Source: Candidatus Bipolaricaulota bacterium
GTDB taxonomy: Bacteria; Patescibacteriota; Patescibacteriia; UBA11705; DATKZF01
NCBI GenBank assembly: GCA_035528115.1
Contig: DATKZF010000001.1
Span: 92,508 to 156,507 of the forward strand
DNA length: 64,000 nucleotides
Direction of reading: 5' to 3'
Made by a program: the position numbers and the translations under genes. Every line of letters starts with the position of its first letter. The first letter of the stretch is position 1. Under the pieces are notes generated by a model. That model saw nothing but the letters and a program-made list of their open reading frames with translations. It searched no databases and was not told the DNA's origin. Positions 1-64,000 of the stretch are shown piece by piece.

Positions 1-3000
1 AAATTGTCGGATCCTCTGTCAGCGCCAAAACGGACAAAAACGGAGTGGCCACGATCGATACGGGCAAAATTTTAAGCTTAACGGAGATCAAGGAGCAAAG
101 ATTGGAAAATAATTATTTGATGAAAATATCGGCCGATAACAAAGCTGTCATTATCCCATTGAGCGCCGATTATTATTATTTGGGAGAAAATGAGAGCGAT
201 CAATATTGGAATTATTTTTTCAGCGACAGATCGATGTACAAACCGAATGACACCCTTAATTTTTGGGGATTCGCGCAGAGTCGCAATGGCCAGGAAAATA
301 TAGATAAAGTGAAAATTTCTCTTACGGAATTCGATTACAAAAATTATTATTACGAATCAATCGACGTCAATCAGGTTGTCGCCGAGGTTTCCGGAGGCGG
401 CACTTTTTCAGGCAAGATGGATCTGAAAAGCTTGACTCCCGGATATTACAGTTTGGATTTTTATATCAATGATAATTTGGTTTCGCGAAGATCCATCTCG
501 ATCGAAGATTACATTAAGCCGGCATACAGCCTGAACATAGTGCCGGAGAAAAAAGCCATTATCGCCGGCGAGCCCATCAATATTGATGTTAACGCTTCTT
601 TTTTCGAAGGAACCCCGGTGCCTAATCTGGCGCTTAGCTATAATGCCGATAAAGAAGATAAAACAATAAAGACGGACGCGCGAGGCGACGCCAAGATAAC
701 CATCTCGACAAACGCCTCCAAGCTTAATGACGATTGCATCAAAACCGCGAGTTGCCATCTTTACGAAAGCTCATACCGGAATGTTAATATTTCTCAGCTC
801 GATTCCGAAGAAGCGGATATTTACGACACGGTGACAATCAGACTTTATAACGCCGCCATTCAAGCCGGCGCCAGATTCGAGGCCATCGGCAACAATAAGG
901 CCAAAATTGAAACTAGAATAAATAACATTGATTTTGATGAATTGAACGCGGGTGAAGCTTCCATTTACAACGCGCCCGTTTTCGAGGATGAGTCCAAGAC
1001 GGCGGTCGCCAACGCGACATTTCAGGCGGCGGTCACGGAAATCACTTATGTCAAAAACGAAACCGGGGAATATTACGATTTTATCAATAAAGTTGTCAAA
1101 AAAACTTATGATTACGACAGGCAAGAAAATGTGGTTTTGGTTTATGATGGAAAAACCGACGCCAATGGCAAACATATTTTCGAATTGAATATTGACCCCG
1201 AAAAAAGTTATCAGGTGCAAATTTTAACCAAGGATGCGGCCGGAAGACAAACAATCGCCGACGCGTACATGTCGGGCAATTATCAGCCGTCTCTTTTTTC
1301 TCAATACGAACTGAAATTTAAAAATAAAGATGATGATTATTCGGCGACCTTTGATTTGGGAGAAAAAGTTGATGTCTCTTTCAATAAAGATGGTGTGCAA
1401 CTGCCCGCCGGAGGCAAGGATTATCTTTACCTTAATCTTCAAAAAGGCTTGATGAATTACTTTGTTAGCGATGCCGCGGAATACGCTTTCGAGTTTGAAG
1501 AAAAACATATTCCCAACGTGAACGTGAAAGGAGTATTTTTCGATGGGCAGGCGTATCATGAGGCCAATTCGGATTGGTATTTGGGATTTTCTCAAAGTAT
1601 TATCGCCAGATACAACAGTCTGTCCAAAGAATTGAATATCGCGGTCAAAGCTGATAAAGATAAATACGAACCTGGCGAAAAAGTAACATTGGATGTAAAA
1701 GTGTCCGATCGAAACAATAAAGCCAAAAAAACCGACGTAAATTTCAGTCTGGTGGATGAAGCGTTTTTCAGTCTGAGCGACCAGACCGTCATGCCCCTGG
1801 ACACTTTGTACGAGCCGGTTTCCACCGGTTTGATAAGCACCTATAAATCTCACGATTATGTGAAGTTTATGGGAGGAGGAGGCGCTGAAGGCGGCGGTTG
1901 CTTTGCCGCCGGCACCAAGATAACCATGGCTGATGGCTCCAAGAAAAATATTGAAGACGTCAAAGAAGGCGATGAAATTTTAACTTTCGAAAACGAACGA
2001 GCAATAAAAACCGTTTCCGCGAAAGTGGTCGAAACATTCGAGCACACGGTTTCGGGATATTTGTTGATTAATGATTCCTTGCGGGTAACGCCCGAGCACA
2101 GAATGTTCATCAATAGCGGTTGGCAGATGATCGGGGAAGCGAAAGTCAATGATATGTTAATGGACGAATCGGGACAATTGGTCAGAATTGAGAAAATCGC
2201 TTATGAAAGGGAAATCGTCAAAGTTTACAATTTGCATATTGAGAAGTATCACACTTTTTTCGCCAATGGCATTTACGTCCATAATGAAAAAGGCGGCGCT
2301 CGAGTCAATTTTTTGGACGTGGCTTTGTTTCAAACCGTTTCCACGAATGCCAAAGGGGAGGGGCAGGTAAGCTTCACTTTGCCGGACAATTTGACCTCCT
2401 GGCGCGTGACCTGCCAGGCGATCAATCAGGATCTCTTCGCCGGTTCATCAGTCATTAATATCCCGGTCAGTTTGCCGGTTTTCGTGCAACCGAATGTTTC
2501 TTCGGAATATTTATCTAAGGACAAACCGATTATTAAAATGACCGCTTACGGAACGGAGTTGACTTCCAAAGATCCGGTGTCGTTTAATCTGAAATCCGAA
2601 ACGCTCGGTATCAATGAAAAGGGAATTGCCGGAGCGGCGTTTGTTCCGAATTATTATCAAATAGAATCAATGCCGCAAGGACAGCACGAGTTGGAATTGG
2701 GAGTAGAGAGCTCGAAAGGCAATGACGGCATGATAAAGAAAATAACGGTCTTGGCGTCGCGGCTTCGAGAATCCGCGCAAAGATTCTATACTTTGTCAGA
2801 TGATTTGAAGGTCGAAGGCGGCGCTGCGGGCCTGACCAAGCTGACTTTCAGCGATTTGAATCAAGGCAGCTTTTACTGGACATTGCAAAAGATGTCTTGG
2901 ACGGTCGGCGACAGAGTGGATCAAAAGCTTTCCAGAATTATCGGCGATGAATTGCTCCTGAAATATTTCAATGAAAATAAGTACGAGGCCGACGATCTTG

Positions 3001-4181
3001 ACGCGAGTTTGTATCAAGACGCGAAAACCGGCATCAGTTTGTTCCCGTACAGCGGCGGCGATTACGAGTTAACCGCGAAGATAGCGGCGGTGGCGGCCGA
3101 TCATTTCGATAAAAATAATTTGGCCAATTATTTTTACGCAAAATTGAATAGCGATAAATCCACGCGAGAAGAAGTGGCGCTGGCTTTGTTCGGTCTGGCC
3201 GGTTTGGACGAGCCCGTGTTATTGCCCGTTCAAGCTTTCGCGAAAATAGAAGATTTGCCGGTCATTGAAAAGTTGTATATAGGTTTGGCGCTGGAAAAGC
3301 TGGGCGACGGAGAATCGGCCAGGTCCATCTTAAAAGAGCTGTTGGACGATTATGGCGATGAAAAGGCGCCATACGCTTGGTTGAAAGCGGGTTCGGATCA
3401 AGACGATATTTTACGGGCGACATCTTTGGCGGCGGTGCTGGCCGGAGGATTGAATCATGAATCTCACGAAGCTCTTTGGAGATATGTCAGAGACAACAGA
3501 ACCGATGAAGTTTTGGTTAATCTTGAGCAGTTGATGTACACGACGTTTTCGATCGACCAACTCAGACCGGGAGAATCTTCTTTTTCCTATGAATTGAACG
3601 GAGAAGTGAAAAATATTTCGCTGGAAAAGGGATCTTGGCATCAAATCTATCTTTCTCCGGAACAATTGAGCCAAATCAAATTCAGTAACATTTCCGGCAA
3701 AATAGGCGTGGTGAGCGGTTATGAAATCGCGGCCACGGCCGTTAATTCCGAAGAAAACGGCCTTAAAATTTCAAGAGAGTATTATGTCAACGGTAAAAAG
3801 ACCAATACGTTCAAGGATACTGACTTGGTGCAGGTTAGAATTAATTATTCTTTCGACGCGGCCGCCGTGCAAGGCGAATATGAGGTGGTCGATTCTTTGC
3901 CCAGCGGTTTGAGAATCGTTACCAACCCCTTCAGCAGATATCGGGAATTTATTTCCTCGGCTTGCGGTTTGCGATATCCATACGAAATAAGCGGTCAAAG
4001 AGTCAAATTCGGCGTCTGGAAGACGACTTATTCCAATTATTGCAACAACGGGGAATTCACGTATTTCGCCAGAGTGGTCAATCCCGGAGAATATGAAGCT
4101 GAGCCGGTTTTATTGCAATCGATTAAATCAAGCGAATTGAAAAGATATTCGGAAAGCTCGAGGATAACCATTGAAAAATAA
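1..4181 (+). CDS. Large secreted/surface protein, 5'-truncated by the window edge; carries an embedded Hint/BIL domain
   Basis: The frame of the 45..4181 ORF stays open back to nt 3, so the true start lies upstream of the window. The 1378+ aa product is Asn/Asp/Tyr-rich with Ig-like repetitive segments and no obvious catalytic motif apart from the embedded Hint domain. Confidence 0.7.
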   Translation, partial: IVGSSVSAKTDKNGVATIDTGKILSLTEIKEQRLENNYLMKISADNKAVIIPLSADYYYLGENESDQYWNYFFSDRSMYKPNDTLNFWGFAQSRNGQENIDKVKISLTEFDYKNYYYESIDVNQVVAEVSGGGTFSGKMDLKSLTPGYYSLDFYINDNLVSRRSISIEDYIKPAYSLNIVPEKKAIIAGEPINIDVNASFFEGTPVPNLALSYNADKEDKTIKTDARGDAKITISTNASKLNDDCIKTASCHLYESSYRNVNISQLDSEEADIYDTVTIRLYNAAIQAGARFEAIGNNKAKIETRINNIDFDELNAGEASIYNAPVFEDESKTAVANATFQAAVTEITYVKNETGEYYDFINKVVKKTYDYDRQENVVLVYDGKTDANGKHIFELNIDPEKSYQVQILTKDAAGRQTIADAYMSGNYQPSLFSQYELKFKNKDDDYSATFDLGEKVDVSFNKDGVQLPAGGKDYLYLNLQKGLMNYFVSDAAEYAFEFEEKHIPNVNVKGVFFDGQAYHEANSDWYLGFSQSIIARYNSLSKELNIAVKADKDKYEPGEKVTLDVKVSDRNNKAKKTDVNFSLVDEAFFSLSDQTVMPLDTLYEPVSTGLISTYKSHDYVKFMGGGGAEGGGCFAAGTKITMADGSKKNIEDVKEGDEILTFENERAIKTVSAKVVETFEHTVSGYLLINDSLRVTPEHRMFINSGWQMIGEAKVNDMLMDESGQLVRIEKIAYEREIVKVYNLHIEKYHTFFANGIYVHNEKGGARVNFLDVALFQTVSTNAKGEGQVSFTLPDNLTSWRVTCQAINQDLFAGSSVINIPVSLPVFVQPNVSSEYLSKDKPIIKMTAYGTELTSKDPVSFNLKSETLGINEKGIAGAAFVPNYYQIESMPQGQHELELGVESSKGNDGMIKKITVLASRLRESAQRFYTLSDDLKVEGGAAGLTKLTFSDLNQGSFYWTLQKMSWTVGDRVDQKLSRIIGDELLLKYFNENKYEADDLDASLYQDAKTGISLFPYSGGDYELTAKIAAVAADHFDKNNLANYFYAKLNSDKSTREEVALALFGLAGLDEPVLLPVQAFAKIEDLPVIEKLYIGLALEKLGDGESARSILKELLDDYGDEKAPYAWLKAGSDQDDILRATSLAAVLAGGLNHESHEALWRYVRDNRTDEVLVNLEQLMYTTFSIDQLRPGESSFSYELNGEVKNISLEKGSWHQIYLSPEQLSQIKFSNISGKIGVVSGYEIAATAVNSEENGLKISREYYVNGKKTNTFKDTDLVQVRINYSFDAAAVQGEYEVVDSLPSGLRIVTNPFSRYREFISSACGLRYPYEISGQRVKFGVWKTTYSNYCNNGEFTYFARVVNPGEYEAEPVLLQSIKSSELKRYSESSRITIEK
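1899..2285 (+). other. Hint / bacterial intein-like (BIL, type A) domain inside the surface protein
   Basis: 129 aa that begin with Cys (CFAAGTKI), carry a TPEH block B, and end in HTFFANGIYVHN followed by Glu. A Gly-rich linker (GGGGAEGGG) sits immediately N-terminal. Confidence 0.6.
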
Positions 4182-5109
4182 CATGACAATCAGAAAAATA
4201 TTTTTAATTTTTCTCATACCGGCGGCGGTTGCTGCCGGTATGTTTTTTGTTTTTTTAAGCGGGGCTGAAATAAAAAACCATGTTACTGCCGATGAGACTG
4301 AACAACCCGTTCAAGAAATTTTGAGCGGTCAGATAATCAAAGCGGAGTTAAACCCGGATTATTTGTATCCGGCCTTGTTGTTCGCTGAAAGCGTGGAAAT
4401 AAAACAATACGGACTTATCAAAGGGGCAATTGTCACGCATCATGATTTGGCAATAAGGATGACCGCTGAAAATTTGTATAGAATTTCAAGAAATCAAAAA
4501 GTCGACAGATTGATTTTAATTTCGCCGAATCATTCTGACATCGGTTTGTCCCAGGCCATTGGCAGTCTGGCCGAGTATGACACTATATTCGGAAGATTGA
4601 GTCAGGATGAATCGATATTGGAGGATTTAAGGTCGGCCGGCTTGCTGTCTTATGATTATGAAAACATTAAAAATGAACATGGCATAAATTACATCGTGCC
4701 TTTGATAAAATATTATTTTCCGGAAGCCAAAGTCGCCGCGTTAAGTTTGTCTTCGAAACATGATTTAAAGCAGGATCTGAAATTAAGCAATGCGTTGTCG
4801 AAATATTTGGACGAAGCAAACACCGTCTTGATAGCGTCAATAGATTTTTCCCATTACCTTTCCACAAGCAGCGCCAATCAAAATGATTCGAAAACATTGG
4901 AAGCGATCAAGGCGCTTGATTTTGATTTTTTATCCACGTTCAATAATGATTTTTTTGATTCTCCGGCCGCGCTTTCGACCTTGATGAGCAGTCTCGATTT
5001 GGCTAAGGCGACGAATGACATAATTTTAGGTCATGCCAACTCCTCGGATTTTGTAGGCCATGAATTAAACAGCTCCACCGGTTACTTTTCGATTTTATTC
5101 TCAAAATAA
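4171..5109 (+). CDS. Membrane-anchored hypothetical protein
   Basis: ORF with an N-terminal TM helix. It overlaps the upstream gene by 11 nt; an alternative ATG lies at 4183. The His/Asp motifs (VTHHDLA, SPNHSD, IDFSHY) weakly resemble the Memo/LigB superfamily. Confidence 0.5.
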   Translation: MKNNMTIRKIFLIFLIPAAVAAGMFFVFLSGAEIKNHVTADETEQPVQEILSGQIIKAELNPDYLYPALLFAESVEIKQYGLIKGAIVTHHDLAIRMTAENLYRISRNQKVDRLILISPNHSDIGLSQAIGSLAEYDTIFGRLSQDESILEDLRSAGLLSYDYENIKNEHGINYIVPLIKYYFPEAKVAALSLSSKHDLKQDLKLSNALSKYLDEANTVLIASIDFSHYLSTSSANQNDSKTLEAIKALDFDFLSTFNNDFFDSPAALSTLMSSLDLAKATNDIILGHANSSDFVGHELNSSTGYFSILFSK

Positions 5110-5123
5110 AAAAAATAGTCCTA

Positions 5124-5159
5124 AAAAAGCTTGAAAAATAAGCTTTTTTTTGGTACAAT
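5124..5159 (+). promoter_or_regulatory. Terminator hairpin overlapping a sigma70-like promoter
   Basis: Hairpin AAAGCTT-gaaaaat-AAGCTTT followed by a T-run. TTGAAA (5131-5136) and TACAAT (5154-5159) are separated by a 17-bp spacer. The -10 ends about 8 nt before the ATG at 5168, so the downstream GT2 gene may be leaderless. Confidence 0.45.
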
Positions 5160-5167
5160 CAATTTAT

Positions 5168-6229
5168 ATGGAAAAAATCGCCATAATCATGATAAATTAT
5201 AAGGACTACGCCAAGCGGTTTTTAAAAGAAAGCGCGGAGTCTTTATCAAAAATAAATTATCCCAACGAAAATTGGCGGTTATACGTGGTGGACAATGAAA
5301 GCTCTCCTGAAACGGTGGCGAGCATAAAGGAATTGGCGCCGGAGGCCGTCATCGTGCCTTCCGGAGGCAATGGTTGGGGACATGGCAATAATGTCGGCGT
5401 TAAAAAGGCAATGGAGGACGGGTTTGACGATTATTTCTTTTTCGTCAATATGGACACGATTTTCGATCCGAAGTTTATCAATGAGGCCTTGAGCGTTTAT
5501 AAAAGCGATGATAAAATCGGCATTGTCCAATCAAAATTGCTTTTGCATCCGCCCCAAAACGGGCAATACTATCTGAATTCGGGCGGCAACGCCTTGACGT
5601 TTCTGGGCTTCGGCTATTGCGCCGGCGACGGCAAGGTTGACGATATTTCCATGGAGACGACGGATATTATTTCCGCGGCCGGAGCCGGACTTTTAATTTC
5701 AAAAGAAAAATTCATGGAGATCGGTCAATGCGATGAGACTTATTTCATGTACCATGATGATATTGAATTGAGCCAAAAAATAAAATTGGCCGGATACAGG
5801 TTGGTTTTGGCGCCAAAGTCAGTAATTTATCATAAACATGAATTCGGCCGATCAATTCGTCAAGTGTATTTCATGGAGAGAAACAGGTTAAGATTTTTAT
5901 TGGAATTTTTGCGCTGGCCGACTTTGATTATCATTTTCCCCGCCTTTGTTTTGATGGAAATCGGCATGTTGCCTTTTGAAATAATGAATAAATGGTTTGG
6001 CGCCAAATTGAAAGCTTATGGATATTTTTTCAGCTTGAAAAATTTGAAATTGATTTTTCAAAAAAGGAGAGCAATTCAGCGTTTGAGAAAAATCAAAGAC
6101 AGGGAATTTACGAAAAAATTCGTGGGCAAAATAGAATATCAGCAGATTGAAAATCCATTGCTCAAATACGTTGCCAATCCGCTGTTTAATTTGTATTGGA
6201 AAATAACGAAATATCTAATTTTTTGGTAA
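5168..6229 (+). CDS. Glycosyltransferase family 2
   Basis: N-terminus IAIIMINYKDY...VVDNESS matches the GT2 Rossmann start. DxD-like motifs are present and there is a C-terminal TM region. The ORF-track start at 5150 is a TTG; the ATG at 5168 is preferred. Confidence 0.8.
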   Translation: MEKIAIIMINYKDYAKRFLKESAESLSKINYPNENWRLYVVDNESSPETVASIKELAPEAVIVPSGGNGWGHGNNVGVKKAMEDGFDDYFFFVNMDTIFDPKFINEALSVYKSDDKIGIVQSKLLLHPPQNGQYYLNSGGNALTFLGFGYCAGDGKVDDISMETTDIISAAGAGLLISKEKFMEIGQCDETYFMYHDDIELSQKIKLAGYRLVLAPKSVIYHKHEFGRSIRQVYFMERNRLRFLLEFLRWPTLIIIFPAFVLMEIGMLPFEIMNKWFGAKLKAYGYFFSLKNLKLIFQKRRAIQRLRKIKDREFTKKFVGKIEYQQIENPLLKYVANPLFNLYWKITKYLIFW

Positions 6230-6232
6230 TAT

Positions 6233-7393
6233 ATGAGCGCTAAAGACAAGTCAAATTTGAAAATCGCGCAAGTAGTGTGCGTGGTGCCTCCGTACGGAGG
6301 CGGCATCGGAGTGGTGGCGCATTGTTATGCGTCCGAATTGTCGCGTTTGGGTCATCAAGTCGATGTTTTCGTGCCCAGATTCGATGTCGATCCGGATTAT
6401 AAACGCAATTACAATCTGCGATTATTAAGGCCGCTTATTCGTTCCGGCAACGCCTCCTTGGTCCCCAACTTGTATTGGCGATTGAAAAACAAATACGACA
6501 TTGTGCATTTGCATTATCCTTTTATCGGCGGCACAGAGGTGATTAACAGTTTGCGCAAGAAAAGATTTATAAAGAAGTTGGTGGTGAGCTATCACATGGA
6601 TTTCGTGGGTGAAGGAGTAAAAGGCAAATTATTGAAATATTACGCCAGTTGGCAGACGCCCAGAATCATTAAAACCGCGGACAAGGTGGTTGTTTCCTCC
6701 ATCGATTACATGATGGATAGCTCTATCAGGAAATTTTATTTGAAAGATAAGGCCAAGTTTTTGGAATTGCCGTTTGGCGTGAAAAGAACTTATCGAGTCA
6801 GACCCAAAGATCCGTATTTGCTGAAAAGGTTCAAAATAAAACCTGAGGACAAAATACTTTTGTTTGTCGGCGGTCTGGACGCGGCTCATTATTTCAAAGG
6901 CGTGAATTATTTGATTGACGCCATGAAGTATTTGGACGCAAATTACAAATTGATCGTCGTCGGGGAAGGGGATTTGAAAAAGACATATATCGAGCAAGCC
7001 AAATCGATCGGCCAAGAAAACAGAATATTTTTCACCGGCTATATTGAGAGCGACCAATTGCCGGATTATTACGCGCTGTGCGATTTATTCGTTTTGCCAT
7101 CCGTTGATAAATCGGAAGCTTTCGGCATTGTTTTAGTGGAAGCGCTCGCTTCCGGCAAGCCCGTGATAGCCTCAAATTTGAAAGGTGTCAGAACAGTGGT
7201 CGATTCCGGCAGAAACGGCCTTTTGTTTGAGCCAAAAAACTCAAAGGATATTTCGGATAAGGCTAAAATTATTTTGCAGAATACCAGATTATACGCGCAA
7301 TTTTCAGAAAACGCGACCAAGGTGGCGAATATGAAGTATCGTTGGCCTCAAATCGTGAAAAAACTGGAAGAAGCATATTTGGAGATATTATGA
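6233..7393 (+). CDS. Glycosyltransferase family 4 (GT-B)
   Basis: C-terminal EAFGIVLVEALASGKPVIAS motif (the EX7E region). Confidence 0.85.
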   Translation: MSAKDKSNLKIAQVVCVVPPYGGGIGVVAHCYASELSRLGHQVDVFVPRFDVDPDYKRNYNLRLLRPLIRSGNASLVPNLYWRLKNKYDIVHLHYPFIGGTEVINSLRKKRFIKKLVVSYHMDFVGEGVKGKLLKYYASWQTPRIIKTADKVVVSSIDYMMDSSIRKFYLKDKAKFLELPFGVKRTYRVRPKDPYLLKRFKIKPEDKILLFVGGLDAAHYFKGVNYLIDAMKYLDANYKLIVVGEGDLKKTYIEQAKSIGQENRIFFTGYIESDQLPDYYALCDLFVLPSVDKSEAFGIVLVEALASGKPVIASNLKGVRTVVDSGRNGLLFEPKNSKDISDKAKIILQNTRLYAQFSENATKVANMKYRWPQIVKKLEEAYLEIL

Positions 7394-8556
7394 AGATCGC
7401 CATTATCAGTAATTTATTCGCTCCTTATCAGCGTGGCGGCGCGGAAAAAATCGCCAAAGCGCAAGCGGAATTTCTGGTGAAAAATCATGAGGTTTTTGTG
7501 ATTTCTTCAAAGCCTGACGGCTCTGAAATTTCAGTGGAGCAAAAAAACGAATTAAAAATTTATCGTCTTTCTTCGGCCAACATATATTATTATCTCGACG
7601 ATTTTAGGCATGGCGTTTTGGCCAGACTGATTTGGCATTATTTAGATCAAATCAATTTGGTCAATTTTTTCAGGGTCAGGAAAATCCTAAAAAAAGAAAA
7701 ACCGGATTTGGTTGTCTCGCACAATTTAATGGGCTTGGGGTTTTTAATTCCGCTGGTTTTGAAAAAATACCAATGGACTCATGTTTTGCACGATGTTCAG
7801 CTGGCCGCGCCGAGTGGTTTGATTATCAAGGGCGAGGAAAATACTTTTTCAGTGGCGGGCTGGCCGGTAAAAATATATTCTTGGTTGAATAAGAGGCTTT
7901 TCAATTCGCCGACCAAAGTCGTGTCGCCATCAAATTGGCTGCTTGATTTTTATTTGGTCAAAGGATTTTTTAAAAAATCCAAAACGCAGGTTTTGCCCAA
8001 TCCGATTTTATTTGAAATTAAAAATTCTACGAAAGAAAAATCGTCATCTTTGAAATTGCTTTTTGTCGGACAAATCGAGGAGCACAAAGGCATATTATTT
8101 TTAATAAACGCTTTGAAGGAATCAAAACGAAATTTTATTTTAAGCATAGCCGGTTCCGGTTCGAAAGAATCCGAGGTTAAGTCTCTGCTCGGCGGAGATG
8201 AAAGATTTAAGTATTTGGGAAAGTTGGCTCCGATGGAAATCAAAGACTTGATAGCGACGTCTGATTTTTTGGTCGTTCCGTCTCTTTGTTATGAAAATTC
8301 TCCGACCGTGATTTATGAAGCGTTCAGTCAAGGAATGCCGGTTATCGCCTCGAAGATCGGCGGCATTGGAGAATTGGTGAAAGAAGGGGAGACGGGTTTT
8401 GTGTTTGAAGCGGGTGATCGAGACCAGCTTATTCTGGCGGTTCAAAAAGCCATGGCAACGCAAAATTACGGCCAACTCTCCCAAAATTGTCTGAGCACGG
8501 TAGGTGATTTTAATTCGAAACAATATTTGGAGAAATTATTGGACGTGTTTCAATAA
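7390..8556 (+). CDS. Glycosyltransferase family 4 (GT-B)
   Basis: ENSPTVIYEAFSQGMPVIASKIGG motif. The ATG at 7390 overlaps the upstream stop in an ATGA arrangement, and the product starts MKIAIISNLF. Confidence 0.85.
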   Translation: MKIAIISNLFAPYQRGGAEKIAKAQAEFLVKNHEVFVISSKPDGSEISVEQKNELKIYRLSSANIYYYLDDFRHGVLARLIWHYLDQINLVNFFRVRKILKKEKPDLVVSHNLMGLGFLIPLVLKKYQWTHVLHDVQLAAPSGLIIKGEENTFSVAGWPVKIYSWLNKRLFNSPTKVVSPSNWLLDFYLVKGFFKKSKTQVLPNPILFEIKNSTKEKSSSLKLLFVGQIEEHKGILFLINALKESKRNFILSIAGSGSKESEVKSLLGGDERFKYLGKLAPMEIKDLIATSDFLVVPSLCYENSPTVIYEAFSQGMPVIASKIGGIGELVKEGETGFVFEAGDRDQLILAVQKAMATQNYGQLSQNCLSTVGDFNSKQYLEKLLDVFQ

Positions 8557-8639
8557 TAGTAATAGACAGCCGGCTGGGAGCCAGCATCGCATAAAAACAT
8601 ACCACCTAACCCGGCAGAGAGCTTGACTCTCTGCTCTTA

Positions 8640-8672
8640 AGTTGTCATATTTCAATAATAATGATATAATCA
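8640..8672 (+). promoter_or_regulatory. Putative promoter of tRNA-Trp
   Basis: TTGTCA followed by TGATATAAT (an extended -10), about 20 nt upstream of the tRNA. Confidence 0.4.
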
Positions 8673-8693
8673 TAACGATTTCGATTTGATTAC

Positions 8694-8767
8694 GGGGGCG
8701 TCGTATAGTGGTAGTACAACGGTCTCCAAAACCGTTTGCGTGGGTTCGATTCCTACCGCCCCTGCCA
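8694..8767 (+). tRNA. trnW: tRNA-Trp (anticodon CCA)
   Basis: Cloverleaf: acceptor GGGGGCG/CGCCCCT, anticodon loop CTCCAAA, T-arm GTGGGTTCGATTCCTAC, with an encoded 3' CCA. Confidence 0.85.
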
Positions 8768-8802
8768 CGTCGCTCGCCACAGTCGTTCGTGAACGACGTG
8801 GC
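8764..8802 (+). terminator. Hairpin overlapping the tRNA 3' end (processing or termination structure)
   Basis: GCCACGTCG...CGACGTGGC, a 9-10 bp stem with an inner GTCGTT/GAACGAC sub-palindrome. No T-run follows. Confidence 0.35.
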
Positions 8803-8915
8803 TCGCGAGCAATATTTCAGCCAAATGCTGATTTTTTTTGTTTATCAACAAATTGGTTCGTTTGTTGCAAGGAGCGTGTTATAATAGCAATGATTTTAAT
8901 TAATTTTCAAATATT

Positions 8916-9887
8916 ATGAAAAAATCCAATCTAAAATGGATCTTGCTCGCGGTCGCGGTTATCATCGCCGCCGCCTTGATTTATTTTTTGGCGATCAAGG
9001 GAGTTTATAAAAAAGAAATTTACGAAAATTCGCGCTATCAGTACAGCTTGAATTATCCCGCGGATTGGACTTTGGGAGCGGAGGAGACAAATAACGCGGG
9101 CAGGGAAATATTTTCACCGGATAAAAAGGTTTATTGCTATGTTTACGGTTTTGAAAATGCGTTGGTAAACGACAACGGCGAGCCGCAGACGATCGATGAA
9201 TTTTCTGATTGGCTGGTCACGGCTTCCAAAGAGTTATCGACCGAGGAAGAGCCGATAAATCTGTTGACCAGAGAAGCGACAAAGCTCGACGGTTGGCCGG
9301 CAATGAAAATGTCGTTTGACGAAGGCGCGATTGTCAGAGAGGCTGTTTATACTCTGGGCAAAAGCACCGGATTGGGATTCTTTTGCGTCTATCCGACCCG
9401 AGATGATCAAACGCAATACGGAAAAGATTTCGAAAAGATGTATAAAAGTATTGCTATCAAATCAGATTTGGACGGCGCGGGAACAAACGCCATCAGCTGC
9501 GCCAATCTGCTCGGCGGCGCGACCACCCCGTTAAAGGGCAAGGAAGTTTTTTACGATACCGCCTACACCGAGGTTACCATGACCGGCCGCGAGGACTGGG
9601 ATCAAGATCGTTTGCCCTTGCAGGTGGTACAGCTGGAGCCGGCCGGATATGAGTGTTATCCGATGCCGTTTGAATTCTCGGATTCTTCGCCGGACGACGT
9701 GAACGCCCAGCCCGAAGTCACCAAAGTGGAATGGACGTGTGAATTGCCGTATGAGGAGTGGGGATACGTGGCGTTCGATGATGAAAATGAAAAAGCCGCG
9801 CAGGAGAAAGAAGGACTTGTTTGCAAGCAAGACAACTGCATGGATGAAAATTCCGCGCTGACGTCAATTTGGTTTTGTTCCAAATAA
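8916..9887 (+). CDS. Hypothetical secreted/membrane-anchored protein
   Basis: Signal-anchor N-terminus, Cys-rich C-terminal region, no recognisable motif. Confidence 0.6.
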   Translation: MKKSNLKWILLAVAVIIAAALIYFLAIKGVYKKEIYENSRYQYSLNYPADWTLGAEETNNAGREIFSPDKKVYCYVYGFENALVNDNGEPQTIDEFSDWLVTASKELSTEEEPINLLTREATKLDGWPAMKMSFDEGAIVREAVYTLGKSTGLGFFCVYPTRDDQTQYGKDFEKMYKSIAIKSDLDGAGTNAISCANLLGGATTPLKGKEVFYDTAYTEVTMTGREDWDQDRLPLQVVQLEPAGYECYPMPFEFSDSSPDDVNAQPEVTKVEWTCELPYEEWGYVAFDDENEKAAQEKEGLVCKQDNCMDENSALTSIWFCSK

Positions 9888-9890
9888 AAT

Positions 9891-9950
9891 GTTACGAATT
9901 ACAATATTCTTAAGCATAAAGCTACAAATGGATGTAATTTGTAAGAATAT
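9891..9950 (+). repeat. MITE-like repeat, short form (R1)
   Basis: GTTACGAATTACAA, then attcttaagcataaagctacaa, then gatgtaatttgtaagaatat. Lies between two convergent genes. Confidence 0.6.
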
Positions 9951-10973
<1,023 letters not shown>

Positions 10974-11022
10974 AAACCAAATTGTAACATTAAATTGTTT
11001 TTCGGTCAATTGAGGCGAGATT

Positions 11023-11050
11023 TGAGTTTTGGGAGGGGAAAGGGTAAAAT
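11023..11050. repeat. 28-bp direct repeat, left copy (tgagttttgggaggggaaagggtaaaat)
   Basis: Perfect 28/28 match to 16178..16205. The flanking bases differ. Confidence 0.8.
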
Positions 11051-11230
11051 ATGGTTGTGCGAGATACATGTTTTACTTTTGGGGCTATCGTCAGAGCTTT
11101 TAAAAGAAAGTGGATTTTTTTCTTTTTTATAGAGGGGATATAAGGAATTTTCACGCTACGCTCCAAAACTTTATTTTATAATTAGAGCTAAGGCGCTATA
11201 ATACAACAGAAATAAATTCGAAATACGCTT

Positions 11231-12895
11231 ATGCCTACATTAAATTGGATTGGAAAAGACGCAGTAATAAACCACGACAAAGAGGTTCCTTTTCGATTAC
11301 TCAAAAAAGTTAAGTCCGCTTCCGTAGGCAATTCTCAAAATCTCATTTTGCATGGCGACAATCTACATGCCTTGAAGGCTTTAATGCCATATTACACAGG
11401 TAAAATTGAGTGTATATATATTGATCCACCGTACAACACTGGGTCTGAAAAGTGGGTTTATAATGATAAAGTAAATTCACCCAAAATTAGAAGGTGGTTA
11501 AAAAAGATAGTAGATAGAGATGATCTTTGCAAACACGACAAATGGCTTTGCATGTTGTATCCAAGGTTGAAGCTTCTAAAAGATTTACTAAGTCAAGACG
11601 GTATTATTTTTATTAGCATTGACGATAATGAGTTCGCTCAACTTAAATTACTTTGTGATGAAATTTTTGGAGAATCAAATTTTATTTCGATGTTATCAAT
11701 TGAAAACAATCCTAAAGGTAGAAAAAATTCGGCTTTTATTTCTGTCAGTAATGAATATTGTTTAATATATGCCAAGGATAAAAATATTAGCTATTTTGTA
11801 GAAAATATTCCTAAAGGAGCAAAAGATTTAGCGCTTGATGAAAATGGAGTTTATGTACACAACAGTGGGAAAAGAGTGCTTGTAGGAGAAAACAAATTTA
11901 ATCCCGTTGTTGAAAATTTTGAATCGAGTAAACACTATAGCGTCTATTACAACAAATCCAAAAATGAAATAATCACCGTGAAAGAGAGATCTATTCATGA
12001 TAAAAATACAGATTTACTAAATAAAGGTTACAAAAGATATTATTCATATTTTGAAGATAAATTTGTTTTAAATACCTATACAGCGTCAAAAATTAAGCAA
12101 CTTTTTGAAAATGATGCTCTGGATTTTAAAAACGGAAAAATATATGAAAAGAACTTTAGTACAAAAATTAGGATTAAAAGCCTAGTTACCAATAGTAAAT
12201 ATGTAGCAGTTATAGACAACGAAAAAAAGGAATACCAAATAGATGTTAAAACTACTTCGGCAGGTACTGAATTAAAAAATCTTTTTGGCGCTAAAAAAAT
12301 CCCCTTCGATAACCCAAAAAATATAGGCCTGATTAAACTATTAGTTACTTTGTTTGAAAGAAAGGACATAACAATCCTTGATTCTTTTGCTGGCTCCGGC
12401 ACAACAGGTCACGCCGTTTTGGACTTAAACAAAGAAGATGAAGGAAATCGCAAATTCATCCTCGTTGAAATGGAGGACAATGTTGCCAAAGATATTACGG
12501 CGGAACGAGTAAAACGAGCGATCAAAAAATACGATTATAAAGACGGCTTCGAATATTGCGAACTCAGCAAACCACTTTTTGATGAAGAAGGCCAAATTGA
12601 GGACACTTGCGACTTTGACCAATTCGCAACCTACATTTACTTTACTGAAACGCAAACCAACATAGACCCTGCCAATGTATCGGGAAATTTTATCGGCGAA
12701 TACGCAGAAACCGAGTATTATTTGATATACAAAGAGAAGGGCGAAAATGTATTGAGTAAATCTTTTCTGAAAAAATTACGAAAAACCGACGGTACAAAAA
12801 TAATTTACGCCGACAAATGCTTGCTTGATGAGGCAACACTTGAGAGCCACAACATCATCTTCAAACAAATTCCTTACGAAGTTAAAGTTTACTAA
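11231..12895 (+). CDS. mod: Type III restriction-modification methyltransferase (Mod, N6-adenine, beta-class)
   Basis: DPPYNTG (motif IV) lies upstream of FAGSGTTGHAV (motif I). A large target-recognition region sits between them. Confidence 0.9.
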   Translation: MPTLNWIGKDAVINHDKEVPFRLLKKVKSASVGNSQNLILHGDNLHALKALMPYYTGKIECIYIDPPYNTGSEKWVYNDKVNSPKIRRWLKKIVDRDDLCKHDKWLCMLYPRLKLLKDLLSQDGIIFISIDDNEFAQLKLLCDEIFGESNFISMLSIENNPKGRKNSAFISVSNEYCLIYAKDKNISYFVENIPKGAKDLALDENGVYVHNSGKRVLVGENKFNPVVENFESSKHYSVYYNKSKNEIITVKERSIHDKNTDLLNKGYKRYYSYFEDKFVLNTYTASKIKQLFENDALDFKNGKIYEKNFSTKIRIKSLVTNSKYVAVIDNEKKEYQIDVKTTSAGTELKNLFGAKKIPFDNPKNIGLIKLLVTLFERKDITILDSFAGSGTTGHAVLDLNKEDEGNRKFILVEMEDNVAKDITAERVKRAIKKYDYKDGFEYCELSKPLFDEEGQIEDTCDFDQFATYIYFTETQTNIDPANVSGNFIGEYAETEYYLIYKEKGENVLSKSFLKKLRKTDGTKIIYADKCLLDEATLESHNIIFKQIPYEVKVY

Positions 12896-12897
12896 TT

Positions 12898-15168
12898 ATG
12901 GAACTCAAAAAATATCAACAATCAGCGCTAGACAAGCTCAAAGCCTACCTCAAAGGCATAGAGGCCGTCGGGCCAAAATATGCTTTCATGGGTGAAACCG
13001 ACCGACCGTATCACGGCGACTTTTTCGGTGATGTGCCTTTCGTTTGTGTAAAAATCCCGACTGGCGGAGGAAAAACGCTTGTCGGCTGTCATGCTATCAA
13101 CGAAATCATGCGCTCTTTCCTCAAGCACAAAATGGATAGAGGAATTGTGATGTGGTTTGTGCCGTCCGAGGCTATCAAATCCCAAACACTCAAAAAATTT
13201 AAAGACCGCAACGACTGGCACAGGCAGGTTTTGGACGAGGCATTTCAAAACAGCGTGCGTATTTTTTCAAACGAGGAAGCATTGCGAATCAGAAAAGAGG
13301 ATGTTCAGGACAATCTTTGCATTATCATTTCCAGTTTGGAGGCTTTCCGAAAAGAAAAAACGCTCCAAAAGAAATACAAGGTTTATCAAGAAAATGGCGC
13401 ACTATTGAGCCATTTTGAAAATCTTGATGACCGAGACGACCTAGAAAAAGACGAGGAAGGCACAATTATTAATTCCCTCGCAAATGTCGTCCGCATGAGC
13501 AACCCGCTTGTGGTGATTGATGAAGGTCACAAAACAAAGACCGAGCTTTCAATGGATTTTCTCAATAGTCTGAATCCAAGTTTTATAATTGAATACACTG
13601 CAACACCACGCTCCGGCAGTAATATTTTAGTGGATATTTCCCCCGCTGAACTCAAAGACGAGCAGATGGTGAAAATTCCACTTGTACTTGAAAGCTCCGC
13701 CCAATGGCAAAACGCCGTTGCCCGCGGTCTTGAGAAGCGAGCCGAAATTGAAAAAGAAGGTAAGAAAAATACAGGCGAATATATCCGTCCAATTGCCCTA
13801 ATCCAAGCCCAGCCAAAAAGCAAAACGCAAAACAACGTAACTGTTGATCAAATCAAGGAATATTTACTTTCCGCCAAAATTTCCGAAGAAGAAATTGCGA
13901 TCAAAACATCCGACCGAAACGATTTAGAGGGCGTTGATTTATTTAGCAAGAAATGTAAAATCCGCTACATAATAACCGTTAGTGCGCTCGCCGAAGGATG
14001 GGACTGTTCTTTTGCCTATGTTCTCATTTCCGTTGCCAATGTCGGCGCAAAAATAGCCGTTGAACAGATCATCGGACGCATTATCCGTATGCCGTATGCC
14101 AAACGAAAGAAAAACGAGGCATTAAACCGCTCTTACATTTTCGCCTCCGCCAAAAACTTCAATGAGGCAGCCAGCAACATCATTTCAGGACTAGAAAGAA
14201 ACGGCTACAGCAAACTGGACTTGATCGGCGCTTCATCAAACGGCGATACCGCAAAAGACCCGAAAGAAGTAAACCGAGCCGTGAAAAAGAATTTTGCCGT
14301 TCCGATGATGAGCTTGGAGGATGAAAAACTGACCTTTGAAGAACTGATCGGCGAAGATTTTGAGCTGGCCAAACAAAACGCTGAGTTTGATTTTGAAATT
14401 CATTATGATAATGACGGCAGAGCGATTATCGATATTCAAGCCGACAAATGGATTAAGGGCGCTCAACAATTCTTAAAGCTCACCTATAAAGATAAAAACT
14501 TCTCAAAAAAGGAACTAGTGCAATGGTTAGACAAAAAGCTACGCTACACCCTCCTGGCTCAACCTGATAAAGTAAATTTTATTGATAACGCTTTGGAATA
14601 TCAACTAAAGAAAAAATCATTGATTGAATTGTCAGTTAATCGCTATGTTTTACTTAATAAGCTCGGCGAGGTAATAGATGGCATTTTGGAAGCACACAGT
14701 AAAACTCAGTTTGATAAAGCATTGTCTGCCAAAAAAATTACTGTTAAACCGTTTGATAAATATCCCGAGACAATTATTTTGGATCAGGAAATGCCTCAAG
14801 AATTCAACAAATCATACTATGAAAAAGTTGGTAAATTGAATAAAGAAGAATTGAATTTGATTGACCGGCTGGATTTAGAGACTTTACCGAACATTGATTT
14901 TTGGATACGCAATAGAGAAAAGACTGATCCGTTCTATATTATTGGTTGGAAGAAAAATAAATTTTATCCCGATTTTGTCGTCTATACAAAAAAAGGCAAT
15001 ATTATTGCGTTAGAGTGGAAAGGCGAAGATCGGGTTAGCAACAAGGATACAGAATACAAAGTTGATATTAGTAACAAATGGGCAGCACTCGCTAAGGGCA
15101 AACTGCATTTCTTCTTGGTTCATATTGGGAATATTGAAGATGTGTTGAACAGCCTAAGAGGACTTTAA
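12898..15168 (+). CDS. res: Type III restriction endonuclease Res subunit (SF2 helicase plus C-terminal PD-(D/E)xK)
   Basis: KIPTGGGKT Walker A and VIDEGHK (DEGH) helicase motifs. The C-terminal YPDFVV...IIALEWK is PD-ExK-like. The gene starts 3 nt after mod. Confidence 0.9.
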   Translation: MELKKYQQSALDKLKAYLKGIEAVGPKYAFMGETDRPYHGDFFGDVPFVCVKIPTGGGKTLVGCHAINEIMRSFLKHKMDRGIVMWFVPSEAIKSQTLKKFKDRNDWHRQVLDEAFQNSVRIFSNEEALRIRKEDVQDNLCIIISSLEAFRKEKTLQKKYKVYQENGALLSHFENLDDRDDLEKDEEGTIINSLANVVRMSNPLVVIDEGHKTKTELSMDFLNSLNPSFIIEYTATPRSGSNILVDISPAELKDEQMVKIPLVLESSAQWQNAVARGLEKRAEIEKEGKKNTGEYIRPIALIQAQPKSKTQNNVTVDQIKEYLLSAKISEEEIAIKTSDRNDLEGVDLFSKKCKIRYIITVSALAEGWDCSFAYVLISVANVGAKIAVEQIIGRIIRMPYAKRKKNEALNRSYIFASAKNFNEAASNIISGLERNGYSKLDLIGASSNGDTAKDPKEVNRAVKKNFAVPMMSLEDEKLTFEELIGEDFELAKQNAEFDFEIHYDNDGRAIIDIQADKWIKGAQQFLKLTYKDKNFSKKELVQWLDKKLRYTLLAQPDKVNFIDNALEYQLKKKSLIELSVNRYVLLNKLGEVIDGILEAHSKTQFDKALSAKKITVKPFDKYPETIILDQEMPQEFNKSYYEKVGKLNKEELNLIDRLDLETLPNIDFWIRNREKTDPFYIIGWKKNKFYPDFVVYTKKGNIIALEWKGEDRVSNKDTEYKVDISNKWAALAKGKLHFFLVHIGNIEDVLNSLRGL

Positions 15169-15214
15169 AATATTTAAGTAGCATTAAAAATGACGGAAAA
15201 TAATATAAATTAAA

Positions 15215-16114
15215 ATGAGTGAAGAATTTACTAAAATAACTATAGACGAATTAATCGGCCCACCTATAGATATTTCTAAACTTGATGTGAGTTCTAAGTC
15301 AGCTTTATCAAAAGCCGCATTTGATTTATATAGAGAAACTGCAATGGTTGCTGTATTGGCATCCCATTTATATGAGTCTTATCAGCCAGAAAGAAGTGCA
15401 TTACCACGTGATCAGGCAATAGGTATTGGCCTAATCGTGAGGATATCAAAATTTATGTCATCGGTTTTAGCACTTTTGTGTGACAAAGAAAGAGAGCACG
15501 GCGAAGTCATAATGAGTTTGAATAGGTGTATTATTGAATCAGCAATAAACTTAAAATTTTTTTGCGAAGAAGCATTAGAACTGGATTTTGAAGAATTTGT
15601 TAAATCAAGTCTTAAACCAGAAAAGGAGGCATATGATTCAATTCAGAAAAATATTAGCAAAAGAGGATCGACATTACCAATTGAAAAAAGAATGCTCAAC
15701 TCAATTAACCTAACCTTTCGTACTTCTGGGATAAAAGAAGTAAGCGAGCTTACATCGATTCCCAAAAGGAAGAATTACAAAGATATTCTTACTATAATGG
15801 GGATGGAGTCATTCTATCCGTTTTTCCAAGGAATTCCATCCCACGCTATACATGGCACTTGGGTGGATCTTATACTTCACCACTTAGAAAAAACAGATGA
15901 CGGTTTTAGGCCTAAACCAGAGCCTACTGTTACAGACGCACGTTTACTGTGTCCCATTAACCTCATAATTCTAACGGCCATACAATCTTATATCAAAAAA
16001 TATTTTATACATGATAGTGAAGTGTTTGTGGCTCTCGTGGATAGAATTAGTGGACTACTAGAACTTAATAATAAAGTTGATACTGCTCACGAAGAGAGCA
16101 TTTCCAATAAATAA
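15215..16114 (+). CDS. Hypothetical protein attached to the Type III R-M pair
   Basis: 299 aa, same AT-rich composition as mod/res. No motif I recognise; it sits inside the repeat-bounded island. Confidence 0.6.
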   Translation: MSEEFTKITIDELIGPPIDISKLDVSSKSALSKAAFDLYRETAMVAVLASHLYESYQPERSALPRDQAIGIGLIVRISKFMSSVLALLCDKEREHGEVIMSLNRCIIESAINLKFFCEEALELDFEEFVKSSLKPEKEAYDSIQKNISKRGSTLPIEKRMLNSINLTFRTSGIKEVSELTSIPKRKNYKDILTIMGMESFYPFFQGIPSHAIHGTWVDLILHHLEKTDDGFRPKPEPTVTDARLLCPINLIILTAIQSYIKKYFIHDSEVFVALVDRISGLLELNNKVDTAHEESISNK

Positions 16115-16122
16115 ATGGCTAC

Positions 16123-16146
16123 AGGGGGCATTCACCCCTTTTATTC
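16123..16146 (+). terminator. Weak intrinsic terminator
   Basis: GGGGG-cattca-CCCC followed by TTTTATT. Confidence 0.35.
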
Positions 16147-16177
16147 CCCTCTGCCCTCCGCCCAAAAGCTAAAAAAA

Positions 16178-16205
16178 TGAGTTTTGGGAGGGGAAAGGGT
16201 AAAAT
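16178..16205. repeat. 28-bp direct repeat, right copy
   Basis: Identical to 11023..11050. Confidence 0.8.
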
Positions 16206-16237
16206 GCAGTTAGCTGAAATTCCAAAATTTCAATAAT

Positions 16238-16579
16238 ATGCTCATAAAAAAAACAGAAGCTAAAAAATTTGAAAATTCCAAAGACTGCGCGGTTTGGGAA
16301 TATGAATTTCCAAGTAAAGATTTCAGCTATGCGACCGCTTTGATCAATGGTCGCTATCCGGAACGGAAAAGAGTAACAAATTTGGAATGTGAAGAAATAT
16401 ATTTTGCTATCTCCGGTTCCGGAATCATTCATTCTGAAAAAGGAGATTTTAAAATTAATGAAGGCGATTTATACTTCTTTGAAAAAAGCGAAGTTTATTG
16501 GGTGGAAGGAAGTCAATTATTGTTAGCATTGGTAAATGCGCCCAAATGGACGCCTGAACAACATAAGATTGTTGACTAA
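16238..16579 (+). CDS. Cupin-fold small protein
   Basis: 113 aa with a beta-barrel cupin-like composition, immediately upstream of rmlC. Confidence 0.5.
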   Translation: MLIKKTEAKKFENSKDCAVWEYEFPSKDFSYATALINGRYPERKRVTNLECEEIYFAISGSGIIHSEKGDFKINEGDLYFFEKSEVYWVEGSQLLLALVNAPKWTPEQHKIVD

Positions 16580-16653
16580 GTGAGTGACTTGTTTAGGGAT
16601 CATGGAGTTTGAATTTCAGGCGAAAAAAAGGTAAAATGACTATATAAAATAAT

Positions 16654-17214
16654 ATGAAAACCTGCGGCAATTTCAATTTTATCGAAACCGAGCTCAAAGA
16701 CGTTTTTATTATCGAACCTAAAGTTTTCGGAGATGAGAGGGGATTCTTTTTGGAAACGTATAATGAAACCGCTTTTAAGGAATTCGGCCTGGACTTGAGA
16801 TTCGTTCAAGACAACCATTCGAAATCGCAAAAGGGCGTGTTGCGCGGTTTTCATTTTCAAAAAAAACACCCCCAAGGAAAACTGATCAGAGTCACGGCCG
16901 GAGCGGTTTTGGACGCGGCAATTGATATGAGAAAATCGTCTCCGACTTTCGGCCAAGCGCAAGCATTCGAATTATCAGCGGCCAACAAAAAAATGCTGTG
17001 GATTCCCAAGGGATTCGGTCATGCTTTTTTAAGCCTTGAGGATGATACCGGGTTTATGTACAAATGCACTGATTTATATCATGTTGAAGACGAGGGAGGA
17101 ATTATTTGGAATGATCCCAAAGTTAAAATCGATTGGGGCGTTTTGGCGCCGTTGGTTTCGGACAAGGATCAAAAGTGGCCGCGATTTGAAGAATCGGATT
17201 TTTATTTCGAATAA
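16654..17214 (+). CDS. rmlC: dTDP-4-dehydrorhamnose 3,5-epimerase
   Basis: RGFHFQ, GKLIRV and WIPKGFGHAF motifs. Confidence 0.9.
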   Translation: MKTCGNFNFIETELKDVFIIEPKVFGDERGFFLETYNETAFKEFGLDLRFVQDNHSKSQKGVLRGFHFQKKHPQGKLIRVTAGAVLDAAIDMRKSSPTFGQAQAFELSAANKKMLWIPKGFGHAFLSLEDDTGFMYKCTDLYHVEDEGGIIWNDPKVKIDWGVLAPLVSDKDQKWPRFEESDFYFE

Positions 17215-17226
17215 TTTTAAAAAAAT

Positions 17227-17454
17227 ATGTCGCCATCTGTCTTAAAATGTTCGGTTTGCGGCAGTGATCAACTTTTTATGTCAAAATTGCAAGCCGGATT
17301 CTCGGGCGCGCACGGTTTTTCGCTGGAACCTGACAGAAAAACCTGGAATAAAAAAGGCGTAAAGCCGCAAACGTGGGTGTGCGAAGATTGCGGTCAGGTG
17401 ATTTTTTTCATCGCGCCTCATGAAAAGGACAATATTTTCAGATTTACCAAATGA
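17227..17454 (+). CDS. Zinc-ribbon small protein
   Basis: Two CxxC pairs (CSVCG ... CEDCG). Confidence 0.55.
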   Translation: MSPSVLKCSVCGSDQLFMSKLQAGFSGAHGFSLEPDRKTWNKKGVKPQTWVCEDCGQVIFFIAPHEKDNIFRFTK

Positions 17455-17460
17455 AGCGGA

Positions 17461-17594
17461 GTTACGAATTACAAGATTCTAGTTGGATTTTAGGTAATTT
17501 GTTACTAATTACAAGATTCTTAGGCATAAAGCTATAAGTTCATGTATTTCGTAACAACCGCTTGGAAGCTAAATAGAAGAATGTAATTCGTAAC
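17461..17594 (+). repeat. MITE-like repeat, 134-bp form (R2)
   Basis: GTTACGAATTACAA at the 5' end and AATGTAATTCGTAAC at the 3' end. The internal blocks (attcttaggcataaagctataa, aaccgcttggaagctaa) are shared with R7. Confidence 0.7.
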
Positions 17595-17661
17595 AGTAAT
17601 ATCCACTTTTGAGGACATAAATATTTTTTTATGTCTTTTTTTGTGCTATAATTTTAACAAT

Positions 17662-17787
17662 ATGAAAGAAAAAACCTTTTTAACGATAGTTGTTATCGTG
17701 ATTTTAATTGTTGTTTTTTTTGGTTATTTATATCTAAAAAACGGTTTGAGTAGCGCGGCTTTGGAAATACCCATGCCGAGCAGATAA
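17662..17787 (+). CDS. Possible 41-aa single-TM micropeptide
   Basis: MKEKTFLTIVVIVILIVVFFGYLYLKNGLSSAALEIPMPSR. It follows an extended -10 (TGCTATAAT) and ends 4 nt before the protease gene. Confidence 0.3.
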   Translation: MKEKTFLTIVVIVILIVVFFGYLYLKNGLSSAALEIPMPSR

Positions 17788-17791
17788 AATT

Positions 17792-18628
17792 ATGAGCAAA
17801 ACAAAAAACGGCAAAGCCAAGCTATCGGCTTTGTGGCAGACTTTATTAACCTTTGCCTTGGCGCAAGTGGTGTCTCTTGTTACAGCCATTGTTATTTGGC
17901 AAGAACAAGACTTCACTCCAATAACCATGCCCGTTCCTTGGTACACTTTCGTTTTGTCTTTTTCGATTGCCACACTTTTCGTGCTTTTGGCCATAAAATA
18001 CCTTAAAGGCGGCAGGTTCTTCATCTTGTTTTTTTACTTACTGGTGGCCATCGGAGCCATGGAAGTTTTTAGCTCCTTTTTGATTTCCGAATTGGCTTTG
18101 CTGTGCGTTTTAATAATTTTGATAATCAGATTGTCAGCCCCCAGCATTTGGATTCATAATCTCGCCATTATTGTGGGCTTGGCCGGAATTTCAGCTTCGA
18201 TCGGCAAGGATTTGACGCCAATGGGAGTCATCGTGATTTTGATTGTCTTATCGGTTTACGATTACATCGCCGTATATAAAACTAAAACGATGGTAAAAAT
18301 GTTCAAAGGGCTTTTATCCAGAGGCGTGATATTTTCAATTATCATTCCCGAGCATGTTAAAAATTGGACAGTGCCCTTGCAGAAGGTCAGGCAAGGTGAA
18401 GGCTTTATGTTTTTGGGCACCGGAGATATTGCTTTGCCCATGATTTTCGCGGCCAGCGTCTTGCCGGAAGGCCTGATAGCTTCCTTGGGCGTGATCATCG
18501 GTTCGCTTGTCGGAGTTTTGTGCATCCACTTGATTTTCAACATACAAAAGAAACGCGCGCCCATGCCAGCTCTGCCTCCGATAGCGTTCTTTTCGATTTT
18601 GGGATATCTAATTTCCATGTTTATATAA
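17792..18628 (+). CDS. Presenilin / signal-peptide-peptidase-like intramembrane aspartyl protease (A22 family)
   Basis: Polytopic membrane protein with YD (SVYDYIAV), GxGD (FLGTGDIALP) and PAL (MPALPP) motifs in the canonical order and spacing. Confidence 0.6.
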   Translation: MSKTKNGKAKLSALWQTLLTFALAQVVSLVTAIVIWQEQDFTPITMPVPWYTFVLSFSIATLFVLLAIKYLKGGRFFILFFYLLVAIGAMEVFSSFLISELALLCVLIILIIRLSAPSIWIHNLAIIVGLAGISASIGKDLTPMGVIVILIVLSVYDYIAVYKTKTMVKMFKGLLSRGVIFSIIIPEHVKNWTVPLQKVRQGEGFMFLGTGDIALPMIFAASVLPEGLIASLGVIIGSLVGVLCIHLIFNIQKKRAPMPALPPIAFFSILGYLISMFI

Positions 18629-18631
18629 CTT

Positions 18632-19522
18632 ATGTGGGTATTTTTAGCGATACTTGGTTATTTGTTTTTTTCGATCGGAAATATTATAGATAAACTTGTT
18701 TTGACAAAGATAAAGAGAGCCACGGAATACGCTTTGTCGGTGGGAGTTTTCGGCAGTCTCGGCCTGTTGTTTGTTTTTTTCGGATTTGTTTGGCCGAGCG
18801 AACCCATAATTTTACTGGGTATTTTGGTCGGAGCCTTATACATTTTCGCGTTAATACCTTATTACAAAGCGATTCAACTGGGCCAGGCCAGCAGGGTGGC
18901 CTCGTTCATCGGCGGCTTGATACCGGTGGTTGTTTTAATCTTAACTACGCTGAGCGGCCTTGAACTTCTGACAACCAGGCAGTATTTCGCCTTTTTCTTG
19001 ATTTTGGGAGGCAGTTTCTTGATCTTTTACCATTTGCCGCGAGGCAAAAAATCCAAAACTTCGATTCTGTGGGCGCTGCTTAGCGCGACGGCTCTTGGTT
19101 GCTTTTATTTTTTGTCCAAATTTATTTTTCTTGAAACGGGGTTTGTTTCGGGCTTTGTGATCATGAGAGTCGGAGGAATATTGGCCAGCGTGTCGCTAAT
19201 GTTCTTTCCGCATGTGTTGTCCGATATTTTAAAGGATTATAAAAACAGAAGACGTGAGACCACCAAAGACAAAGCCTTTCTGGTTTTATTGGCGCAATCT
19301 TTGGCCGCGGCCGGATTCGTTTCGGTCAGTTATGCCGTAGCCATCGGCAAGGTCGCCTTGGTTAATGCCATGGCCGGAGCGCAATATGTGTTTTTGTTGA
19401 TCTTGGCGGTTTTATTGGCTAAAAAATTCCCGCAATTAAAAGAACAGGTCGGCAAGGAAGTCGTTATTCAAAAAATAATCGCCATAGTCATAATCATTAC
19501 CGGATTGATTCTAATCATTTGA
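18632..19522 (+). CDS. EamA/DMT-superfamily-like membrane transporter
   Basis: About 10 TM segments with two-repeat architecture. Translationally coupled to its neighbours. Confidence 0.5.
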   Translation: MWVFLAILGYLFFSIGNIIDKLVLTKIKRATEYALSVGVFGSLGLLFVFFGFVWPSEPIILLGILVGALYIFALIPYYKAIQLGQASRVASFIGGLIPVVVLILTTLSGLELLTTRQYFAFFLILGGSFLIFYHLPRGKKSKTSILWALLSATALGCFYFLSKFIFLETGFVSGFVIMRVGGILASVSLMFFPHVLSDILKDYKNRRRETTKDKAFLVLLAQSLAAAGFVSVSYAVAIGKVALVNAMAGAQYVFLLILAVLLAKKFPQLKEQVGKEVVIQKIIAIVIIITGLILII

Positions 19523-19523
19523 T

Positions 19524-20555
19524 ATGGAAAATTCGCAAATCGAACAAAAAAAAGGCCATGGAAAAATAAAATGCGTTTTTATCGTTATCTTAATGCTGGC
19601 GGCTTTGTTGGCCGGCGTGTTGTTTTTTCTTTACACCTTGATTCCGCCAAAGTCCGCCAATGACAACCCTGCTTGGGGCGTGACATATTCTCCCAGATTC
19701 GCCAGAGAACTGGGACTTGATTGGCAAAAAACCTATCTTGATATTTTGGACAATTTGAATTTCAAAAACATCAGACTGGCCGCTTATTGGGATGAAATCG
19801 AACCTGATATCGATGATTATGATTTTAATGATCTGGATTGGATGATTGATGAAGCGTCAAAAAGAAACGTTGACGTGATTTTGGTTTTCGGCAAAAAAGT
19901 TTTGCGTTGGCCCGAGTGTTATGAGCCTCGATGGACCAATACGATCAGCAATGATGAGAAAACGGTCCAGCTTTTGGAAATGGTAGATTTGATTGTAAAT
20001 CGCTACAAAGACAATGAACATATTATCATGTGGCAGGTGGAAAACGAGGTTTTCTTTCCTTTCGGCACTTGTCAAAAGCCTCAGCCAAATGTTTTCGAAA
20101 AAGAAATAGCTTTGGTGAAATCATTGGACGATCGGCCGATAATGCTGACCGATTCCGGGGAATTGAGCACTTGGAGAAAAATTTGCTCACGCGCCGATGT
20201 TTTGGGAATTACCATGTACAGAGATGTCGCCACGCCCATGACCGGCGATTTTCATTGGCCTCTGCCGCCCGAATGGTATTCGAAGCGAGCTTGGTTGGCT
20301 GAAAAAAAAGTCGATAAGGTTATAGTGGCTGAAATGCAAATGGAGCCTTGGTTTAATGTGCCGTTTAACAGCGTGTCCGTATCCGAACAAAGAAATAAAT
20401 TTGATGTGGAATTGTTTAACGATAATATCGATTTTGCCATGAAAGCGGGTTTTGAATCTTATTATTTATGGGGAGTGGAGTGGTGGTATTATATGAATGA
20501 GTACGGGTATTCCGAATATCTTGAAGCGGCGAAAAAGCTTACTCCGTTAAATTGA
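19524..20555 (+). CDS. Membrane-anchored glycoside hydrolase, TIM-barrel (GH5/GH113-like)
   Basis: An N-terminal TM segment, then WQVENEVFFPFG with a candidate catalytic Glu in the NE context. Confidence 0.5.
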   Translation: MENSQIEQKKGHGKIKCVFIVILMLAALLAGVLFFLYTLIPPKSANDNPAWGVTYSPRFARELGLDWQKTYLDILDNLNFKNIRLAAYWDEIEPDIDDYDFNDLDWMIDEASKRNVDVILVFGKKVLRWPECYEPRWTNTISNDEKTVQLLEMVDLIVNRYKDNEHIIMWQVENEVFFPFGTCQKPQPNVFEKEIALVKSLDDRPIMLTDSGELSTWRKICSRADVLGITMYRDVATPMTGDFHWPLPPEWYSKRAWLAEKKVDKVIVAEMQMEPWFNVPFNSVSVSEQRNKFDVELFNDNIDFAMKAGFESYYLWGVEWWYYMNEYGYSEYLEAAKKLTPLN

Positions 20556-20563
20556 TTTTTTGG

Positions 20564-20592
20564 TTGACAAAGATGAAAAGATATCTTAATAT
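20564..20592 (+). promoter_or_regulatory. Sigma70-like promoter TTGACA-N17-TAATAT
   Basis: TTGACA at 20564-20569 and TAATAT at 20587-20592, separated by a 17-bp spacer. Confidence 0.5.
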
Positions 20593-20616
20593 ATTACAAT
20601 AATCAACCGATTTTCT

Positions 20617-20772
20617 ATGAATATTTCATCAAAGAAATGCGCGGTTTGCGGCAAAGAAAGTAATAATCTCATTGAAAAACATGAGCAGGTTTTTTGCGGT
20701 CAGGAATGTTTGAATAAATTCGAAGAGCAACTCAAAGAGCTGGAAGGCATGTCGCTTGACGATTGCTGTTAA
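20617..20772 (+). CDS. 51-aa zinc-binding small protein
   Basis: MNISSKKCAVCGKESNN...FCGQEC...DDCC. Below the ORF-track length cutoff. Confidence 0.5.
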   Translation: MNISSKKCAVCGKESNNLIEKHEQVFCGQECLNKFEEQLKELEGMSLDDCC

Positions 20773-20807
20773 TTAAAAAATCCGGTCAGCGTGGCTGAAA
20801 CCGGATT
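20773..20807. terminator. Bidirectional intrinsic terminator
   Basis: AATCCGGT-cagcgtggctgaa-ACCGGATT with an A-run on the + side and a T-run on the - side. Confidence 0.6.
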
Positions 20808-20825
20808 CGTGGCGGCTATCGAGCC

Positions 20826-21029
20826 TCAGTGGAAATTGGTTTCCCTGATGATTTCTTGCCACTGCTCGAGAGTGGCAAAGGCTCGAGCGGTACGGTCTCT
20901 CCTTCCTCCCGGTCCATCGATGAAGTATCCGACGGACACGCGCAACTTGCTTACGGGAACCTTGTCTCCGCGCAAGCGTCCCAACACCACCTGTTTGTGC
21001 TGTTCGAAGGGATCATTCGGATTGGCCAT
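20826..21029 (-). CDS. GC-rich 67-aa hypothetical protein (MANPNDPFEQHKQ...)
   Basis: Preceded on the minus strand by AGGAGG and a TTGACA-N17-TAATAT promoter (21080..21108). Composition is strongly GC-rich relative to its neighbours. Confidence 0.4.
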   Translation of the reverse strand: MANPNDPFEQHKQVVLGRLRGDKVPVSKLRVSVGYFIDGPGGRRDRTARAFATLEQWQEIIRETNFH

Positions 21030-21079
21030 CCCCGCTTCCTCCTGTTGTCTCACACCAATAAAGGCAATTAGACAAAAAA

Positions 21080-21108
21080 ATATTAACATTAGAAAATCAG
21101 TTTGTCAA
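21080..21108 (-). promoter_or_regulatory. Consensus sigma70 promoter on the minus strand
   Basis: Reverse complement reads TTGACA aactgattttctaatgt TAATAT. Confidence 0.45.
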
Positions 21109-21123
21109 ACATAGTTTTGCTTT

Positions 21124-21588
21124 ATGGATCTAAAAATCCCAATCAATAATTGGCAAAGTGAAGACTCAACCGGAAAACCGTTTGATTTTTTTGATTGGCA
21201 AGGCGATGATTTCGCTCTTATAGTATTTTTTCGGGGCAAATTCTGCGGGTTGTGCCGAAAGTTTTTAATGAAATTAGGCGATGAGCGCGAATTTTTTAAA
21301 AAACACAAGGTAAAGATAACTGCGGTTTCTCCGGATTCCAGATTGGCCGCGGCCGTGCTTAAAACTTTTTTGCGGCTTGATTTCCCCAATTTAATCGACC
21401 CTGATTTTAAGGTGTCCGAGCTGTTCGGCGTTCCCAAAGAAGAAAAGAATCAAGCGAAATATTTAATCCCTTCGGTATTTTTAATCAATCCCAAGCATGA
21501 AATCGTCTGGGCGAAAAAAGGCGATAATTATGACGATTTTATCGAAATGAATGAAATGATGGCTAAAATAAAAGAAAATTTGGATTAA
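21124..21588 (+). CDS. Thioredoxin-fold redoxin (AhpC/TSA-like)
   Basis: FCGLC CxxC motif in a redoxin context. Confidence 0.65.
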   Translation: MDLKIPINNWQSEDSTGKPFDFFDWQGDDFALIVFFRGKFCGLCRKFLMKLGDEREFFKKHKVKITAVSPDSRLAAAVLKTFLRLDFPNLIDPDFKVSELFGVPKEEKNQAKYLIPSVFLINPKHEIVWAKKGDNYDDFIEMNEMMAKIKENLD

Positions 21589-22620
21589 ATGACTATGAGG
21601 GTGATCGATTTTAATTTCAATTTGCCTAAAAATCTTATCGCTCAAAAACCGGCCACGCCTCGAGACAGCTCGAGGCTGCTTGTTTATGCTAGAAAAACAA
21701 AAGCATTGTCGCATGAAAAATTTCATAATTTGGATAAATATTTGAACAAAGGAGATCTTTTGGTTTTTAACAATACCAAAGTGTTTCCGGCCAGGCTTTT
21801 GGGGAAAAAAGAAACAGGAGGAGCCATGGAAGTTTTTTTGCTCGAAGAAAAGAAAAAAAACGTTTGGCAGGCCTTGGTAAAAGGTAAAAATAAAAAGGCC
21901 GGGCAAAAAATCATTTTTGACAAAGTTTTAATCGCGGTTCTAAGCAAACAAATCAATGATTTCGAATGGTTGGTGAAATTTGAATACAAAGGAGATTTGC
22001 GCAAAAAATTGGAAAAAATCGGGCAAGTGCCATTGCCTCCATATATAAAATCCTCGGAGAGTCAAAGTAATCTTAAAAAGCAATATCAAACCATTTACGC
22101 AAAAAAACAGGGGTCTGTGGCCGCGCCCACGGCCGGATTTCATTTCACTGAGCAAGTTCTAAAAAAATTAAAAGCCAAAGGCGTGAAATTCGCTTATGTG
22201 ACTTTGCATGTTGGTTTGGGCACTTTCGGCCCGTTACGCCAGGCCAAAGTAGAGGATAACAAGCTTCATTATGAAAAAGTGGAAATCAATCAAACGAATT
22301 TCAACAAAATAAATAAAGCCAAAGAAGCCGGCCGCAGAGTAATTACGGTGGGCACGACCACGGCCAGAACGCTGGAAGGCGCAATGGGGGCAAAGGCCGT
22401 TAAAAAAGCTTGGAGCGGAGAATTGAATACTTTTATATATCCTGGTTATAAATTCAAAATAATCGATGGTTTGATCACTAATTTTCACTTGCCGCAAAGC
22501 TCTCTCATGATGCTCGTGGCCGCTTTAATAGGCCGAACAAATATTTTAAACGCCTATAAAACCGCGGTTAAGGAGGAATATCGATTTTACAGTTTCGGAG
22601 ACGCAATGTTGATACTCTAG
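21589..22620 (+). CDS. queA: S-adenosylmethionine:tRNA ribosyltransferase-isomerase
   Basis: The N-terminus (FNLPKNLIAQKPATPRDSSRLLV) matches the QueA N-terminal consensus I recall. Length 343 aa. Confidence 0.9.
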   Translation: MTMRVIDFNFNLPKNLIAQKPATPRDSSRLLVYARKTKALSHEKFHNLDKYLNKGDLLVFNNTKVFPARLLGKKETGGAMEVFLLEEKKKNVWQALVKGKNKKAGQKIIFDKVLIAVLSKQINDFEWLVKFEYKGDLRKKLEKIGQVPLPPYIKSSESQSNLKKQYQTIYAKKQGSVAAPTAGFHFTEQVLKKLKAKGVKFAYVTLHVGLGTFGPLRQAKVEDNKLHYEKVEINQTNFNKINKAKEAGRRVITVGTTTARTLEGAMGAKAVKKAWSGELNTFIYPGYKFKIIDGLITNFHLPQSSLMMLVAALIGRTNILNAYKTAVKEEYRFYSFGDAMLIL

Positions 22621-22667
22621 GTGGTAGCTTGTAGCTTATTAGGTTATTAGGTGGAGACGCAGGATAT

Positions 22668-23129
22668 ATGAAAAAAATTGTTTTAATTCTACCCAACATC
22701 AGAAGCGCGTTTAATGTCGGTTCGATTTTCAGAACCGCTGACGCGGCCGGCATTGAAAAAATCTATCTGTGCGGCTATACTCCGCGACCCGATAAGGATG
22801 AAAAGAAAATCGCCAAAACCGCCCTAGGCGCTGAAAATAAAGTAGCCTGGGAATATAAGAAACAGGCCGGCAGACTTATTGATGACTTGAAAAAACAAGG
22901 TTATCAAATTATTGCACTGGAAAAAACAAAAAAGAGCCTTAATTATTTGAAATTTAAACCGAAATTTTCGGCGGCTATTATTTTGGGTAATGAGGTAAAA
23001 GGCGTGTCCGCAGCGTTGCTCGAAAAATCGGATAAAACCGTTCATCTGCCCATGATGGGAGAAAAAGAATCCCTAAACGTGTCCGTGGCCTGTGGGATTT
23101 TCGCGTATTATCTCAAATTCAATGTATAA
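22668..23129 (+). CDS. SpoU/TrmH-family (SPOUT) RNA 2'-O-methyltransferase, TrmL-like
   Basis: ILGNEVKGVS and LNVSVACGI motifs in 153 aa. Confidence 0.8.
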   Translation: MKKIVLILPNIRSAFNVGSIFRTADAAGIEKIYLCGYTPRPDKDEKKIAKTALGAENKVAWEYKKQAGRLIDDLKKQGYQIIALEKTKKSLNYLKFKPKFSAAIILGNEVKGVSAALLEKSDKTVHLPMMGEKESLNVSVACGIFAYYLKFNV

Positions 23130-23173
23130 ATCGGGTGTGGTAAAAACTCGATTTTTTTAGTATAATGTAATAT

Positions 23174-23725
23174 ATGTTTTCGTTATCGGATTTTGAAAAA
23201 AAAGAACTGTTGAAACTGGCCAAAGCCGCCATTGAAGCTCAATTGGAAGGCGCGGATTTTAATCCGGAAACGCAAAATCCCGTTTTATTGGAAAATCACG
23301 GAGTTTTCGTCACTCTCTATAAAAACGGTGAATTAAGAGGTTGTATCGGCTACATCGAACCCGTTTCGACGATTTGGCAAGCTGTGATAAATAACGCGGT
23401 CAGCGCGGCTTTTGAAGATCCCAGATTTATGCCCTTGCAAAAGCAGGAATTGACGGACATTAAGCTTGAGATTTCCGTTTTGAGCGTTCCGCAAAAAACA
23501 AATATTAATCACGTCAAACAGGGGATCAATGGCGTGGTAATCCGTCGAGGAGGCAGGAAAGCGACTTACTTGCCGGATGTTTGGAAACATTTTAAAAACA
23601 AAGAGGACTTTTACGCCAGTCTTTGCGTCAAAGCGGGGCTCGAAGAAGGCGCTTGGAAAAAAAATGATGTTGATATTTACGTATATGAGACGGAGACGTT
23701 TGGACATGGATCATGTAACACATAA
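23174..23725 (+). CDS. AMMECR1-domain protein (AmmeMemoRadiSam system protein A)
   Basis: GELRGCIGYIEP core motif in 183 aa. Confidence 0.85.
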   Translation: MFSLSDFEKKELLKLAKAAIEAQLEGADFNPETQNPVLLENHGVFVTLYKNGELRGCIGYIEPVSTIWQAVINNAVSAAFEDPRFMPLQKQELTDIKLEISVLSVPQKTNINHVKQGINGVVIRRGGRKATYLPDVWKHFKNKEDFYASLCVKAGLEEGAWKKNDVDIYVYETETFGHGSCNT

Positions 23726-23743
23726 CATGAATCATGGAGTATT

Positions 23744-23997
23744 GTTACGAATTACAATAATCCGTTAGGCCGATTAATATATTTTACAAATTACATTCAC
23801 CTATAGCTTTAAGCCTGAGAATCTTGTAATTCGTAACAGATAACCTAAAAGCTTAATAGAATATTGTAATTAGTAACAAATTACTCATTACTATTTACTG
23901 ATCACTGAATTTATAAATTTGTAACCATTAGTAACGATTTATTAAACCAAAAATTAAGGCTAGTATAATAGCCGCAATAATTCGTAACGTGTAACGT
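23744..23997 (+). repeat. MITE-like repeat, composite (R3)
   Basis: A 94-bp unit (23744-23837) with perfect 14-bp TIRs GTTACGAATTACAA/TTGTAATTCGTAAC, followed by degenerate half-sites. It abuts the ATG at 23998. Confidence 0.7.
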
Positions 23998-24975
23998 ATG
24001 AAAATAAACTTCGTGGAAAATTTGGAGTTGGGACAAAAATTATCAGGTGAATCTTTTTTCGTAAAAAGCGTTAATAAATCGAAAACTCAAGCCGGCAAAG
24101 AATATTGGAATTTGCTTTTGGGTGATAAAACGGGCCAGGTCAGCGCCAAGGTCTGGGCGGATCATTTAAGCGATTGCCATGAAGCGCAAACCGGTCAAAT
24201 CGTATCCGTTTCAGGCTCTGTGCAGGAATTTAAGGGGAATAAGCAAATAATTGTGGAGTCGTTAAGCATCGCTCAAGACTATGATGAATCCGACTTCATG
24301 GGTAAATCAAAAAAGAACATTGATGATCTATATAAAATTGTGGAAAAAAATATTTTTTCGATAAAAAACGAATATCTGAAAAAATTGATTGACGGATTTT
24401 TCGGTGATTCTAATTTCGAGGAAAAATTCAAAAAAGCTCCTGGCGCCGAACGAATTCATCACGCTTATTTGGGAGGTTTGCTCGAACACGTGACAGAGAT
24501 GCTCAATCTCGCCTCGTTAATCGCCGAGGATTATCCGGTAGTCGATCATGATTTATTGATTTGCGGTGTTTTGTTGCATGATATCGGTAAAATGGAAGAG
24601 CTCGAAATAAACGGCGGCATTAAAAGAACGATCGGCGGCAAGCTCGTCGGGCATTTGCCATTGGGATTTTTAACCGTTGCCAAAAAAATTGATTCGATTA
24701 AAAATTTTCCCGATAATTTAAAATACAAACTGCACAATTTAATATTGAGCCATCATGGCAAGCGCGAATTCGGCAGTCCGATGTTGCCCATGTCGCTGGA
24801 AGCGGTGATTTTGTACCGCATAGATGAATTATCATCAAAGGCTAATGTGGCCGCCGAGGAATATGAACGCGGAGTCGAGGCCTCAAGCGTATTTTCCGAA
24901 AAAATATTCGCATTGGATAACACTGAGTTGTACATCGGCGATGATCGAGGCCCGGAACAAACTTCACTGATATAA
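23998..24975 (+). CDS. OB-fold plus HD-domain 3'-5' exoribonuclease (YhaM-like)
   Basis: An N-terminal OB fold, then HD motifs (HHAYLGGLLEH, LLHDIGK, SHHGKREFGSP). Confidence 0.75.
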   Translation: MKINFVENLELGQKLSGESFFVKSVNKSKTQAGKEYWNLLLGDKTGQVSAKVWADHLSDCHEAQTGQIVSVSGSVQEFKGNKQIIVESLSIAQDYDESDFMGKSKKNIDDLYKIVEKNIFSIKNEYLKKLIDGFFGDSNFEEKFKKAPGAERIHHAYLGGLLEHVTEMLNLASLIAEDYPVVDHDLLICGVLLHDIGKMEELEINGGIKRTIGGKLVGHLPLGFLTVAKKIDSIKNFPDNLKYKLHNLILSHHGKREFGSPMLPMSLEAVILYRIDELSSKANVAAEEYERGVEASSVFSEKIFALDNTELYIGDDRGPEQTSLI

Positions 24976-24998
24976 GGTTTAAATTTAGTAAAAAATAA

Positions 24999-26198
24999 AT
25001 GAACGTCACTTCTCGAATCAATATTTTGATGTTTAATATGTCTCCATATAGCGATTGGAGGCAAGGCATTTTTAATCGCAATTATTTTATTTTGCAAAAC
25101 CTGCAAAAAGATCCGAGAATCGGAAAAATTCTGGCGATTGATTTTTTGCCGCTCAAACTCTCCCAAGCTCCAAAATATTATTTTAAAAATTTAATGGCCA
25201 AATCAAAAAACAAAAATTTGATTTTCGGAGATTTAACCTCGATGTGCTACCGCGAATCCGACAAAATCTACGTGTACTCATCCATTGACTCGCTGATTTC
25301 GCCGAATATCGTCCTGCGGGAAATAAGCGGACTGCTCGGCAAGCTCGCCATGACTAAAAATTTGGTAGTCTGGTCGTATAACCCGATGTTCATGCAATTT
25401 GAAACCAAGATCAAAAGAGATCTCTTTGTTTTTGACACCGTGGACAATTGGACGGAACACAAAGGTTATCTGAAATTGATGAGCAAGAAAAAATTGATAA
25501 AAAATTACGAACGAGTGGCCGCCAAAGCCGACAGCATTTTTACCGTTTCCAAAGAATTGATCGATTTTTATAAAAAAATGGGCAGAGACGATAACCTTAC
25601 GCAGATAGCGAACGGGGTCGATGCCGAATTTTTCGATAATTTCAATTTATCGGAAAACTTGCCGGAAATCAAGGAAGGAAATAAAAAAATCATCGGTTAT
25701 AGCGGCACGATCCAAAACAGGTTCGATGTTGATTTGGCGGCTTATTTGGCGAAAAAAAATCCTGATAAAATTTTGGTTTTACTCGGACCGATTTGGCGGG
25801 AGAAAAAAGGCGAGATAAAGAAAAAATTGGGTAATTTGTCCAATGTGAAATTGCTCGGCCGGATTAAATACACTGACTTGCCCGCATATTTGAATCAATA
25901 CGATGTCTGCATTATTCCTCATAAAATCGATAATTTTATCAAATCAACGGATCCCATGAAATTATATGACTATTTGGCGGCCGGAAAACCGGTGGTAACG
26001 ACTCGCGGCGCGGGCGTTGAAGTTTATAAAAATGATATTTACATCGCCGACGATTTTGAACAATTCAACAAATTTGTTAATGAGGCCTTAAAAGAGGACT
26101 CCGCCGAAATGGCGGAAAAAAGAAAAAATATTGCGCGAAAGCAAGATTGGAAATTTAAAGTCGGCAAAATGATTGATATTGTCGAGAACAAATTATGA
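24999..26198 (+). CDS. Glycosyltransferase (GT-B, GT1/GT4-like)
   Basis: C-terminal Rossmann half (GYSGTI..., DYLAAGKPVV). Confidence 0.6.
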   Translation: MNVTSRINILMFNMSPYSDWRQGIFNRNYFILQNLQKDPRIGKILAIDFLPLKLSQAPKYYFKNLMAKSKNKNLIFGDLTSMCYRESDKIYVYSSIDSLISPNIVLREISGLLGKLAMTKNLVVWSYNPMFMQFETKIKRDLFVFDTVDNWTEHKGYLKLMSKKKLIKNYERVAAKADSIFTVSKELIDFYKKMGRDDNLTQIANGVDAEFFDNFNLSENLPEIKEGNKKIIGYSGTIQNRFDVDLAAYLAKKNPDKILVLLGPIWREKKGEIKKKLGNLSNVKLLGRIKYTDLPAYLNQYDVCIIPHKIDNFIKSTDPMKLYDYLAAGKPVVTTRGAGVEVYKNDIYIADDFEQFNKFVNEALKEDSAEMAEKRKNIARKQDWKFKVGKMIDIVENKL

Positions 26199-27085
26199 AA
26201 AAATTATCCATAATCACGGTTTCCTGGAATGTTAAAATCTTATTGATCGATTTTCTAAAATCGATTTTTTCTAATTTGGCGGATATTAATTTTGAAGTTA
26301 TTGTTGTCGATAATGCCTCGAAAGACGGCTCGGTTGAAGCGATAAAACACGAATATCAAAATGAAATCGCGGGCAGCCGGCTCAAAATTTTGGCGGAAAA
26401 AGAAAATCATGGGTTCTCCAAGGGCAATAATCTCGGTTGGCAAGCTTCAAGCGGAGAATATGTTTGGTTTTTAAATCCGGATATGAGATTTTTGGAAGAT
26501 TCCGCTGAAAAAATGTTGAATTTCATGAAAGCTCAAGAAAATGTCGGGGCCGTTGGCTGTCGATTGATTTATGCGGATGAAACGATCCAGCCGAGCGTTA
26601 AGAATTTCCCCAAGGTTTGGGATCAAAGTTTGATTTTGCTGAAATTGCATCATGTTTTCAAAACCAAAAGTTTGAAAAGATATTTGGCCAAGGGCTTTGA
26701 TTACAATCGGCAAGCCGAAGTCGAGCAATTGATGGGCGCTTGCATTCTGATCAAACGCGACGTTTTTGAAAAAATCGGCGGCTGGGACGAAGATTATTGG
26801 TTGTCTTGGGAAGATGTTGATTTGTGCGAAAAATTAAAATCCGCGGGCTTGAAAAATATTTATACGCCAATCACTTCAATCATTCATTTTGAGGGCAAGT
26901 CTTTTGAGCAAGTGCCCAGTTTATCAAAGCAAAAAAGGTTTAATAAGGGAATGCGAACCTATTTCAAAAAGCACGAAAGCTTTTTATCTTATTCCATTTT
27001 GTTGATATTGTCGCCATTTAGTTTGTTTTTAGCTTGGTTGACACAAATATTCAAGGTAAAGCAAAGGACTCAGTCTAAAATATAA
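26195..27085 (+). CDS. Glycosyltransferase family 2
   Basis: IITVSWN ... VVDNASKDGS ... FSKGNNLGW motifs and a C-terminal TM segment. Confidence 0.8.
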   Translation: MKKLSIITVSWNVKILLIDFLKSIFSNLADINFEVIVVDNASKDGSVEAIKHEYQNEIAGSRLKILAEKENHGFSKGNNLGWQASSGEYVWFLNPDMRFLEDSAEKMLNFMKAQENVGAVGCRLIYADETIQPSVKNFPKVWDQSLILLKLHHVFKTKSLKRYLAKGFDYNRQAEVEQLMGACILIKRDVFEKIGGWDEDYWLSWEDVDLCEKLKSAGLKNIYTPITSIIHFEGKSFEQVPSLSKQKRFNKGMRTYFKKHESFLSYSILLILSPFSLFLAWLTQIFKVKQRTQSKI

Positions 27086-27222
27086 GTTTAAAAACCATTT
27101 TGTCTCGGGACAAACTGAAGCGAGCGTCGCTAACGAAATAGAGAAATCCATTCCAGTCCGTTTGGAGAAGATCTCTCGACTGCGCTCGAGATGACAAAAA
27201 ACAATACGATTCACAAACAAAT

Positions 27223-28731
27223 ATGCCAAAACTATTCGATAAAACATTCTACATCGCCCTGGGAATATTCATTCTTACTGAAATTTTGTCGATTATTGGG
27301 TTTTTCAACGTCTTCATGGAAAAGCCCTTGTTCATTTTAATATTGCTTTTAACCGCTGTTTTGGGCTGTATAAAATATGAGTTCAGTGTAATTGTATTGA
27401 TTTCCGAATTGATTATCGGCTCAAAAGGTTATTTATTTTCCTGGCCGATAACTCAAGAAAGTGGCATTTCAATTCGGCTTGGTATTTTCCTAATTGTTTT
27501 CTTGATCGGTTTGATTAAAATTATTAGGGATTGTTTGAAAAAAGAGGGGAGATTCATCTTCTGGTATTCCAAATTAAGAAATTATTATTTTCTTATTTTT
27601 ATTGTTATTTTTTGGGGAGTCATTTGGGCCTTGATTAGAAAAATAAGCCCCGGTGATATTTTCTTTGACTCAAACGCCTATTTGTATTTAGGTTTGGCGC
27701 CGATTTTATATCAATTAATCACCTCAAAAGCTCAAATTTTGAATTTATTGAGAGTTTTTCTGGCGGCCACTGCCCATGTTTGTCTCAAATGTTTCGTTTT
27801 ACTTTATATCTTCTCGCATGGCCTGAGCTTTGCCGAACCGCTTTATCACTGGGTCAGGGACACCGGCTTTGGAGAAATCACTTTATTATCGGGCAATTTT
27901 TTCCGCGTTTTCTCACAAGCTCAGATTTACTCCTTAATCGGTTTTTTTATCGCTTTTGCATTACTGATTTCCTTGAAAAATTTAAGAACTAAGAATGCGA
28001 TCGGGCTGTTTATTATTTCCGCCTCGGCGCTATCAAATGTGATTTTCAGCTTGTCTCGAAGCTTTTGGGTGGCCGCGGCCGGAACTTTTATTATATTGAT
28101 CGGGGTAATGTTTTTTAAATATCGCCTAAAAATCAAAGAAGTGAGCAAAATAAAAGCTTGGTTTTTCAGCGCTTTGACAATCAGCGTTCTTTTGATCATC
28201 GCGGTGGTCAAATTTCCGATACCGCCGGTAAAAGTTGACCTTGACGCTTTGCGGCACAGGTTTCAAATCAGCGACGAAGCCGCGGTTTCCAGTCGTTGGA
28301 GCCAACTGCCCGAGCTCGGTCTGGCCATTGCCGGACATCCAATCATCGGCTCGGGCTTCGGTCAAACAGTCACTTACATTACTTCGGATCCCAGGCTTTT
28401 GTCCGAATTTCCGGATGGCAAATACACGACTTTCGCTTTTGAATGGGGCTACCTTGATCAAATCTTGAAATTCGGTCTGGCCGGATTGGTCATTTATCTG
28501 CTTTATATTTATAAAATATGGCGATTGGGTTGGTTTGCCGCTAAAAACGCGGTGAAGGAATTTGAGCGGCCGCTGATTTTGGGCTTGATCTTCGGCCTAC
28601 TGGCTCTGATGGCAACGCATATGTTCAGTCCATACCTTAACCATCCTCTTGGAATCGGGTATTTAATTTTGATTGGGATTTGGTTTGAAATTTTACCAAT
28701 ACCTGTCGTTTCAACCTCATCACAAAAATAA
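27223..28731 (+). CDS. O-antigen ligase/polymerase-like polytopic membrane protein
   Basis: More than 10 TM segments with a large periplasmic loop, in a glycosylation gene context. Confidence 0.5.
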   Translation: MPKLFDKTFYIALGIFILTEILSIIGFFNVFMEKPLFILILLLTAVLGCIKYEFSVIVLISELIIGSKGYLFSWPITQESGISIRLGIFLIVFLIGLIKIIRDCLKKEGRFIFWYSKLRNYYFLIFIVIFWGVIWALIRKISPGDIFFDSNAYLYLGLAPILYQLITSKAQILNLLRVFLAATAHVCLKCFVLLYIFSHGLSFAEPLYHWVRDTGFGEITLLSGNFFRVFSQAQIYSLIGFFIAFALLISLKNLRTKNAIGLFIISASALSNVIFSLSRSFWVAAAGTFIILIGVMFFKYRLKIKEVSKIKAWFFSALTISVLLIIAVVKFPIPPVKVDLDALRHRFQISDEAAVSSRWSQLPELGLAIAGHPIIGSGFGQTVTYITSDPRLLSEFPDGKYTTFAFEWGYLDQILKFGLAGLVIYLLYIYKIWRLGWFAAKNAVKEFERPLILGLIFGLLALMATHMFSPYLNHPLGIGYLILIGIWFEILPIPVVSTSSQK

Positions 28732-28802
28732 TCGCTGTCTCTCTATCCCGGCATCGGGGTCGTGAGGAAATAAGAGGGGAATCACTTATTCCTCTTTTAA
28801 TA

Positions 28803-28831
28803 TTGACAATTTCATTCAAAATGCTATATTT
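28803..28831 (+). promoter_or_regulatory. Sigma70-like promoter TTGACA-N16/17-TATATT
   Basis: First signal in the GC-rich islet. A strong SD (AAGGAGG) lies 7 nt before the ATG. Confidence 0.5.
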
Positions 28832-28861
28832 AATCTCCGATCGCAAAAAAGGAGGTGTCAC

Positions 28862-29086
28862 ATGTGGGACATTGATCCGTCGGGAACCGCGCTCAACAGA
28901 GAAGGCATGCTGGTGGCCATTGCGCTGGCCATCTTCGTTGTCGTCATCTACCTCGTCGTGAGAGGAGTCCTGATTCGACGAGAACTGCGGTACCTGGAGG
29001 AGCTCAGAAGAAACAGCGACCCACCCAGTACTGATGAACCGACTCCAATCACGGAATTGGGGGGAGACGGGGAGAAAAATGCTTGA
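28862..29086 (+). CDS. 74-aa single-TM peptide (P1)
   Basis: GC-rich ORF with a hydrophobic core (VAIALAIFVVVIYLVV) and an acidic/Pro C-tail. Strong SD. Confidence 0.4.
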   Translation: MWDIDPSGTALNREGMLVAIALAIFVVVIYLVVRGVLIRRELRYLEELRRNSDPPSTDEPTPITELGGDGEKNA

Positions 29087-29225
29087 TATCCTTTGGTTTC
29101 TCAATGACAAGCAGGCCGCGCTCCTCGTGGGCTTCGGCGGCTTGATCATCGCGTACTGCTGCATCTACTTTCTGTTTGCGACTGGAGCGAAAAAAAGCAC
29201 CTCGCAAGGTTGTCCGAGAAAGTGA
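29079..29225 (+). CDS. 48-aa single-TM peptide (P2)
   Basis: MLDILWFLNDKQAALLVGFGGLIIAYCCIYFLF... Its ATG overlaps the P1 stop, and a GGGGAG SD precedes it. Confidence 0.35.
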   Translation: MLDILWFLNDKQAALLVGFGGLIIAYCCIYFLFATGAKKSTSQGCPRK

Positions 29226-29268
29226 ATATCCCAAGCGCGGACTGAATCTGGTTCGCGTTTTTGAATTC

Positions 29269-29297
29269 TTGACAGCGAGCTAAGGCTTGTGTATATT
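29269..29297 (+). promoter_or_regulatory. Consensus sigma70 promoter TTGACA-N17-TATATT
   Basis: ttgacagcgagctaaggcttgtgtatatt, followed by a GAGGAG SD 8 nt before the ATG. Confidence 0.55.
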
Positions 29298-29337
29298 TAG
29301 GGGAGGAGGAACCCCTTCGCGGTGAGGAGCTAGTGCC

Positions 29338-29460
29338 ATGAAAGCTATGCCCGAAAACAGTCCTAAGGCGTACCGGTACTTCCCAGTGTTCCTGATCACT
29401 TTGTTGATCATCTTGGTGATCATCGAACTCCTCACTAAAACTTTATCCACGTGGCGCTGA
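29338..29460 (+). CDS. 40-aa single-TM peptide (P3)
   Basis: MKAMPENSPKAYRYFPVFLITLLIILVIIELLTKTLSTWR. It has its own promoter and SD. Confidence 0.4.
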   Translation: MKAMPENSPKAYRYFPVFLITLLIILVIIELLTKTLSTWR

Positions 29461-29526
29461 TCACGCCCCAAAGAGTCCGCCTGCCATAAAGGCGCGACAA
29501 ACGTGAAGTGAATCTACTTCGCGTTT

Positions 29527-30456
29527 TTATTGTAATTTTAATCCTATGAATTCCGGATGTCCGTTGATAAAATCATTGGCACCTACTTCTTTTTTCCCTT
29601 CCAACTTAACTTTTTTGATTTCCAAGCACCCGTTTTCGCATTGAACCAAAATCCTATCGTCATGTTTAAAAACCGAGCCGACCGGTTTAGCTTCACCGCA
29701 TTCGGCGACATCAGCCGACAATATATCCAATTTTTTATCGTTAAAAAAAGTAAAAGCGCCCGGCCAGGGAGTAAACGCTCTAATTTGATTAAAAATATGC
29801 TCGGCGGAACTTTGCCAGACAATACGGCCTTGGCCTTTGGTGATGGTGGGAAAGTAAGAAGCCGCCGAATCATCTTGTTTTTGCGGATTGATTTGACCTG
29901 ACAGATAATTAGAAATGGTTTTAGACATGAGTTCGGCGCCGAGCACGGACAAGCGGTCATGAAGCGTTTGAAAATTATCGCTCTTTTTGATTTGCGATTT
30001 GTTCTGAGAAATAATATCTCCCGTATCCAGACCGGCGTCCATTTTCATAATAGTAACCCCTGTTTCCTTGTCTCCGTTGAGCAAAGCGGCCTGAATGGGC
30101 GCGGCGCCGCGGTATTTGGGGAGTAGGGAAGCGTGAATATTCAAACAGCCATGTTTTGGCAGATCCAAAATTTCCTTGGGTAAAATTTTGCCGAAAGCCA
30201 CCACCACGCCGAGATCGGGTTGTATTTTTTTCAATTCATCAATGAAATTTTTATCCAACTTTTCCGGCTGTAAAATTAAAAAATCACGCGCTTGCGCGTA
30301 TTCTTTGATCGGCGAAGCCGATAATATTTTATTTCTGCCCTTTGGTTTATCAGGTTGCGTAACGACCGCTTCGATTGAGAAATTCTCAGCCAGCGCTCGA
30401 AGAGTCGGGATGGCAAAATCGGGCGTGCCGAAGAAAATTACTTTTATGTTGTTCAT
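29527..30456 (-). CDS. fmt: Methionyl-tRNA formyltransferase
   Basis: N-terminal IFFGTPDFA motif, SLLPKYRGAAPI, and a C-terminal domain. Confidence 0.9.
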   Translation of the reverse strand: MNNIKVIFFGTPDFAIPTLRALAENFSIEAVVTQPDKPKGRNKILSASPIKEYAQARDFLILQPEKLDKNFIDELKKIQPDLGVVVAFGKILPKEILDLPKHGCLNIHASLLPKYRGAAPIQAALLNGDKETGVTIMKMDAGLDTGDIISQNKSQIKKSDNFQTLHDRLSVLGAELMSKTISNYLSGQINPQKQDDSAASYFPTITKGQGRIVWQSSAEHIFNQIRAFTPWPGAFTFFNDKKLDILSADVAECGEAKPVGSVFKHDDRILVQCENGCLEIKKVKLEGKKEVGANDFINGHPEFIGLKLQ

Positions 30457-30482
30457 ACTTCCATTATACTCTTAAATTAGCT

Positions 30483-30530
30483 GTTACGAATTACAATCTT
30501 CTCAGGCTATGAAAATATTGGATAGCCAAA
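30483..30530 (+). repeat. MITE-like repeat, short form (R4)
   Basis: GTTACGAATTACAA, then tcttctcaggctatgaaaatattggatagcc (a 6-bp-stem hairpin). Lies between fmt and def. Confidence 0.6.
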
Positions 30531-30549
30531 CCTATATTCTTGCATCCTC

Positions 30550-30999
30550 TTATTTAACCATTTTATCAATAAACAAAATGCCATTTAAATGATCCACCTC
30601 ATGCTGAATCACTCTGGCGAACATGCCCTCGGCGTTAATTTCAAGCGGCTCGCCTTTCAAGGTCAATGTTTTGACTTTTATTTGTTTATGCCTCTTAACT
30701 TTCCCGAAAACGCCCGGAATGCTAAGGCATCCCTCTTCGTCAATTGATTTTCGAAAACTTCTTTTGATTATTTTGGGATTTATCAAAACCAAAACACCAT
30801 CCTCGGTATTGATCAAACAAACTTGAATGTTTTTGCCTATTTGCGGAGCGGCCAACCCAACACCATCTCGTTTCAACATAGTTTCTTTCATATCTGAAAT
30901 AAGCCGGTGAAATTCATCGGTTTTTATAAATTCAGGGCTGATCTCCTCATTTTTCGCCCTTAATATGTCGTTTGGATGTTTGACTATATATAGTATCAT
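30550..30999 (-). CDS. def: Peptide deformylase
   Basis: GVGLAAPQIG, EGCLSIPG and HEVDHLNG motifs. Confidence 0.9.
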   Translation of the reverse strand: MILYIVKHPNDILRAKNEEISPEFIKTDEFHRLISDMKETMLKRDGVGLAAPQIGKNIQVCLINTEDGVLVLINPKIIKRSFRKSIDEEGCLSIPGVFGKVKRHKQIKVKTLTLKGEPLEINAEGMFARVIQHEVDHLNGILFIDKMVK

Positions 31000-31079
31000 A
31001 AAATATACGAGGTAAATATTGGTGAGTTAATCTGTATAATCTGGTATATTCATCTGTAATCTTGTAAATTCAAATTATA

Positions 31080-32924
31080 TTATAACAGATTCAAAGGGTT
31101 TTTGTCAATTATAACATCATCGCTCAAATTGGAGATAAATTCGTTTTCGGCTTCATTTTTCAATAACTTCACAGCCATTTGCCATACGTAATAATCCCTG
31201 ATTTTTTTGGTATAAGCGGGATAGGGGGGAGAAATTTCAAGGCCCGCGATTTCTTTGATTTTTTCGTAAATATCATCGGCTTTTTTTTGTGCGGCAATTT
31301 CTGATTTATCCCGAACAATAATTTTGAACAGCGAAAAATAAGGGGGATATTTGAACTGTTTTCTTACAAATAATTCCTTTTTGTAAAATTCGATCGGGGA
31401 TAATAAAAAATCGCAGACCGCGAAATTATTCAAAAAATTGCTCTGAATCAAAAATTTCAAATTATTATTTTGTGAATAAAGCATGGCCACCGTTTTTCGA
31501 AGATCCCCGAAAATTTTCCCTGAATATGAAAAATCGGGCAAATAAAACAAACTGTCAAAATAGGCCAAAGCGGCTCGATCATATATTCTATCATCATCAA
31601 TCAACGAGGGCAGCCCGACGGTAATATCCGGGTAAGCGTATTTCTTTTTTATGAATTCGCTGAATCCGGCTTCGCCGATGCCAGAGGAGAAAAGATTCAC
31701 CCCGCCGCAATTAGAGCAATTTACCGGCATTTCAAAATATTTCAAACAATGATGGCAAAATAATTTATTTCCCGGATAAACGGTCAGGGGCAATTTGCAG
31801 TTTTCGCATTCAATGATTTTTTCGCAATCTTTGCAAATAAGCGAGCCGGCCACTCCTCTCTTGTTGACCAAAAGTAAGATCTTTTCTTTTTTTTCAATAC
31901 CTTTTTTAATGAATTGATCCAAGTTGTCCGTCAAATAATAATTTTCCCCGCCGCTTGAAAAAACCACGCGCTGTATATTTTTTTCAGGCATTGTTTGGCC
32001 TATTGATATCATTTTGAATTTTTCTTGCGCGCAGCGATAATAATCCTCAACTTTGGGCGCGAAACCGGACACAATCAGCTTGGCCGGCAAAAACTCTGCG
32101 AGCTTAAACGCGAGCTCGCTCGCTTGATATCTGGGACTTTGATCCCATTGCTTGTAATCATCCGCTTCGGCGCGATCAATCACTATTTCCGCAACGTTTT
32201 TCAGGTTAAAAAACAAGGCGGAGCGCGTGCCGATAAGCACTTTGAATTGGTTATCCGCGACCAACCGATAATATTCCAAATATTTGTTTTTACTGGTTTT
32301 GTAGGCCTTGCTGTCTAAAATCACCGCGACTTTTTTAACCTCCGGAGGCAAGAGATCGTAAAACTTGGAAATTTCAGCCACGGTCGGAAAAAGAAACAAT
32401 ATCTGACGCTTGGATTTGGTTCGCAGCGCGGCCAGATCGGCGTAAAACTCGGTCATCAGACGCGTATTGTTATTTATCAGTAAACAGCCCTTTTCTTTCC
32501 CCGAAAATATCGTTTTGGCCAAGTTCAAAGACTTGCCGGTCGATTCGATCTTTTTTCCGGTTTCCAAACCTTCCTTTTTTCCGTATTCTCCTCGTTTTTT
32601 CGGAAAATCCGGCAAAATCAATTTAACGGACGAAGCCAAAGAATAATGATAGTATTCGCTGAACCATTTTATGAATTTTATCTGATATTCGGAGATCAAC
32701 TCAGAGTCCTCAATCGCTAACACTTCCTTTAATTTGTATTTTGAAGGGCCGCGCTGATCAAACACTTCGGCGACCAAACCCAGCATCTTGCTGTTTTTGA
32801 ATATTATGGAAACAATGGCGCCGGGATTACAGACCGAAATCAAATTTTCAGGCACAATATAATCAAAAGCCTCCAGTTTTCTGGGTAATTTTTTCAGCGG
32901 TATAATTTTAGCTGTTTTGTTCAT
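31080..32924 (-). CDS. priA: Primosomal protein N' (PriA)-like, with degenerate Walker A/B
   Basis: PriA Cys-rich zinc region (CKDCEKIIECENCKLPLTVY...CHHCLKY...CSNCGG) and helicase-core homology. The GxxGSGKT position reads FSGKEKGC and the DEEH position reads DRAE. Confidence 0.5.
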   Translation of the reverse strand: MNKTAKIIPLKKLPRKLEAFDYIVPENLISVCNPGAIVSIIFKNSKMLGLVAEVFDQRGPSKYKLKEVLAIEDSELISEYQIKFIKWFSEYYHYSLASSVKLILPDFPKKRGEYGKKEGLETGKKIESTGKSLNLAKTIFSGKEKGCLLINNNTRLMTEFYADLAALRTKSKRQILFLFPTVAEISKFYDLLPPEVKKVAVILDSKAYKTSKNKYLEYYRLVADNQFKVLIGTRSALFFNLKNVAEIVIDRAEADDYKQWDQSPRYQASELAFKLAEFLPAKLIVSGFAPKVEDYYRCAQEKFKMISIGQTMPEKNIQRVVFSSGGENYYLTDNLDQFIKKGIEKKEKILLLVNKRGVAGSLICKDCEKIIECENCKLPLTVYPGNKLFCHHCLKYFEMPVNCSNCGGVNLFSSGIGEAGFSEFIKKKYAYPDITVGLPSLIDDDRIYDRAALAYFDSLFYLPDFSYSGKIFGDLRKTVAMLYSQNNNLKFLIQSNFLNNFAVCDFLLSPIEFYKKELFVRKQFKYPPYFSLFKIIVRDKSEIAAQKKADDIYEKIKEIAGLEISPPYPAYTKKIRDYYVWQMAVKLLKNEAENEFISNLSDDVIIDKNPLNLL

Positions 32925-33086
32925 ACCCGTATTTTATCAAGGAACGGATAAAATAAACAGGGCGCGGATTGCTCGCGTTCACGCGCGTAGAGGCGGAATA
33001 ATATTTCACCCCCCGCAATGGCAACGTCGTTATCCGCTGCCGACAAAAAAAACGCCGCGGCAGCGACGATTTGATGTTATTGGAAA

Positions 33087-33878
33087 TTATTTAAAGACAA
33101 ATTGTCCAACCAAATACCCGACGCCAAAAGGCGCTTCATATGATAAGACTTCGAATTCATAATTCATATTTTTCACCACTCCCAGCAAAATCAAAATTGA
33201 TCTCAAGCCGCATTCTCCGGCTTCCTCGATCAAATCTTTATCCATATTGACAATGTTTTCCGGTTTTTGGGCTTTGAGCAATTGGATCAACTTTTTATCG
33301 AATTCCTTGCCGCGTTTGGAAAAGCCCGCCGGAGCGTCTTTACTCAATCGATGAGACAAATCTCCGGACGCCACGATAGCGATTCTTTTATCCGAATTGA
33401 ATATGGCTTCTTTTAACGCTTTGCCGAATTCAATGTGACGCTGATAACTCAAAAGGCAATAATTAATCGGCACTATTTTTACTTTTTCAAGTCCGGCCGC
33501 CAAATAATAAAGAGGTACCGAACTGCCATGATCCAAATTCTGATGTTGACTTAGGAAAATAGGCAAATCCGTTTCCACCTGTTCTTTGAAACGATTGATG
33601 AATTCTAAGTCGGGTTTATACTTGAATTTGGTTTGAAAGTCGCCAAACTGCTCAAAATCAGCCGAGTATTCGGCGTTGGTATTGATATTGAAAGCGTCAG
33701 CGAAAAATTCTCCGTGCGGTGATATGACAATAATGATTTCCGGGTTCGCCGCGATCAAATCCTTATTCAGTTCTTTAAGCGAAACGATTGTTTTTTCCAC
33801 CTTATTAATATTATCCTTGCCGATGCTGGGAATAATAATCGGCGGATGGGGGACGATTGAAGCGAAAACTAATGGCAT
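33087..33878 (-). CDS. Memo-like / LigB-type extradiol-dioxygenase-superfamily protein (candidate AmmeMemoRadiSam protein B)
   Basis: VPHPPII, ISPHGEF, DHGSSVPL and ASGDLSHRL motifs in 263 aa. Confidence 0.6.
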   Translation of the reverse strand: MPLVFASIVPHPPIIIPSIGKDNINKVEKTIVSLKELNKDLIAANPEIIIVISPHGEFFADAFNINTNAEYSADFEQFGDFQTKFKYKPDLEFINRFKEQVETDLPIFLSQHQNLDHGSSVPLYYLAAGLEKVKIVPINYCLLSYQRHIEFGKALKEAIFNSDKRIAIVASGDLSHRLSKDAPAGFSKRGKEFDKKLIQLLKAQKPENIVNMDKDLIEEAGECGLRSILILLGVVKNMNYEFEVLSYEAPFGVGYLVGQFVFK

Positions 33879-33884
33879 AATGTT

Positions 33885-35261
33885 TTATTCGGTTTCCGTG
33901 TAATTTAAAGTGATTTCGGCGCCGTTCTCTATATTTACAATAGTAGATGGATCAATGACTTTAATGTTTGTCCATTTGTAGCCGATGGCGTCAAAAACCT
34001 GCTCGTTATCAATTAAGCACTTTTTGCCGTTGGAAATGACATAAACATTGGGAGCGTCGTAGGATTTAATCAAAGCACCGTCGCGCATCGAAATGGGCTC
34101 GCCTCTGGTGTATTTGGCCAATTCGTCCGAGGTTACTTGCCTCAACGATTGCCCCGCGTAATTGATTTCCAGTAAATATTTATTGATGATCGGATATTTA
34201 ATGCCGTTTTGAACGAAATATACTCCTCCGGTCTGATTGTCCTGCAACAGGGCTCCGGCCGGATAGGCCGTGTTCATGGTGATGGGTTCGCCGGCCGGAT
34301 AGGATTCGGCTTCAGCTTTTGTTATTTCAATGATTTCTTCCAAATTGAAACCTATGGTTTTGAAAACATCTTTGCTTTCGACTTTTCTGAGCTTATCGTC
34401 GGACAAAAGATAAATAGTTCCATCAGGATCGGACAAAAGCGAGTATTGAGCGTATTTTATCACTGCGCCGGCGGGATACTGACTCAAAGAATTTTTATCA
34501 ACGATTAAAATATTTTCCGGATTATATCTTGAAACTAAGGCGCCCCAAGAATCAAATGGTTTTTTCTCGCCGTTTCGGATCAGCCATACGCCTTTTTCGC
34601 CGTCAGCTCGCACAATTGATCCGTCCGGATATTTTTGAATAAAATATCTATTCCATAACTTCCAAAAATTATAATTGCCGTGCAGGTGCGGCGTGTAAAT
34701 ATAGAGATTGGCCGTCGCCTGATTGTAAATGGTGACATCTTCATCGTCGATTTGATAAGTGCCGCCTTTTTGAAACAAAAATTTGTGGGAATTTTCCGTG
34801 TAATATTTCATGGCGCCGGCCGCGCAATCGACTTGTTTGGCAAATCCTTTGAATTTTTGAATGGCCGGATCGTCTTTGGAACATGAATCGCAAACCGCAT
34901 ATCCTGTCGCCCAAGCCAATTGATTTTCCGACGGATCCGGATCTTCCAACAAACTTTGTTCTTTTTGCAAAACAACCATCAAATACTTCGGATTCACTCC
35001 GTATCTTTTGGCCGCCAAATAGATGATTTGCGCCGCATCCTTGACCTCGCCATCAATGTCTTCAAAAATCATGTCTTTTAATTTGCCCGGCTGAGACATC
35101 AAAAACAATCTGACGTTTTTCTCGTCCATGGCCGAATCATTAAAAAGCTCGAAATCCGAAATAATCAGTCCCGGATCGAATTCCGCCGCCTTGGCAACAC
35201 CAAAAGCGGGGGATAATAATAAACCGCAAACAGCGACATAAAACAAGATTTTTTTGGCCAT
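33885..35261 (-). CDS. Secreted protein with four C-terminal roughly 45-aa repeats (putative cell-wall-associated)
   Basis: The preferred start is MAKKILFYVAV at 35261, the signal anchor. The repeats are GVWLIRNGEKKPF, GTIYLLSDDKLRKV, GGVYFVQNGIKYPI and PNVYVISNGKKCLI. Confidence 0.6.
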   Translation of the reverse strand: MAKKILFYVAVCGLLLSPAFGVAKAAEFDPGLIISDFELFNDSAMDEKNVRLFLMSQPGKLKDMIFEDIDGEVKDAAQIIYLAAKRYGVNPKYLMVVLQKEQSLLEDPDPSENQLAWATGYAVCDSCSKDDPAIQKFKGFAKQVDCAAGAMKYYTENSHKFLFQKGGTYQIDDEDVTIYNQATANLYIYTPHLHGNYNFWKLWNRYFIQKYPDGSIVRADGEKGVWLIRNGEKKPFDSWGALVSRYNPENILIVDKNSLSQYPAGAVIKYAQYSLLSDPDGTIYLLSDDKLRKVESKDVFKTIGFNLEEIIEITKAEAESYPAGEPITMNTAYPAGALLQDNQTGGVYFVQNGIKYPIINKYLLEINYAGQSLRQVTSDELAKYTRGEPISMRDGALIKSYDAPNVYVISNGKKCLIDNEQVFDAIGYKWTNIKVIDPSTIVNIENGAEITLNYTETE

Positions 35262-35395
35262 ATTTATTTTGATGAAGTTATTTGTCATATTTAACATTAT
35301 AGTGGATAGCTTGCGATAATGCAAAGCGTATAAAGATGAAGACGCCGACCATTATCAATAATTACAAAAACCGCGGTCGGCGACATCGTCGCCGG

Positions 35396-35446
35396 CGTAG
35401 GAACAATTGCCCTGTTCCTACGCGCGCGAACGCGCGACCACGGTTT
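35396..35446. terminator. GC-rich multi-hairpin bidirectional terminator
   Basis: CGGCGAC-atc-GTCGCCG, TAGGAACA-attgccc-TGTTCCTA and CGCGCG-aa-CGCGCG, enclosed by AAAAACCGCGGTC...GACCACGGTTTTT. Confidence 0.5.
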
Positions 35447-38077
35447 TTATGAAAAATTGATTTTGCCATCGCTAAAATCAGCCGTAACGGTTTTTTGTTC
35501 ATTGATTTTATTGGTAACAATGCGCATGGCCAATTCATCCAAAATCTCATTTTGAATAACTCTTTTAAGCGGTCGAGCTCCATAAGCGGGATCAAAACCT
35601 TTTCGTGTCAAAAACTCCTTTAATTTATTCGTAAATTCTATAATGATCTGTTTTTTGGCCAATCTTTCCTTTATTTTAACCAACTGAAGTTCAACGATCG
35701 ATGCCAAATCGCTTTTAGATAAGCTTTCAAAGACAATAATATCATCAACTCTATTTAAAAATTCCGGTTTGAATCTTTCTTTCAGTAAATCCAATACTTT
35801 ATTTTTCATATTATCTCTCGATGAGGCTTTGTTATTCGCTTCGGCAAAGCCTATTTCTCCGCGCTGCGCCATTTGCAAAATCAAATCACTGCCGATATTT
35901 GAAGTCATTATAATAACCGTATTTTTAAAATTAACCACTCGACCTCGAGAATCGGTCAATCTGCCGTCATCTAACAATTGCAAAAGGGAATTGAACACTT
36001 CCGGATGAGCTTTCTCGATTTCGTCGAACAAAACCACGGAATACGGTTTTCTTCTGACCGCTTCGGTCAATTGTCCGCCTTCCTCGTGTCCGACATAGCC
36101 CGGAGGGGAGCCGATGAATTTGGCCACCGAGTGCCGCTCCATGTATTCGGACATATCGATTCTGATCATGGCGTTTTCGTCATTGAACATGAATTCCGCC
36201 AAAGCCTTGGCCAATTCGGTTTTACCCACGCCCGTCGGACCCAAAAAGATGAACGAGCCTATTGGTCGAGACTCTTCGGACAAGCCGGCTCGCGAACGTC
36301 GCAAGGCGTTGGCTACGGCGCCCACGGCTTTTGTTTGCCCGATAACTCTTTTTTGCAATTCCATTTCCGCATCCGCCAATTTTTCTATTTCGGATTGAAG
36401 CATTTTGGTAACGGGAATGCCGGTCCATTTCGAAACCACCGCGGCAATATCCTCGGCAGTGACCTCTTCTTTCAATATTTGCTTGCCGCCGGGGCCGGTC
36501 TGGAATTTAGCCAACGCTTCTTTTTGAGCCAAGATTTCCTTTTCGAGTTCGGGTATTTTGCCGTATCTGATCTCGGCCACCTTGTCGTATTCGGACTTTC
36601 TTTCCAAAATCTCCGCTTCTTGTTTTAATTTTTCAATTTCTTTGCTGGCTTCCTGAATTTTGGAAATGATTTCCTTTTCTTTTTTCCAATGAATTTCCAG
36701 CTGATTGGAAGATTCCTTCAATCCCGCCAATTGCTTTTCAAGTTCAGCCAATTTGGCAACGGAGTCTTCGTTTTTTTCCTTGCTTAAAGCCTGCTTTTCG
36801 ATCTCCAAGGTTTTAATCTTTCTTTGCAATTGATCCAATTCGTCAGGCATGCTGTTAATTTCAATTCTAAGCGCGGAAGTGGCTTCGTCAATCAAATCAA
36901 TGGCCTTATCAGGCAAAAATCTGTCTGAAATGTATCGTTGAGACAAGGCCACGGCCGAAACAATGGCGTCGTCAGTGATTCGCACGCCGTGATGGACTTC
37001 ATATTTTTCTTTGATGCCTCTTAAAATGGAGATGGCGTCTTCGCTCGACGGCTCGGAAACCAAGACGGGCTGAAATCTTCTTTCCAGCGCCGCGTCTTTT
37101 TCAATATATTTTCGATATTCTTTGATGGTCGTGGCGCCGACGCAGCGCAATTCGCCTCTGGCCAAGGCGGGCTTTAGCAAATTTGAAGCGTCCATGGCTC
37201 CTTCCGTGGCTCCGGCGCCGACAATGGTGTGGAGTTCATCGATAAAAACGATGAATTTATCTTTATTATTGTGAATTTCTTTCAAAACCGCTTTCAACCG
37301 GTCTTCGAATTCGCCGCGAAATTTGGAACCCGCGATCAAACTGCCCAAGTCAAGAGCGATGAGTTCTTTATTGGCCAAATTTTCCGGCACATCGCCTGAG
37401 ACGATTCGTTGAGCCAATCCTTCGGCAATGGCCGTTTTACCCGTGCCGGGCTCGCCGATCAATACCGGATTGTTTTTCGTTCTTCTGGATAAAACTTGCA
37501 GCACTCGTCTGATTTCGTCATTTCTGCCGATAACCGGATCCAATTTTTCTTCTCTCGCCAGCTGAGTTAAATTAACGGTGTATTTTTCCAAAGCTTGGTA
37601 TTTATTTTCCGGTTCTTGATCAGTGACCTTTTGCTTGCCCCGCACCTCGGATAATATTTTCAATACTTGCTCGTATGAAATTTCATTTTCAAACAATATT
37701 TTTTGCGCGTCGCTATCCACGTTGATCAGTGTCAAAAACAAATGCTCGGTGCTGATGAATTCATCACCCAGACTTTCCGCCATCTTTTCCGAATTGCCCA
37801 GAACGTAATTGAAAGCGGGGGAGACCAGCAATTGCCCGGCTTCGTTCGCCGTTTGGCCTTTCGGCAGGGCCCTGAGCGCGTTTTCGGTCGAAGCGATGAT
37901 GGCGTTAACGTTTTTATCCAATTTTTTTATGACCGTCAAAACAATACTGTCGTTTTGCTTAAGTAAAGCATACAAAAGATGCAGGACGTCCAATTGAGGA
38001 TTCTTGTATTCGAAAGCCGCATTTTGGGCGTTTTGAAGCGCCTCCTGAGATTTTATGGTGAATTTGTTGATATTCAT
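35447..38077 (-). CDS. clpB: ATP-dependent chaperone ClpB
   Basis: Two AAA+ modules (GEPGTGKT and GPTGVGKT) with a coiled-coil middle domain. 876 aa. Confidence 0.95.
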
Positions 38078-38127
38078 AAGGTTACAAATAATTATTTCGA
38101 GTAGGACAAGCTTGGTTGTGGTTTTTC

Positions 38128-38146
38128 GTTACGAATGGTTACAAAT
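38128..38146 (+). repeat. Degenerate MITE-like half-site (R5)
   Basis: GTTACGAAT-ggtt-ACAAAT, upstream of clpB. Confidence 0.35.
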
Positions 38147-38223
38147 AGTATGCGATCGTCGATTTTGTCACAAATTATATAGTATTTAGCACTCTTGATA
38201 CATGACTGCTAATATATTGTACC

Positions 38224-38250
38224 AAATAAAAAATGCCTGTCAAGGCATGC
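38224..38250 (-). terminator. Intrinsic terminator
   Basis: Reverse complement reads GCCTTGACAGGC followed by TTTTTT. Serves the radical-SAM gene. Confidence 0.5.
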
Positions 38251-38303
38251 GTCACATAACACGTAACATGAATCATCAAACATGGGGAGACCGATACTTC
38301 TTT

Positions 38304-39311
38304 TTATAAAACAAACGGCAGTTCTATCCCGCATTTTGGACAAACTTTGTTATTTCGATACTTTTCTTCAATAATATACCCGCGGCGCAAAATCAAAAGC
38401 TCTCCGCATTCGGTGCAATAAGTGTCTTCGTATTTTGAAGTTTTTAAATTGCCCGCATAAACAAAACTCAAATCATTATCCTTGGCGATGCGAATGGCGT
38501 TTTCGATCGAGCTTTCCGGCGTCGGTGGCAATGAATCCAATTTGTATTCCGGACAAAAAGCGGTCAGGTGCCAAGGGGTGTCACTGCCCAAATCAAAACG
38601 GATGAATTTGGCCATCTTGGAAACCTCTTCGTCCGAGTCGTTTAAGCCAGGGATGAGCAAAGTGGTAACTTCCAAATGAACTTTGGATTTGGACACTCTG
38701 ATCAGCGAGTCTTTGACATGTTTGAACTTGGCTCCGCAGATTTTGTTATAATTATCTTCCGTAAAAAATTTCAAATCAATGTTTATGGCGTCCAAATACG
38801 GTTCAATCAATTCAAACGTTTCCTTGGTGAAATACCCGTTTGATACCCAAACATTGAACAGTCCCTCTTTTTTGGCTTGTTTCATAACTTCCAGCGCGTA
38901 CTCGACGTAAATCGTCGGCTCGGTGTAAGTGTAAGCGATGCTTTTACAATTCAGGCTTTTTGCGGAATTGACCACTTGCCAAGGAGCCACGTCTTCTCCG
39001 GGAATTTCATCGAGCGGAGAAACTTGAGATATTGAATAATTTTGACAATGCAGACATCTAAAATTACAGCCCACGCTGGCTATCGAGTAAGAGAGAGATC
39101 CGGGCAAAAAATGAAACAGCGGCTTTTTCTCTATAGGATCAACATTTTGCGAAATCAATTTGCCGTAATTCAAACTGAAAAGAATGCCGTCAATATTTTG
39201 CCTGACCTGACACAAGCCTTTTTGGCCAGGATTGATTAAACAACCTTGCAAGCAATTGAAACATTTTATGGAGTGTTCTTTTGAGTTCTCCCAATTAATG
39301 GCTTCCTTCAT
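38304..39311 (-). CDS. AmmeMemoRadiSam-system radical SAM enzyme (PflA-like activase family)
   Basis: N-terminal Cys cluster (KCFNCLQGC...GLCQVRQN) plus SVGCNFRCLHCQNY (CxxxCxxC). Confidence 0.8.
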   Translation of the reverse strand: MKEAINWENSKEHSIKCFNCLQGCLINPGQKGLCQVRQNIDGILFSLNYGKLISQNVDPIEKKPLFHFLPGSLSYSIASVGCNFRCLHCQNYSISQVSPLDEIPGEDVAPWQVVNSAKSLNCKSIAYTYTEPTIYVEYALEVMKQAKKEGLFNVWVSNGYFTKETFELIEPYLDAINIDLKFFTEDNYNKICGAKFKHVKDSLIRVSKSKVHLEVTTLLIPGLNDSDEEVSKMAKFIRFDLGSDTPWHLTAFCPEYKLDSLPPTPESSIENAIRIAKDNDLSFVYAGNLKTSKYEDTYCTECGELLILRRGYIIEEKYRNNKVCPKCGIELPFVL

Positions 39312-39325
39312 AAATTATAAAGACG

Positions 39326-39366
39326 TTACGAATTACAATATTCACAAACATCGTAATTTTACTTAT
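39326..39366 (+). repeat. MITE-like repeat, short form (R6)
   Basis: GTTACGAATTACAA, then tattcacaaacatcgtaatttta. Upstream of ligT. Confidence 0.55.
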
Positions 39367-39447
39367 ATTTACACTGGCGCTGATTTAGGATATAATTAAA
39401 TACAATAATATTATATCAAAATTGAGATATAATTGAAATAGACGAAT

Positions 39448-39987
39448 ATGCGTTGCTTCTTGGCGATTGAAATACCTCAAAATGTAAAAAATCAAATTTT
39501 CGCCATGGTGAAGGAATTAAAGTCTTTGAATACTGAAAACCGGATAAAATGGACATCGCCCGACAATATGCATCTGACCATGCAATTTATCGGCGAAGTG
39601 GAGTATGATCGACTTGAAGCGGTCAAACAATCTTTGAGCAACATAAAATTCGCGCCGTTTGATATTGAATTTGACTTCAGGCCGAGCTATTTCCCGAATA
39701 AGACCAATCCTAACATTATTAAATTATCAATCATAAAAGGCGACCATGAACTTAAAAAAATCAATGAGTCCATCAAGGCCGGGCTGGACAAAGAGGGGAT
39801 TGAGTATGAAAAAAAGGATTTTTCTCCCCACCTTACATTAGGCCGAATAAAATATTTGAACGGGGAGTTTAAGGAAATAACTATTAGTAAAATTAACGGG
39901 TTTACTGTTCGGAATTTCAATTTATATTGCAGCGATTTGACCGAAGAAGGCCCCATTCACACCAAGCTGGCACAATTTAATTTATGA
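39448..39987 (+). CDS. RNA 2',3'-cyclic phosphodiesterase / 2'-5' RNA ligase (LigT/ThpR, 2H family)
   Basis: Two HxT motifs (HLTMQF and HLTLGR). Confidence 0.8.
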   Translation: MRCFLAIEIPQNVKNQIFAMVKELKSLNTENRIKWTSPDNMHLTMQFIGEVEYDRLEAVKQSLSNIKFAPFDIEFDFRPSYFPNKTNPNIIKLSIIKGDHELKKINESIKAGLDKEGIEYEKKDFSPHLTLGRIKYLNGEFKEITISKINGFTVRNFNLYCSDLTEEGPIHTKLAQFNL

Positions 39988-41192
39988 AAAAATACGATAA
40001 AAATATTTCCACGATTTTGGGCGTAAATATTTCCCTCGATAATAAAAGCGAAATATTATTTAAGATCGGAGAATTTTTAAAATCAAAGACCGGGCATAAA
40101 ATTTATACACCTAATCCGGAAATCTGCTTGCTGGCGAACAGAGATCATAAATTCAAAAAATTGTTGAATTTTGCAGACATCAATATCGCGGATGGCTTCG
40201 GCCTTAAGGTTGGCGCGGCCATTTTGGGTCAAAAAATTCCCAATCGCCTGACCGGCGTGGATTTAACTTGGGATATCTTAAACATAGCCAGTCAAAACGG
40301 TTATCGAGTTATGCTGCTCGGCGGAGCCGGCAAGGTGGCCAAAACAGCGGCGAAAAACATTAAACAGCAACTGCCAAACATCAACATCGTGGGCGCGGGC
40401 GAGGGGATTGAAATAAAATATCAGCGCGGAAGCATTGCTTATGATATCAATAAAAACAATAAAGTCTTGGATTTTATAAATAAGGCTCAAGCAGATATTG
40501 TTTTCGTGGCTTTTGACGCGGCCAAGCAAGTTTATTGGATCGATCAAAATTTATTGAAGCTCAAAACCGTCAAACTGGCCATGGGAGTGGGTGGAACATT
40601 TGACTTTATGGCCGCCAAAGTAAAAAGGTCTCCAAGCTGGCTGAGAAAAATCGGTCTGGAATGGCTTTTCAGATTGCTGAAACAGCCCAAACGAATCAAA
40701 AGAATTCTAAACGCCGTAATTGTTTTTCCACTGATCTGCTTAAAATGGAGAATAGGCTGGCTCTGCAAATATAGACCGAATCTGCTCAACATTATCTACA
40801 ATAAAAACAATGAAATTTTATTGATGCTTAATCCCAGATTCAATTACTGGACATTGCCTCAAGGCGGGGTGGAAAAAAACGAGGATTTGCGCTCAGCGGG
40901 CAAAAGAGAATTGAATGAAGAATTGGGTTTGCCCGAAGATAAAATCGAATTGATAAAAATCCTGCCCGATGAATACAAGTATGACTGGCCCGACTGGGCG
41001 AGATTAAAACAGCCATACAAAGGCCAGAAACAAAAATTCGCGCAATGGAGATTTATGGGCGAGGAAAATGATTTCAAATTCAGGCGCTCGGATGAAGCTC
41101 AGAAAATACAGTGGGTCAAGAAAGAAAATATTTTCAAGGTGCTGGCCAAAGTGAGGCAAGAAACGATTAAAAAAATCTTTGATAAAATTTAA
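39984..41192 (+). CDS. Fusion protein: WecB/TagA/CpsF (GT26) glycosyltransferase plus C-terminal Nudix hydrolase
   Basis: N-terminal GT26-like domain. The C-terminus carries the Nudix box GGVEKNEDLRSAGKRELNEELGL. Confidence 0.7.
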   Translation: MKKYDKNISTILGVNISLDNKSEILFKIGEFLKSKTGHKIYTPNPEICLLANRDHKFKKLLNFADINIADGFGLKVGAAILGQKIPNRLTGVDLTWDILNIASQNGYRVMLLGGAGKVAKTAAKNIKQQLPNINIVGAGEGIEIKYQRGSIAYDINKNNKVLDFINKAQADIVFVAFDAAKQVYWIDQNLLKLKTVKLAMGVGGTFDFMAAKVKRSPSWLRKIGLEWLFRLLKQPKRIKRILNAVIVFPLICLKWRIGWLCKYRPNLLNIIYNKNNEILLMLNPRFNYWTLPQGGVEKNEDLRSAGKRELNEELGLPEDKIELIKILPDEYKYDWPDWARLKQPYKGQKQKFAQWRFMGEENDFKFRRSDEAQKIQWVKKENIFKVLAKVRQETIKKIFDKI

Positions 41193-41197
41193 AATTC

Positions 41198-41331
41198 GTT
41201 ACGAATTACAGTCATCTTTTAGGCTTTCAGGTTATTTGTTACAAATTACAATCTTCTCAGGCATAAAGCTATAAATGAACGTACTTCGCAACAACCGCAT
41301 AGAAGCTAACCGGAAGAATGTAATTTGTAAC
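41198..41331 (+). repeat. MITE-like repeat, 134-bp form (R7)
   Basis: GTTACGAATTACA at the 5' end and AATGTAATTTGTAAC at the 3' end, collinear with R2. It abuts the GC-rich islet. Confidence 0.7.
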
Positions 41332-41348
41332 TTTTTTAAAATACTGAA

Positions 41349-41378
41349 CCCGCGAAGAATGACCTCGCGGGTTTTTGG
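41349..41378. terminator. Bidirectional terminator
   Basis: ACCCGCGA-agaatgacc-TCGCGGGT followed by TTTTT. Confidence 0.5.
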
Positions 41379-41413
41379 GTAGGATTTGGGGGTGGGTGAG
41401 TTACCGGTGGGAA

Positions 41414-42733
41414 CTACTTGCCGCCGTTCACGAGCTTCAGGCGCACGCGGACGGAGCCGGAAGCGACCTCGGAAGCCGCGCGCTGGAGCTTTCGCTCGTT
41501 CGCGCGCTGGAAGCGATTCCACAGCCAGCTCAGCGTGGTGCTGAGAGGCTGAGCCTCCGCCTCAACCTCGATCCTGCTTCCATCGCGGAAGCGAGAATCC
41601 TTGAGGCCGGACTTTCTGGCCAGCGCCACGGCCATGGAGGCCTCGCTCGAGTGGAGGAGAACGACCCGATCCTTGTCCTTGACCTTGAAGGTCATGACGA
41701 GAATCGGGCAGACGTCCATGCCCGCAATGGCGTCCGGGTGAGGGCCGAAACCGGTCGGGAACAAGCCGCTTTCGACGCAGAAGGCAACGATCTCCTTCCA
41801 GTCGAACACCGGCCATTCCACCCGATCGCTCGGGTGTGCGAACCTCTCGGTCTCCGAGTTTTCGAAGACCTCCTTGAGCCGCCGCATGAGCTCGAACGGC
41901 TCGAAGTTCAGCGGGTCGCTCGACTCGAGGCGAGCGACCACCTTCGCCGTCTTCTCCTGACGCTTCTTGTCGCGGCCGGCCATGTGCTTGGCCAGCCGGA
42001 ACAGATCGGCCGCTCCGTCCTCGAGGCGGTCGAAGACCAGATCCTTTCGGACCTGGCAGATCGCCACCGCGTTCAAGCGGCCGAGGATGGCGAATCCGGG
42101 CCGTCCGGTCGCCCGCGACACGAGAGCGAAGTCGCGCTCGCTCTTGTCGAGCGCGAGCGCTTTGGCGCGCTCGGCCAACCTTTCGGGGTTGAGCTTGCCC
42201 TTGCCGACGATGTCGTCGCCGAGAGCCTCGGTCATGGCTTCGGCCGAGAGGAACTTCCCCTCGCCGGAAATAGCCGCCTTGACCTGCTCCTGCCGAGCGG
42301 CCCAGGCCAGAGGGTTGATGAGCGGTACGATCTGCCGCTGATCGATCTTGGCCTGACGGCTAATGCCCAGCCGTCGCGCCTCTTCCTTGTCGCGCGCGGC
42401 CAGCACCGCGGCCGCGCACTTGCGGTGGTAGATGTCGCCCTCGCCCTTGACAACGAAGGCTTCTGACACGGAGATGACACCTGTCATTTCCGCCTTCCGG
42501 CACACTCTGCAGTGCACCTTCAGCTTGTCTAGGGGGAGCGAGACCTTGCGGTCATCAACTCCCGACTTTATTAGGTGGGTGATCTGGTCCGGGCCGGAAA
42601 TGGTCGTCTTGCCTTCCTCGCCGATGAAGGTCACCGGCAGGATCTCGTTGTTCCCGTTCTTGACCGCCACGGTCGTGCCGTGGAATGCGATCACCTGGGC
42701 CACAGTCTTCAATTCCTTAGTCGCCATGATCAT
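41414..42733 (-). CDS. GC-rich 439-aa hypothetical protein (foreign-looking)
   Basis: Marked GC enrichment across 41340-42830 between AT-rich flanks. Composition is protein-like (K/E/A/R-rich), and AAGGAGC precedes an ATGATCATG start. The antisense ORF 41375..42466 looks like a GC-shadow ORF. Confidence 0.55.
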   Translation of the reverse strand: MIMATKELKTVAQVIAFHGTTVAVKNGNNEILPVTFIGEEGKTTISGPDQITHLIKSGVDDRKVSLPLDKLKVHCRVCRKAEMTGVISVSEAFVVKGEGDIYHRKCAAAVLAARDKEEARRLGISRQAKIDQRQIVPLINPLAWAARQEQVKAAISGEGKFLSAEAMTEALGDDIVGKGKLNPERLAERAKALALDKSERDFALVSRATGRPGFAILGRLNAVAICQVRKDLVFDRLEDGAADLFRLAKHMAGRDKKRQEKTAKVVARLESSDPLNFEPFELMRRLKEVFENSETERFAHPSDRVEWPVFDWKEIVAFCVESGLFPTGFGPHPDAIAGMDVCPILVMTFKVKDKDRVVLLHSSEASMAVALARKSGLKDSRFRDGSRIEVEAEAQPLSTTLSWLWNRFQRANERKLQRAASEVASGSVRVRLKLVNGGK

Positions 42734-42989
42734 GCTCCTTGCCCGACCTCGCGGGCTTTTCTGGGTGTTCTCGAATCTGGCCGATCTTGCGATCGGATTA
42801 CTCGCGCTTTAATGCTTGCTTAGCGGAACTTTTTGGCAATATACTAAATAATCGTTCGGCTTTTTCGCCGAATCGAACATTAAATAATATCACATTTTAC
42901 TCAAAAAGTCAATATAGTGCTTATTTTTAAGCTAATTTTAGCGAATTTTAAAAACATTTCATTTAATCAACCGATTTTAACAGCTAAAA

Positions 42990-43018
42990 TTGACAGCGGG
43001 GGATAGCTGGCTTATAAT
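42990..43018 (+). promoter_or_regulatory. Consensus sigma70 promoter TTGACA-N17-TATAAT for gltX
   Basis: ttgacagcgggggatagctggcttataat. Confidence 0.55.
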
Positions 43019-43046
43019 TATAAACAAGTGTTTATAGCTTAAAATT

Positions 43047-44576
43047 ATGGAAAACAAACCCTATTCAAAGGTAAGGGTGCGCATAGCGCCAAGTCCGACA
43101 GGATTCGTGCATATCGGCAATTTACGGACAATTTTATATAATTACCTGTTCGCCAAACATTATGACGGCGATTTTTTGGTTAGAATCGAAGATACGGATC
43201 AATCAAGATACGTGGAAGGCGCGGTGGAAAATTTACTGAATGTTTTGAATTGGACAGATATAGAATACGATGAAGGGCCTTTTTTGACTGAAGGAAAGAT
43301 AGCTCAAAAAGGGGAGAGCGGACCGTATTTTCAATCCGAGCGTTTGGATATTTACAAAGAACATATCGCGCATTTGATTGACAGCGGCAAAGCCTATTAT
43401 TGTTTTTGCGACAAAATCCGTTTGGACAATTTGCGGGAAGAGCAAGCAAAAAATAACCTGCCGCCAAAATACGACAATCATTGCCGTCATTTAAGCAGGG
43501 AGGAAATTGAAAAAAAATTAAACAACAAAGCGCCTCATGTGATCCGTTTCAAAATGCCGGAGGAAAAAGATATTGTAATCAATGATGAAATTCACGGGAC
43601 AATAACGGTCAACACAAAGGATTTGGACGACTATGTTTTAATCAAATCCGACGGTTTCCCGACCTATCATTTCGCCAATGTCATTGACGATCATTTGATG
43701 AAAATAACGCATGTTCTACGCGGAGACGAATGGATCCCCAGCACGCCCAAGCATGTGTTGCTTTATGAAGCTTTCGGTTGGCAGCCTCCGATATTCGCTC
43801 ATTTGCCGCCACTGGTCAATAAACAAAAAAAGAAGTTGAGCAAAAGGGAAGCGTCGGCTTCTGTCCATGATTTTATGGACAAAGGTTATTTGCCCGAAGC
43901 ATTGATTAATTTCATCGCTCTTTTAGGCTGGAATTCCGGGTCGGATCAGGAAATTTTCACCATGCACGAATTAATCAAACAGTTTAATCTGGACAGAGTG
44001 CATAAAAGCGCGGCGGTTTTGGACGTGGACAAATTGGACTGGATGAACGGCTATTACCTGAAACAACTCACGGTTGAAAAATTCATGGCCATGGCTCTGC
44101 CTGTTTTGGAAAAAGCCGAATTGATCGCTTTGACCAAAAAGGAGTACAAGGTTCTCGAAACCAAAGAAAAATTGACATATCCCGTGTTGAAACAAATTAT
44201 AGAATTGGAGAAGAACCGCGTTAAAAAACTTTCGGATTTGCCCGAGGCTTTAAAATATTTCTTTGTGGCGGATATTGATTATGATGTAAAAAGCCTTTTA
44301 TGGAAAAAGAACACCAAGGATTCCACTGAAAAACATTTGAGCGCCTTGCTTAACTTTCTGTCGAAATTGAAAACCGACGACTTTTCCGTAACCCGCTTGG
44401 ATTCGCTGATCAAAAATTTTATTCAGGAAAATAGCTTCGAAAACGGGGATGTTTTGTGGCCGATGAGAGTCGCTCTTTCTGGCAGACAGGCTTCTCCGGG
44501 ACCGTTTGAAATAGCGGCCGCTCTGGGCAAAAAGAAAACCATTGCCAGAATCAAAAAAGCCATTTCCATGCTTTGA
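43047..44576 (+). CDS. gltX: Glutamyl-tRNA synthetase
   Basis: HIGH (PTGFVHIGNLRT) and KLSKR motifs. 509 aa. Confidence 0.95.
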   Translation: MENKPYSKVRVRIAPSPTGFVHIGNLRTILYNYLFAKHYDGDFLVRIEDTDQSRYVEGAVENLLNVLNWTDIEYDEGPFLTEGKIAQKGESGPYFQSERLDIYKEHIAHLIDSGKAYYCFCDKIRLDNLREEQAKNNLPPKYDNHCRHLSREEIEKKLNNKAPHVIRFKMPEEKDIVINDEIHGTITVNTKDLDDYVLIKSDGFPTYHFANVIDDHLMKITHVLRGDEWIPSTPKHVLLYEAFGWQPPIFAHLPPLVNKQKKKLSKREASASVHDFMDKGYLPEALINFIALLGWNSGSDQEIFTMHELIKQFNLDRVHKSAAVLDVDKLDWMNGYYLKQLTVEKFMAMALPVLEKAELIALTKKEYKVLETKEKLTYPVLKQIIELEKNRVKKLSDLPEALKYFFVADIDYDVKSLLWKKNTKDSTEKHLSALLNFLSKLKTDDFSVTRLDSLIKNFIQENSFENGDVLWPMRVALSGRQASPGPFEIAAALGKKKTIARIKKAISML

Positions 44577-44623
44577 GAAATTATGCTATAATATTGTCAG
44601 CGTAATATTCACTCAATTTTGAA

Positions 44624-45898
44624 ATGGAAACAAAAACAAAAGGGTTGATTAAAATTTGCGCGATCGCGGCGATAATCGGTTTATTCGCCAATTTTGGTTT
44701 TGCCAGAGCGGATATAGACAGCGAAATCAATGACATTAATTCCCAAATAAAAGACAAACAAAAAACCCTGGAATCATTGAAAAAACAAGCTGATTCTTAT
44801 CTTGATAATATTAATGCAAAACAAAACGAAACGGTCAGTTTGCAAAATCAATTATCAATACTTGAAAATAAGATCGCCAAGGCGGAAATAGATATTCAAA
44901 CCACGGAAGCCACCATTGAAAAAACCCAGCTTGAAATAAAAGACGTGGCGATTCAAATTTCAAACAGGGAAGCGGATATTCTAAAAAAAGACGACGAACT
45001 CCAAGAATTGGTCAGATTATTGTATAAATCGGATCAACAGGGGACACTGCAAATATTATTGGCCAATGACACCTTGTCCGACTTTTTCGATCAAGTTAAA
45101 CACACCAAATCATTGCAAGGAAACCTGCAGAACTCATTGATTTCCGTCAAATCATACAAAGCTCAATTGGAAAGCAAAAAAGATACTTTGAATAAAAAAA
45201 ATGATGAGTTGGACAAGTTAAGGAAACAAGCTGAGCAGCAAAAAATAGCTTTGCAAGAAGAATTGGATTCCAAAGGATATTTATTGAAAGAAACGAAAAA
45301 TTCCGAAGAAAAGTTTTACAATTTATACTGGCAAACCAAACAGGAACAGCAAAATTCCAGCGCGGAAATTTATTCATTGGAAAAAGAAGCGAGATTAAAA
45401 CTCGAAGAGTTGGAAAACAAAAGAAAAGAAGCCTCCCCATCAAAAACGGAGTCCGGATTTAAGCCTTTGAGCGATTCGACCATAATGTGGCCGATCAAAG
45501 ATATTTCCAGAGGCATTTCTGCCACTTTTCACGACCCGACTTATCCGTTCAGACATTTGTTCGAGCATCCCGGCATCGATGTCAGGGCTTATCAAAGCAC
45601 GGCCATATACGCGGCATCCGATGGTTATGTGATATCAGCCAAGGATAACGGCTATGGCTACAATTATATTTCAATCATGCATGCCAACGGCATTTCCACG
45701 GTTTACGGCCATGTCAGTAAAATTCTGGTCAAACCGGATCAATATGTCATCAAGGGGCAACAAATAGGCCAAACCGGCGGCATGCCCGGCACGCTTGGAG
45801 CGGGCAATCTGTCCACCGGGCCTCATCTTCACTTTGAAGTCAGATTAAACGGTATTCCGGTCAATCCGCTGGATTATCTGCCGGATATGGGATTTTAA
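44624..45898 (+). CDS. M23/LytM-family peptidoglycan metallo-endopeptidase with an N-terminal coiled coil (EnvC-like)
   Basis: Signal peptide, a long coiled coil, then a C-terminal HxxxD...HLHFE M23 domain. Confidence 0.8.
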   Translation: METKTKGLIKICAIAAIIGLFANFGFARADIDSEINDINSQIKDKQKTLESLKKQADSYLDNINAKQNETVSLQNQLSILENKIAKAEIDIQTTEATIEKTQLEIKDVAIQISNREADILKKDDELQELVRLLYKSDQQGTLQILLANDTLSDFFDQVKHTKSLQGNLQNSLISVKSYKAQLESKKDTLNKKNDELDKLRKQAEQQKIALQEELDSKGYLLKETKNSEEKFYNLYWQTKQEQQNSSAEIYSLEKEARLKLEELENKRKEASPSKTESGFKPLSDSTIMWPIKDISRGISATFHDPTYPFRHLFEHPGIDVRAYQSTAIYAASDGYVISAKDNGYGYNYISIMHANGISTVYGHVSKILVKPDQYVIKGQQIGQTGGMPGTLGAGNLSTGPHLHFEVRLNGIPVNPLDYLPDMGF

Positions 45899-45920
45899 TA
45901 AATAGCAAAATAAATAAAAA

Positions 45921-45947
45921 ATCGCCTCAAAAAGGCGTTTTTTCTTT
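45921..45947 (+). terminator. Intrinsic terminator
   Basis: CGCCT-caaaa-AGGCG followed by TTTTTT. Confidence 0.6.
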
Positions 45948-45955
45948 TAAAATGA

Positions 45956-46229
45956 TTCAGCCGTCCACTTGTTAGCAGACGGCTGAAAATGTCGTAGAGT
46001 CCGACCAAGATCTGCCATCACTCGATGGCTTCACTCAGTCGGCGCCGCCGGGTCACTCGGTCAGGTCGCGTCGCGCTGGCCGTCACGATGCCGTCGTCGA
46101 GGCACAGACATTTGGAACCGTATGCCGAAACAGCGACTCACTGGGAACCCTCCATGGCTTTCCTCCTTGCCATGTGAGTTTTAGACACCCTCGCACACCT
46201 TTGTGCAAGAGATCCAAAGAAAAGAACTG
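45956..46229 (-). ncRNA. Candidate structured RNA or leader transcript (unclassified)
   Basis: Bounded by the minus-strand promoter at 46236-46263 and the hairpin TCAGCCGTC...GACGGCTGA (45957-45986). GC-rich with several 6-bp hairpins. No ORF of 60 aa or more. Confidence 0.3.
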
Positions 46230-46235
46230 ACAACA

Positions 46236-46263
46236 TTATAGCAAATATTTATATATTGTCAAT
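46236..46263 (-). promoter_or_regulatory. Consensus sigma70 promoter (TTGACA-N16-TATAAT), near-palindromic and possibly bidirectional
   Basis: Reverse complement reads ttgacaatatataaatatttgctataat. The plus strand reads CTGACA-N17-TATATA. Confidence 0.5.
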
Positions 46264-46338
46264 AGCCAGAAGGCATTATTGATGTTTTTTATCTTATTTT
46301 AGACAAAAAATCAAAATTCATCCATTACATTTAAAATT

Positions 46339-46556
46339 AAAAAACCGTCCGCTCAAGAGCAACGGACGGTCAGGTTGTGGGCGCCACTTGGTGGACGCCG
46401 GTTGCCGGTTTCGGAGCTCTCCCGAGAGACGCTCCAGCCCAACGGACAGGACCAGAACCAGCACATCGAGCTATCTTTCGCTCTTCCAACCTAACGCTAG
46501 TCCATTTTTTTGGCCAACAGCTGAAGCGTTAGGGCGCTTGCGAATTAGCTCGATGG
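46339..46556 (-). ncRNA. Candidate structured RNA of about 215 nt (unclassified)
   Basis: Runs from the minus-strand promoter TTGACG-N17-TATTAT (46561-46590) to the terminator CCGTCCG...CGGACGG plus U-run (46339-46370). Long-range pairing CATCGAGCTA...TAGCTCGATG, and GC-rich hairpins. Confidence 0.35.
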
Positions 46557-46560
46557 CATA

Positions 46561-46590
46561 ATAATATCAAACATCGTAAAACCCGTCAAG
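46561..46590 (-). promoter_or_regulatory. Sigma70-like promoter TTGACG-N17-TATTAT
   Basis: Reverse complement reads ttgacgggttttacgatgtttgatattat. Confidence 0.5.
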
Positions 46591-47229
46591 TATATCAATA
46601 TTTGCATTTCGTGGGTCATAAAACTCAAAAACCATGGGGGATAGCAAAAATTTGTCTATAATTTGAAATGAGCGATATTATTTACAACAAGTTAAGAAGA
46701 AGGAAAACAAGCAGCCGTTGATTTATTATTTATTTAATTGTCTTTGCTTCAAGCTCAGATTTTGAGATTCAGGCGGGGAGAGTAGCGCTCATCGCATTGG
46801 ATTGGAGGATATGAAGCGTCGCACAATATACCTTATGCGACACATTAACCAACTTTCCTTGGGCTATGTGTCGCATAAGGTTCGCATATTTTGCAACGCT
46901 TGCGGTGCAATCTCGCAAAATATGCGTAATAGGCCTTAAAACGCAATTTTGAGCCTCGCTTTTGGTCTATTTTGTGTTAATATTATTGACTTAAACGAAT
47001 CTTCAACAGAAAAAAATTTCAGCTCCTTTAAGACATTTAAAATTTAAAAATCCGGATTTGCCATCCGAACCCTTTTTCCATGATTTATTTTTTATTTTCT
47101 ATTACTTAATACTCGTTACCTATTGCTGGTTTATAAAAACCCATTTCCCCATTATCTTCATCGCTCTCTCCCACTATGCGTCGCAAAACATGATACCAAA
47201 ATTTTAGCAACCGGATTAACTTGAAATAT

Positions 47230-48066
47230 CTATTGATAAAACACTTTCTCCCCGAAACGCAGGTCAATATAGTTCAATCTGTCCAGCTTGTCCGAAAGCC
47301 CCTCTTCCCTAATCAATAGATTCAACCTCTTCAGTTGATCGGTGATGCTCAGCTTTTGGTTGAAGTATATCTCAAACCCTTTTTCGGTCATCACTCGAAG
47401 ATCCGAATTTGAATCGGAAATTTGCTTAAATGTCTTTACCTTGTTGCCTTGGCCTTCCAACTGGTCATTCAATTCAATGATATAGTTTATTTCCTCCGAC
47501 GACAGTACATTGTCTCCCACGCCGACGCTCTTATCCCCTTCAAATCTGATTTGAATAAACTCGGAGCTTCGATCATTGCATTTCTCAACGATATCTCCCT
47601 TAATATCTATATTAAAACAATTTTCCTGCGTGATGTAAGCCAAGGTGGAAACTTTTTCTTGTAAAATTATTGACACATAGGCGGGATGAAAGCTTTTTTG
47701 AATTTCTATCCATTCCAATAAATAAGTTTGAGCTATTTCACTCTGCAGATCATTGATATTGAACAAAAAAACATTATTATGTTTGAATAAAACCCCTCTT
47801 TGCATCTCCTGCTTGACTATGTTATCGAAATCTTCATTTTTAATGTATTTCAACCCAAAAATCTCCACTTGCTCTATTCTAAAATAAGAAGACAGATAAA
47901 AAAAATAAACAAACGCCATGCCTAAAATAATAACCGCGATCAAGGTTATTATCAAATTTTTCTTTTTCAAAACTTTCCCGTCTCTGACCTTTTTCGGATT
48001 TTGATAATTGGACACGACAAAATCCTTTGACAAGTGACTTTTGTTTTGGTCCATTCTCATAATCAT
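47230..48066 (-). CDS. FtsQ/DivIB-like cell-division protein (single TM plus POTRA-like)
   Basis: N-terminal cytoplasmic tail, one TM helix (LIITLIAVIILGMAFVYFFY), and a periplasmic beta-rich domain. Overlaps the alr stop. Confidence 0.5.
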   Translation of the reverse strand: MIMRMDQNKSHLSKDFVVSNYQNPKKVRDGKVLKKKNLIITLIAVIILGMAFVYFFYLSSYFRIEQVEIFGLKYIKNEDFDNIVKQEMQRGVLFKHNNVFLFNINDLQSEIAQTYLLEWIEIQKSFHPAYVSIILQEKVSTLAYITQENCFNIDIKGDIVEKCNDRSSEFIQIRFEGDKSVGVGDNVLSSEEINYIIELNDQLEGQGNKVKTFKQISDSNSDLRVMTEKGFEIYFNQKLSITDQLKRLNLLIREEGLSDKLDRLNYIDLRFGEKVFYQ

Positions 48067-49208
48067 TTGATTTTTCGCCTTATGGAGCTATTTACTCTGA
48101 CCAATATTTCGTATGAAATCGTATTAATCTGTTGGGTGATACTGTCCACGGAATTCAAATCCCGGGGGTGTTCACTGATTATCGTTATTTCATCGCCTAT
48201 TTTCAAATTATGATCCTTCAAGTCAATCGCCGTCAAATTCATGCAGACTCTCCCCACAATGGGTAAAAAATCGTTTTCATATTTGACTTTGCCCAAATTG
48301 CTCAAGCGGCGATCCAAAAACTCATAATATCCCACGGGTAAGATTCCTATTTTTATCGGTTTGTCAGCGCTAAAGGCGCAATTGTAGCTGACCTTTTCGC
48401 CTTCGCTCAGCGATTGAACCGACACAATGGTGCTGATAAGCCGCAAAGCCGGCCTTAGATTGGCATCAAACGGCTTTATGGGATTATAACCGTATAAGCC
48501 GATGCCAAGCCTAATGGCGTTTATTTCAGGGTTTTTAATCCGAAAAGAACCGCCGGTGGCCGAGATATGTCTATATTTGGGATTAAAGCCTTCTTTTTCA
48601 ATAATGGTTAAAGCTTGGCTGAATTTTTGACGCTGACTCTCGGTAAATGATTGGTCCTCATTGTCCGCGTCAGCCAAATGTGAACACACTCCTTCCAGAT
48701 TTATACGTGAATACTTTTTTAGTTCGGCCAAATACAGCGGTAAATCGTCCATGGATATTCCCTCGCGATTCATTCCCGTGTTGATGAACAAATGAATGTT
48801 TATCTTCTTACCCAAATTCCCTATCGCCTTTAAACTCCCTGAATCAAAAATGGCAATCGAGAGATTTTTCCATTTGAAATTTTTATAATTTTCCGGTTTG
48901 GTATAACCGATCAGCAATATTTTTCTATTCGTAACCTCTCTTATCTGAAGAGCTTCATAATAACTGTCAACCACGTAATACTCCACTCCCCTCTTCTCCA
49001 ATATTTGAGTAACTTCTTTTAAGCCATGGCCGTAAGCATTTGATTTTAAAACCGGGAAAATTTTAGCTTGGGGATTTTCTTTTTGAAAATAATCGAAATT
49101 ATGCAAAATATTGGCCGAAAGAATCTCAACCCTGCTTAAAGTTGCCACCTGCCGCTCAAATTTCGATAAATATCTGTTATATAACATTTTAAACATAAAC
49201 AAAATCAA
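48063..49208 (-). CDS. alr: Alanine racemase
   Basis: PLP-lysine motif VLKSNAYGHG. 381 aa. Confidence 0.85.
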   Translation of the reverse strand: MILFMFKMLYNRYLSKFERQVATLSRVEILSANILHNFDYFQKENPQAKIFPVLKSNAYGHGLKEVTQILEKRGVEYYVVDSYYEALQIREVTNRKILLIGYTKPENYKNFKWKNLSIAIFDSGSLKAIGNLGKKINIHLFINTGMNREGISMDDLPLYLAELKKYSRINLEGVCSHLADADNEDQSFTESQRQKFSQALTIIEKEGFNPKYRHISATGGSFRIKNPEINAIRLGIGLYGYNPIKPFDANLRPALRLISTIVSVQSLSEGEKVSYNCAFSADKPIKIGILPVGYYEFLDRRLSNLGKVKYENDFLPIVGRVCMNLTAIDLKDHNLKIGDEITIISEHPRDLNSVDSITQQINTISYEILVRVNSSIRRKIK

Positions 49209-50479
49209 ACTTTTCGCTCAATTCGCTTTTGGCCATCCATGTATGGCCTTAAAACTTCCGGGATTTCCACCGAGCCATCCTGATTTTGATAAATTTCCAG
49301 CAATGGAATTAAAATCCTGGGCGTGGCAATGGCCGTATTATTCAGCGTATGGCAATAATGGACTTTGCCATCCATGTCGCGGTAGCGCATATTGAGTCTC
49401 CTGGATTGAAAATCGTGGAATGTGGTGCAAGAATGAGTTTCACCATAGCCTTTTCTCGATGGCATCCATGTTTCAATATCATTGGCGTAAACCTTACACA
49501 TACCCATGTCTCCTGTGCATAAAACCACCACTCGATAAGGCAGTCGCAATTCCTGCAATATCTCTTTGGCGTTTTGCATCAATTCCTCATGCATGCGCTC
49601 GCTTTCCTTGGAATCGTTTTTGCAAACAATCACTTGTTCGACTTTATTGAATTGATGGACTCGGTACAATCCTCTGGTGTCTTTGCCGTAGGTGCCGGCC
49701 TCTCTGCGAAAACAGCTGGAAACGCCGATAAACTTTTTCGGCAAAGTCTCTTCATTCAAAATTTCATCCGCGTGATATGAAGTCACGGCCACCTCAGAGG
49801 TTCCGGCCAAGTACTTGTCATCTTTTTCCATGAAATATGTTTGTTCTTCAGCTCCGGGGAAATAGCCGGTGCCAACCAGCGCCGCTTGATTAAGCAAAAC
49901 CGGCGCGCTCATTAACGTGTAACCTTTATTTATCAATTTGGACATGGCGAATTGCAAAAGAGCCTGCTCCAATCTGGCTCCATCGCCCACCAAAAAATAT
50001 GACCTCGAACCGGCGATTTTCACGCCTCTGACGGAATCGATAATTCCCAGTTTTTCGCCTAATTCCAAATGATCCTTAATATTGAAAGCAAACTGCGGTA
50101 TTTCTCCCCAACTTTCAATTTCAACATTTTCCGAGTCATCTTTGCCTTCGGGGATCCGAGGATCCATAACCGCCGGCACAAAAAGCATCAAATGTTCGAA
50201 TTCTTCGTATATTTCTTTATGTTTTAATTCCAATTTCTTCTCTTTTTTCGATTGTTTTTTGAGCGATTTCAAAACTTTCTTTTTCTCAGCCTCGGATATG
50301 CCGCTCATTTTTTTGCTGAATTCTTTTTTTTCTGCCTTGATTTTTTCTATTTCCTGTTGCAATTCACGCCTTTTCTCGTCCAATTTCAAAAGCCGCTTCA
50401 AATCCAAATCAATACCTTTCAATTGCGCGGTTTTTTGGATAAGTTTTGGATTTTCTCTGATGAATTTTATATCCAGCAT
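49205..50479 (-). CDS. serS: Seryl-tRNA synthetase
   Basis: N-terminal coiled-coil arm plus class II core. Confidence 0.9.
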   Translation of the reverse strand: MLDIKFIRENPKLIQKTAQLKGIDLDLKRLLKLDEKRRELQQEIEKIKAEKKEFSKKMSGISEAEKKKVLKSLKKQSKKEKKLELKHKEIYEEFEHLMLFVPAVMDPRIPEGKDDSENVEIESWGEIPQFAFNIKDHLELGEKLGIIDSVRGVKIAGSRSYFLVGDGARLEQALLQFAMSKLINKGYTLMSAPVLLNQAALVGTGYFPGAEEQTYFMEKDDKYLAGTSEVAVTSYHADEILNEETLPKKFIGVSSCFRREAGTYGKDTRGLYRVHQFNKVEQVIVCKNDSKESERMHEELMQNAKEILQELRLPYRVVVLCTGDMGMCKVYANDIETWMPSRKGYGETHSCTTFHDFQSRRLNMRYRDMDGKVHYCHTLNNTAIATPRILIPLLEIYQNQDGSVEIPEVLRPYMDGQKRIERKV

Positions 50480-50493
50480 ATTTTACATCAGAT

Positions 50494-50523
50494 CAACGGA
50501 TAACAACGGATGAAACGGACTAA
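50494..50523. promoter_or_regulatory. Three 10-bp-phased direct repeats (caacggataa / caacggatga / aacggactaa) upstream of serS
   Basis: Helical-phase spacing. Lies in the serS 5' region on the minus strand. Confidence 0.3.
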
Positions 50524-50568
50524 ACTAAATTTCAATGTATCGGTTGCCAATCCGTCGATCAGTGTTAA

Positions 50569-52053
50569 TTATTCTTTTGTTTTCATAAGAGGAAAAAAGA
50601 CCACGTCTCTCAAATTCTCCTGCCCCGTTAAAATCGTCATCAATCTGTCAATTCCAATCCCCCAGCCGGAAATGGGAGGCATGCCGTATTCCATGGCCGT
50701 GATAAAATCCTCATCAATCTCAGACGCTTCCTCGTCTCCCGCGGCCCTGTCCTTCATTTGTTGCTCGAATCTTTGTCGCTGATCGATGGGGTCAACCAAT
50801 TCGGAATAAGCCTTGGCCAGCTCCCAAGTATTGATTACCAATTGAAATTGATCGACGACTCTGGGGTCTTTATTGTTTCTGCGAGCCAAAGGCTGGAGCG
50901 ATTCCGGGTAGTAATATAAGAACGTGGGCTGTATTAATTTTGGCCGACTCACTTTTTTATACAGGTTATCTATCAGTGTATACAGGTTCATTTTTTCCAT
51001 GCCCTCAATCTTAATCCCTTTCTTTTTTATATCTTTCAACAATTCTTTGACGTCGGTATAATCCAAAACATCAAGTCCCGTATCCTTTTTTAATAAATCA
51101 ATAAAATTCACTCTTTTAAACGGCGTGCTGAAATCGACTTTTTTCATTTTGCCGTCTCTGTCAGGCACGTCTATTTTTCGATCGAGGCCGAGTTTATCAA
51201 ATAAATAATCAAACATCTTTTCCGTAAAAGCTATATTATCCTCAAAATTCCAATAGGCCGCGTAATGCTCCAAATGCGTATGCTCGGGCAAATGCGATGG
51301 ATCAATCCCTTCGTTTCTGAATGCTTTGCCAAGCTCAAAAATCTTCTCATAACCTCCGACGATCAGCTCCTTGAGCGGCAATTCATGCGAAATCCTCAAA
51401 TATACATCCATATCAAGCGCGTTGTGATGAGTTTTATAAGGTTTTGCATGCGCTCCGGTCGCTTCATGCAGTAAAACGGGGGTTTCAACCTCTTGGAATC
51501 CTTGCTCCCAATAAAACTCGCGCAGGCTTTTAATCAAGCGACTGCGCAAATTAAAAATCTGTCTCGCTTCATCATTCATTATCAAATCCAAATAACGCTG
51601 CCTGTATCTGGTTTCAACATCTTTTAAACCATGCCACTTCTCGGGCAGAGGCCTCAAAGCTTTGCCCAAAAATTCATATTTTTTAACCAAAACCGAAATT
51701 TCTCCTTTTTGGGTGGTAAAAATCTCTCCATTAACTCCCAAAAAGTCCCCAATGTCAAAATTCTTAACAAAAACCTTGTACGCTTCCTTGCCGACCTCAT
51801 CTTGTTTCAAAACAATCTGCATTTTACCGGAAGCGTCCAATAAGTGGCAAAAAGTCAATTTGCCCATGTCGCGCAAAAGCATGATTCTGCCCGCGACGCT
51901 GACTTTTTTGCCTTCAAACAATTTTTTCGCCTGAGCCAAGGTCTGCTTTTTTTCAAATTTCTCAGGATATGGCTCAATACCGGCCGCTCTGATTTTTTCA
52001 AGATTTTGCAATCTCGCTTCTTGCTCTTTGGTTATTTTTTGGTCCATATTCAA
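50569..52053 (-). CDS. lysS: Lysyl-tRNA synthetase (class II)
   Basis: OB-fold N-domain, FRNEG motif, class II motifs. 494 aa. Confidence 0.9.
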   Translation of the reverse strand: MNMDQKITKEQEARLQNLEKIRAAGIEPYPEKFEKKQTLAQAKKLFEGKKVSVAGRIMLLRDMGKLTFCHLLDASGKMQIVLKQDEVGKEAYKVFVKNFDIGDFLGVNGEIFTTQKGEISVLVKKYEFLGKALRPLPEKWHGLKDVETRYRQRYLDLIMNDEARQIFNLRSRLIKSLREFYWEQGFQEVETPVLLHEATGAHAKPYKTHHNALDMDVYLRISHELPLKELIVGGYEKIFELGKAFRNEGIDPSHLPEHTHLEHYAAYWNFEDNIAFTEKMFDYLFDKLGLDRKIDVPDRDGKMKKVDFSTPFKRVNFIDLLKKDTGLDVLDYTDVKELLKDIKKKGIKIEGMEKMNLYTLIDNLYKKVSRPKLIQPTFLYYYPESLQPLARRNNKDPRVVDQFQLVINTWELAKAYSELVDPIDQRQRFEQQMKDRAAGDEEASEIDEDFITAMEYGMPPISGWGIGIDRLMTILTGQENLRDVVFFPLMKTKE

Positions 52054-52267
52054 ATATTACTATTACGAATAATTAAATGTATTAGGATTTAGCTTGGTTT
52101 TCAGCATTTGATTTTAAGTTTTACTGCAAATAGTTGCGAATATCTAATATCTAAATCCAAAAGGACTATTAATGTCTATATTTTACCGCATTCGATTACC
52201 TTTGGCAAATTCAAAAACCGGACAAAAGCCCGGCTTGAAGCGCCAACGAGCCAAGACGTCTGGCTCT

Positions 52268-52723
52268 CTATCTTATCTCTATAATCTCATACGAGATCAC
52301 CCCGGCAGGGACTTCTACTTCCACCACTTGCCCTTTTCTCTTGCCTAAAAACGCGCTGCCCAAAGGAGATTCATTGGAAATAAAACCGGCCGAAGGATTG
52401 GCCTCATTATATCCCACTATTTTGTAAGTTTGTTCGCCGAATTTGGATTTAACCACCACTTCGGATCCTACCCCTACTTCTTCCTTGCTGCCGCTGGCTT
52501 CGGACACCACCGCGCTTTTCAACAAACCTTCAAGCTCCTTTATTCTAGCTTCAACCATGCCTTGTTCGTCTTTGGCCTCATGATATTCCGCGTTTTCAGA
52601 CAAATCGCCCAGTTCCTTGGCTTTTTCTATTTTTTCGCTAATTTCTCTTCTTTTTTTATTCTTTAAATAATCAAGCTCTTTTTTAATCTTTTCCAAACCA
52701 TCTGGAGTTAATACTGGAACCAT
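52268..52723 (-). CDS. greA: Transcription elongation factor GreA
   Basis: N-terminal coiled coil (LT..G...L..EL..L) plus C-terminal FKBP-like domain. 151 aa. Confidence 0.9.
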   Translation of the reverse strand: MVPVLTPDGLEKIKKELDYLKNKKRREISEKIEKAKELGDLSENAEYHEAKDEQGMVEARIKELEGLLKSAVVSEASGSKEEVGVGSEVVVKSKFGEQTYKIVGYNEANPSAGFISNESPLGSAFLGKRKGQVVEVEVPAGVISYEIIEIR

Positions 52724-52801
52724 AAAATATTTTTTTAATTATATTGATAAATACTACAATTTTTTAATTATCGCGTCAAGAAGCTATCCACATGAATGAT
52801 T

Positions 52802-52960
52802 GTTATGAATTACAATCATCTAGTAGGCCGATGAATATATGTTACAAATTACATTCATCCATGGCTTTAAGCCTGAGAATCTTGTAATACGTAACAAATT
52901 ACCTAAAAACTAAATGGACGCTTGTAATTCGTAACACTTTACCCATTACCCTTTACTAAT
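52802..52960 (+). repeat. MITE-like repeat, composite (R9)
   Basis: A 94-bp unit (52802-52895) with GTTATGAATTACAA/TTGTAATACGTAAC, about 85% identical to the R3 unit, plus an extra TIR copy CTTGTAATTCGTAAC at 52921-52935. Confidence 0.7.
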
Positions 52961-54972
52961 TACAACTTCTTATATTCAGCAAAATACCATTTCAAAAAAT
53001 CGTAGGCCACGGGAGCGGCGGTGACGCTGCCTTCTTCTCCCTCTTCAATTAAAACGGTAACCGCTATCTCCGCGTCTTCATACGGAGCGAAAGCCGTAAA
53101 CCAGGCATGCGCGTCCTTATCAGTTCCCCACTGAGCGGTCCCCGTCTTGGCCGCGGAAGTGACCGGCAAGCCGGATAGAATCTTGGCGCTGCCAAAGGTC
53201 ACCGCCTGCCTCATGCCTTGCCTGACGATATTGAGATTGTATGGCGATATGAAATTCTCCCTTTCCACTTCATAATTGACGTTCTTCACTTCTCCCGTAT
53301 CAACGGAAATAAATTTATTCACCAAATGAGGTTTGATAAACTTGCCCTTATTCGCCATGATCGCGGTCATATTGGCTATTTGCAAAGGAGTAACCAGAAA
53401 ATCTCCTTGCCCGATGGCCAAATGATAAGTGTCGCCGATGTACCACTGCTCGCCCTTTACTTCGAATTTCCATTCCGGGGTTGGCAGAAATCCTTGATTT
53501 TCTCCGGCCAAATCAATTCCGGTCGCCTGACCGAAGCCAAACAAGGCCGCGTAATAATTTATTTTCTTTACGCCAAGTCCTTCAAAATTGTTATATCCTC
53601 CGCCGATAATGTAAAAAAATGTATTCACCGAATCCGACAGAGCTTTTTTCACGTCCGTCAATCCGTGGCCTCCCGCTTTCCAGTCAGGAAAAAACCACTC
53701 GCCTATTCGAATGCCACCGGTGCTCAAAAATGAAGTGTTTTCCGTGATTATTTTTTCTTCGAGCGCGGCGCTGGCGATAACCGGTTTAATGGTTGATCCG
53801 GACGGATACTCGCCTTTAATAACGCGATTAAAAAGCGGATTATCTTCATTGTCGATCAATTGCTTGTATTTATCCGCCTTCATGCCTTGAGCGAAATCAT
53901 TATTGTTGTAACTCGGCAAACTTACCATGCCCAAAATCTCACCGTTTTGCGGATTCATCGCTATGGCCACTCCTTTCTTTTTCTCCGCGAGAAGTAGTTC
54001 GTTTCGCAACAATTCTTCAAGTTTTTTCTGAATATCCAAGTCAATGGTCAGCACTACGCCTTGACCTCGTTCGGCGTCTTCTTGCGCGATTATTTTCTTT
54101 TCCTTGCCTTGAGAATCGACTTCTATTTGCTTTTTCCCATGCTTGCCCTTCAATGCTTTTTCATAACTCAATTCTATGCCGCTTTTACCCGTCCGGTCGC
54201 TCAACAAATAGCCCGACTCTTTCCAATCATCGTATTCTTGCTCGGAAATCTTTCCCTCATACCCGATAATATGCGATAAACTGTTATATAAATATTCATT
54301 TGCCGACACTTCTTCAATAAATTCATATTTTCTTTTGGCGTCATACAAAACACCGACTCCGGATAAATTAGACGTGTAAACATCCAACCTCAAAGCGATG
54401 TCGTAAGGAATGTCCTCGCACAAATCAAGCGGCTCGAAATACTCACGTTGGCGCGGAGTAAACTTCCTTATGTCTTCCAGACGATCTCCCAGCGGGTAAC
54501 CCACGATTTTATCCAATTCGGCAATTATTTCATTTTGCTCTTGTTCATCTTTGGGAAAATCAAACGGCGTGATGTACAAATGAAAATTAGGCACATTGGA
54601 AACCAGCGCTCTGCCCGCTCGATCATAAATAATGCCGCGCGGCGCTTTAACATACTGAATTCTGATTCTGTTTTGTTCGGCCGTGGCCAAATATTCATCC
54701 CCTTTAATCACTTGCAAATGCACCGAACGAGCCAAAAGCAAACCCAACCCCAAAAAAACGATAAATAAAAAAATATGAATAACCTTCTGGTTGATCGACA
54801 AGCCGAAATAAATTTTGTCGGATCGGTTTATATCTCTATCCGAATAATTGATATACGCTTCTTCGGTCCAAAACACACGGCTGTTTCTGGATAACGCCTT
54901 GTCTTTTATTTTCGTCAAACTGAAAATATCGGAATTCTCGGATGATTTTTTCTCTTGATCCTTTTTTTCCAT
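52960..54972 (-). CDS. mrdA: Penicillin-binding protein 2 (elongasome transpeptidase)
   Basis: SGSTIKP (SxxK) and KTGTA motifs. The preferred start is MEKKDQEKK at 54972, abutting mreD. Confidence 0.85.
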   Translation of the reverse strand: MEKKDQEKKSSENSDIFSLTKIKDKALSRNSRVFWTEEAYINYSDRDINRSDKIYFGLSINQKVIHIFLFIVFLGLGLLLARSVHLQVIKGDEYLATAEQNRIRIQYVKAPRGIIYDRAGRALVSNVPNFHLYITPFDFPKDEQEQNEIIAELDKIVGYPLGDRLEDIRKFTPRQREYFEPLDLCEDIPYDIALRLDVYTSNLSGVGVLYDAKRKYEFIEEVSANEYLYNSLSHIIGYEGKISEQEYDDWKESGYLLSDRTGKSGIELSYEKALKGKHGKKQIEVDSQGKEKKIIAQEDAERGQGVVLTIDLDIQKKLEELLRNELLLAEKKKGVAIAMNPQNGEILGMVSLPSYNNNDFAQGMKADKYKQLIDNEDNPLFNRVIKGEYPSGSTIKPVIASAALEEKIITENTSFLSTGGIRIGEWFFPDWKAGGHGLTDVKKALSDSVNTFFYIIGGGYNNFEGLGVKKINYYAALFGFGQATGIDLAGENQGFLPTPEWKFEVKGEQWYIGDTYHLAIGQGDFLVTPLQIANMTAIMANKGKFIKPHLVNKFISVDTGEVKNVNYEVERENFISPYNLNIVRQGMRQAVTFGSAKILSGLPVTSAAKTGTAQWGTDKDAHAWFTAFAPYEDAEIAVTVLIEEGEEGSVTAAPVAYDFLKWYFAEYKKL

Positions 54973-54974
54973 AA

Positions 54975-55511
54975 TTATGTTGCGGAATCCAAATAAACCG
55001 TCTTTAATTTTCTGGAAATAAAATTCACCAAGTAAAAAACGATTATGACGAAAATCGAGGACAAGATCAATTGCCAAACAAAACCGCTCGCCAAGAAAGA
55101 CAACCTGACAAAGCCTTCCACTGTTTTATTCACATAAAAATAGTAGGATAAATACAAACTCGCGGAAAGCGACTGATAAATCAGCAAAAATATGAAATTT
55201 AAAAAAATTATAGAATAAAGAGATTTGTTGGTGAAGAATTTGTTATAAATCGCGATTAAAAGGATCGAAGCGAAAGGCACCGAAATCATGACAAAAATAA
55301 ACGGCAAGGAAGATGTTAATGAGATAAATATCGCGAACACGACCGCAAATATCAAAGTGATTTTTTCTCCGTATAAAATCATGATGAAGATCAACATGGG
55401 CAAAAAAATATTAAAAGCGCTGATCGGATAAAAAAAACCCGTAATTAAACTGGTATGAAAAACATACAAGGCCGCCAACGACAAAACGATTTTGAGCCAT
55501 TTAATCAGCAT
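54975..55511 (-). CDS. mreD: Rod shape-determining protein MreD-like
   Basis: Small polytopic membrane protein between mreC and mrdA. Confidence 0.5.
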   Translation of the reverse strand: MLIKWLKIVLSLAALYVFHTSLITGFFYPISAFNIFLPMLIFIMILYGEKITLIFAVVFAIFISLTSSLPFIFVMISVPFASILLIAIYNKFFTNKSLYSIIFLNFIFLLIYQSLSASLYLSYYFYVNKTVEGFVRLSFLASGFVWQLILSSIFVIIVFYLVNFISRKLKTVYLDSAT

Positions 55512-56310
55512 ATTCTATGGTCAAAACATTTACGTAGTGTATTTTGTTAAAATCTATCGGGGATCTCACAAAAGCCGTTTGGAACAATTCTCCCTCGGTG
55601 TAAACGACATTATCTATTTGACCGACCAAAAGACCTCGAGGCACGGCTTCTTCCAGCCCGGAAGAGATGACAAAATCTTCTTCGCTCAATTTTTCAGTTT
55701 GGGGTATCAAATCTATCTTCATGCCCAGACCGAATTCCCCGCTCAAAATGCCGACGGAATTATCGTTGTTGTTCACGGACACAGCCAACTTGGAAAAACT
55801 GTCATTGACAAGCAATGCTTTGGACGTGTATTTGGATACTTCGTAAATCTTCCCTACAATGACATTTTCATTGGTCACCGCGTTGCCGACCTTGATTCCG
55901 TGCTTTTCTCCTTTATCAATTATTAAAAAATTTTGATAATTGTCGTTGCTTTTGCCGATAACGTCGGCGATCACGCCTTTAACATTCCGACTGTTTTGAA
56001 AATCAATTTGTCTTTTATAAAAATCGAGCTGCGATTTCAATTCCTGATTTTCGCTTTCCACAATTTGCATTTGTATCAACTCTTCATGTAATTTGTCGTT
56101 TTCCGCAATCAATTCATTTTGTTTTTTCTGATTGTAGTAAAAGTCATTGATCCTGCCGGACAATCGATAAACCGCTCCGCCGACCGGCTTAACCGCGGCC
56201 ATGAATAAATTTTCAACGGGAGAGAGCGCTCCCGTGTAATGCAAAATCACGATAATTAAAATCGAGGCAAAAGAAACAATACTGATTTTTTTTAGATTAC
56301 CGCTTTGCAT
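55501..56310 (-). CDS. mreC: Rod shape-determining protein MreC
   Basis: N-terminal TM helix, coiled coil, then beta domains. Confidence 0.7.
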   Translation of the reverse strand: MQSGNLKKISIVSFASILIIVILHYTGALSPVENLFMAAVKPVGGAVYRLSGRINDFYYNQKKQNELIAENDKLHEELIQMQIVESENQELKSQLDFYKRQIDFQNSRNVKGVIADVIGKSNDNYQNFLIIDKGEKHGIKVGNAVTNENVIVGKIYEVSKYTSKALLVNDSFSKLAVSVNNNDNSVGILSGEFGLGMKIDLIPQTEKLSEEDFVISSGLEEAVPRGLLVGQIDNVVYTEGELFQTAFVRSPIDFNKIHYVNVLTIEYAD

Positions 56311-56338
56311 ATAAAAAAGGTAGCAAGCTTAAGGCTTG

Positions 56339-57394
56339 CTATCTCACCATTTTTTCTTCATTGGCCGGAGGCAGCACTACCTCATTGAGCAGTTTATGGT
56401 CATCGAGCAAGATACTCAGCCCCCTGATGGTGCAAGTTTGCGGGTCATCAGCCACTCTGACCGGGATCTCAATGCTTGACGAGATGGCGATATCAAGCCC
56501 TTTGAGCAAAGCGCCTCCTCCGGCCAGAACAACTCCGCGCTCATATATGTCCGCCACAAGTTCGGGCGGAGTATTTTCCAGCGTGGCTTTAATATTATCA
56601 ATAATCTGGCTAATCGACCCTTTGATCGCTTCCCTGATCTGATAATCATCCACGATTATTTCTTTCGGCAAACCGGAAACCAAATCTCGTCCGCGCATTT
56701 CTATCGAGGCGGATTCGCCCGTTTGATAAGCCGAGCCAATGGCGATTTTAATATTTTCCGCTATTTTCTCGCCGATCAATAAATTAAAATGATCTCTGGC
56801 GAAATAAACAATATTTTTATTGAGCTCTTCGCCGGCCACGTCCAGTGACTTCCAGGTGACCACCCCGTTGAGCGAGGTGACGGCGATTTCGGTTTTGCCG
56901 CCTCCGACATTGATGATCATGCTGCCCGACGGATCCTGAATCGGCAATCTGGCGCCGATGGCGGCGGCCATAATTTCCTCCACCAAGTAAACCTGGCCGG
57001 CTCCGGCGGACAAAGCGGCGTCTTCAACCGCCTTTTTTTCCACTTCCGTGACGTCCAGCGGAATGCCTATAACCACCATTGGCCTGGCCGAAAGATTAAA
57101 ACTTTCTCTTTGAATTTTATCGATGAAATACTTTAGCATTTTTTCCGTAACTTCAAAATCCGAAATAATCCCATTCACCAATGGTTTGGAAATCGTAATG
57201 AACTTCGGCGTCTTGCCCAACATTTTTTTGGCATCTTCGCCCACGGCGATAATTTGGTCAAATCTGTTATTTACCGCCACAATCGAGGGCTCATTGATAA
57301 TAATCCCCTTTTCTTGAACGCAAATAATGGTATTGGAAGTTCCCAAATCAATACCCAATCTTTTCGAGAATTTATTGAAGAATTTTTTAAACAT
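56339..57394 (-). CDS. mreB: Rod shape-determining actin homologue MreB
   Basis: Actin-fold phosphate motifs (GIDLGTSNT, VGGGKTE). Confidence 0.95.
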   Translation of the reverse strand: MFKKFFNKFSKRLGIDLGTSNTIICVQEKGIIINEPSIVAVNNRFDQIIAVGEDAKKMLGKTPKFITISKPLVNGIISDFEVTEKMLKYFIDKIQRESFNLSARPMVVIGIPLDVTEVEKKAVEDAALSAGAGQVYLVEEIMAAAIGARLPIQDPSGSMIINVGGGKTEIAVTSLNGVVTWKSLDVAGEELNKNIVYFARDHFNLLIGEKIAENIKIAIGSAYQTGESASIEMRGRDLVSGLPKEIIVDDYQIREAIKGSISQIIDNIKATLENTPPELVADIYERGVVLAGGGALLKGLDIAISSSIEIPVRVADDPQTCTIRGLSILLDDHKLLNEVVLPPANEEKMVR

Positions 57395-58649
57395 AATACT
57401 TGATCAACTCTTCATCAAACTTTTTAATCTTTATCAATTCACTTTCCTTCTTATTTCTGTGTTTGATTTCAAAACTGTTTTTTTCCAGGCTCTTCGGACT
57501 GACGATAATCCTCAGCGGCAAACCAAGCAAATCGCTTTCCGCCAATTTTTCTCCGGCGGATTTATCCTCGCGATCGTCAAATAATATTTCATCCGGATGC
57601 TGTTTCGACAAGCGGTCGTAAAGCTCTCGAGCTTGCTTCATCACAACGTCATCTTCCGCTCCTATGGCCACCAAATGAATCTTAAAAGGCGCTATTTCCC
57701 ACGGCCAGATCAGACCGCTTGAATCATGGTGAATCTCGGCCACCGCGCCCATCACTCTGCTCGGACCCAAGCCGTAACAACCCATGATTATCGGCTTTTT
57801 CACTCCTTTTTCATCCGTATAATGAGCCTTCATTTGCTCCGTATACTTGGTCTCCAGCGTAAATATATTACCAACCTCAATCGCTTTGTCAATTTTCAAT
57901 TTTGCTCCGCATTTGGGGCAAAGATCGTTCAACTCTTTCTCCACAATTTCCTTATTCTGAGAAAAATCGCAATCCGTGCAGTGGATGATGGTATCTTCTC
58001 CGCTCGGACAAATCACTTGAAATTCATGAGAATATTTTTCCGTAAAATCTCCGCCGGACGCTTCGGTGATGATCGAATCCAGACCGCATCTTTTGAAAAT
58101 ACTGAGATAAGATTCCTTCACTCGCGCGTAAAATTCATCAAAGTCGTCCATATCTCGATGAAAACCGTACAAATCTTTCATGGAAAATTCCACGCCGCGA
58201 AGCAATCCTGATTTCGCTCTGGGTTCATTTCTGAATTTGTCTTGAATTTGATACAACGCGACGGGTAAATCCTTGTACGAACTTATCTTTTTTCTGATAA
58301 TGTCCGTGATAATTTCTTCATGAGTCCAGCCCAAGCCCATTTTCTTCCCCGAACGTCCTTCAAACTGGAACATAATTTCCTTGCCTTCTTCCCAACGGCC
58401 CGTTTCCTCCCAAATTTCCTTGGGGTGAAGCGCGGGCATCAACAGTTCTTGCGCGTCCAGCTTATTCATTTCATCTCTGACTATGTTTTTAATGTTATTC
58501 AAAACTCTAAATCCGATCGGCAAAAAGGAATAAACACCGGCCATTAATTTATCGATGAAGCCGCCGCGGATCAATAGTTCCGCGTTAATGGACGTTTCGT
58601 CCTTTGGTTTTTCCTTGGTGGTTTTTAAAAAATACTTTGATTGAAGCAT
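57387..58649 (-). CDS. proS: Prolyl-tRNA synthetase (bacterial type, no INS editing domain)
   Basis: The N-terminus (MLQSKYFLKTTKE...LIRGGFIDKLMAGVYSFLPIG) matches the bacterial ProRS start. Class II motifs. 420 aa. Confidence 0.85.
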   Translation of the reverse strand: MLQSKYFLKTTKEKPKDETSINAELLIRGGFIDKLMAGVYSFLPIGFRVLNNIKNIVRDEMNKLDAQELLMPALHPKEIWEETGRWEEGKEIMFQFEGRSGKKMGLGWTHEEIITDIIRKKISSYKDLPVALYQIQDKFRNEPRAKSGLLRGVEFSMKDLYGFHRDMDDFDEFYARVKESYLSIFKRCGLDSIITEASGGDFTEKYSHEFQVICPSGEDTIIHCTDCDFSQNKEIVEKELNDLCPKCGAKLKIDKAIEVGNIFTLETKYTEQMKAHYTDEKGVKKPIIMGCYGLGPSRVMGAVAEIHHDSSGLIWPWEIAPFKIHLVAIGAEDDVVMKQARELYDRLSKQHPDEILFDDREDKSAGEKLAESDLLGLPLRIIVSPKSLEKNSFEIKHRNKKESELIKIKKFDEELIKYYV

Positions 58650-58706
58650 AATTTTTATTTAAGAAAAAAAAACAATTATTGAATTTTTTAATTTTACTTT
58701 TTACGG

Positions 58707-59087
58707 TTATCTGAACTTGCGATAAGAAATTAAGAAAATTTCAATCAGCAACGTAATCGCCAGCAAAATGATGAAGTTCCACCAGGTCAAAAGACGTTGT
58801 GATTGCAAAACCAAAGCGACAATGAAAAGCAATCCCAAAATGATCGACTGCCTGGACGAAATATCAATTTTTTTATAAATCTTTTCATCCTTGTTGAAAA
58901 TCATTCGAAACACGAAGCCAAGCAGCGAAAACGAACCCACGATCGACACGAATAAACTCAGATAAAAGAATGAAAACCCCAACCAACCGGCCGCGTTGGG
59001 ATTTGTGTAATTCACGGCCAAAGCGAAAGTCAACCAGCATAATGCCGTGCAGGCGGTCAAAAAAATTAAATATTTACGTAAGGTCAT
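58707..59087 (-). CDS. Small integral membrane protein
   Basis: Four predicted TM segments, 126 aa. Confidence 0.4.
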   Translation of the reverse strand: MTLRKYLIFLTACTALCWLTFALAVNYTNPNAAGWLGFSFFYLSLFVSIVGSFSLLGFVFRMIFNKDEKIYKKIDISSRQSIILGLLFIVALVLQSQRLLTWWNFIILLAITLLIEIFLISYRKFR

Positions 59088-59148
59088 AATTTACGCTCTC
59101 TGTTTTAATTTTAGCAAAAAATATCGGATTTTGCAAATGAATGGATAG

Positions 59149-59454
59149 CTATTCCGAATTGATAATTATGGCTATTTTTACGGTCATAGACCCCTTCAGT
59201 TTGGCGCCTAATTGAAGAATCAATTCCCTTTCGCGCAATTTAATCTCTTGCGCCACCACGGAGCTGGAACAGCCGATTTTAATCGTTTTATTTTTATAAC
59301 TCACGAATTTCAGGCTTCGATAAATATCAGGACTTAACTTTTCCCGGCACAGCATTTTAAACTTATCCAAAACAATGCTGGCGTAAAGCGGTCTAGCCAG
59401 TTTTGATCTTGCTTTGCCGGAAAGCAAATTTTTCAGTGATTCCAAATCTTTCAT
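59149..59454 (-). CDS. DUF721/DciA-like small protein
   Basis: About 100 aa, basic, with the DUF721-like pattern. Confidence 0.4.
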   Translation of the reverse strand: MKDLESLKNLLSGKARSKLARPLYASIVLDKFKMLCREKLSPDIYRSLKFVSYKNKTIKIGCSSSVVAQEIKLRERELILQLGAKLKGSMTVKIAIIINSE

Positions 59455-59459
59455 AAAAT

Positions 59460-62405
59460 CTATAACTTTTTGTATTCACAAATATCTTTGAAGTCACAAA
59501 AACCGCAGACGTGCGAACCGGGCGTCGGAGCAAAATCCAAATCATGTATCCGGCGGATATCTTCCAATATTTTCTGAACCAATTTCTCCTTGTCTTTTTC
59601 AACTCCTACAAACGGCAATTTTTTATTTCCTTCCAAAAAATAATAAACCAAATTCCCGGCTTGTTTGTTCAATTCTTTTTCCACGGCCAATTGATAAAGC
59701 AAAAGTTGCCGTTTGGAATCGGCGTCAAGGGACTCTTTGGCCTGGCCGGTTTTATAATCAATAATTTCCACTTGGTCGCCGGCGATTTTATCGATTCTGT
59801 CGATTCTGCCGGAAATGGTGTAATCCCCCACTTTCATGGTGAACGGCCGCTCGAGCAACCAGACGTCAGGCCGTGTTTCTTCAAAATCGCGATAAAAATT
59901 TTTCAAAGCGACGCGTCCTTTTTTCCGATATTTCATTTCGGTTTCTTTATCCGGATACCAATCAGAGCTCCAGTTTTTCTCATACATCTCCAGCAAATCT
60001 TTTTCCGACAAAACATCGGCGGATTCTTTGGACTGGGAGCCGAAAAGATCGGCTTGCGGCGAAGCGCCCGCATTGGCGCGAATGGCCAAAAATTGATTCA
60101 AAGTGCGATGAATAACGTCGCCGAAAGTGAACTGAAATTTCCCGGGCACCGGAATTTTTAAAACATTGGCGAATTTATATTTCAGCGGACAGCTCTCGTA
60201 GGCGGTCAGCTGACTGTGGCTGAATCTTTTGGGAATTTCATAAAAAGGTTTTTCATCTTTTTTCTCCTGAGTTCTTTCCATTTCCAAAGCAGGCTCAATC
60301 TCCTTTTTTTCATAACCCATTTCCGCCAAAAACCTGGAAGGTTTTCTGGCGCGGCCGGAACCGAAGTCCTTGGCGGACAGAAAAAACAAACCGTTTTTGG
60401 CTCGCGTGGCCGCCACGTAAAAAAGCCGGCGTTCTTCCTCAATATGAACATCTCCGGACGGCAGTTCAAGGTGCAACAAAGCGTCGGGAATCTCGATCGG
60501 GTCTTTTCGGCGATCCGGCGGAAATTTTCTTTCCACCAAATCAGGGATAAAAACATATTTGAATTCCAAACCTTTGGCTCCGTGTACGGTCATCACCTTC
60601 ACCATGTCCGGCCCGCTGTCAAAATCAATTTCCACGGCGCCGGTTTCCCCTGACGACAATTCCAGAGTCATCAATTCTTTGAAATCCGCCAGCTTGGCGC
60701 CAATGGCTTCTTTTTCGAATTGTTGAATTTTTTTGTAAAAAGTTTGCAAATAAGAGAGGCTGAGTTGATTCTCTTTGTTTTCTTTGGATTTTAAATAATC
60801 AATACAACCGGAATCATACAAAAAGCCGACAAATACTTTAGATATTTGATCTTTTTGCGACAAATTCAAATATTTATCTATCAATTGAATCAAGCCTGAC
60901 GCTTTCGAGTATGTCCGTTCTTCCAAACCTTTGATCGCGTTGATTTGTTTTACGGTCTCATAATATGATTCGTTTTTTCTTTTGGCTTGATAAATGATTT
61001 TAACCACGTCCTTTTCCGGCAAACCCAGCCAAGGACTGATCAAAACGCGATACATGGCCGAGGCCTCATGATAATTGTCCAGTAAATTAAAGAAAGCCAG
61101 CGTGTCCAAAATAACCGGTTTGGAATATAAACCTTTGAGCGATAAAAATTGGTGCGGCACGTCGGCGTCTTCGAGCAGATGATTGAAAAATTCTCCGGAG
61201 TCGTTTGATCTGACCAGGATCGCGAAATCATTCCATTCTGCGTTGACATCGTTTTTTTTCAATTCAATGATTTTTTTGATAATAATATCGGCCTGATCTT
61301 TCTGGCTTTGAGCCAAAAAATATTCGATTTGACAATCTTCGTCTTTTTGAGAAATCAACCGCTTGTTGATGTTCAATTCAACCTCGAGTCTGTTGGGATT
61401 GTTCAGTTTGATGAATTCATAGGCTTTGTCCAAAATTTTCTGGCAAGAACGGTAATTGTTTATCAAAACTATTTCCTTGGCGTCAGGATAATCTTTTTTG
61501 AACTGCATGATATTGCTAACCGAAGCGCCGCGAAACCTGTAAATGGCCTGGTCATCGTCTCCGACCACGGTCAAATTATTCGTTGGCGCGGCCAGCATTT
61601 TAATCAATTCGTATTGAGCCGTGTTGGTGTCCTGAAATTCGTCAACCAGAATGTATTTGAATTGTTTTCTAAAACGACTCAGGATCGCCGGCCTTTTCTT
61701 GAAAAGCTCGATCGCGTAATTTATCAAGTCGCCGAAATCCAAACAATCATTGTCCAGCAACAATTGCTGGTAAACATGATACGCCTCGGCCACCTCGCCG
61801 ACTCTGAGAATTTCCTGCTTGGTCGCCTCTTCCCTTTCCGACGAGGACATGTTTTCCAAATCCAGAGTCTGCACGAAATCAGCGGAATCGGTGTTCAACT
61901 TCAATTCCTCGGCGTATTTTAAATAATCGGCCGGGGAAATCAATTCATCCTTGCAACGCGAAAAATGCCTAAGCAGAGAATGAATGTGTTTATTGGGATT
62001 TCCCAGCGGACGATAATAATCGAGCTTGAATTTGTCGAAATTTTTCTTTACCAAAATCCATTGGCCGGTCTGGTCCAGCAATTTGTAACCAATGGGCAGG
62101 CCCATGTCCGAGCCGTAAAGCCTCAAAATTCTATCCGCGAAAGAATGAAAAGTCAGAATCCAATTATCGAAAGTCCCGTACGGCAACAAGCGATCGACTC
62201 GCTCGGCCATTTCCTCGGACGCTTTTTCGGTAAATGTGACGGCCAAAATTTGATCCGGAGAAATCTTTTTTTCCTCGATCAAATAAGCTATTCTGCTCGT
62301 AATCACCGTTGTTTTGCCCGTGCCCGCGCCTGCCACGATCAAAAGCGGCCCGTCACTATGAACAATAGCCTCTTTTTGCTCTTGATTGAACTTAGATATA
62401 TCCAT
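59460..62405 (-). CDS. UvrD/PcrA-family helicase with C-terminal PD-(D/E)xK nuclease and Cys cluster (AddA/AddB-like)
   Basis: AGAGTGKT Walker A and UvrD motifs. The C-terminus (CGFCDFKDICEYK) is a Cas4/RecB-like nuclease with Cys ligands. Confidence 0.8.
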   Translation of the reverse strand: MDISKFNQEQKEAIVHSDGPLLIVAGAGTGKTTVITSRIAYLIEEKKISPDQILAVTFTEKASEEMAERVDRLLPYGTFDNWILTFHSFADRILRLYGSDMGLPIGYKLLDQTGQWILVKKNFDKFKLDYYRPLGNPNKHIHSLLRHFSRCKDELISPADYLKYAEELKLNTDSADFVQTLDLENMSSSEREEATKQEILRVGEVAEAYHVYQQLLLDNDCLDFGDLINYAIELFKKRPAILSRFRKQFKYILVDEFQDTNTAQYELIKMLAAPTNNLTVVGDDDQAIYRFRGASVSNIMQFKKDYPDAKEIVLINNYRSCQKILDKAYEFIKLNNPNRLEVELNINKRLISQKDEDCQIEYFLAQSQKDQADIIIKKIIELKKNDVNAEWNDFAILVRSNDSGEFFNHLLEDADVPHQFLSLKGLYSKPVILDTLAFFNLLDNYHEASAMYRVLISPWLGLPEKDVVKIIYQAKRKNESYYETVKQINAIKGLEERTYSKASGLIQLIDKYLNLSQKDQISKVFVGFLYDSGCIDYLKSKENKENQLSLSYLQTFYKKIQQFEKEAIGAKLADFKELMTLELSSGETGAVEIDFDSGPDMVKVMTVHGAKGLEFKYVFIPDLVERKFPPDRRKDPIEIPDALLHLELPSGDVHIEEERRLFYVAATRAKNGLFFLSAKDFGSGRARKPSRFLAEMGYEKKEIEPALEMERTQEKKDEKPFYEIPKRFSHSQLTAYESCPLKYKFANVLKIPVPGKFQFTFGDVIHRTLNQFLAIRANAGASPQADLFGSQSKESADVLSEKDLLEMYEKNWSSDWYPDKETEMKYRKKGRVALKNFYRDFEETRPDVWLLERPFTMKVGDYTISGRIDRIDKIAGDQVEIIDYKTGQAKESLDADSKRQLLLYQLAVEKELNKQAGNLVYYFLEGNKKLPFVGVEKDKEKLVQKILEDIRRIHDLDFAPTPGSHVCGFCDFKDICEYKKL

Positions 62406-62440
62406 ATGAGCCTATTTTATCGCAAAAACATTTAAAAATC

Positions 62441-62467
62441 AAAAGGCGCGATCCTCGCGCCTTTTCA
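62441..62467. terminator. Bidirectional intrinsic terminator
   Basis: GGCGCGA-tcc-TCGCGCC flanked by A- and T-runs. Confidence 0.6.
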
Positions 62468-62478
62468 TACCGATTTCA

Positions 62479-63420
62479 TTATTTCAGGGCAACTTCAACG
62501 GCCGAAATAGCCTTGTGCAACGCATTCACTTGAGCCATCAAGTTTTGAACTCTCACGTCAATTTTTTTCTTTTTTACTTCAACTCTTGTTTTGTGCAAAA
62601 ACGAGAACATCAACCATTTTCTGAAAGAAGAGGCCAAACTGCGATTGAGAAGGATCAATTTATTGGTTTCCTCATCAAGCTGTTTTTCCACCATAGACAT
62701 CTGCGACATGAGCTCCTTTTTCGCTCTGACTAATTCTTTTTTCGTGTCTTTATCCGCCGATTGTTCCCCTGTCGTCTTCTCCGCGGCTACCGCTTCCTTG
62801 GCGACTTCGCATTCTTTTGCCGCCACCTCTTTTTCTCCGGATGCTTCCTTTATCTCTTTTTTTCTTTTTTCTATTTTGGTTTTCAATTCTAATGCCCGCA
62901 TTTTCTCTTCAAAAGTCAATTGACTGGTCGGCAAGGCCGCATGCTCCAATATATCTTCATATTCGAACGCGATTTCAATCACCTTGGCCTCCTTGTCCTT
63001 TAACCCGCTGACTTCGCTTTTCTTTTTTGGAATATTAAATTCGTTATCCAAAGCCTTCATTTTTTCCTCAAAAGTCAGCTGACTTGACGGCAAATAAGCG
63101 TATTCAATATTTTTAAATTGTTCGGCTTCTTTTTCAAGCGAGCCCAGCTCTTTTTCAGCTTCCGCCAATCTTCTCGAGGATTCCATTTGAAGCAGGGTAT
63201 CTTTCCAGACCGTAAATTCGGGAGATGAGTTATTAAATTCCACTTTTTCTCCGGCTTCGATTTTTTGTCTTATTTGATCCGCGATTGTCAAAGCTTCTTT
63301 TTTTAATTCTTTATTATCCTTTCCGCCCTCAAGAAGCGTCAAGACAGGTTTTTCACCGGTTTGTTTTTTCCCCCCATCAAACTTATTCGGCGCATAAAAA
63401 TTTCTTTCCGCAAGAACCAT
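62479..63420 (-). CDS. Glu/Lys-rich coiled-coil protein with a duplicated roughly 31-aa repeat
   Basis: The repeats are EYAYLPSSQLTFEEKMKALDNEFNIPKKKSE and EHAALPTSQLTFEEKMRALELKTKIEKRKKE. Confidence 0.6.
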   Translation of the reverse strand: MVLAERNFYAPNKFDGGKKQTGEKPVLTLLEGGKDNKELKKEALTIADQIRQKIEAGEKVEFNNSSPEFTVWKDTLLQMESSRRLAEAEKELGSLEKEAEQFKNIEYAYLPSSQLTFEEKMKALDNEFNIPKKKSEVSGLKDKEAKVIEIAFEYEDILEHAALPTSQLTFEEKMRALELKTKIEKRKKEIKEASGEKEVAAKECEVAKEAVAAEKTTGEQSADKDTKKELVRAKKELMSQMSMVEKQLDEETNKLILLNRSLASSFRKWLMFSFLHKTRVEVKKKKIDVRVQNLMAQVNALHKAISAVEVALK

Positions 63421-63489
63421 AAATTTTCAATTATTTGTTAGAAACAAGTTATATTTTATCAAAAAAATCGACTTATTAACAAATTTTAT

Positions 63490-63522
63490 CCACAATTCAA
63501 AAAGCGTCGCTTGGCGACGCTT
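63490..63522 (-). terminator. Intrinsic terminator
   Basis: AAGCGTCGC-ttg-GCGACGCTT followed by a U-run on the minus strand. Overlaps the stop of the upstream CDS. Confidence 0.55.
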
Positions 63523-64000
63523 ATTCGTAATATTGTCTCTCCCACGCGTCGGGCATGAAATCCCTGTGAGTCCGACTGAAATAATTAAACGCGTAAATGG
63601 CCCCAATCTCGAGCAGAACCCCGCTTGGATTTTGACCCAATCTTGACGAGGGGGAAAGCCCACTCAGCCGTTTGGCCAAACACTCGATCTCCCTCCTCTC
63701 TGTCATTAACTGGCCTTTTGGCTTGTTTGTGTAGTAACTCGGAGACAGGGCTTCACAAAAAGACCTCCACAATGAGCTTCTGGCTCGCTCTTTTTTCAGT
63801 ATGATTTGAAGCCGGTTCTCGGAATCAATCGAAAAAAGTAGCCCGTTATCCTCTCGCGGATACCAAAGACGATATCCGTCTTCCCATTTGGCAACATTGC
63901 CAAAGCCCGAGCTGATTGAGGAAACCGCGTAAAACATACCGATTTCTTGGTAGCTGGGCCTTTCCGCGACTTGAGCGACAAAGCCGAGGCATTTCAACAA
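63521..64000 (-). CDS. Hypothetical protein, 5' end beyond the window
   Basis: The ORF stays open to the window edge. No motif recognised. Confidence 0.45.
   Translation of the reverse strand: MLKCLGFVAQVAERPSYQEIGMFYAVSSISSGFGNVAKWEDGYRLWYPREDNGLLFSIDSENRLQIILKKERARSSLWRSFCEALSPSYYTNKPKGQLMTERREIECLAKRLSGLSPSSRLGQNPSGVLLEIGAIYAFNYFSRTHRDFMPDAWERQYYE

Follow-up and report, generated by a model that had tools for sequence, protein, structure and literature searches.

In the dif sites of Xer recombination systems, two 11-bp arms related by dyad symmetry flank a central region of 6–8 bp (PMC5357621), and archaeal dif likewise has an 11-6-11 arrangement (PMC5357621). In the plasmid sites cer and psi the core is accompanied by roughly 180 bp of accessory sequence, and the attP of phage CTXphi is a folded hairpin of two inverted dif-like sites (PMC5357621). 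A full-text literature search returned no earlier description of dif in Patescibacteria.

The locus presented here lies within a 64-kb stretch of DNA (hereafter, the window, to which all coordinates refer) from a genome that is placed by its GltX matches in Patescibacteria, near Falkowbacteria. Between positions 45899 and 47229 (1331 nt) there are no open reading frames of 60 or more amino acids; the runner-up gap of this kind in the window measures 425 nt, so that the original prediction of a sole long ORF-free stretch is borne out. We favour, by a modest margin over doubt, a reading of this stretch as convergent, terminus-proximal intergenic DNA made of two unrelated parts, namely a dif-like element (46775–47188) and a slot occupied by orphan units (45946–46589).

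Eight related genomes or loci, with GltX identity as low as 59%, were used for comparison (handles beginning with L). A scan of genome contigs with GltX gave relatives of 41–42% only, which were of no use, and a metagenome scan with an FtsQ alignment gave two loci, one being L006 and the other lacking the region. The gene order GltX-M23-[slot]-element-FtsQ-Alr is common to the window and its relatives. The boundaries of the stretch are as follows.

45899–46770: variable slot, the content of which differs among relatives
45923–45937: bidirectional terminator hairpin, 3' of the M23 peptidase gene (stop at 45898)
47053–47067, minus strand: terminator of the ftsQ-alr-serS operon, which scores as a terminator on the plus strand too

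A conserved dif-like element between convergent genes

The right-hand part of the stretch contains the following features.

46775–46787, plus strand: block A, GGGGAGAGTAGCG, with conserved AGAGTAGYGC; a partial inverted repeat of 47162–47174
46811–46939, plus strand: 42-aa ORF, MKRRTIY.., not a conserved gene
46816–46843: core B, dif-like and conserved, GCGTCGCACAA TATACC TTATGCGACAC, 28 bp in an 11-6-11 arrangement
46830–46881, minus strand: hairpin 1, in which the right arm of B and 3 nt of its centre face an inverted copy (C-left)
46868–46899: site C, GTGTCGCATAA, 10 nt, TTTTGCAACGC; two more half-sites at non-canonical spacing
46883–46894 and 46915–46926, minus strand: hairpin H, CGCATATTTTGC with GCAAAATATGCG, 100% complementary
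46932–46955: block D, GGCCTTAAAACGCAATTTTGAGCC, of which GCAATTTT and a G two bases downstream are invariant in eight genomes
47162–47188: IR-R, CGCTCTCTCCCAC, followed by half-site E, GCGTCGCAAAA (47178–47188); conserved

Core B has the architecture of a dif site, with two 11-bp arms in dyad symmetry about a 6-bp centre. The segment AATATACCTT, spanning this centre, is invariant in all eight genomes, while the arms vary, and across the same genomes the core is conserved at the nucleotide level with neither a coding nor an RNA explanation. The full site occurs once in the window and once in each related locus, and its position between convergent genes is kept in all eight. Perfect 11/11 half-sites are confined, within the 64 kb, to 46816–47188, and GTCGCA is found at 46818, 46836 (minus strand), 46870 and 47180, accounting for four of its 15 copies in the window; the four GTCGCA/TGCGAC half-sites noted earlier are thus all present. 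Raw identity to published dif sites amounts to 17–19 of 28 positions, a value that does not discriminate since the best random 28-mer of the window reaches 18 of 28. A motif search of the window and Pfam scans of 10 of its ORFs turned up neither an Xer nor an FtsK gene.

The GC skew changes sign within the window: its cumulative curve has a maximum at about 29.4 kb and a local one near 46 kb, where gene strand flips, as expected near a terminus. Core B sits 17 kb from the main skew maximum of the window, which falls inside the range of 0.6–100 kb for distances between dif and the skew switch (PMC2731167).

Further half-sites and two hairpins accompany the core. The distance from B to E is constant, at 362–388 bp in five genomes and 340–383 bp in three more. 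The stem of hairpin 1 is 16–23 bp long, and its loop-proximal part co-varies between genomes; that of hairpin H, which confirms the nested palindrome described earlier, is 12–22 bp and retains complementarity while its sequence differs. The stems were compared genome by genome, as MAFFT shifts the register of the hairpins between genomes. Both hairpins pair better on the minus strand, where C.A mismatches of the plus strand become G.U pairs (L008, L029 and L026), and this fits an RNA or a single-stranded form of the hairpins.

Such pairing could conceivably mark a minus-strand non-coding RNA of three hairpins in place of a DNA recombination site, with hairpins 1 and H staying paired despite sequence change. 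We consider this distinctly improbable. The RNAalifold covariation term on the element is close to zero, both hairpins are absent from L004 and L012, where B, D and E remain, and the B core recurs in phages by itself, hairpins lacking. Moreover, no clear bounding promoter or terminator was seen when the sequences were read by eye, and perfect helices of 16–22 bp are unusual in structured RNAs. A conserved reading frame is also absent. The 42-aa ORF exists as described, but it is not conserved: in L004 a TAG stands just ahead of it and the start is missing, and in L008 it has an early stop. Another candidate, a small ORF after ftsQ (..ILRRIVGE..), was rejected: it has no start in L008 and an early stop in L012, with a terminator ahead of the frame. 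We therefore take the element to be conserved as DNA, and neither as a gene nor as a long RNA. IR-L and IR-R might also bound an inverton, but this is doubtful, the repeat being strong in L006 only (18 nt, 89%) and weak elsewhere.

The palindromes had originally been described as operator-like. Palindromes and half-sites are indeed there, repeated, and the promoter of unit 1 (see below) lies 230 bp away, as might suit transcription-factor operators; we nevertheless hold the proposed role to be very improbable. In the relatives the element sits between the 3' ends of convergent genes in a promoter-free vicinity, and so there is no promoter to control. Conservation is higher in the 6-bp centre than in the arms, the opposite of what operators usually show, and the 11-6-11 family occurs in the non-coding DNA of at least 120 unrelated phages.

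The best reading of the conserved element, judged from its sequence architecture, is accordingly that of a dif-like Xer recombination locus. A host tyrosine recombinase of the Xer type would bind both 11-bp arms, and strand exchange across the invariant TATACC centre would lead to chromosome dimer resolution. Half-sites C-left, C-right and E, together with the two co-varying hairpins, may constitute an accessory architecture. To our knowledge, chromosomal dif sites do not require accessory half-sites or hairpins. Should the 28-bp site prove to be the dif of these Patescibacteria, the group would have its first candidate dif locus. An undescribed form of Xer control would be suggested by the additional half-sites and the co-varying hairpins.

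Copies of the site in tailed phages

The exact TATACC variant is present in 11 unrelated phage contigs, in non-coding DNA near terminase genes. A scan in which the arms were fixed and the centre was left free showed that at least 120 phage contigs carry the site family. The unconstrained positions of this family average to AyGTCGCAcAA TATATA TTgTGCGACaT, the centre of which resembles canonical dif centres, as does the inner portion ..CAcAA TATATA TTgTG.. The carriers are tailed phages that encode terminase and portal proteins, and only four of 128 phage loci have a tyrosine-recombinase motif close to the site. GenBank phages and the plasmids of PLSDB lack the 28-mer, and no integrated copy between two sites was seen.

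Host and phage variants of the site correspond. Phage variant L020 matches the type found in the window, L023 matches that of L006, and L017, L021 and L022 match that of L012, with host and matching phage having distinguishing inner arm bases in common. The same host recombinase may serve the phages, which would use it for integration or for the resolution of multimers of their own. Matching of arms and centres between hosts and phages would give a sequence rule by which uncultured phages could be assigned to CPR hosts. If true, tailed phages would join filamentous phages and islands among the exploiters of Xer.

Two predicted orphan transcription units in the variable slot

The slot beside the site contains two units on the minus strand, with the following anatomy.

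46589 to 46561, minus strand: promoter of unit 1, TTGACG-17-TG-TATTAT, 10/12 consensus matches, with a TG extension
46335–46554, minus strand: unit 1, whose predicted RNA is about 215 nt long, with promoter and terminator signals
46464–46555, minus strand: 5' domain of unit 1, closed by a 10-bp helix
46343–46371, minus strand: intrinsic terminator of unit 1, 11-bp stem and U-run
46262 to 46235, minus strand: promoter of unit 2, TTGACA-16-TG-TATAAT, 12/12 matches, with a TG extension
45946–46228, minus strand: unit 2, predicted transcript of about 280 nt, its start placed about 7 nt past the -10 box and its 3' end taken from the terminator
46153–46174, minus strand: hairpin of unit 2, CAUGGC-AAGGAGGAAA-GCCAUG, exposing a consensus Shine-Dalgarno (SD) sequence
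46138–46174, minus strand: start region of unit 2, in which the AUG at 46155–46153 opens a 5-codon ORF, MEGSQ*, with its stop at 46138
45956–45987, minus strand: intrinsic terminator of unit 2, 14-bp stem, then the U-rich tail UCAUUUUAAA

The two promoter-to-terminator units agree with the original prediction to within 1 nt. All eight promoter matches of at least 11/12 in the window stand immediately 5' of a gene, of the tRNA or of unit 2, and point the correct way. Each unit has its own promoter and its own terminator on the same strand of intergenic DNA, as would an independent sRNA gene, and both are probably independent minus-strand transcription units, each presumably running from a sigma-70-type promoter to an intrinsic terminator. 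The hairpin GGAGCGTCTC..GAGAGCTCC was found as described, and so was CATGGC-AAGGAGGAAA-GCCATG at 46153–46174. In unit 1, CATCGAGCTA and TAGCTCGATG (46464–46473 and 46546–46555) are 100% complementary; this helix had been thought to close the RNA, but it encloses only the 5' 93 nt. Because a consensus ribosome-binding site and AUG are carried in its hairpin, the RNA of unit 2 would be expected to bind 30S subunits, and this could lead to translation of the 5-codon mini-ORF or to stabilization of the RNA.

Known families and coding capacity do not account for the units. None of 4227 Rfam families matched them at the gathering threshold, and at E <= 10 only hairpin and terminator noise was returned (10–22 bits, against thresholds of 40–200); the same searches on L006, at gathering threshold and at E <= 10, gave nothing. 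ARAGORN (tRNA, tmRNA) found nothing in the stretch, and with the Rfam covariance models this upholds the earlier failure to match tmRNA, RNase P, SRP or 6S RNA. Neither unit has a usable ORF, codon-position GC being flat or wrong for a gene, and the marks of a small-protein gene (SD with start, codon bias, homologs) were not found, the SD and ATG of unit 2 yielding five codons only. There is no transmembrane-like ORF in the units, as a type I toxin-antitoxin system would have. Conservation and covariation in relatives, the test set for the units, proved absent by blastn, tblastx and covariance model: blastn and tblastx against the eight related loci and the rest of the window gave AT-rich noise only.

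Several other candidates were dismissed. When unit 1 is paired antisense to unit 2, the duplex energy is the same as in shuffled controls (z = 0.07). TGA as a sense codon was rejected, since table 11 gives normal reading frames in the rest of the genome and the product is not protein-like. No tandem repeats were found. An AT-rich inverted repeat around the units (45908 / 46720) was judged to be chance because its right arm sits within the conserved flank. Homology of unit 2 with the GC-rich unit of L006 was dropped, since the weak local alignment (z 2.45) and the MAFFT identities of 43–47% come with inconsistent registers, and covariance model R1, made from the L006/L029 unit, has no match.

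GC content reaches 0.63–0.67 in the units, compared with a window average of about 0.41. Folding energies are -97.3 kcal/mol for the minus strand of unit 1 versus -89.3 for the other strand, and -112.2 versus -94.3 kcal/mol for unit 2. The original prediction took GC-rich structure to mark functional RNA, and in this genome that does not hold. The GC-rich islands at 20.8, 28.8–29.5 and 41.4–42.8 kb encode proteins and show a clear pattern of codon-position GC, and they fold similarly (z -2.7 to -3.9, against -5.3 for unit 1 and -3.3 for unit 2). Since these coding cassettes behave alike, neither GC-richness nor folding z is diagnostic for the units, which caution against taking GC-rich islands in this genome as a reliable sign of structured RNA.

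The same cassettes suggest that the units could be dead, ORF-less remnants of the genome's GC-rich small-protein genes, that is, expressed junction DNA with no RNA function. Those at 20.8 kb (68 aa), 28.8 kb (74 and 48 aa), 29.3 kb (40 aa) and 42.9 kb (439 aa) have one common layout of consensus promoter, short 5' UTR, strong SD, ATG, GC-rich body and terminator, and unit 2 matches it exactly, save that its ORF ends after five codons. The frame of unit 2 continues with two TGA and no TAA or TAG, and its codon-position GC (0.60/0.54/0.66) runs in the direction seen in real genes, if more weakly. Two stops per 65 codons are, however, what random sequence of 60% GC would give by our own calculation. 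Nor does unit 1 fit: its 37-aa ORF (MCWFWSC..), whose conservation had been proposed as a check, has no SD, has a codon-position GC of 0.45/0.71/0.74 that does not suit a gene (genuine small genes have 0.61/0.43/0.63), and is without a homolog among 1.84 billion proteins in an exhaustive HMMER search, one marginal match (E 8.6e-4) being to a 3672-aa protein. A decayed pseudogene is likewise unsupported, tblastx giving no match in relatives, their SprT-like gene included. The unit of L006 type also argues against a remnant, as it retains SD and AUG while its mini-ORF shifts from 6 codons to AUG-UAG. Taken together these observations make the remnant explanation unlikely. The 3' two-thirds of that unit are 93% identical between L006 and L029, with no indels; third codon positions of M23 and FtsQ are 66–69% identical and those of SprT 85%, and because of the latter value the 93% is only modestly above local background.

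Alternatively, the units may be cargo, or a scar, from a mobile element that came in next to the dif-like site, by Xer recombination in the manner of an IMEX or with a phage. The slot does differ between close relatives. In L004, L008 and L028 it contains an SprT-like HExxH gene only, in L006 and L029 this gene with a different GC-rich unit, and in L026 other small genes, including SocA_Panacea, that are toxin-antitoxin-like. The anomalous GC of the units and the many phages that bear a matching site point the same way. Yet 45850–46800 contains no second full site and no half-site of at least 9/11, so that the arrangement of an IMEX was not found; the units have no similarity to phage and plasmid collections, including the 128 phage loci and GenBank phages; and the other GC-rich cassettes lie far from the site. 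Entry in this way appears quite unlikely. We read the units as orphan, non-coding transcription units in a variable slot, giving accessory and lineage-specific and not housekeeping RNAs, and on present evidence they are ordinary orphan candidates.

A more ambitious scheme would join all parts of the stretch, and we offer it as a long shot. The dif core of the clade would lie in a folded, hairpin-forming locus, in which the right arm is duplicated as an inverted copy, a second co-varying hairpin follows and a further half-site lies at a constant distance of some 340–390 bp, and which might present a single-stranded or cruciform substrate like that of CTXphi attP. A large undescribed class of tailed phages, equipped with a dif mimic instead of an integrase, would enter there, and GC-rich RNAs with SD and mini-ORF, namely units 1 and 2 and, in L006 and L029, a different one, would be accessory RNAs brought into the slot.

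Comparison with known systems

The units resemble orphan bacterial sRNA genes in being free-standing, with a near-consensus promoter, a strong terminator and no coding capacity. They are larger (215–280 nt, about 60% GC) and more structured than typical base-pairing sRNAs, and unit 2 carries a full SD and AUG. Like 6S, SRP, RNase P and tmRNA they are GC-rich, structured and stand-alone, but in contrast to these housekeeping RNAs they lack a covariance-model match and are absent from the nearest relatives at the locus; unit 1, moreover, is not one long hairpin as is 6S RNA.

Core B resembles the dif of E. coli and Bsdif of B. subtilis, which serve XerCD-FtsK, in its 28 bp, 11-bp arms, partial dyad and 6-bp centre. 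As with chromosomal dif it is intergenic, single-copy within the DNA examined and near a GC-skew switch of the window, and the inner arms CAyAA / TTATG and T-A-T-A-type centre of published sites match the B family. In comparison to chromosomal dif, the arms of B are nearly identical, forming an almost perfect palindrome, and the site is elaborated with three extra half-sites and two long co-varying hairpins. Symmetric arms are also found in archaeal dif/XerA, difH/XerH and difSL/XerS, and are compatible with a single recombinase species; difSL and difH, however, adjoin their own recombinase gene, whereas none is adjacent to B, and the arm sequences are unrelated.

A parallel to the phage copies is given by IMEX (CTXphi, VGJphi, TLCphi and GGI) and by plasmid Xer sites (cer, psi and pdif), in which a dif mimic is likewise carried on a mobile genome, and as in IMEX a recombinase gene is lacking near most of the phage loci. 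Tailed phages are the carriers here, not filamentous phages or plasmids, and the accessory-like sequences, in contrast to those of cer and psi, are chromosomal and not on the mobile element.

Genomic setting of the ORF-free stretch

GltX homologues place the window in the Patescibacteria (CPR), near Falkowbacteria, and another assembly (L003) holds an identical copy. The ORF-free stretch spans 45899–47229; these 1331 nt without an ORF of at least 60 aa form the longest such gap in the window, the next measuring 425 nt. To its left lie, in order, radical-SAM, LigT, WecG/NUDIX, the GC-rich gene of 439 aa, GltX and M23 peptidase (plus strand), and to its right the minus-strand genes FtsQ-like, Alr and SerS. 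Cumulative GC skew climbs to ~29.4 kb and then drops, with a local maximum at ~46 kb, and gene orientation switches at both peaks. As leading strands usually carry more G than C, a replication terminus with converging forks appears to lie within the window; a local inversion of 29.5–39.3 kb or 39.4–45.9 kb possibly occurred as well. The window also encodes a type III restriction-modification pair (11231–15168, plus strand), comprising an N6_N4 methylase of 554 aa and a ResIII helicase-nuclease of 756 aa.

Two candidate RNA units in a slot of variable content

Two minus-strand promoter–terminator pairs had been proposed, and both were recovered in a consensus scan.

Signals of the two candidate RNA units
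46589 to 46561, minus strand: unit 1 promoter, TTGACG-17-TATTAT, TG-extended, 10/12
46371–46343, minus strand: unit 1 terminator, 11 pairs plus U-run
46262 to 46235, minus strand: unit 2 promoter, TTGACA-16-TATAAT, TG-extended, 12/12
45987–45956, minus strand: unit 2 terminator, 14 pairs

The promoter consensus is predictive in this genome, since all eight matches of at least 11/12 in the 64 kb lie immediately upstream of a gene, tRNA-Trp or unit 2 in the correct orientation. The hairpins, palindromes, GTCGCA hexamers and 42-aa ORF described from the sequence are all present; the CATCGAGCTA/TAGCTCGATG closing helix also exists, but what it encloses is limited to the initial 93 nt of unit 1.

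At the gathering threshold tRNA-Trp was the sole Rfam match, a search of the region at E ≤ 10 gave terminator or hairpin noise only, and ARAGORN returned no match in the stretch. The minus strand folds more stably than the plus strand for both unit 1 (−97.3 versus −89.3 kcal/mol; z = −5.3) and unit 2 (−112.2 versus −94.3 kcal/mol; z = −3.3), although this evidence is weakened by GC-rich protein-coding DNA of the same window, for which z is −2.7, −3.9 and −3.5. GC-richness, taken in the original prediction as a sign of functional RNA, is not diagnostic, as the islands at 20.8, 28.8–29.5 and 41.4–42.8 kb are coding. Their GC1/2/3 values are about 0.61/0.43/0.63 or stronger, a pattern absent both from unit 2 read from its own ATG (0.60/0.54/0.66) and from a 37-aa ORF in unit 1 (0.45/0.71/0.74). 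The latter has a single marginal match (E 8.6e-4) among 1.84 billion proteins searched, within a protein of 3672 aa. A hairpin loop of unit 2 presents a perfect SD, AAGGAGG, with an AUG 7 nt downstream that opens the ORF MEGSQ-stop. Mutual complementarity between the two units is nothing special.

Among the coding islands, the 439-aa gene (41414–42733, minus strand) has 64% GC and a GC3 of 0.85 in a genome of ~41% GC, and is without a Pfam family; its syntenic counterparts in three relatives (L004, L006, L008) are GC-rich (53–62%), span 467–565 aa and diverge highly in sequence and length. Small proteins of 74, 48, 40 and 68 aa, three of which appear to span the membrane, are encoded by the cassettes at 28803–29225 (plus), 29269–29520 (plus) and 20785–21110 (minus), which combine consensus promoters and strong SDs with terminators. 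The main GC-skew maximum coincides exactly with the first two cassettes.

Eight related genomes were collected through GltX and FtsQ homologues, including L004, L006 (the same as L010), L008, L012, L026, L028 and L029. Neither blastn nor tblastx detected DNA like unit 1 or unit 2 in these eight, and nothing similar was found in phage and plasmid collections. In L004, L008, L028 and L012 the slot holds instead a plus-strand HExxH gene of 127–136 aa; in L006 and L029 it holds this gene and a different GC-rich promoter–terminator unit, and in L026 unrelated small genes including one for a SocA_Panacea protein. The HExxH protein (LAHEIAHY motif, 127–128 aa, no Pfam match) is conserved in five relatives, where it comes after the M23 gene.

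Slot features in related genomes
L004 12969–13355: HExxH gene
L006 12977–13360: HExxH gene
L008 5236–5622: HExxH gene
L028 4063–4449: HExxH gene
L029 3550–3933: HExxH gene
L006 13385–13640, minus strand: GC-rich promoter–terminator unit
L029 3260–3530, plus strand: GC-rich promoter–terminator unit

The possibility that units 1 and 2 are a decayed remnant of the HExxH gene is excluded, because the window retains no trace of it. The L006/L029 unit, which has no Rfam match, appears to be under constraint: over its 3' two-thirds the two species share 93% identity and no indel separates them, against 66–69% at M23/FtsQ third codon positions and 71–75% in spacers, and the adjacent SprT-like gene is unusually similar too (85% at third positions). 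Its SD and AUG are kept but its mini-ORF is not (MWWRDT-stop versus M-stop, AUG-UAG, in L029). Initial signs of homology between unit 2 and this unit failed in MAFFT and with a covariance model. Units 1 and 2 are two orphan, non-coding and probably expressed units, and the slot they occupy changes its content from one lineage to the next. With modest confidence they may be regarded as accessory RNAs, unit 2 binding ribosomes; as RNA candidates they are orphan and unproven.

A conserved element with a dif-like core

Alignment of the relatives shows that 46775–47188 is conserved at the nucleotide level.

Features of the conserved element
46775–46787 and 47162–47174: inverted repeat bracketing the element, on the block A and E sides (L006 13774–13791 and 14181–14198)
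46816–46843: core B, the centrepiece, GCGTCGCACAA-TATACC-TTATGCGACAC
46932–46955: block D, which includes GCAATTTT

Across the centre of B, AATATACCTT is invariant in all eight genomes, while the arms differ among them (GTGTCGCCCAA, GTGTCGCCAAA, TTATACGACAC, TTTTACGACAC). The 11-mer of B recurs as the half-sites C-left and C-right, spaced by 10–11 nt, and as E, at 362–388 bp from B in five genomes and 340–383 bp in three more. Perfect half-sites in the 64 kb occur within this element only, and there is a single full site per locus. ORFs across the element, the 42-aa ORF included, are not conserved, and the suggested operator role of the palindromes is unlikely because the genes on either side of the element in relatives are convergent, with their 3' ends facing it. 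In L026 the dif-like element is adjoined by small genes (2666–4827), one of them for a SocA_Panacea (antitoxin-type) protein, rather than by M23 and GltX, which marks its flank as a gene-turnover site.

Together with the right arm of B extended by ACC, C-left forms a 16–23-bp hairpin, whose loop-proximal part varies in sequence with pairing kept (CAT/ATG, CAATA/TATTG, GCTATA/TATAGC); the second hairpin, H, likewise differs between genomes and stays complementary. C.A mismatches on the plus strand become G.U on the minus strand, a hint of an RNA or single-strand form. Three observations speak against an RNA gene: L004 and L012 lack both hairpins and keep B, D and E, RNAalifold over five genomes gave no covariation signal, and no bounding promoter or terminator was seen on inspection by eye. 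The block A inverted repeat is strong in L006 only and weak elsewhere, its copies changing together in each genome (both read GGGAGAG in the window; L006 has GGGCGAGAAGAG). Within block D, GCAATTTT is the same in 8/8 genomes, as is the G located two bases downstream; L012 carries two copies of the block (13959–13976 and 14027–14044) as an 18-nt inverted repeat. From the sequence comparisons, the favoured interpretation of the palindromes is a dif-like Xer locus, unusual in its accessory architecture and common to a large set of phage contigs. Overall, the original observations were confirmed and their interpretation is supported in part.

Phage copies and comparison with known dif sites

In IMG/VR the TATACC variant was found in 11 contigs with unrelated flanks, in which the site occupies non-coding DNA close to terminase and portal genes, with no integrase among the neighbours examined. 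Neither GenBank phages nor PLSDB plasmids contain this variant, which fits uncultured hosts. With arms fixed and centre free, a second scan found at least 120 phage contigs (L014–L147), each with one AyGTCGCAcAA-N6-TTgTGCGACaT site. Among the matches listed, the free positions are strongly non-random (consensus AyGTCGCAcAA TATATA TTgTGCGACaT, the variable centre averaging TATATA), and the palindrome extends into the flanks in 27 of 121, where ~8 are expected. At the loci examined, the site is mostly non-coding in location and close to terminase genes. A tyrosine-recombinase motif was found nearby at 4/128 phage loci among the matches listed, using a regular expression that also recovers E. coli XerD. 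Phage and host variants pair up: L020 corresponds to the window, L023 to L006, and L017, L021 and L022 to L012, and in every pair phage and host agree in the distinguishing inner arm bases. We infer that these phages may use the host Xer-type recombinase, for integration (IMEX-like) or multimer resolution.

B has one 11-bp arm on each side of a 6-bp centre, which is the layout by which dif and archaeal dif are defined (PMC5357621). In raw identity to published sites B reaches 19/28 positions and the best random 28-mer 18/28, so identity alone is not discriminating. The inner bases of B resemble those of published dif sites, for example that of Magnetospirillum, CGTCGCCATAA TATACA TTATGCGACAA, and the TATATA centre of the phage family is of the same type as that of canonical dif sites (PMC2731167).
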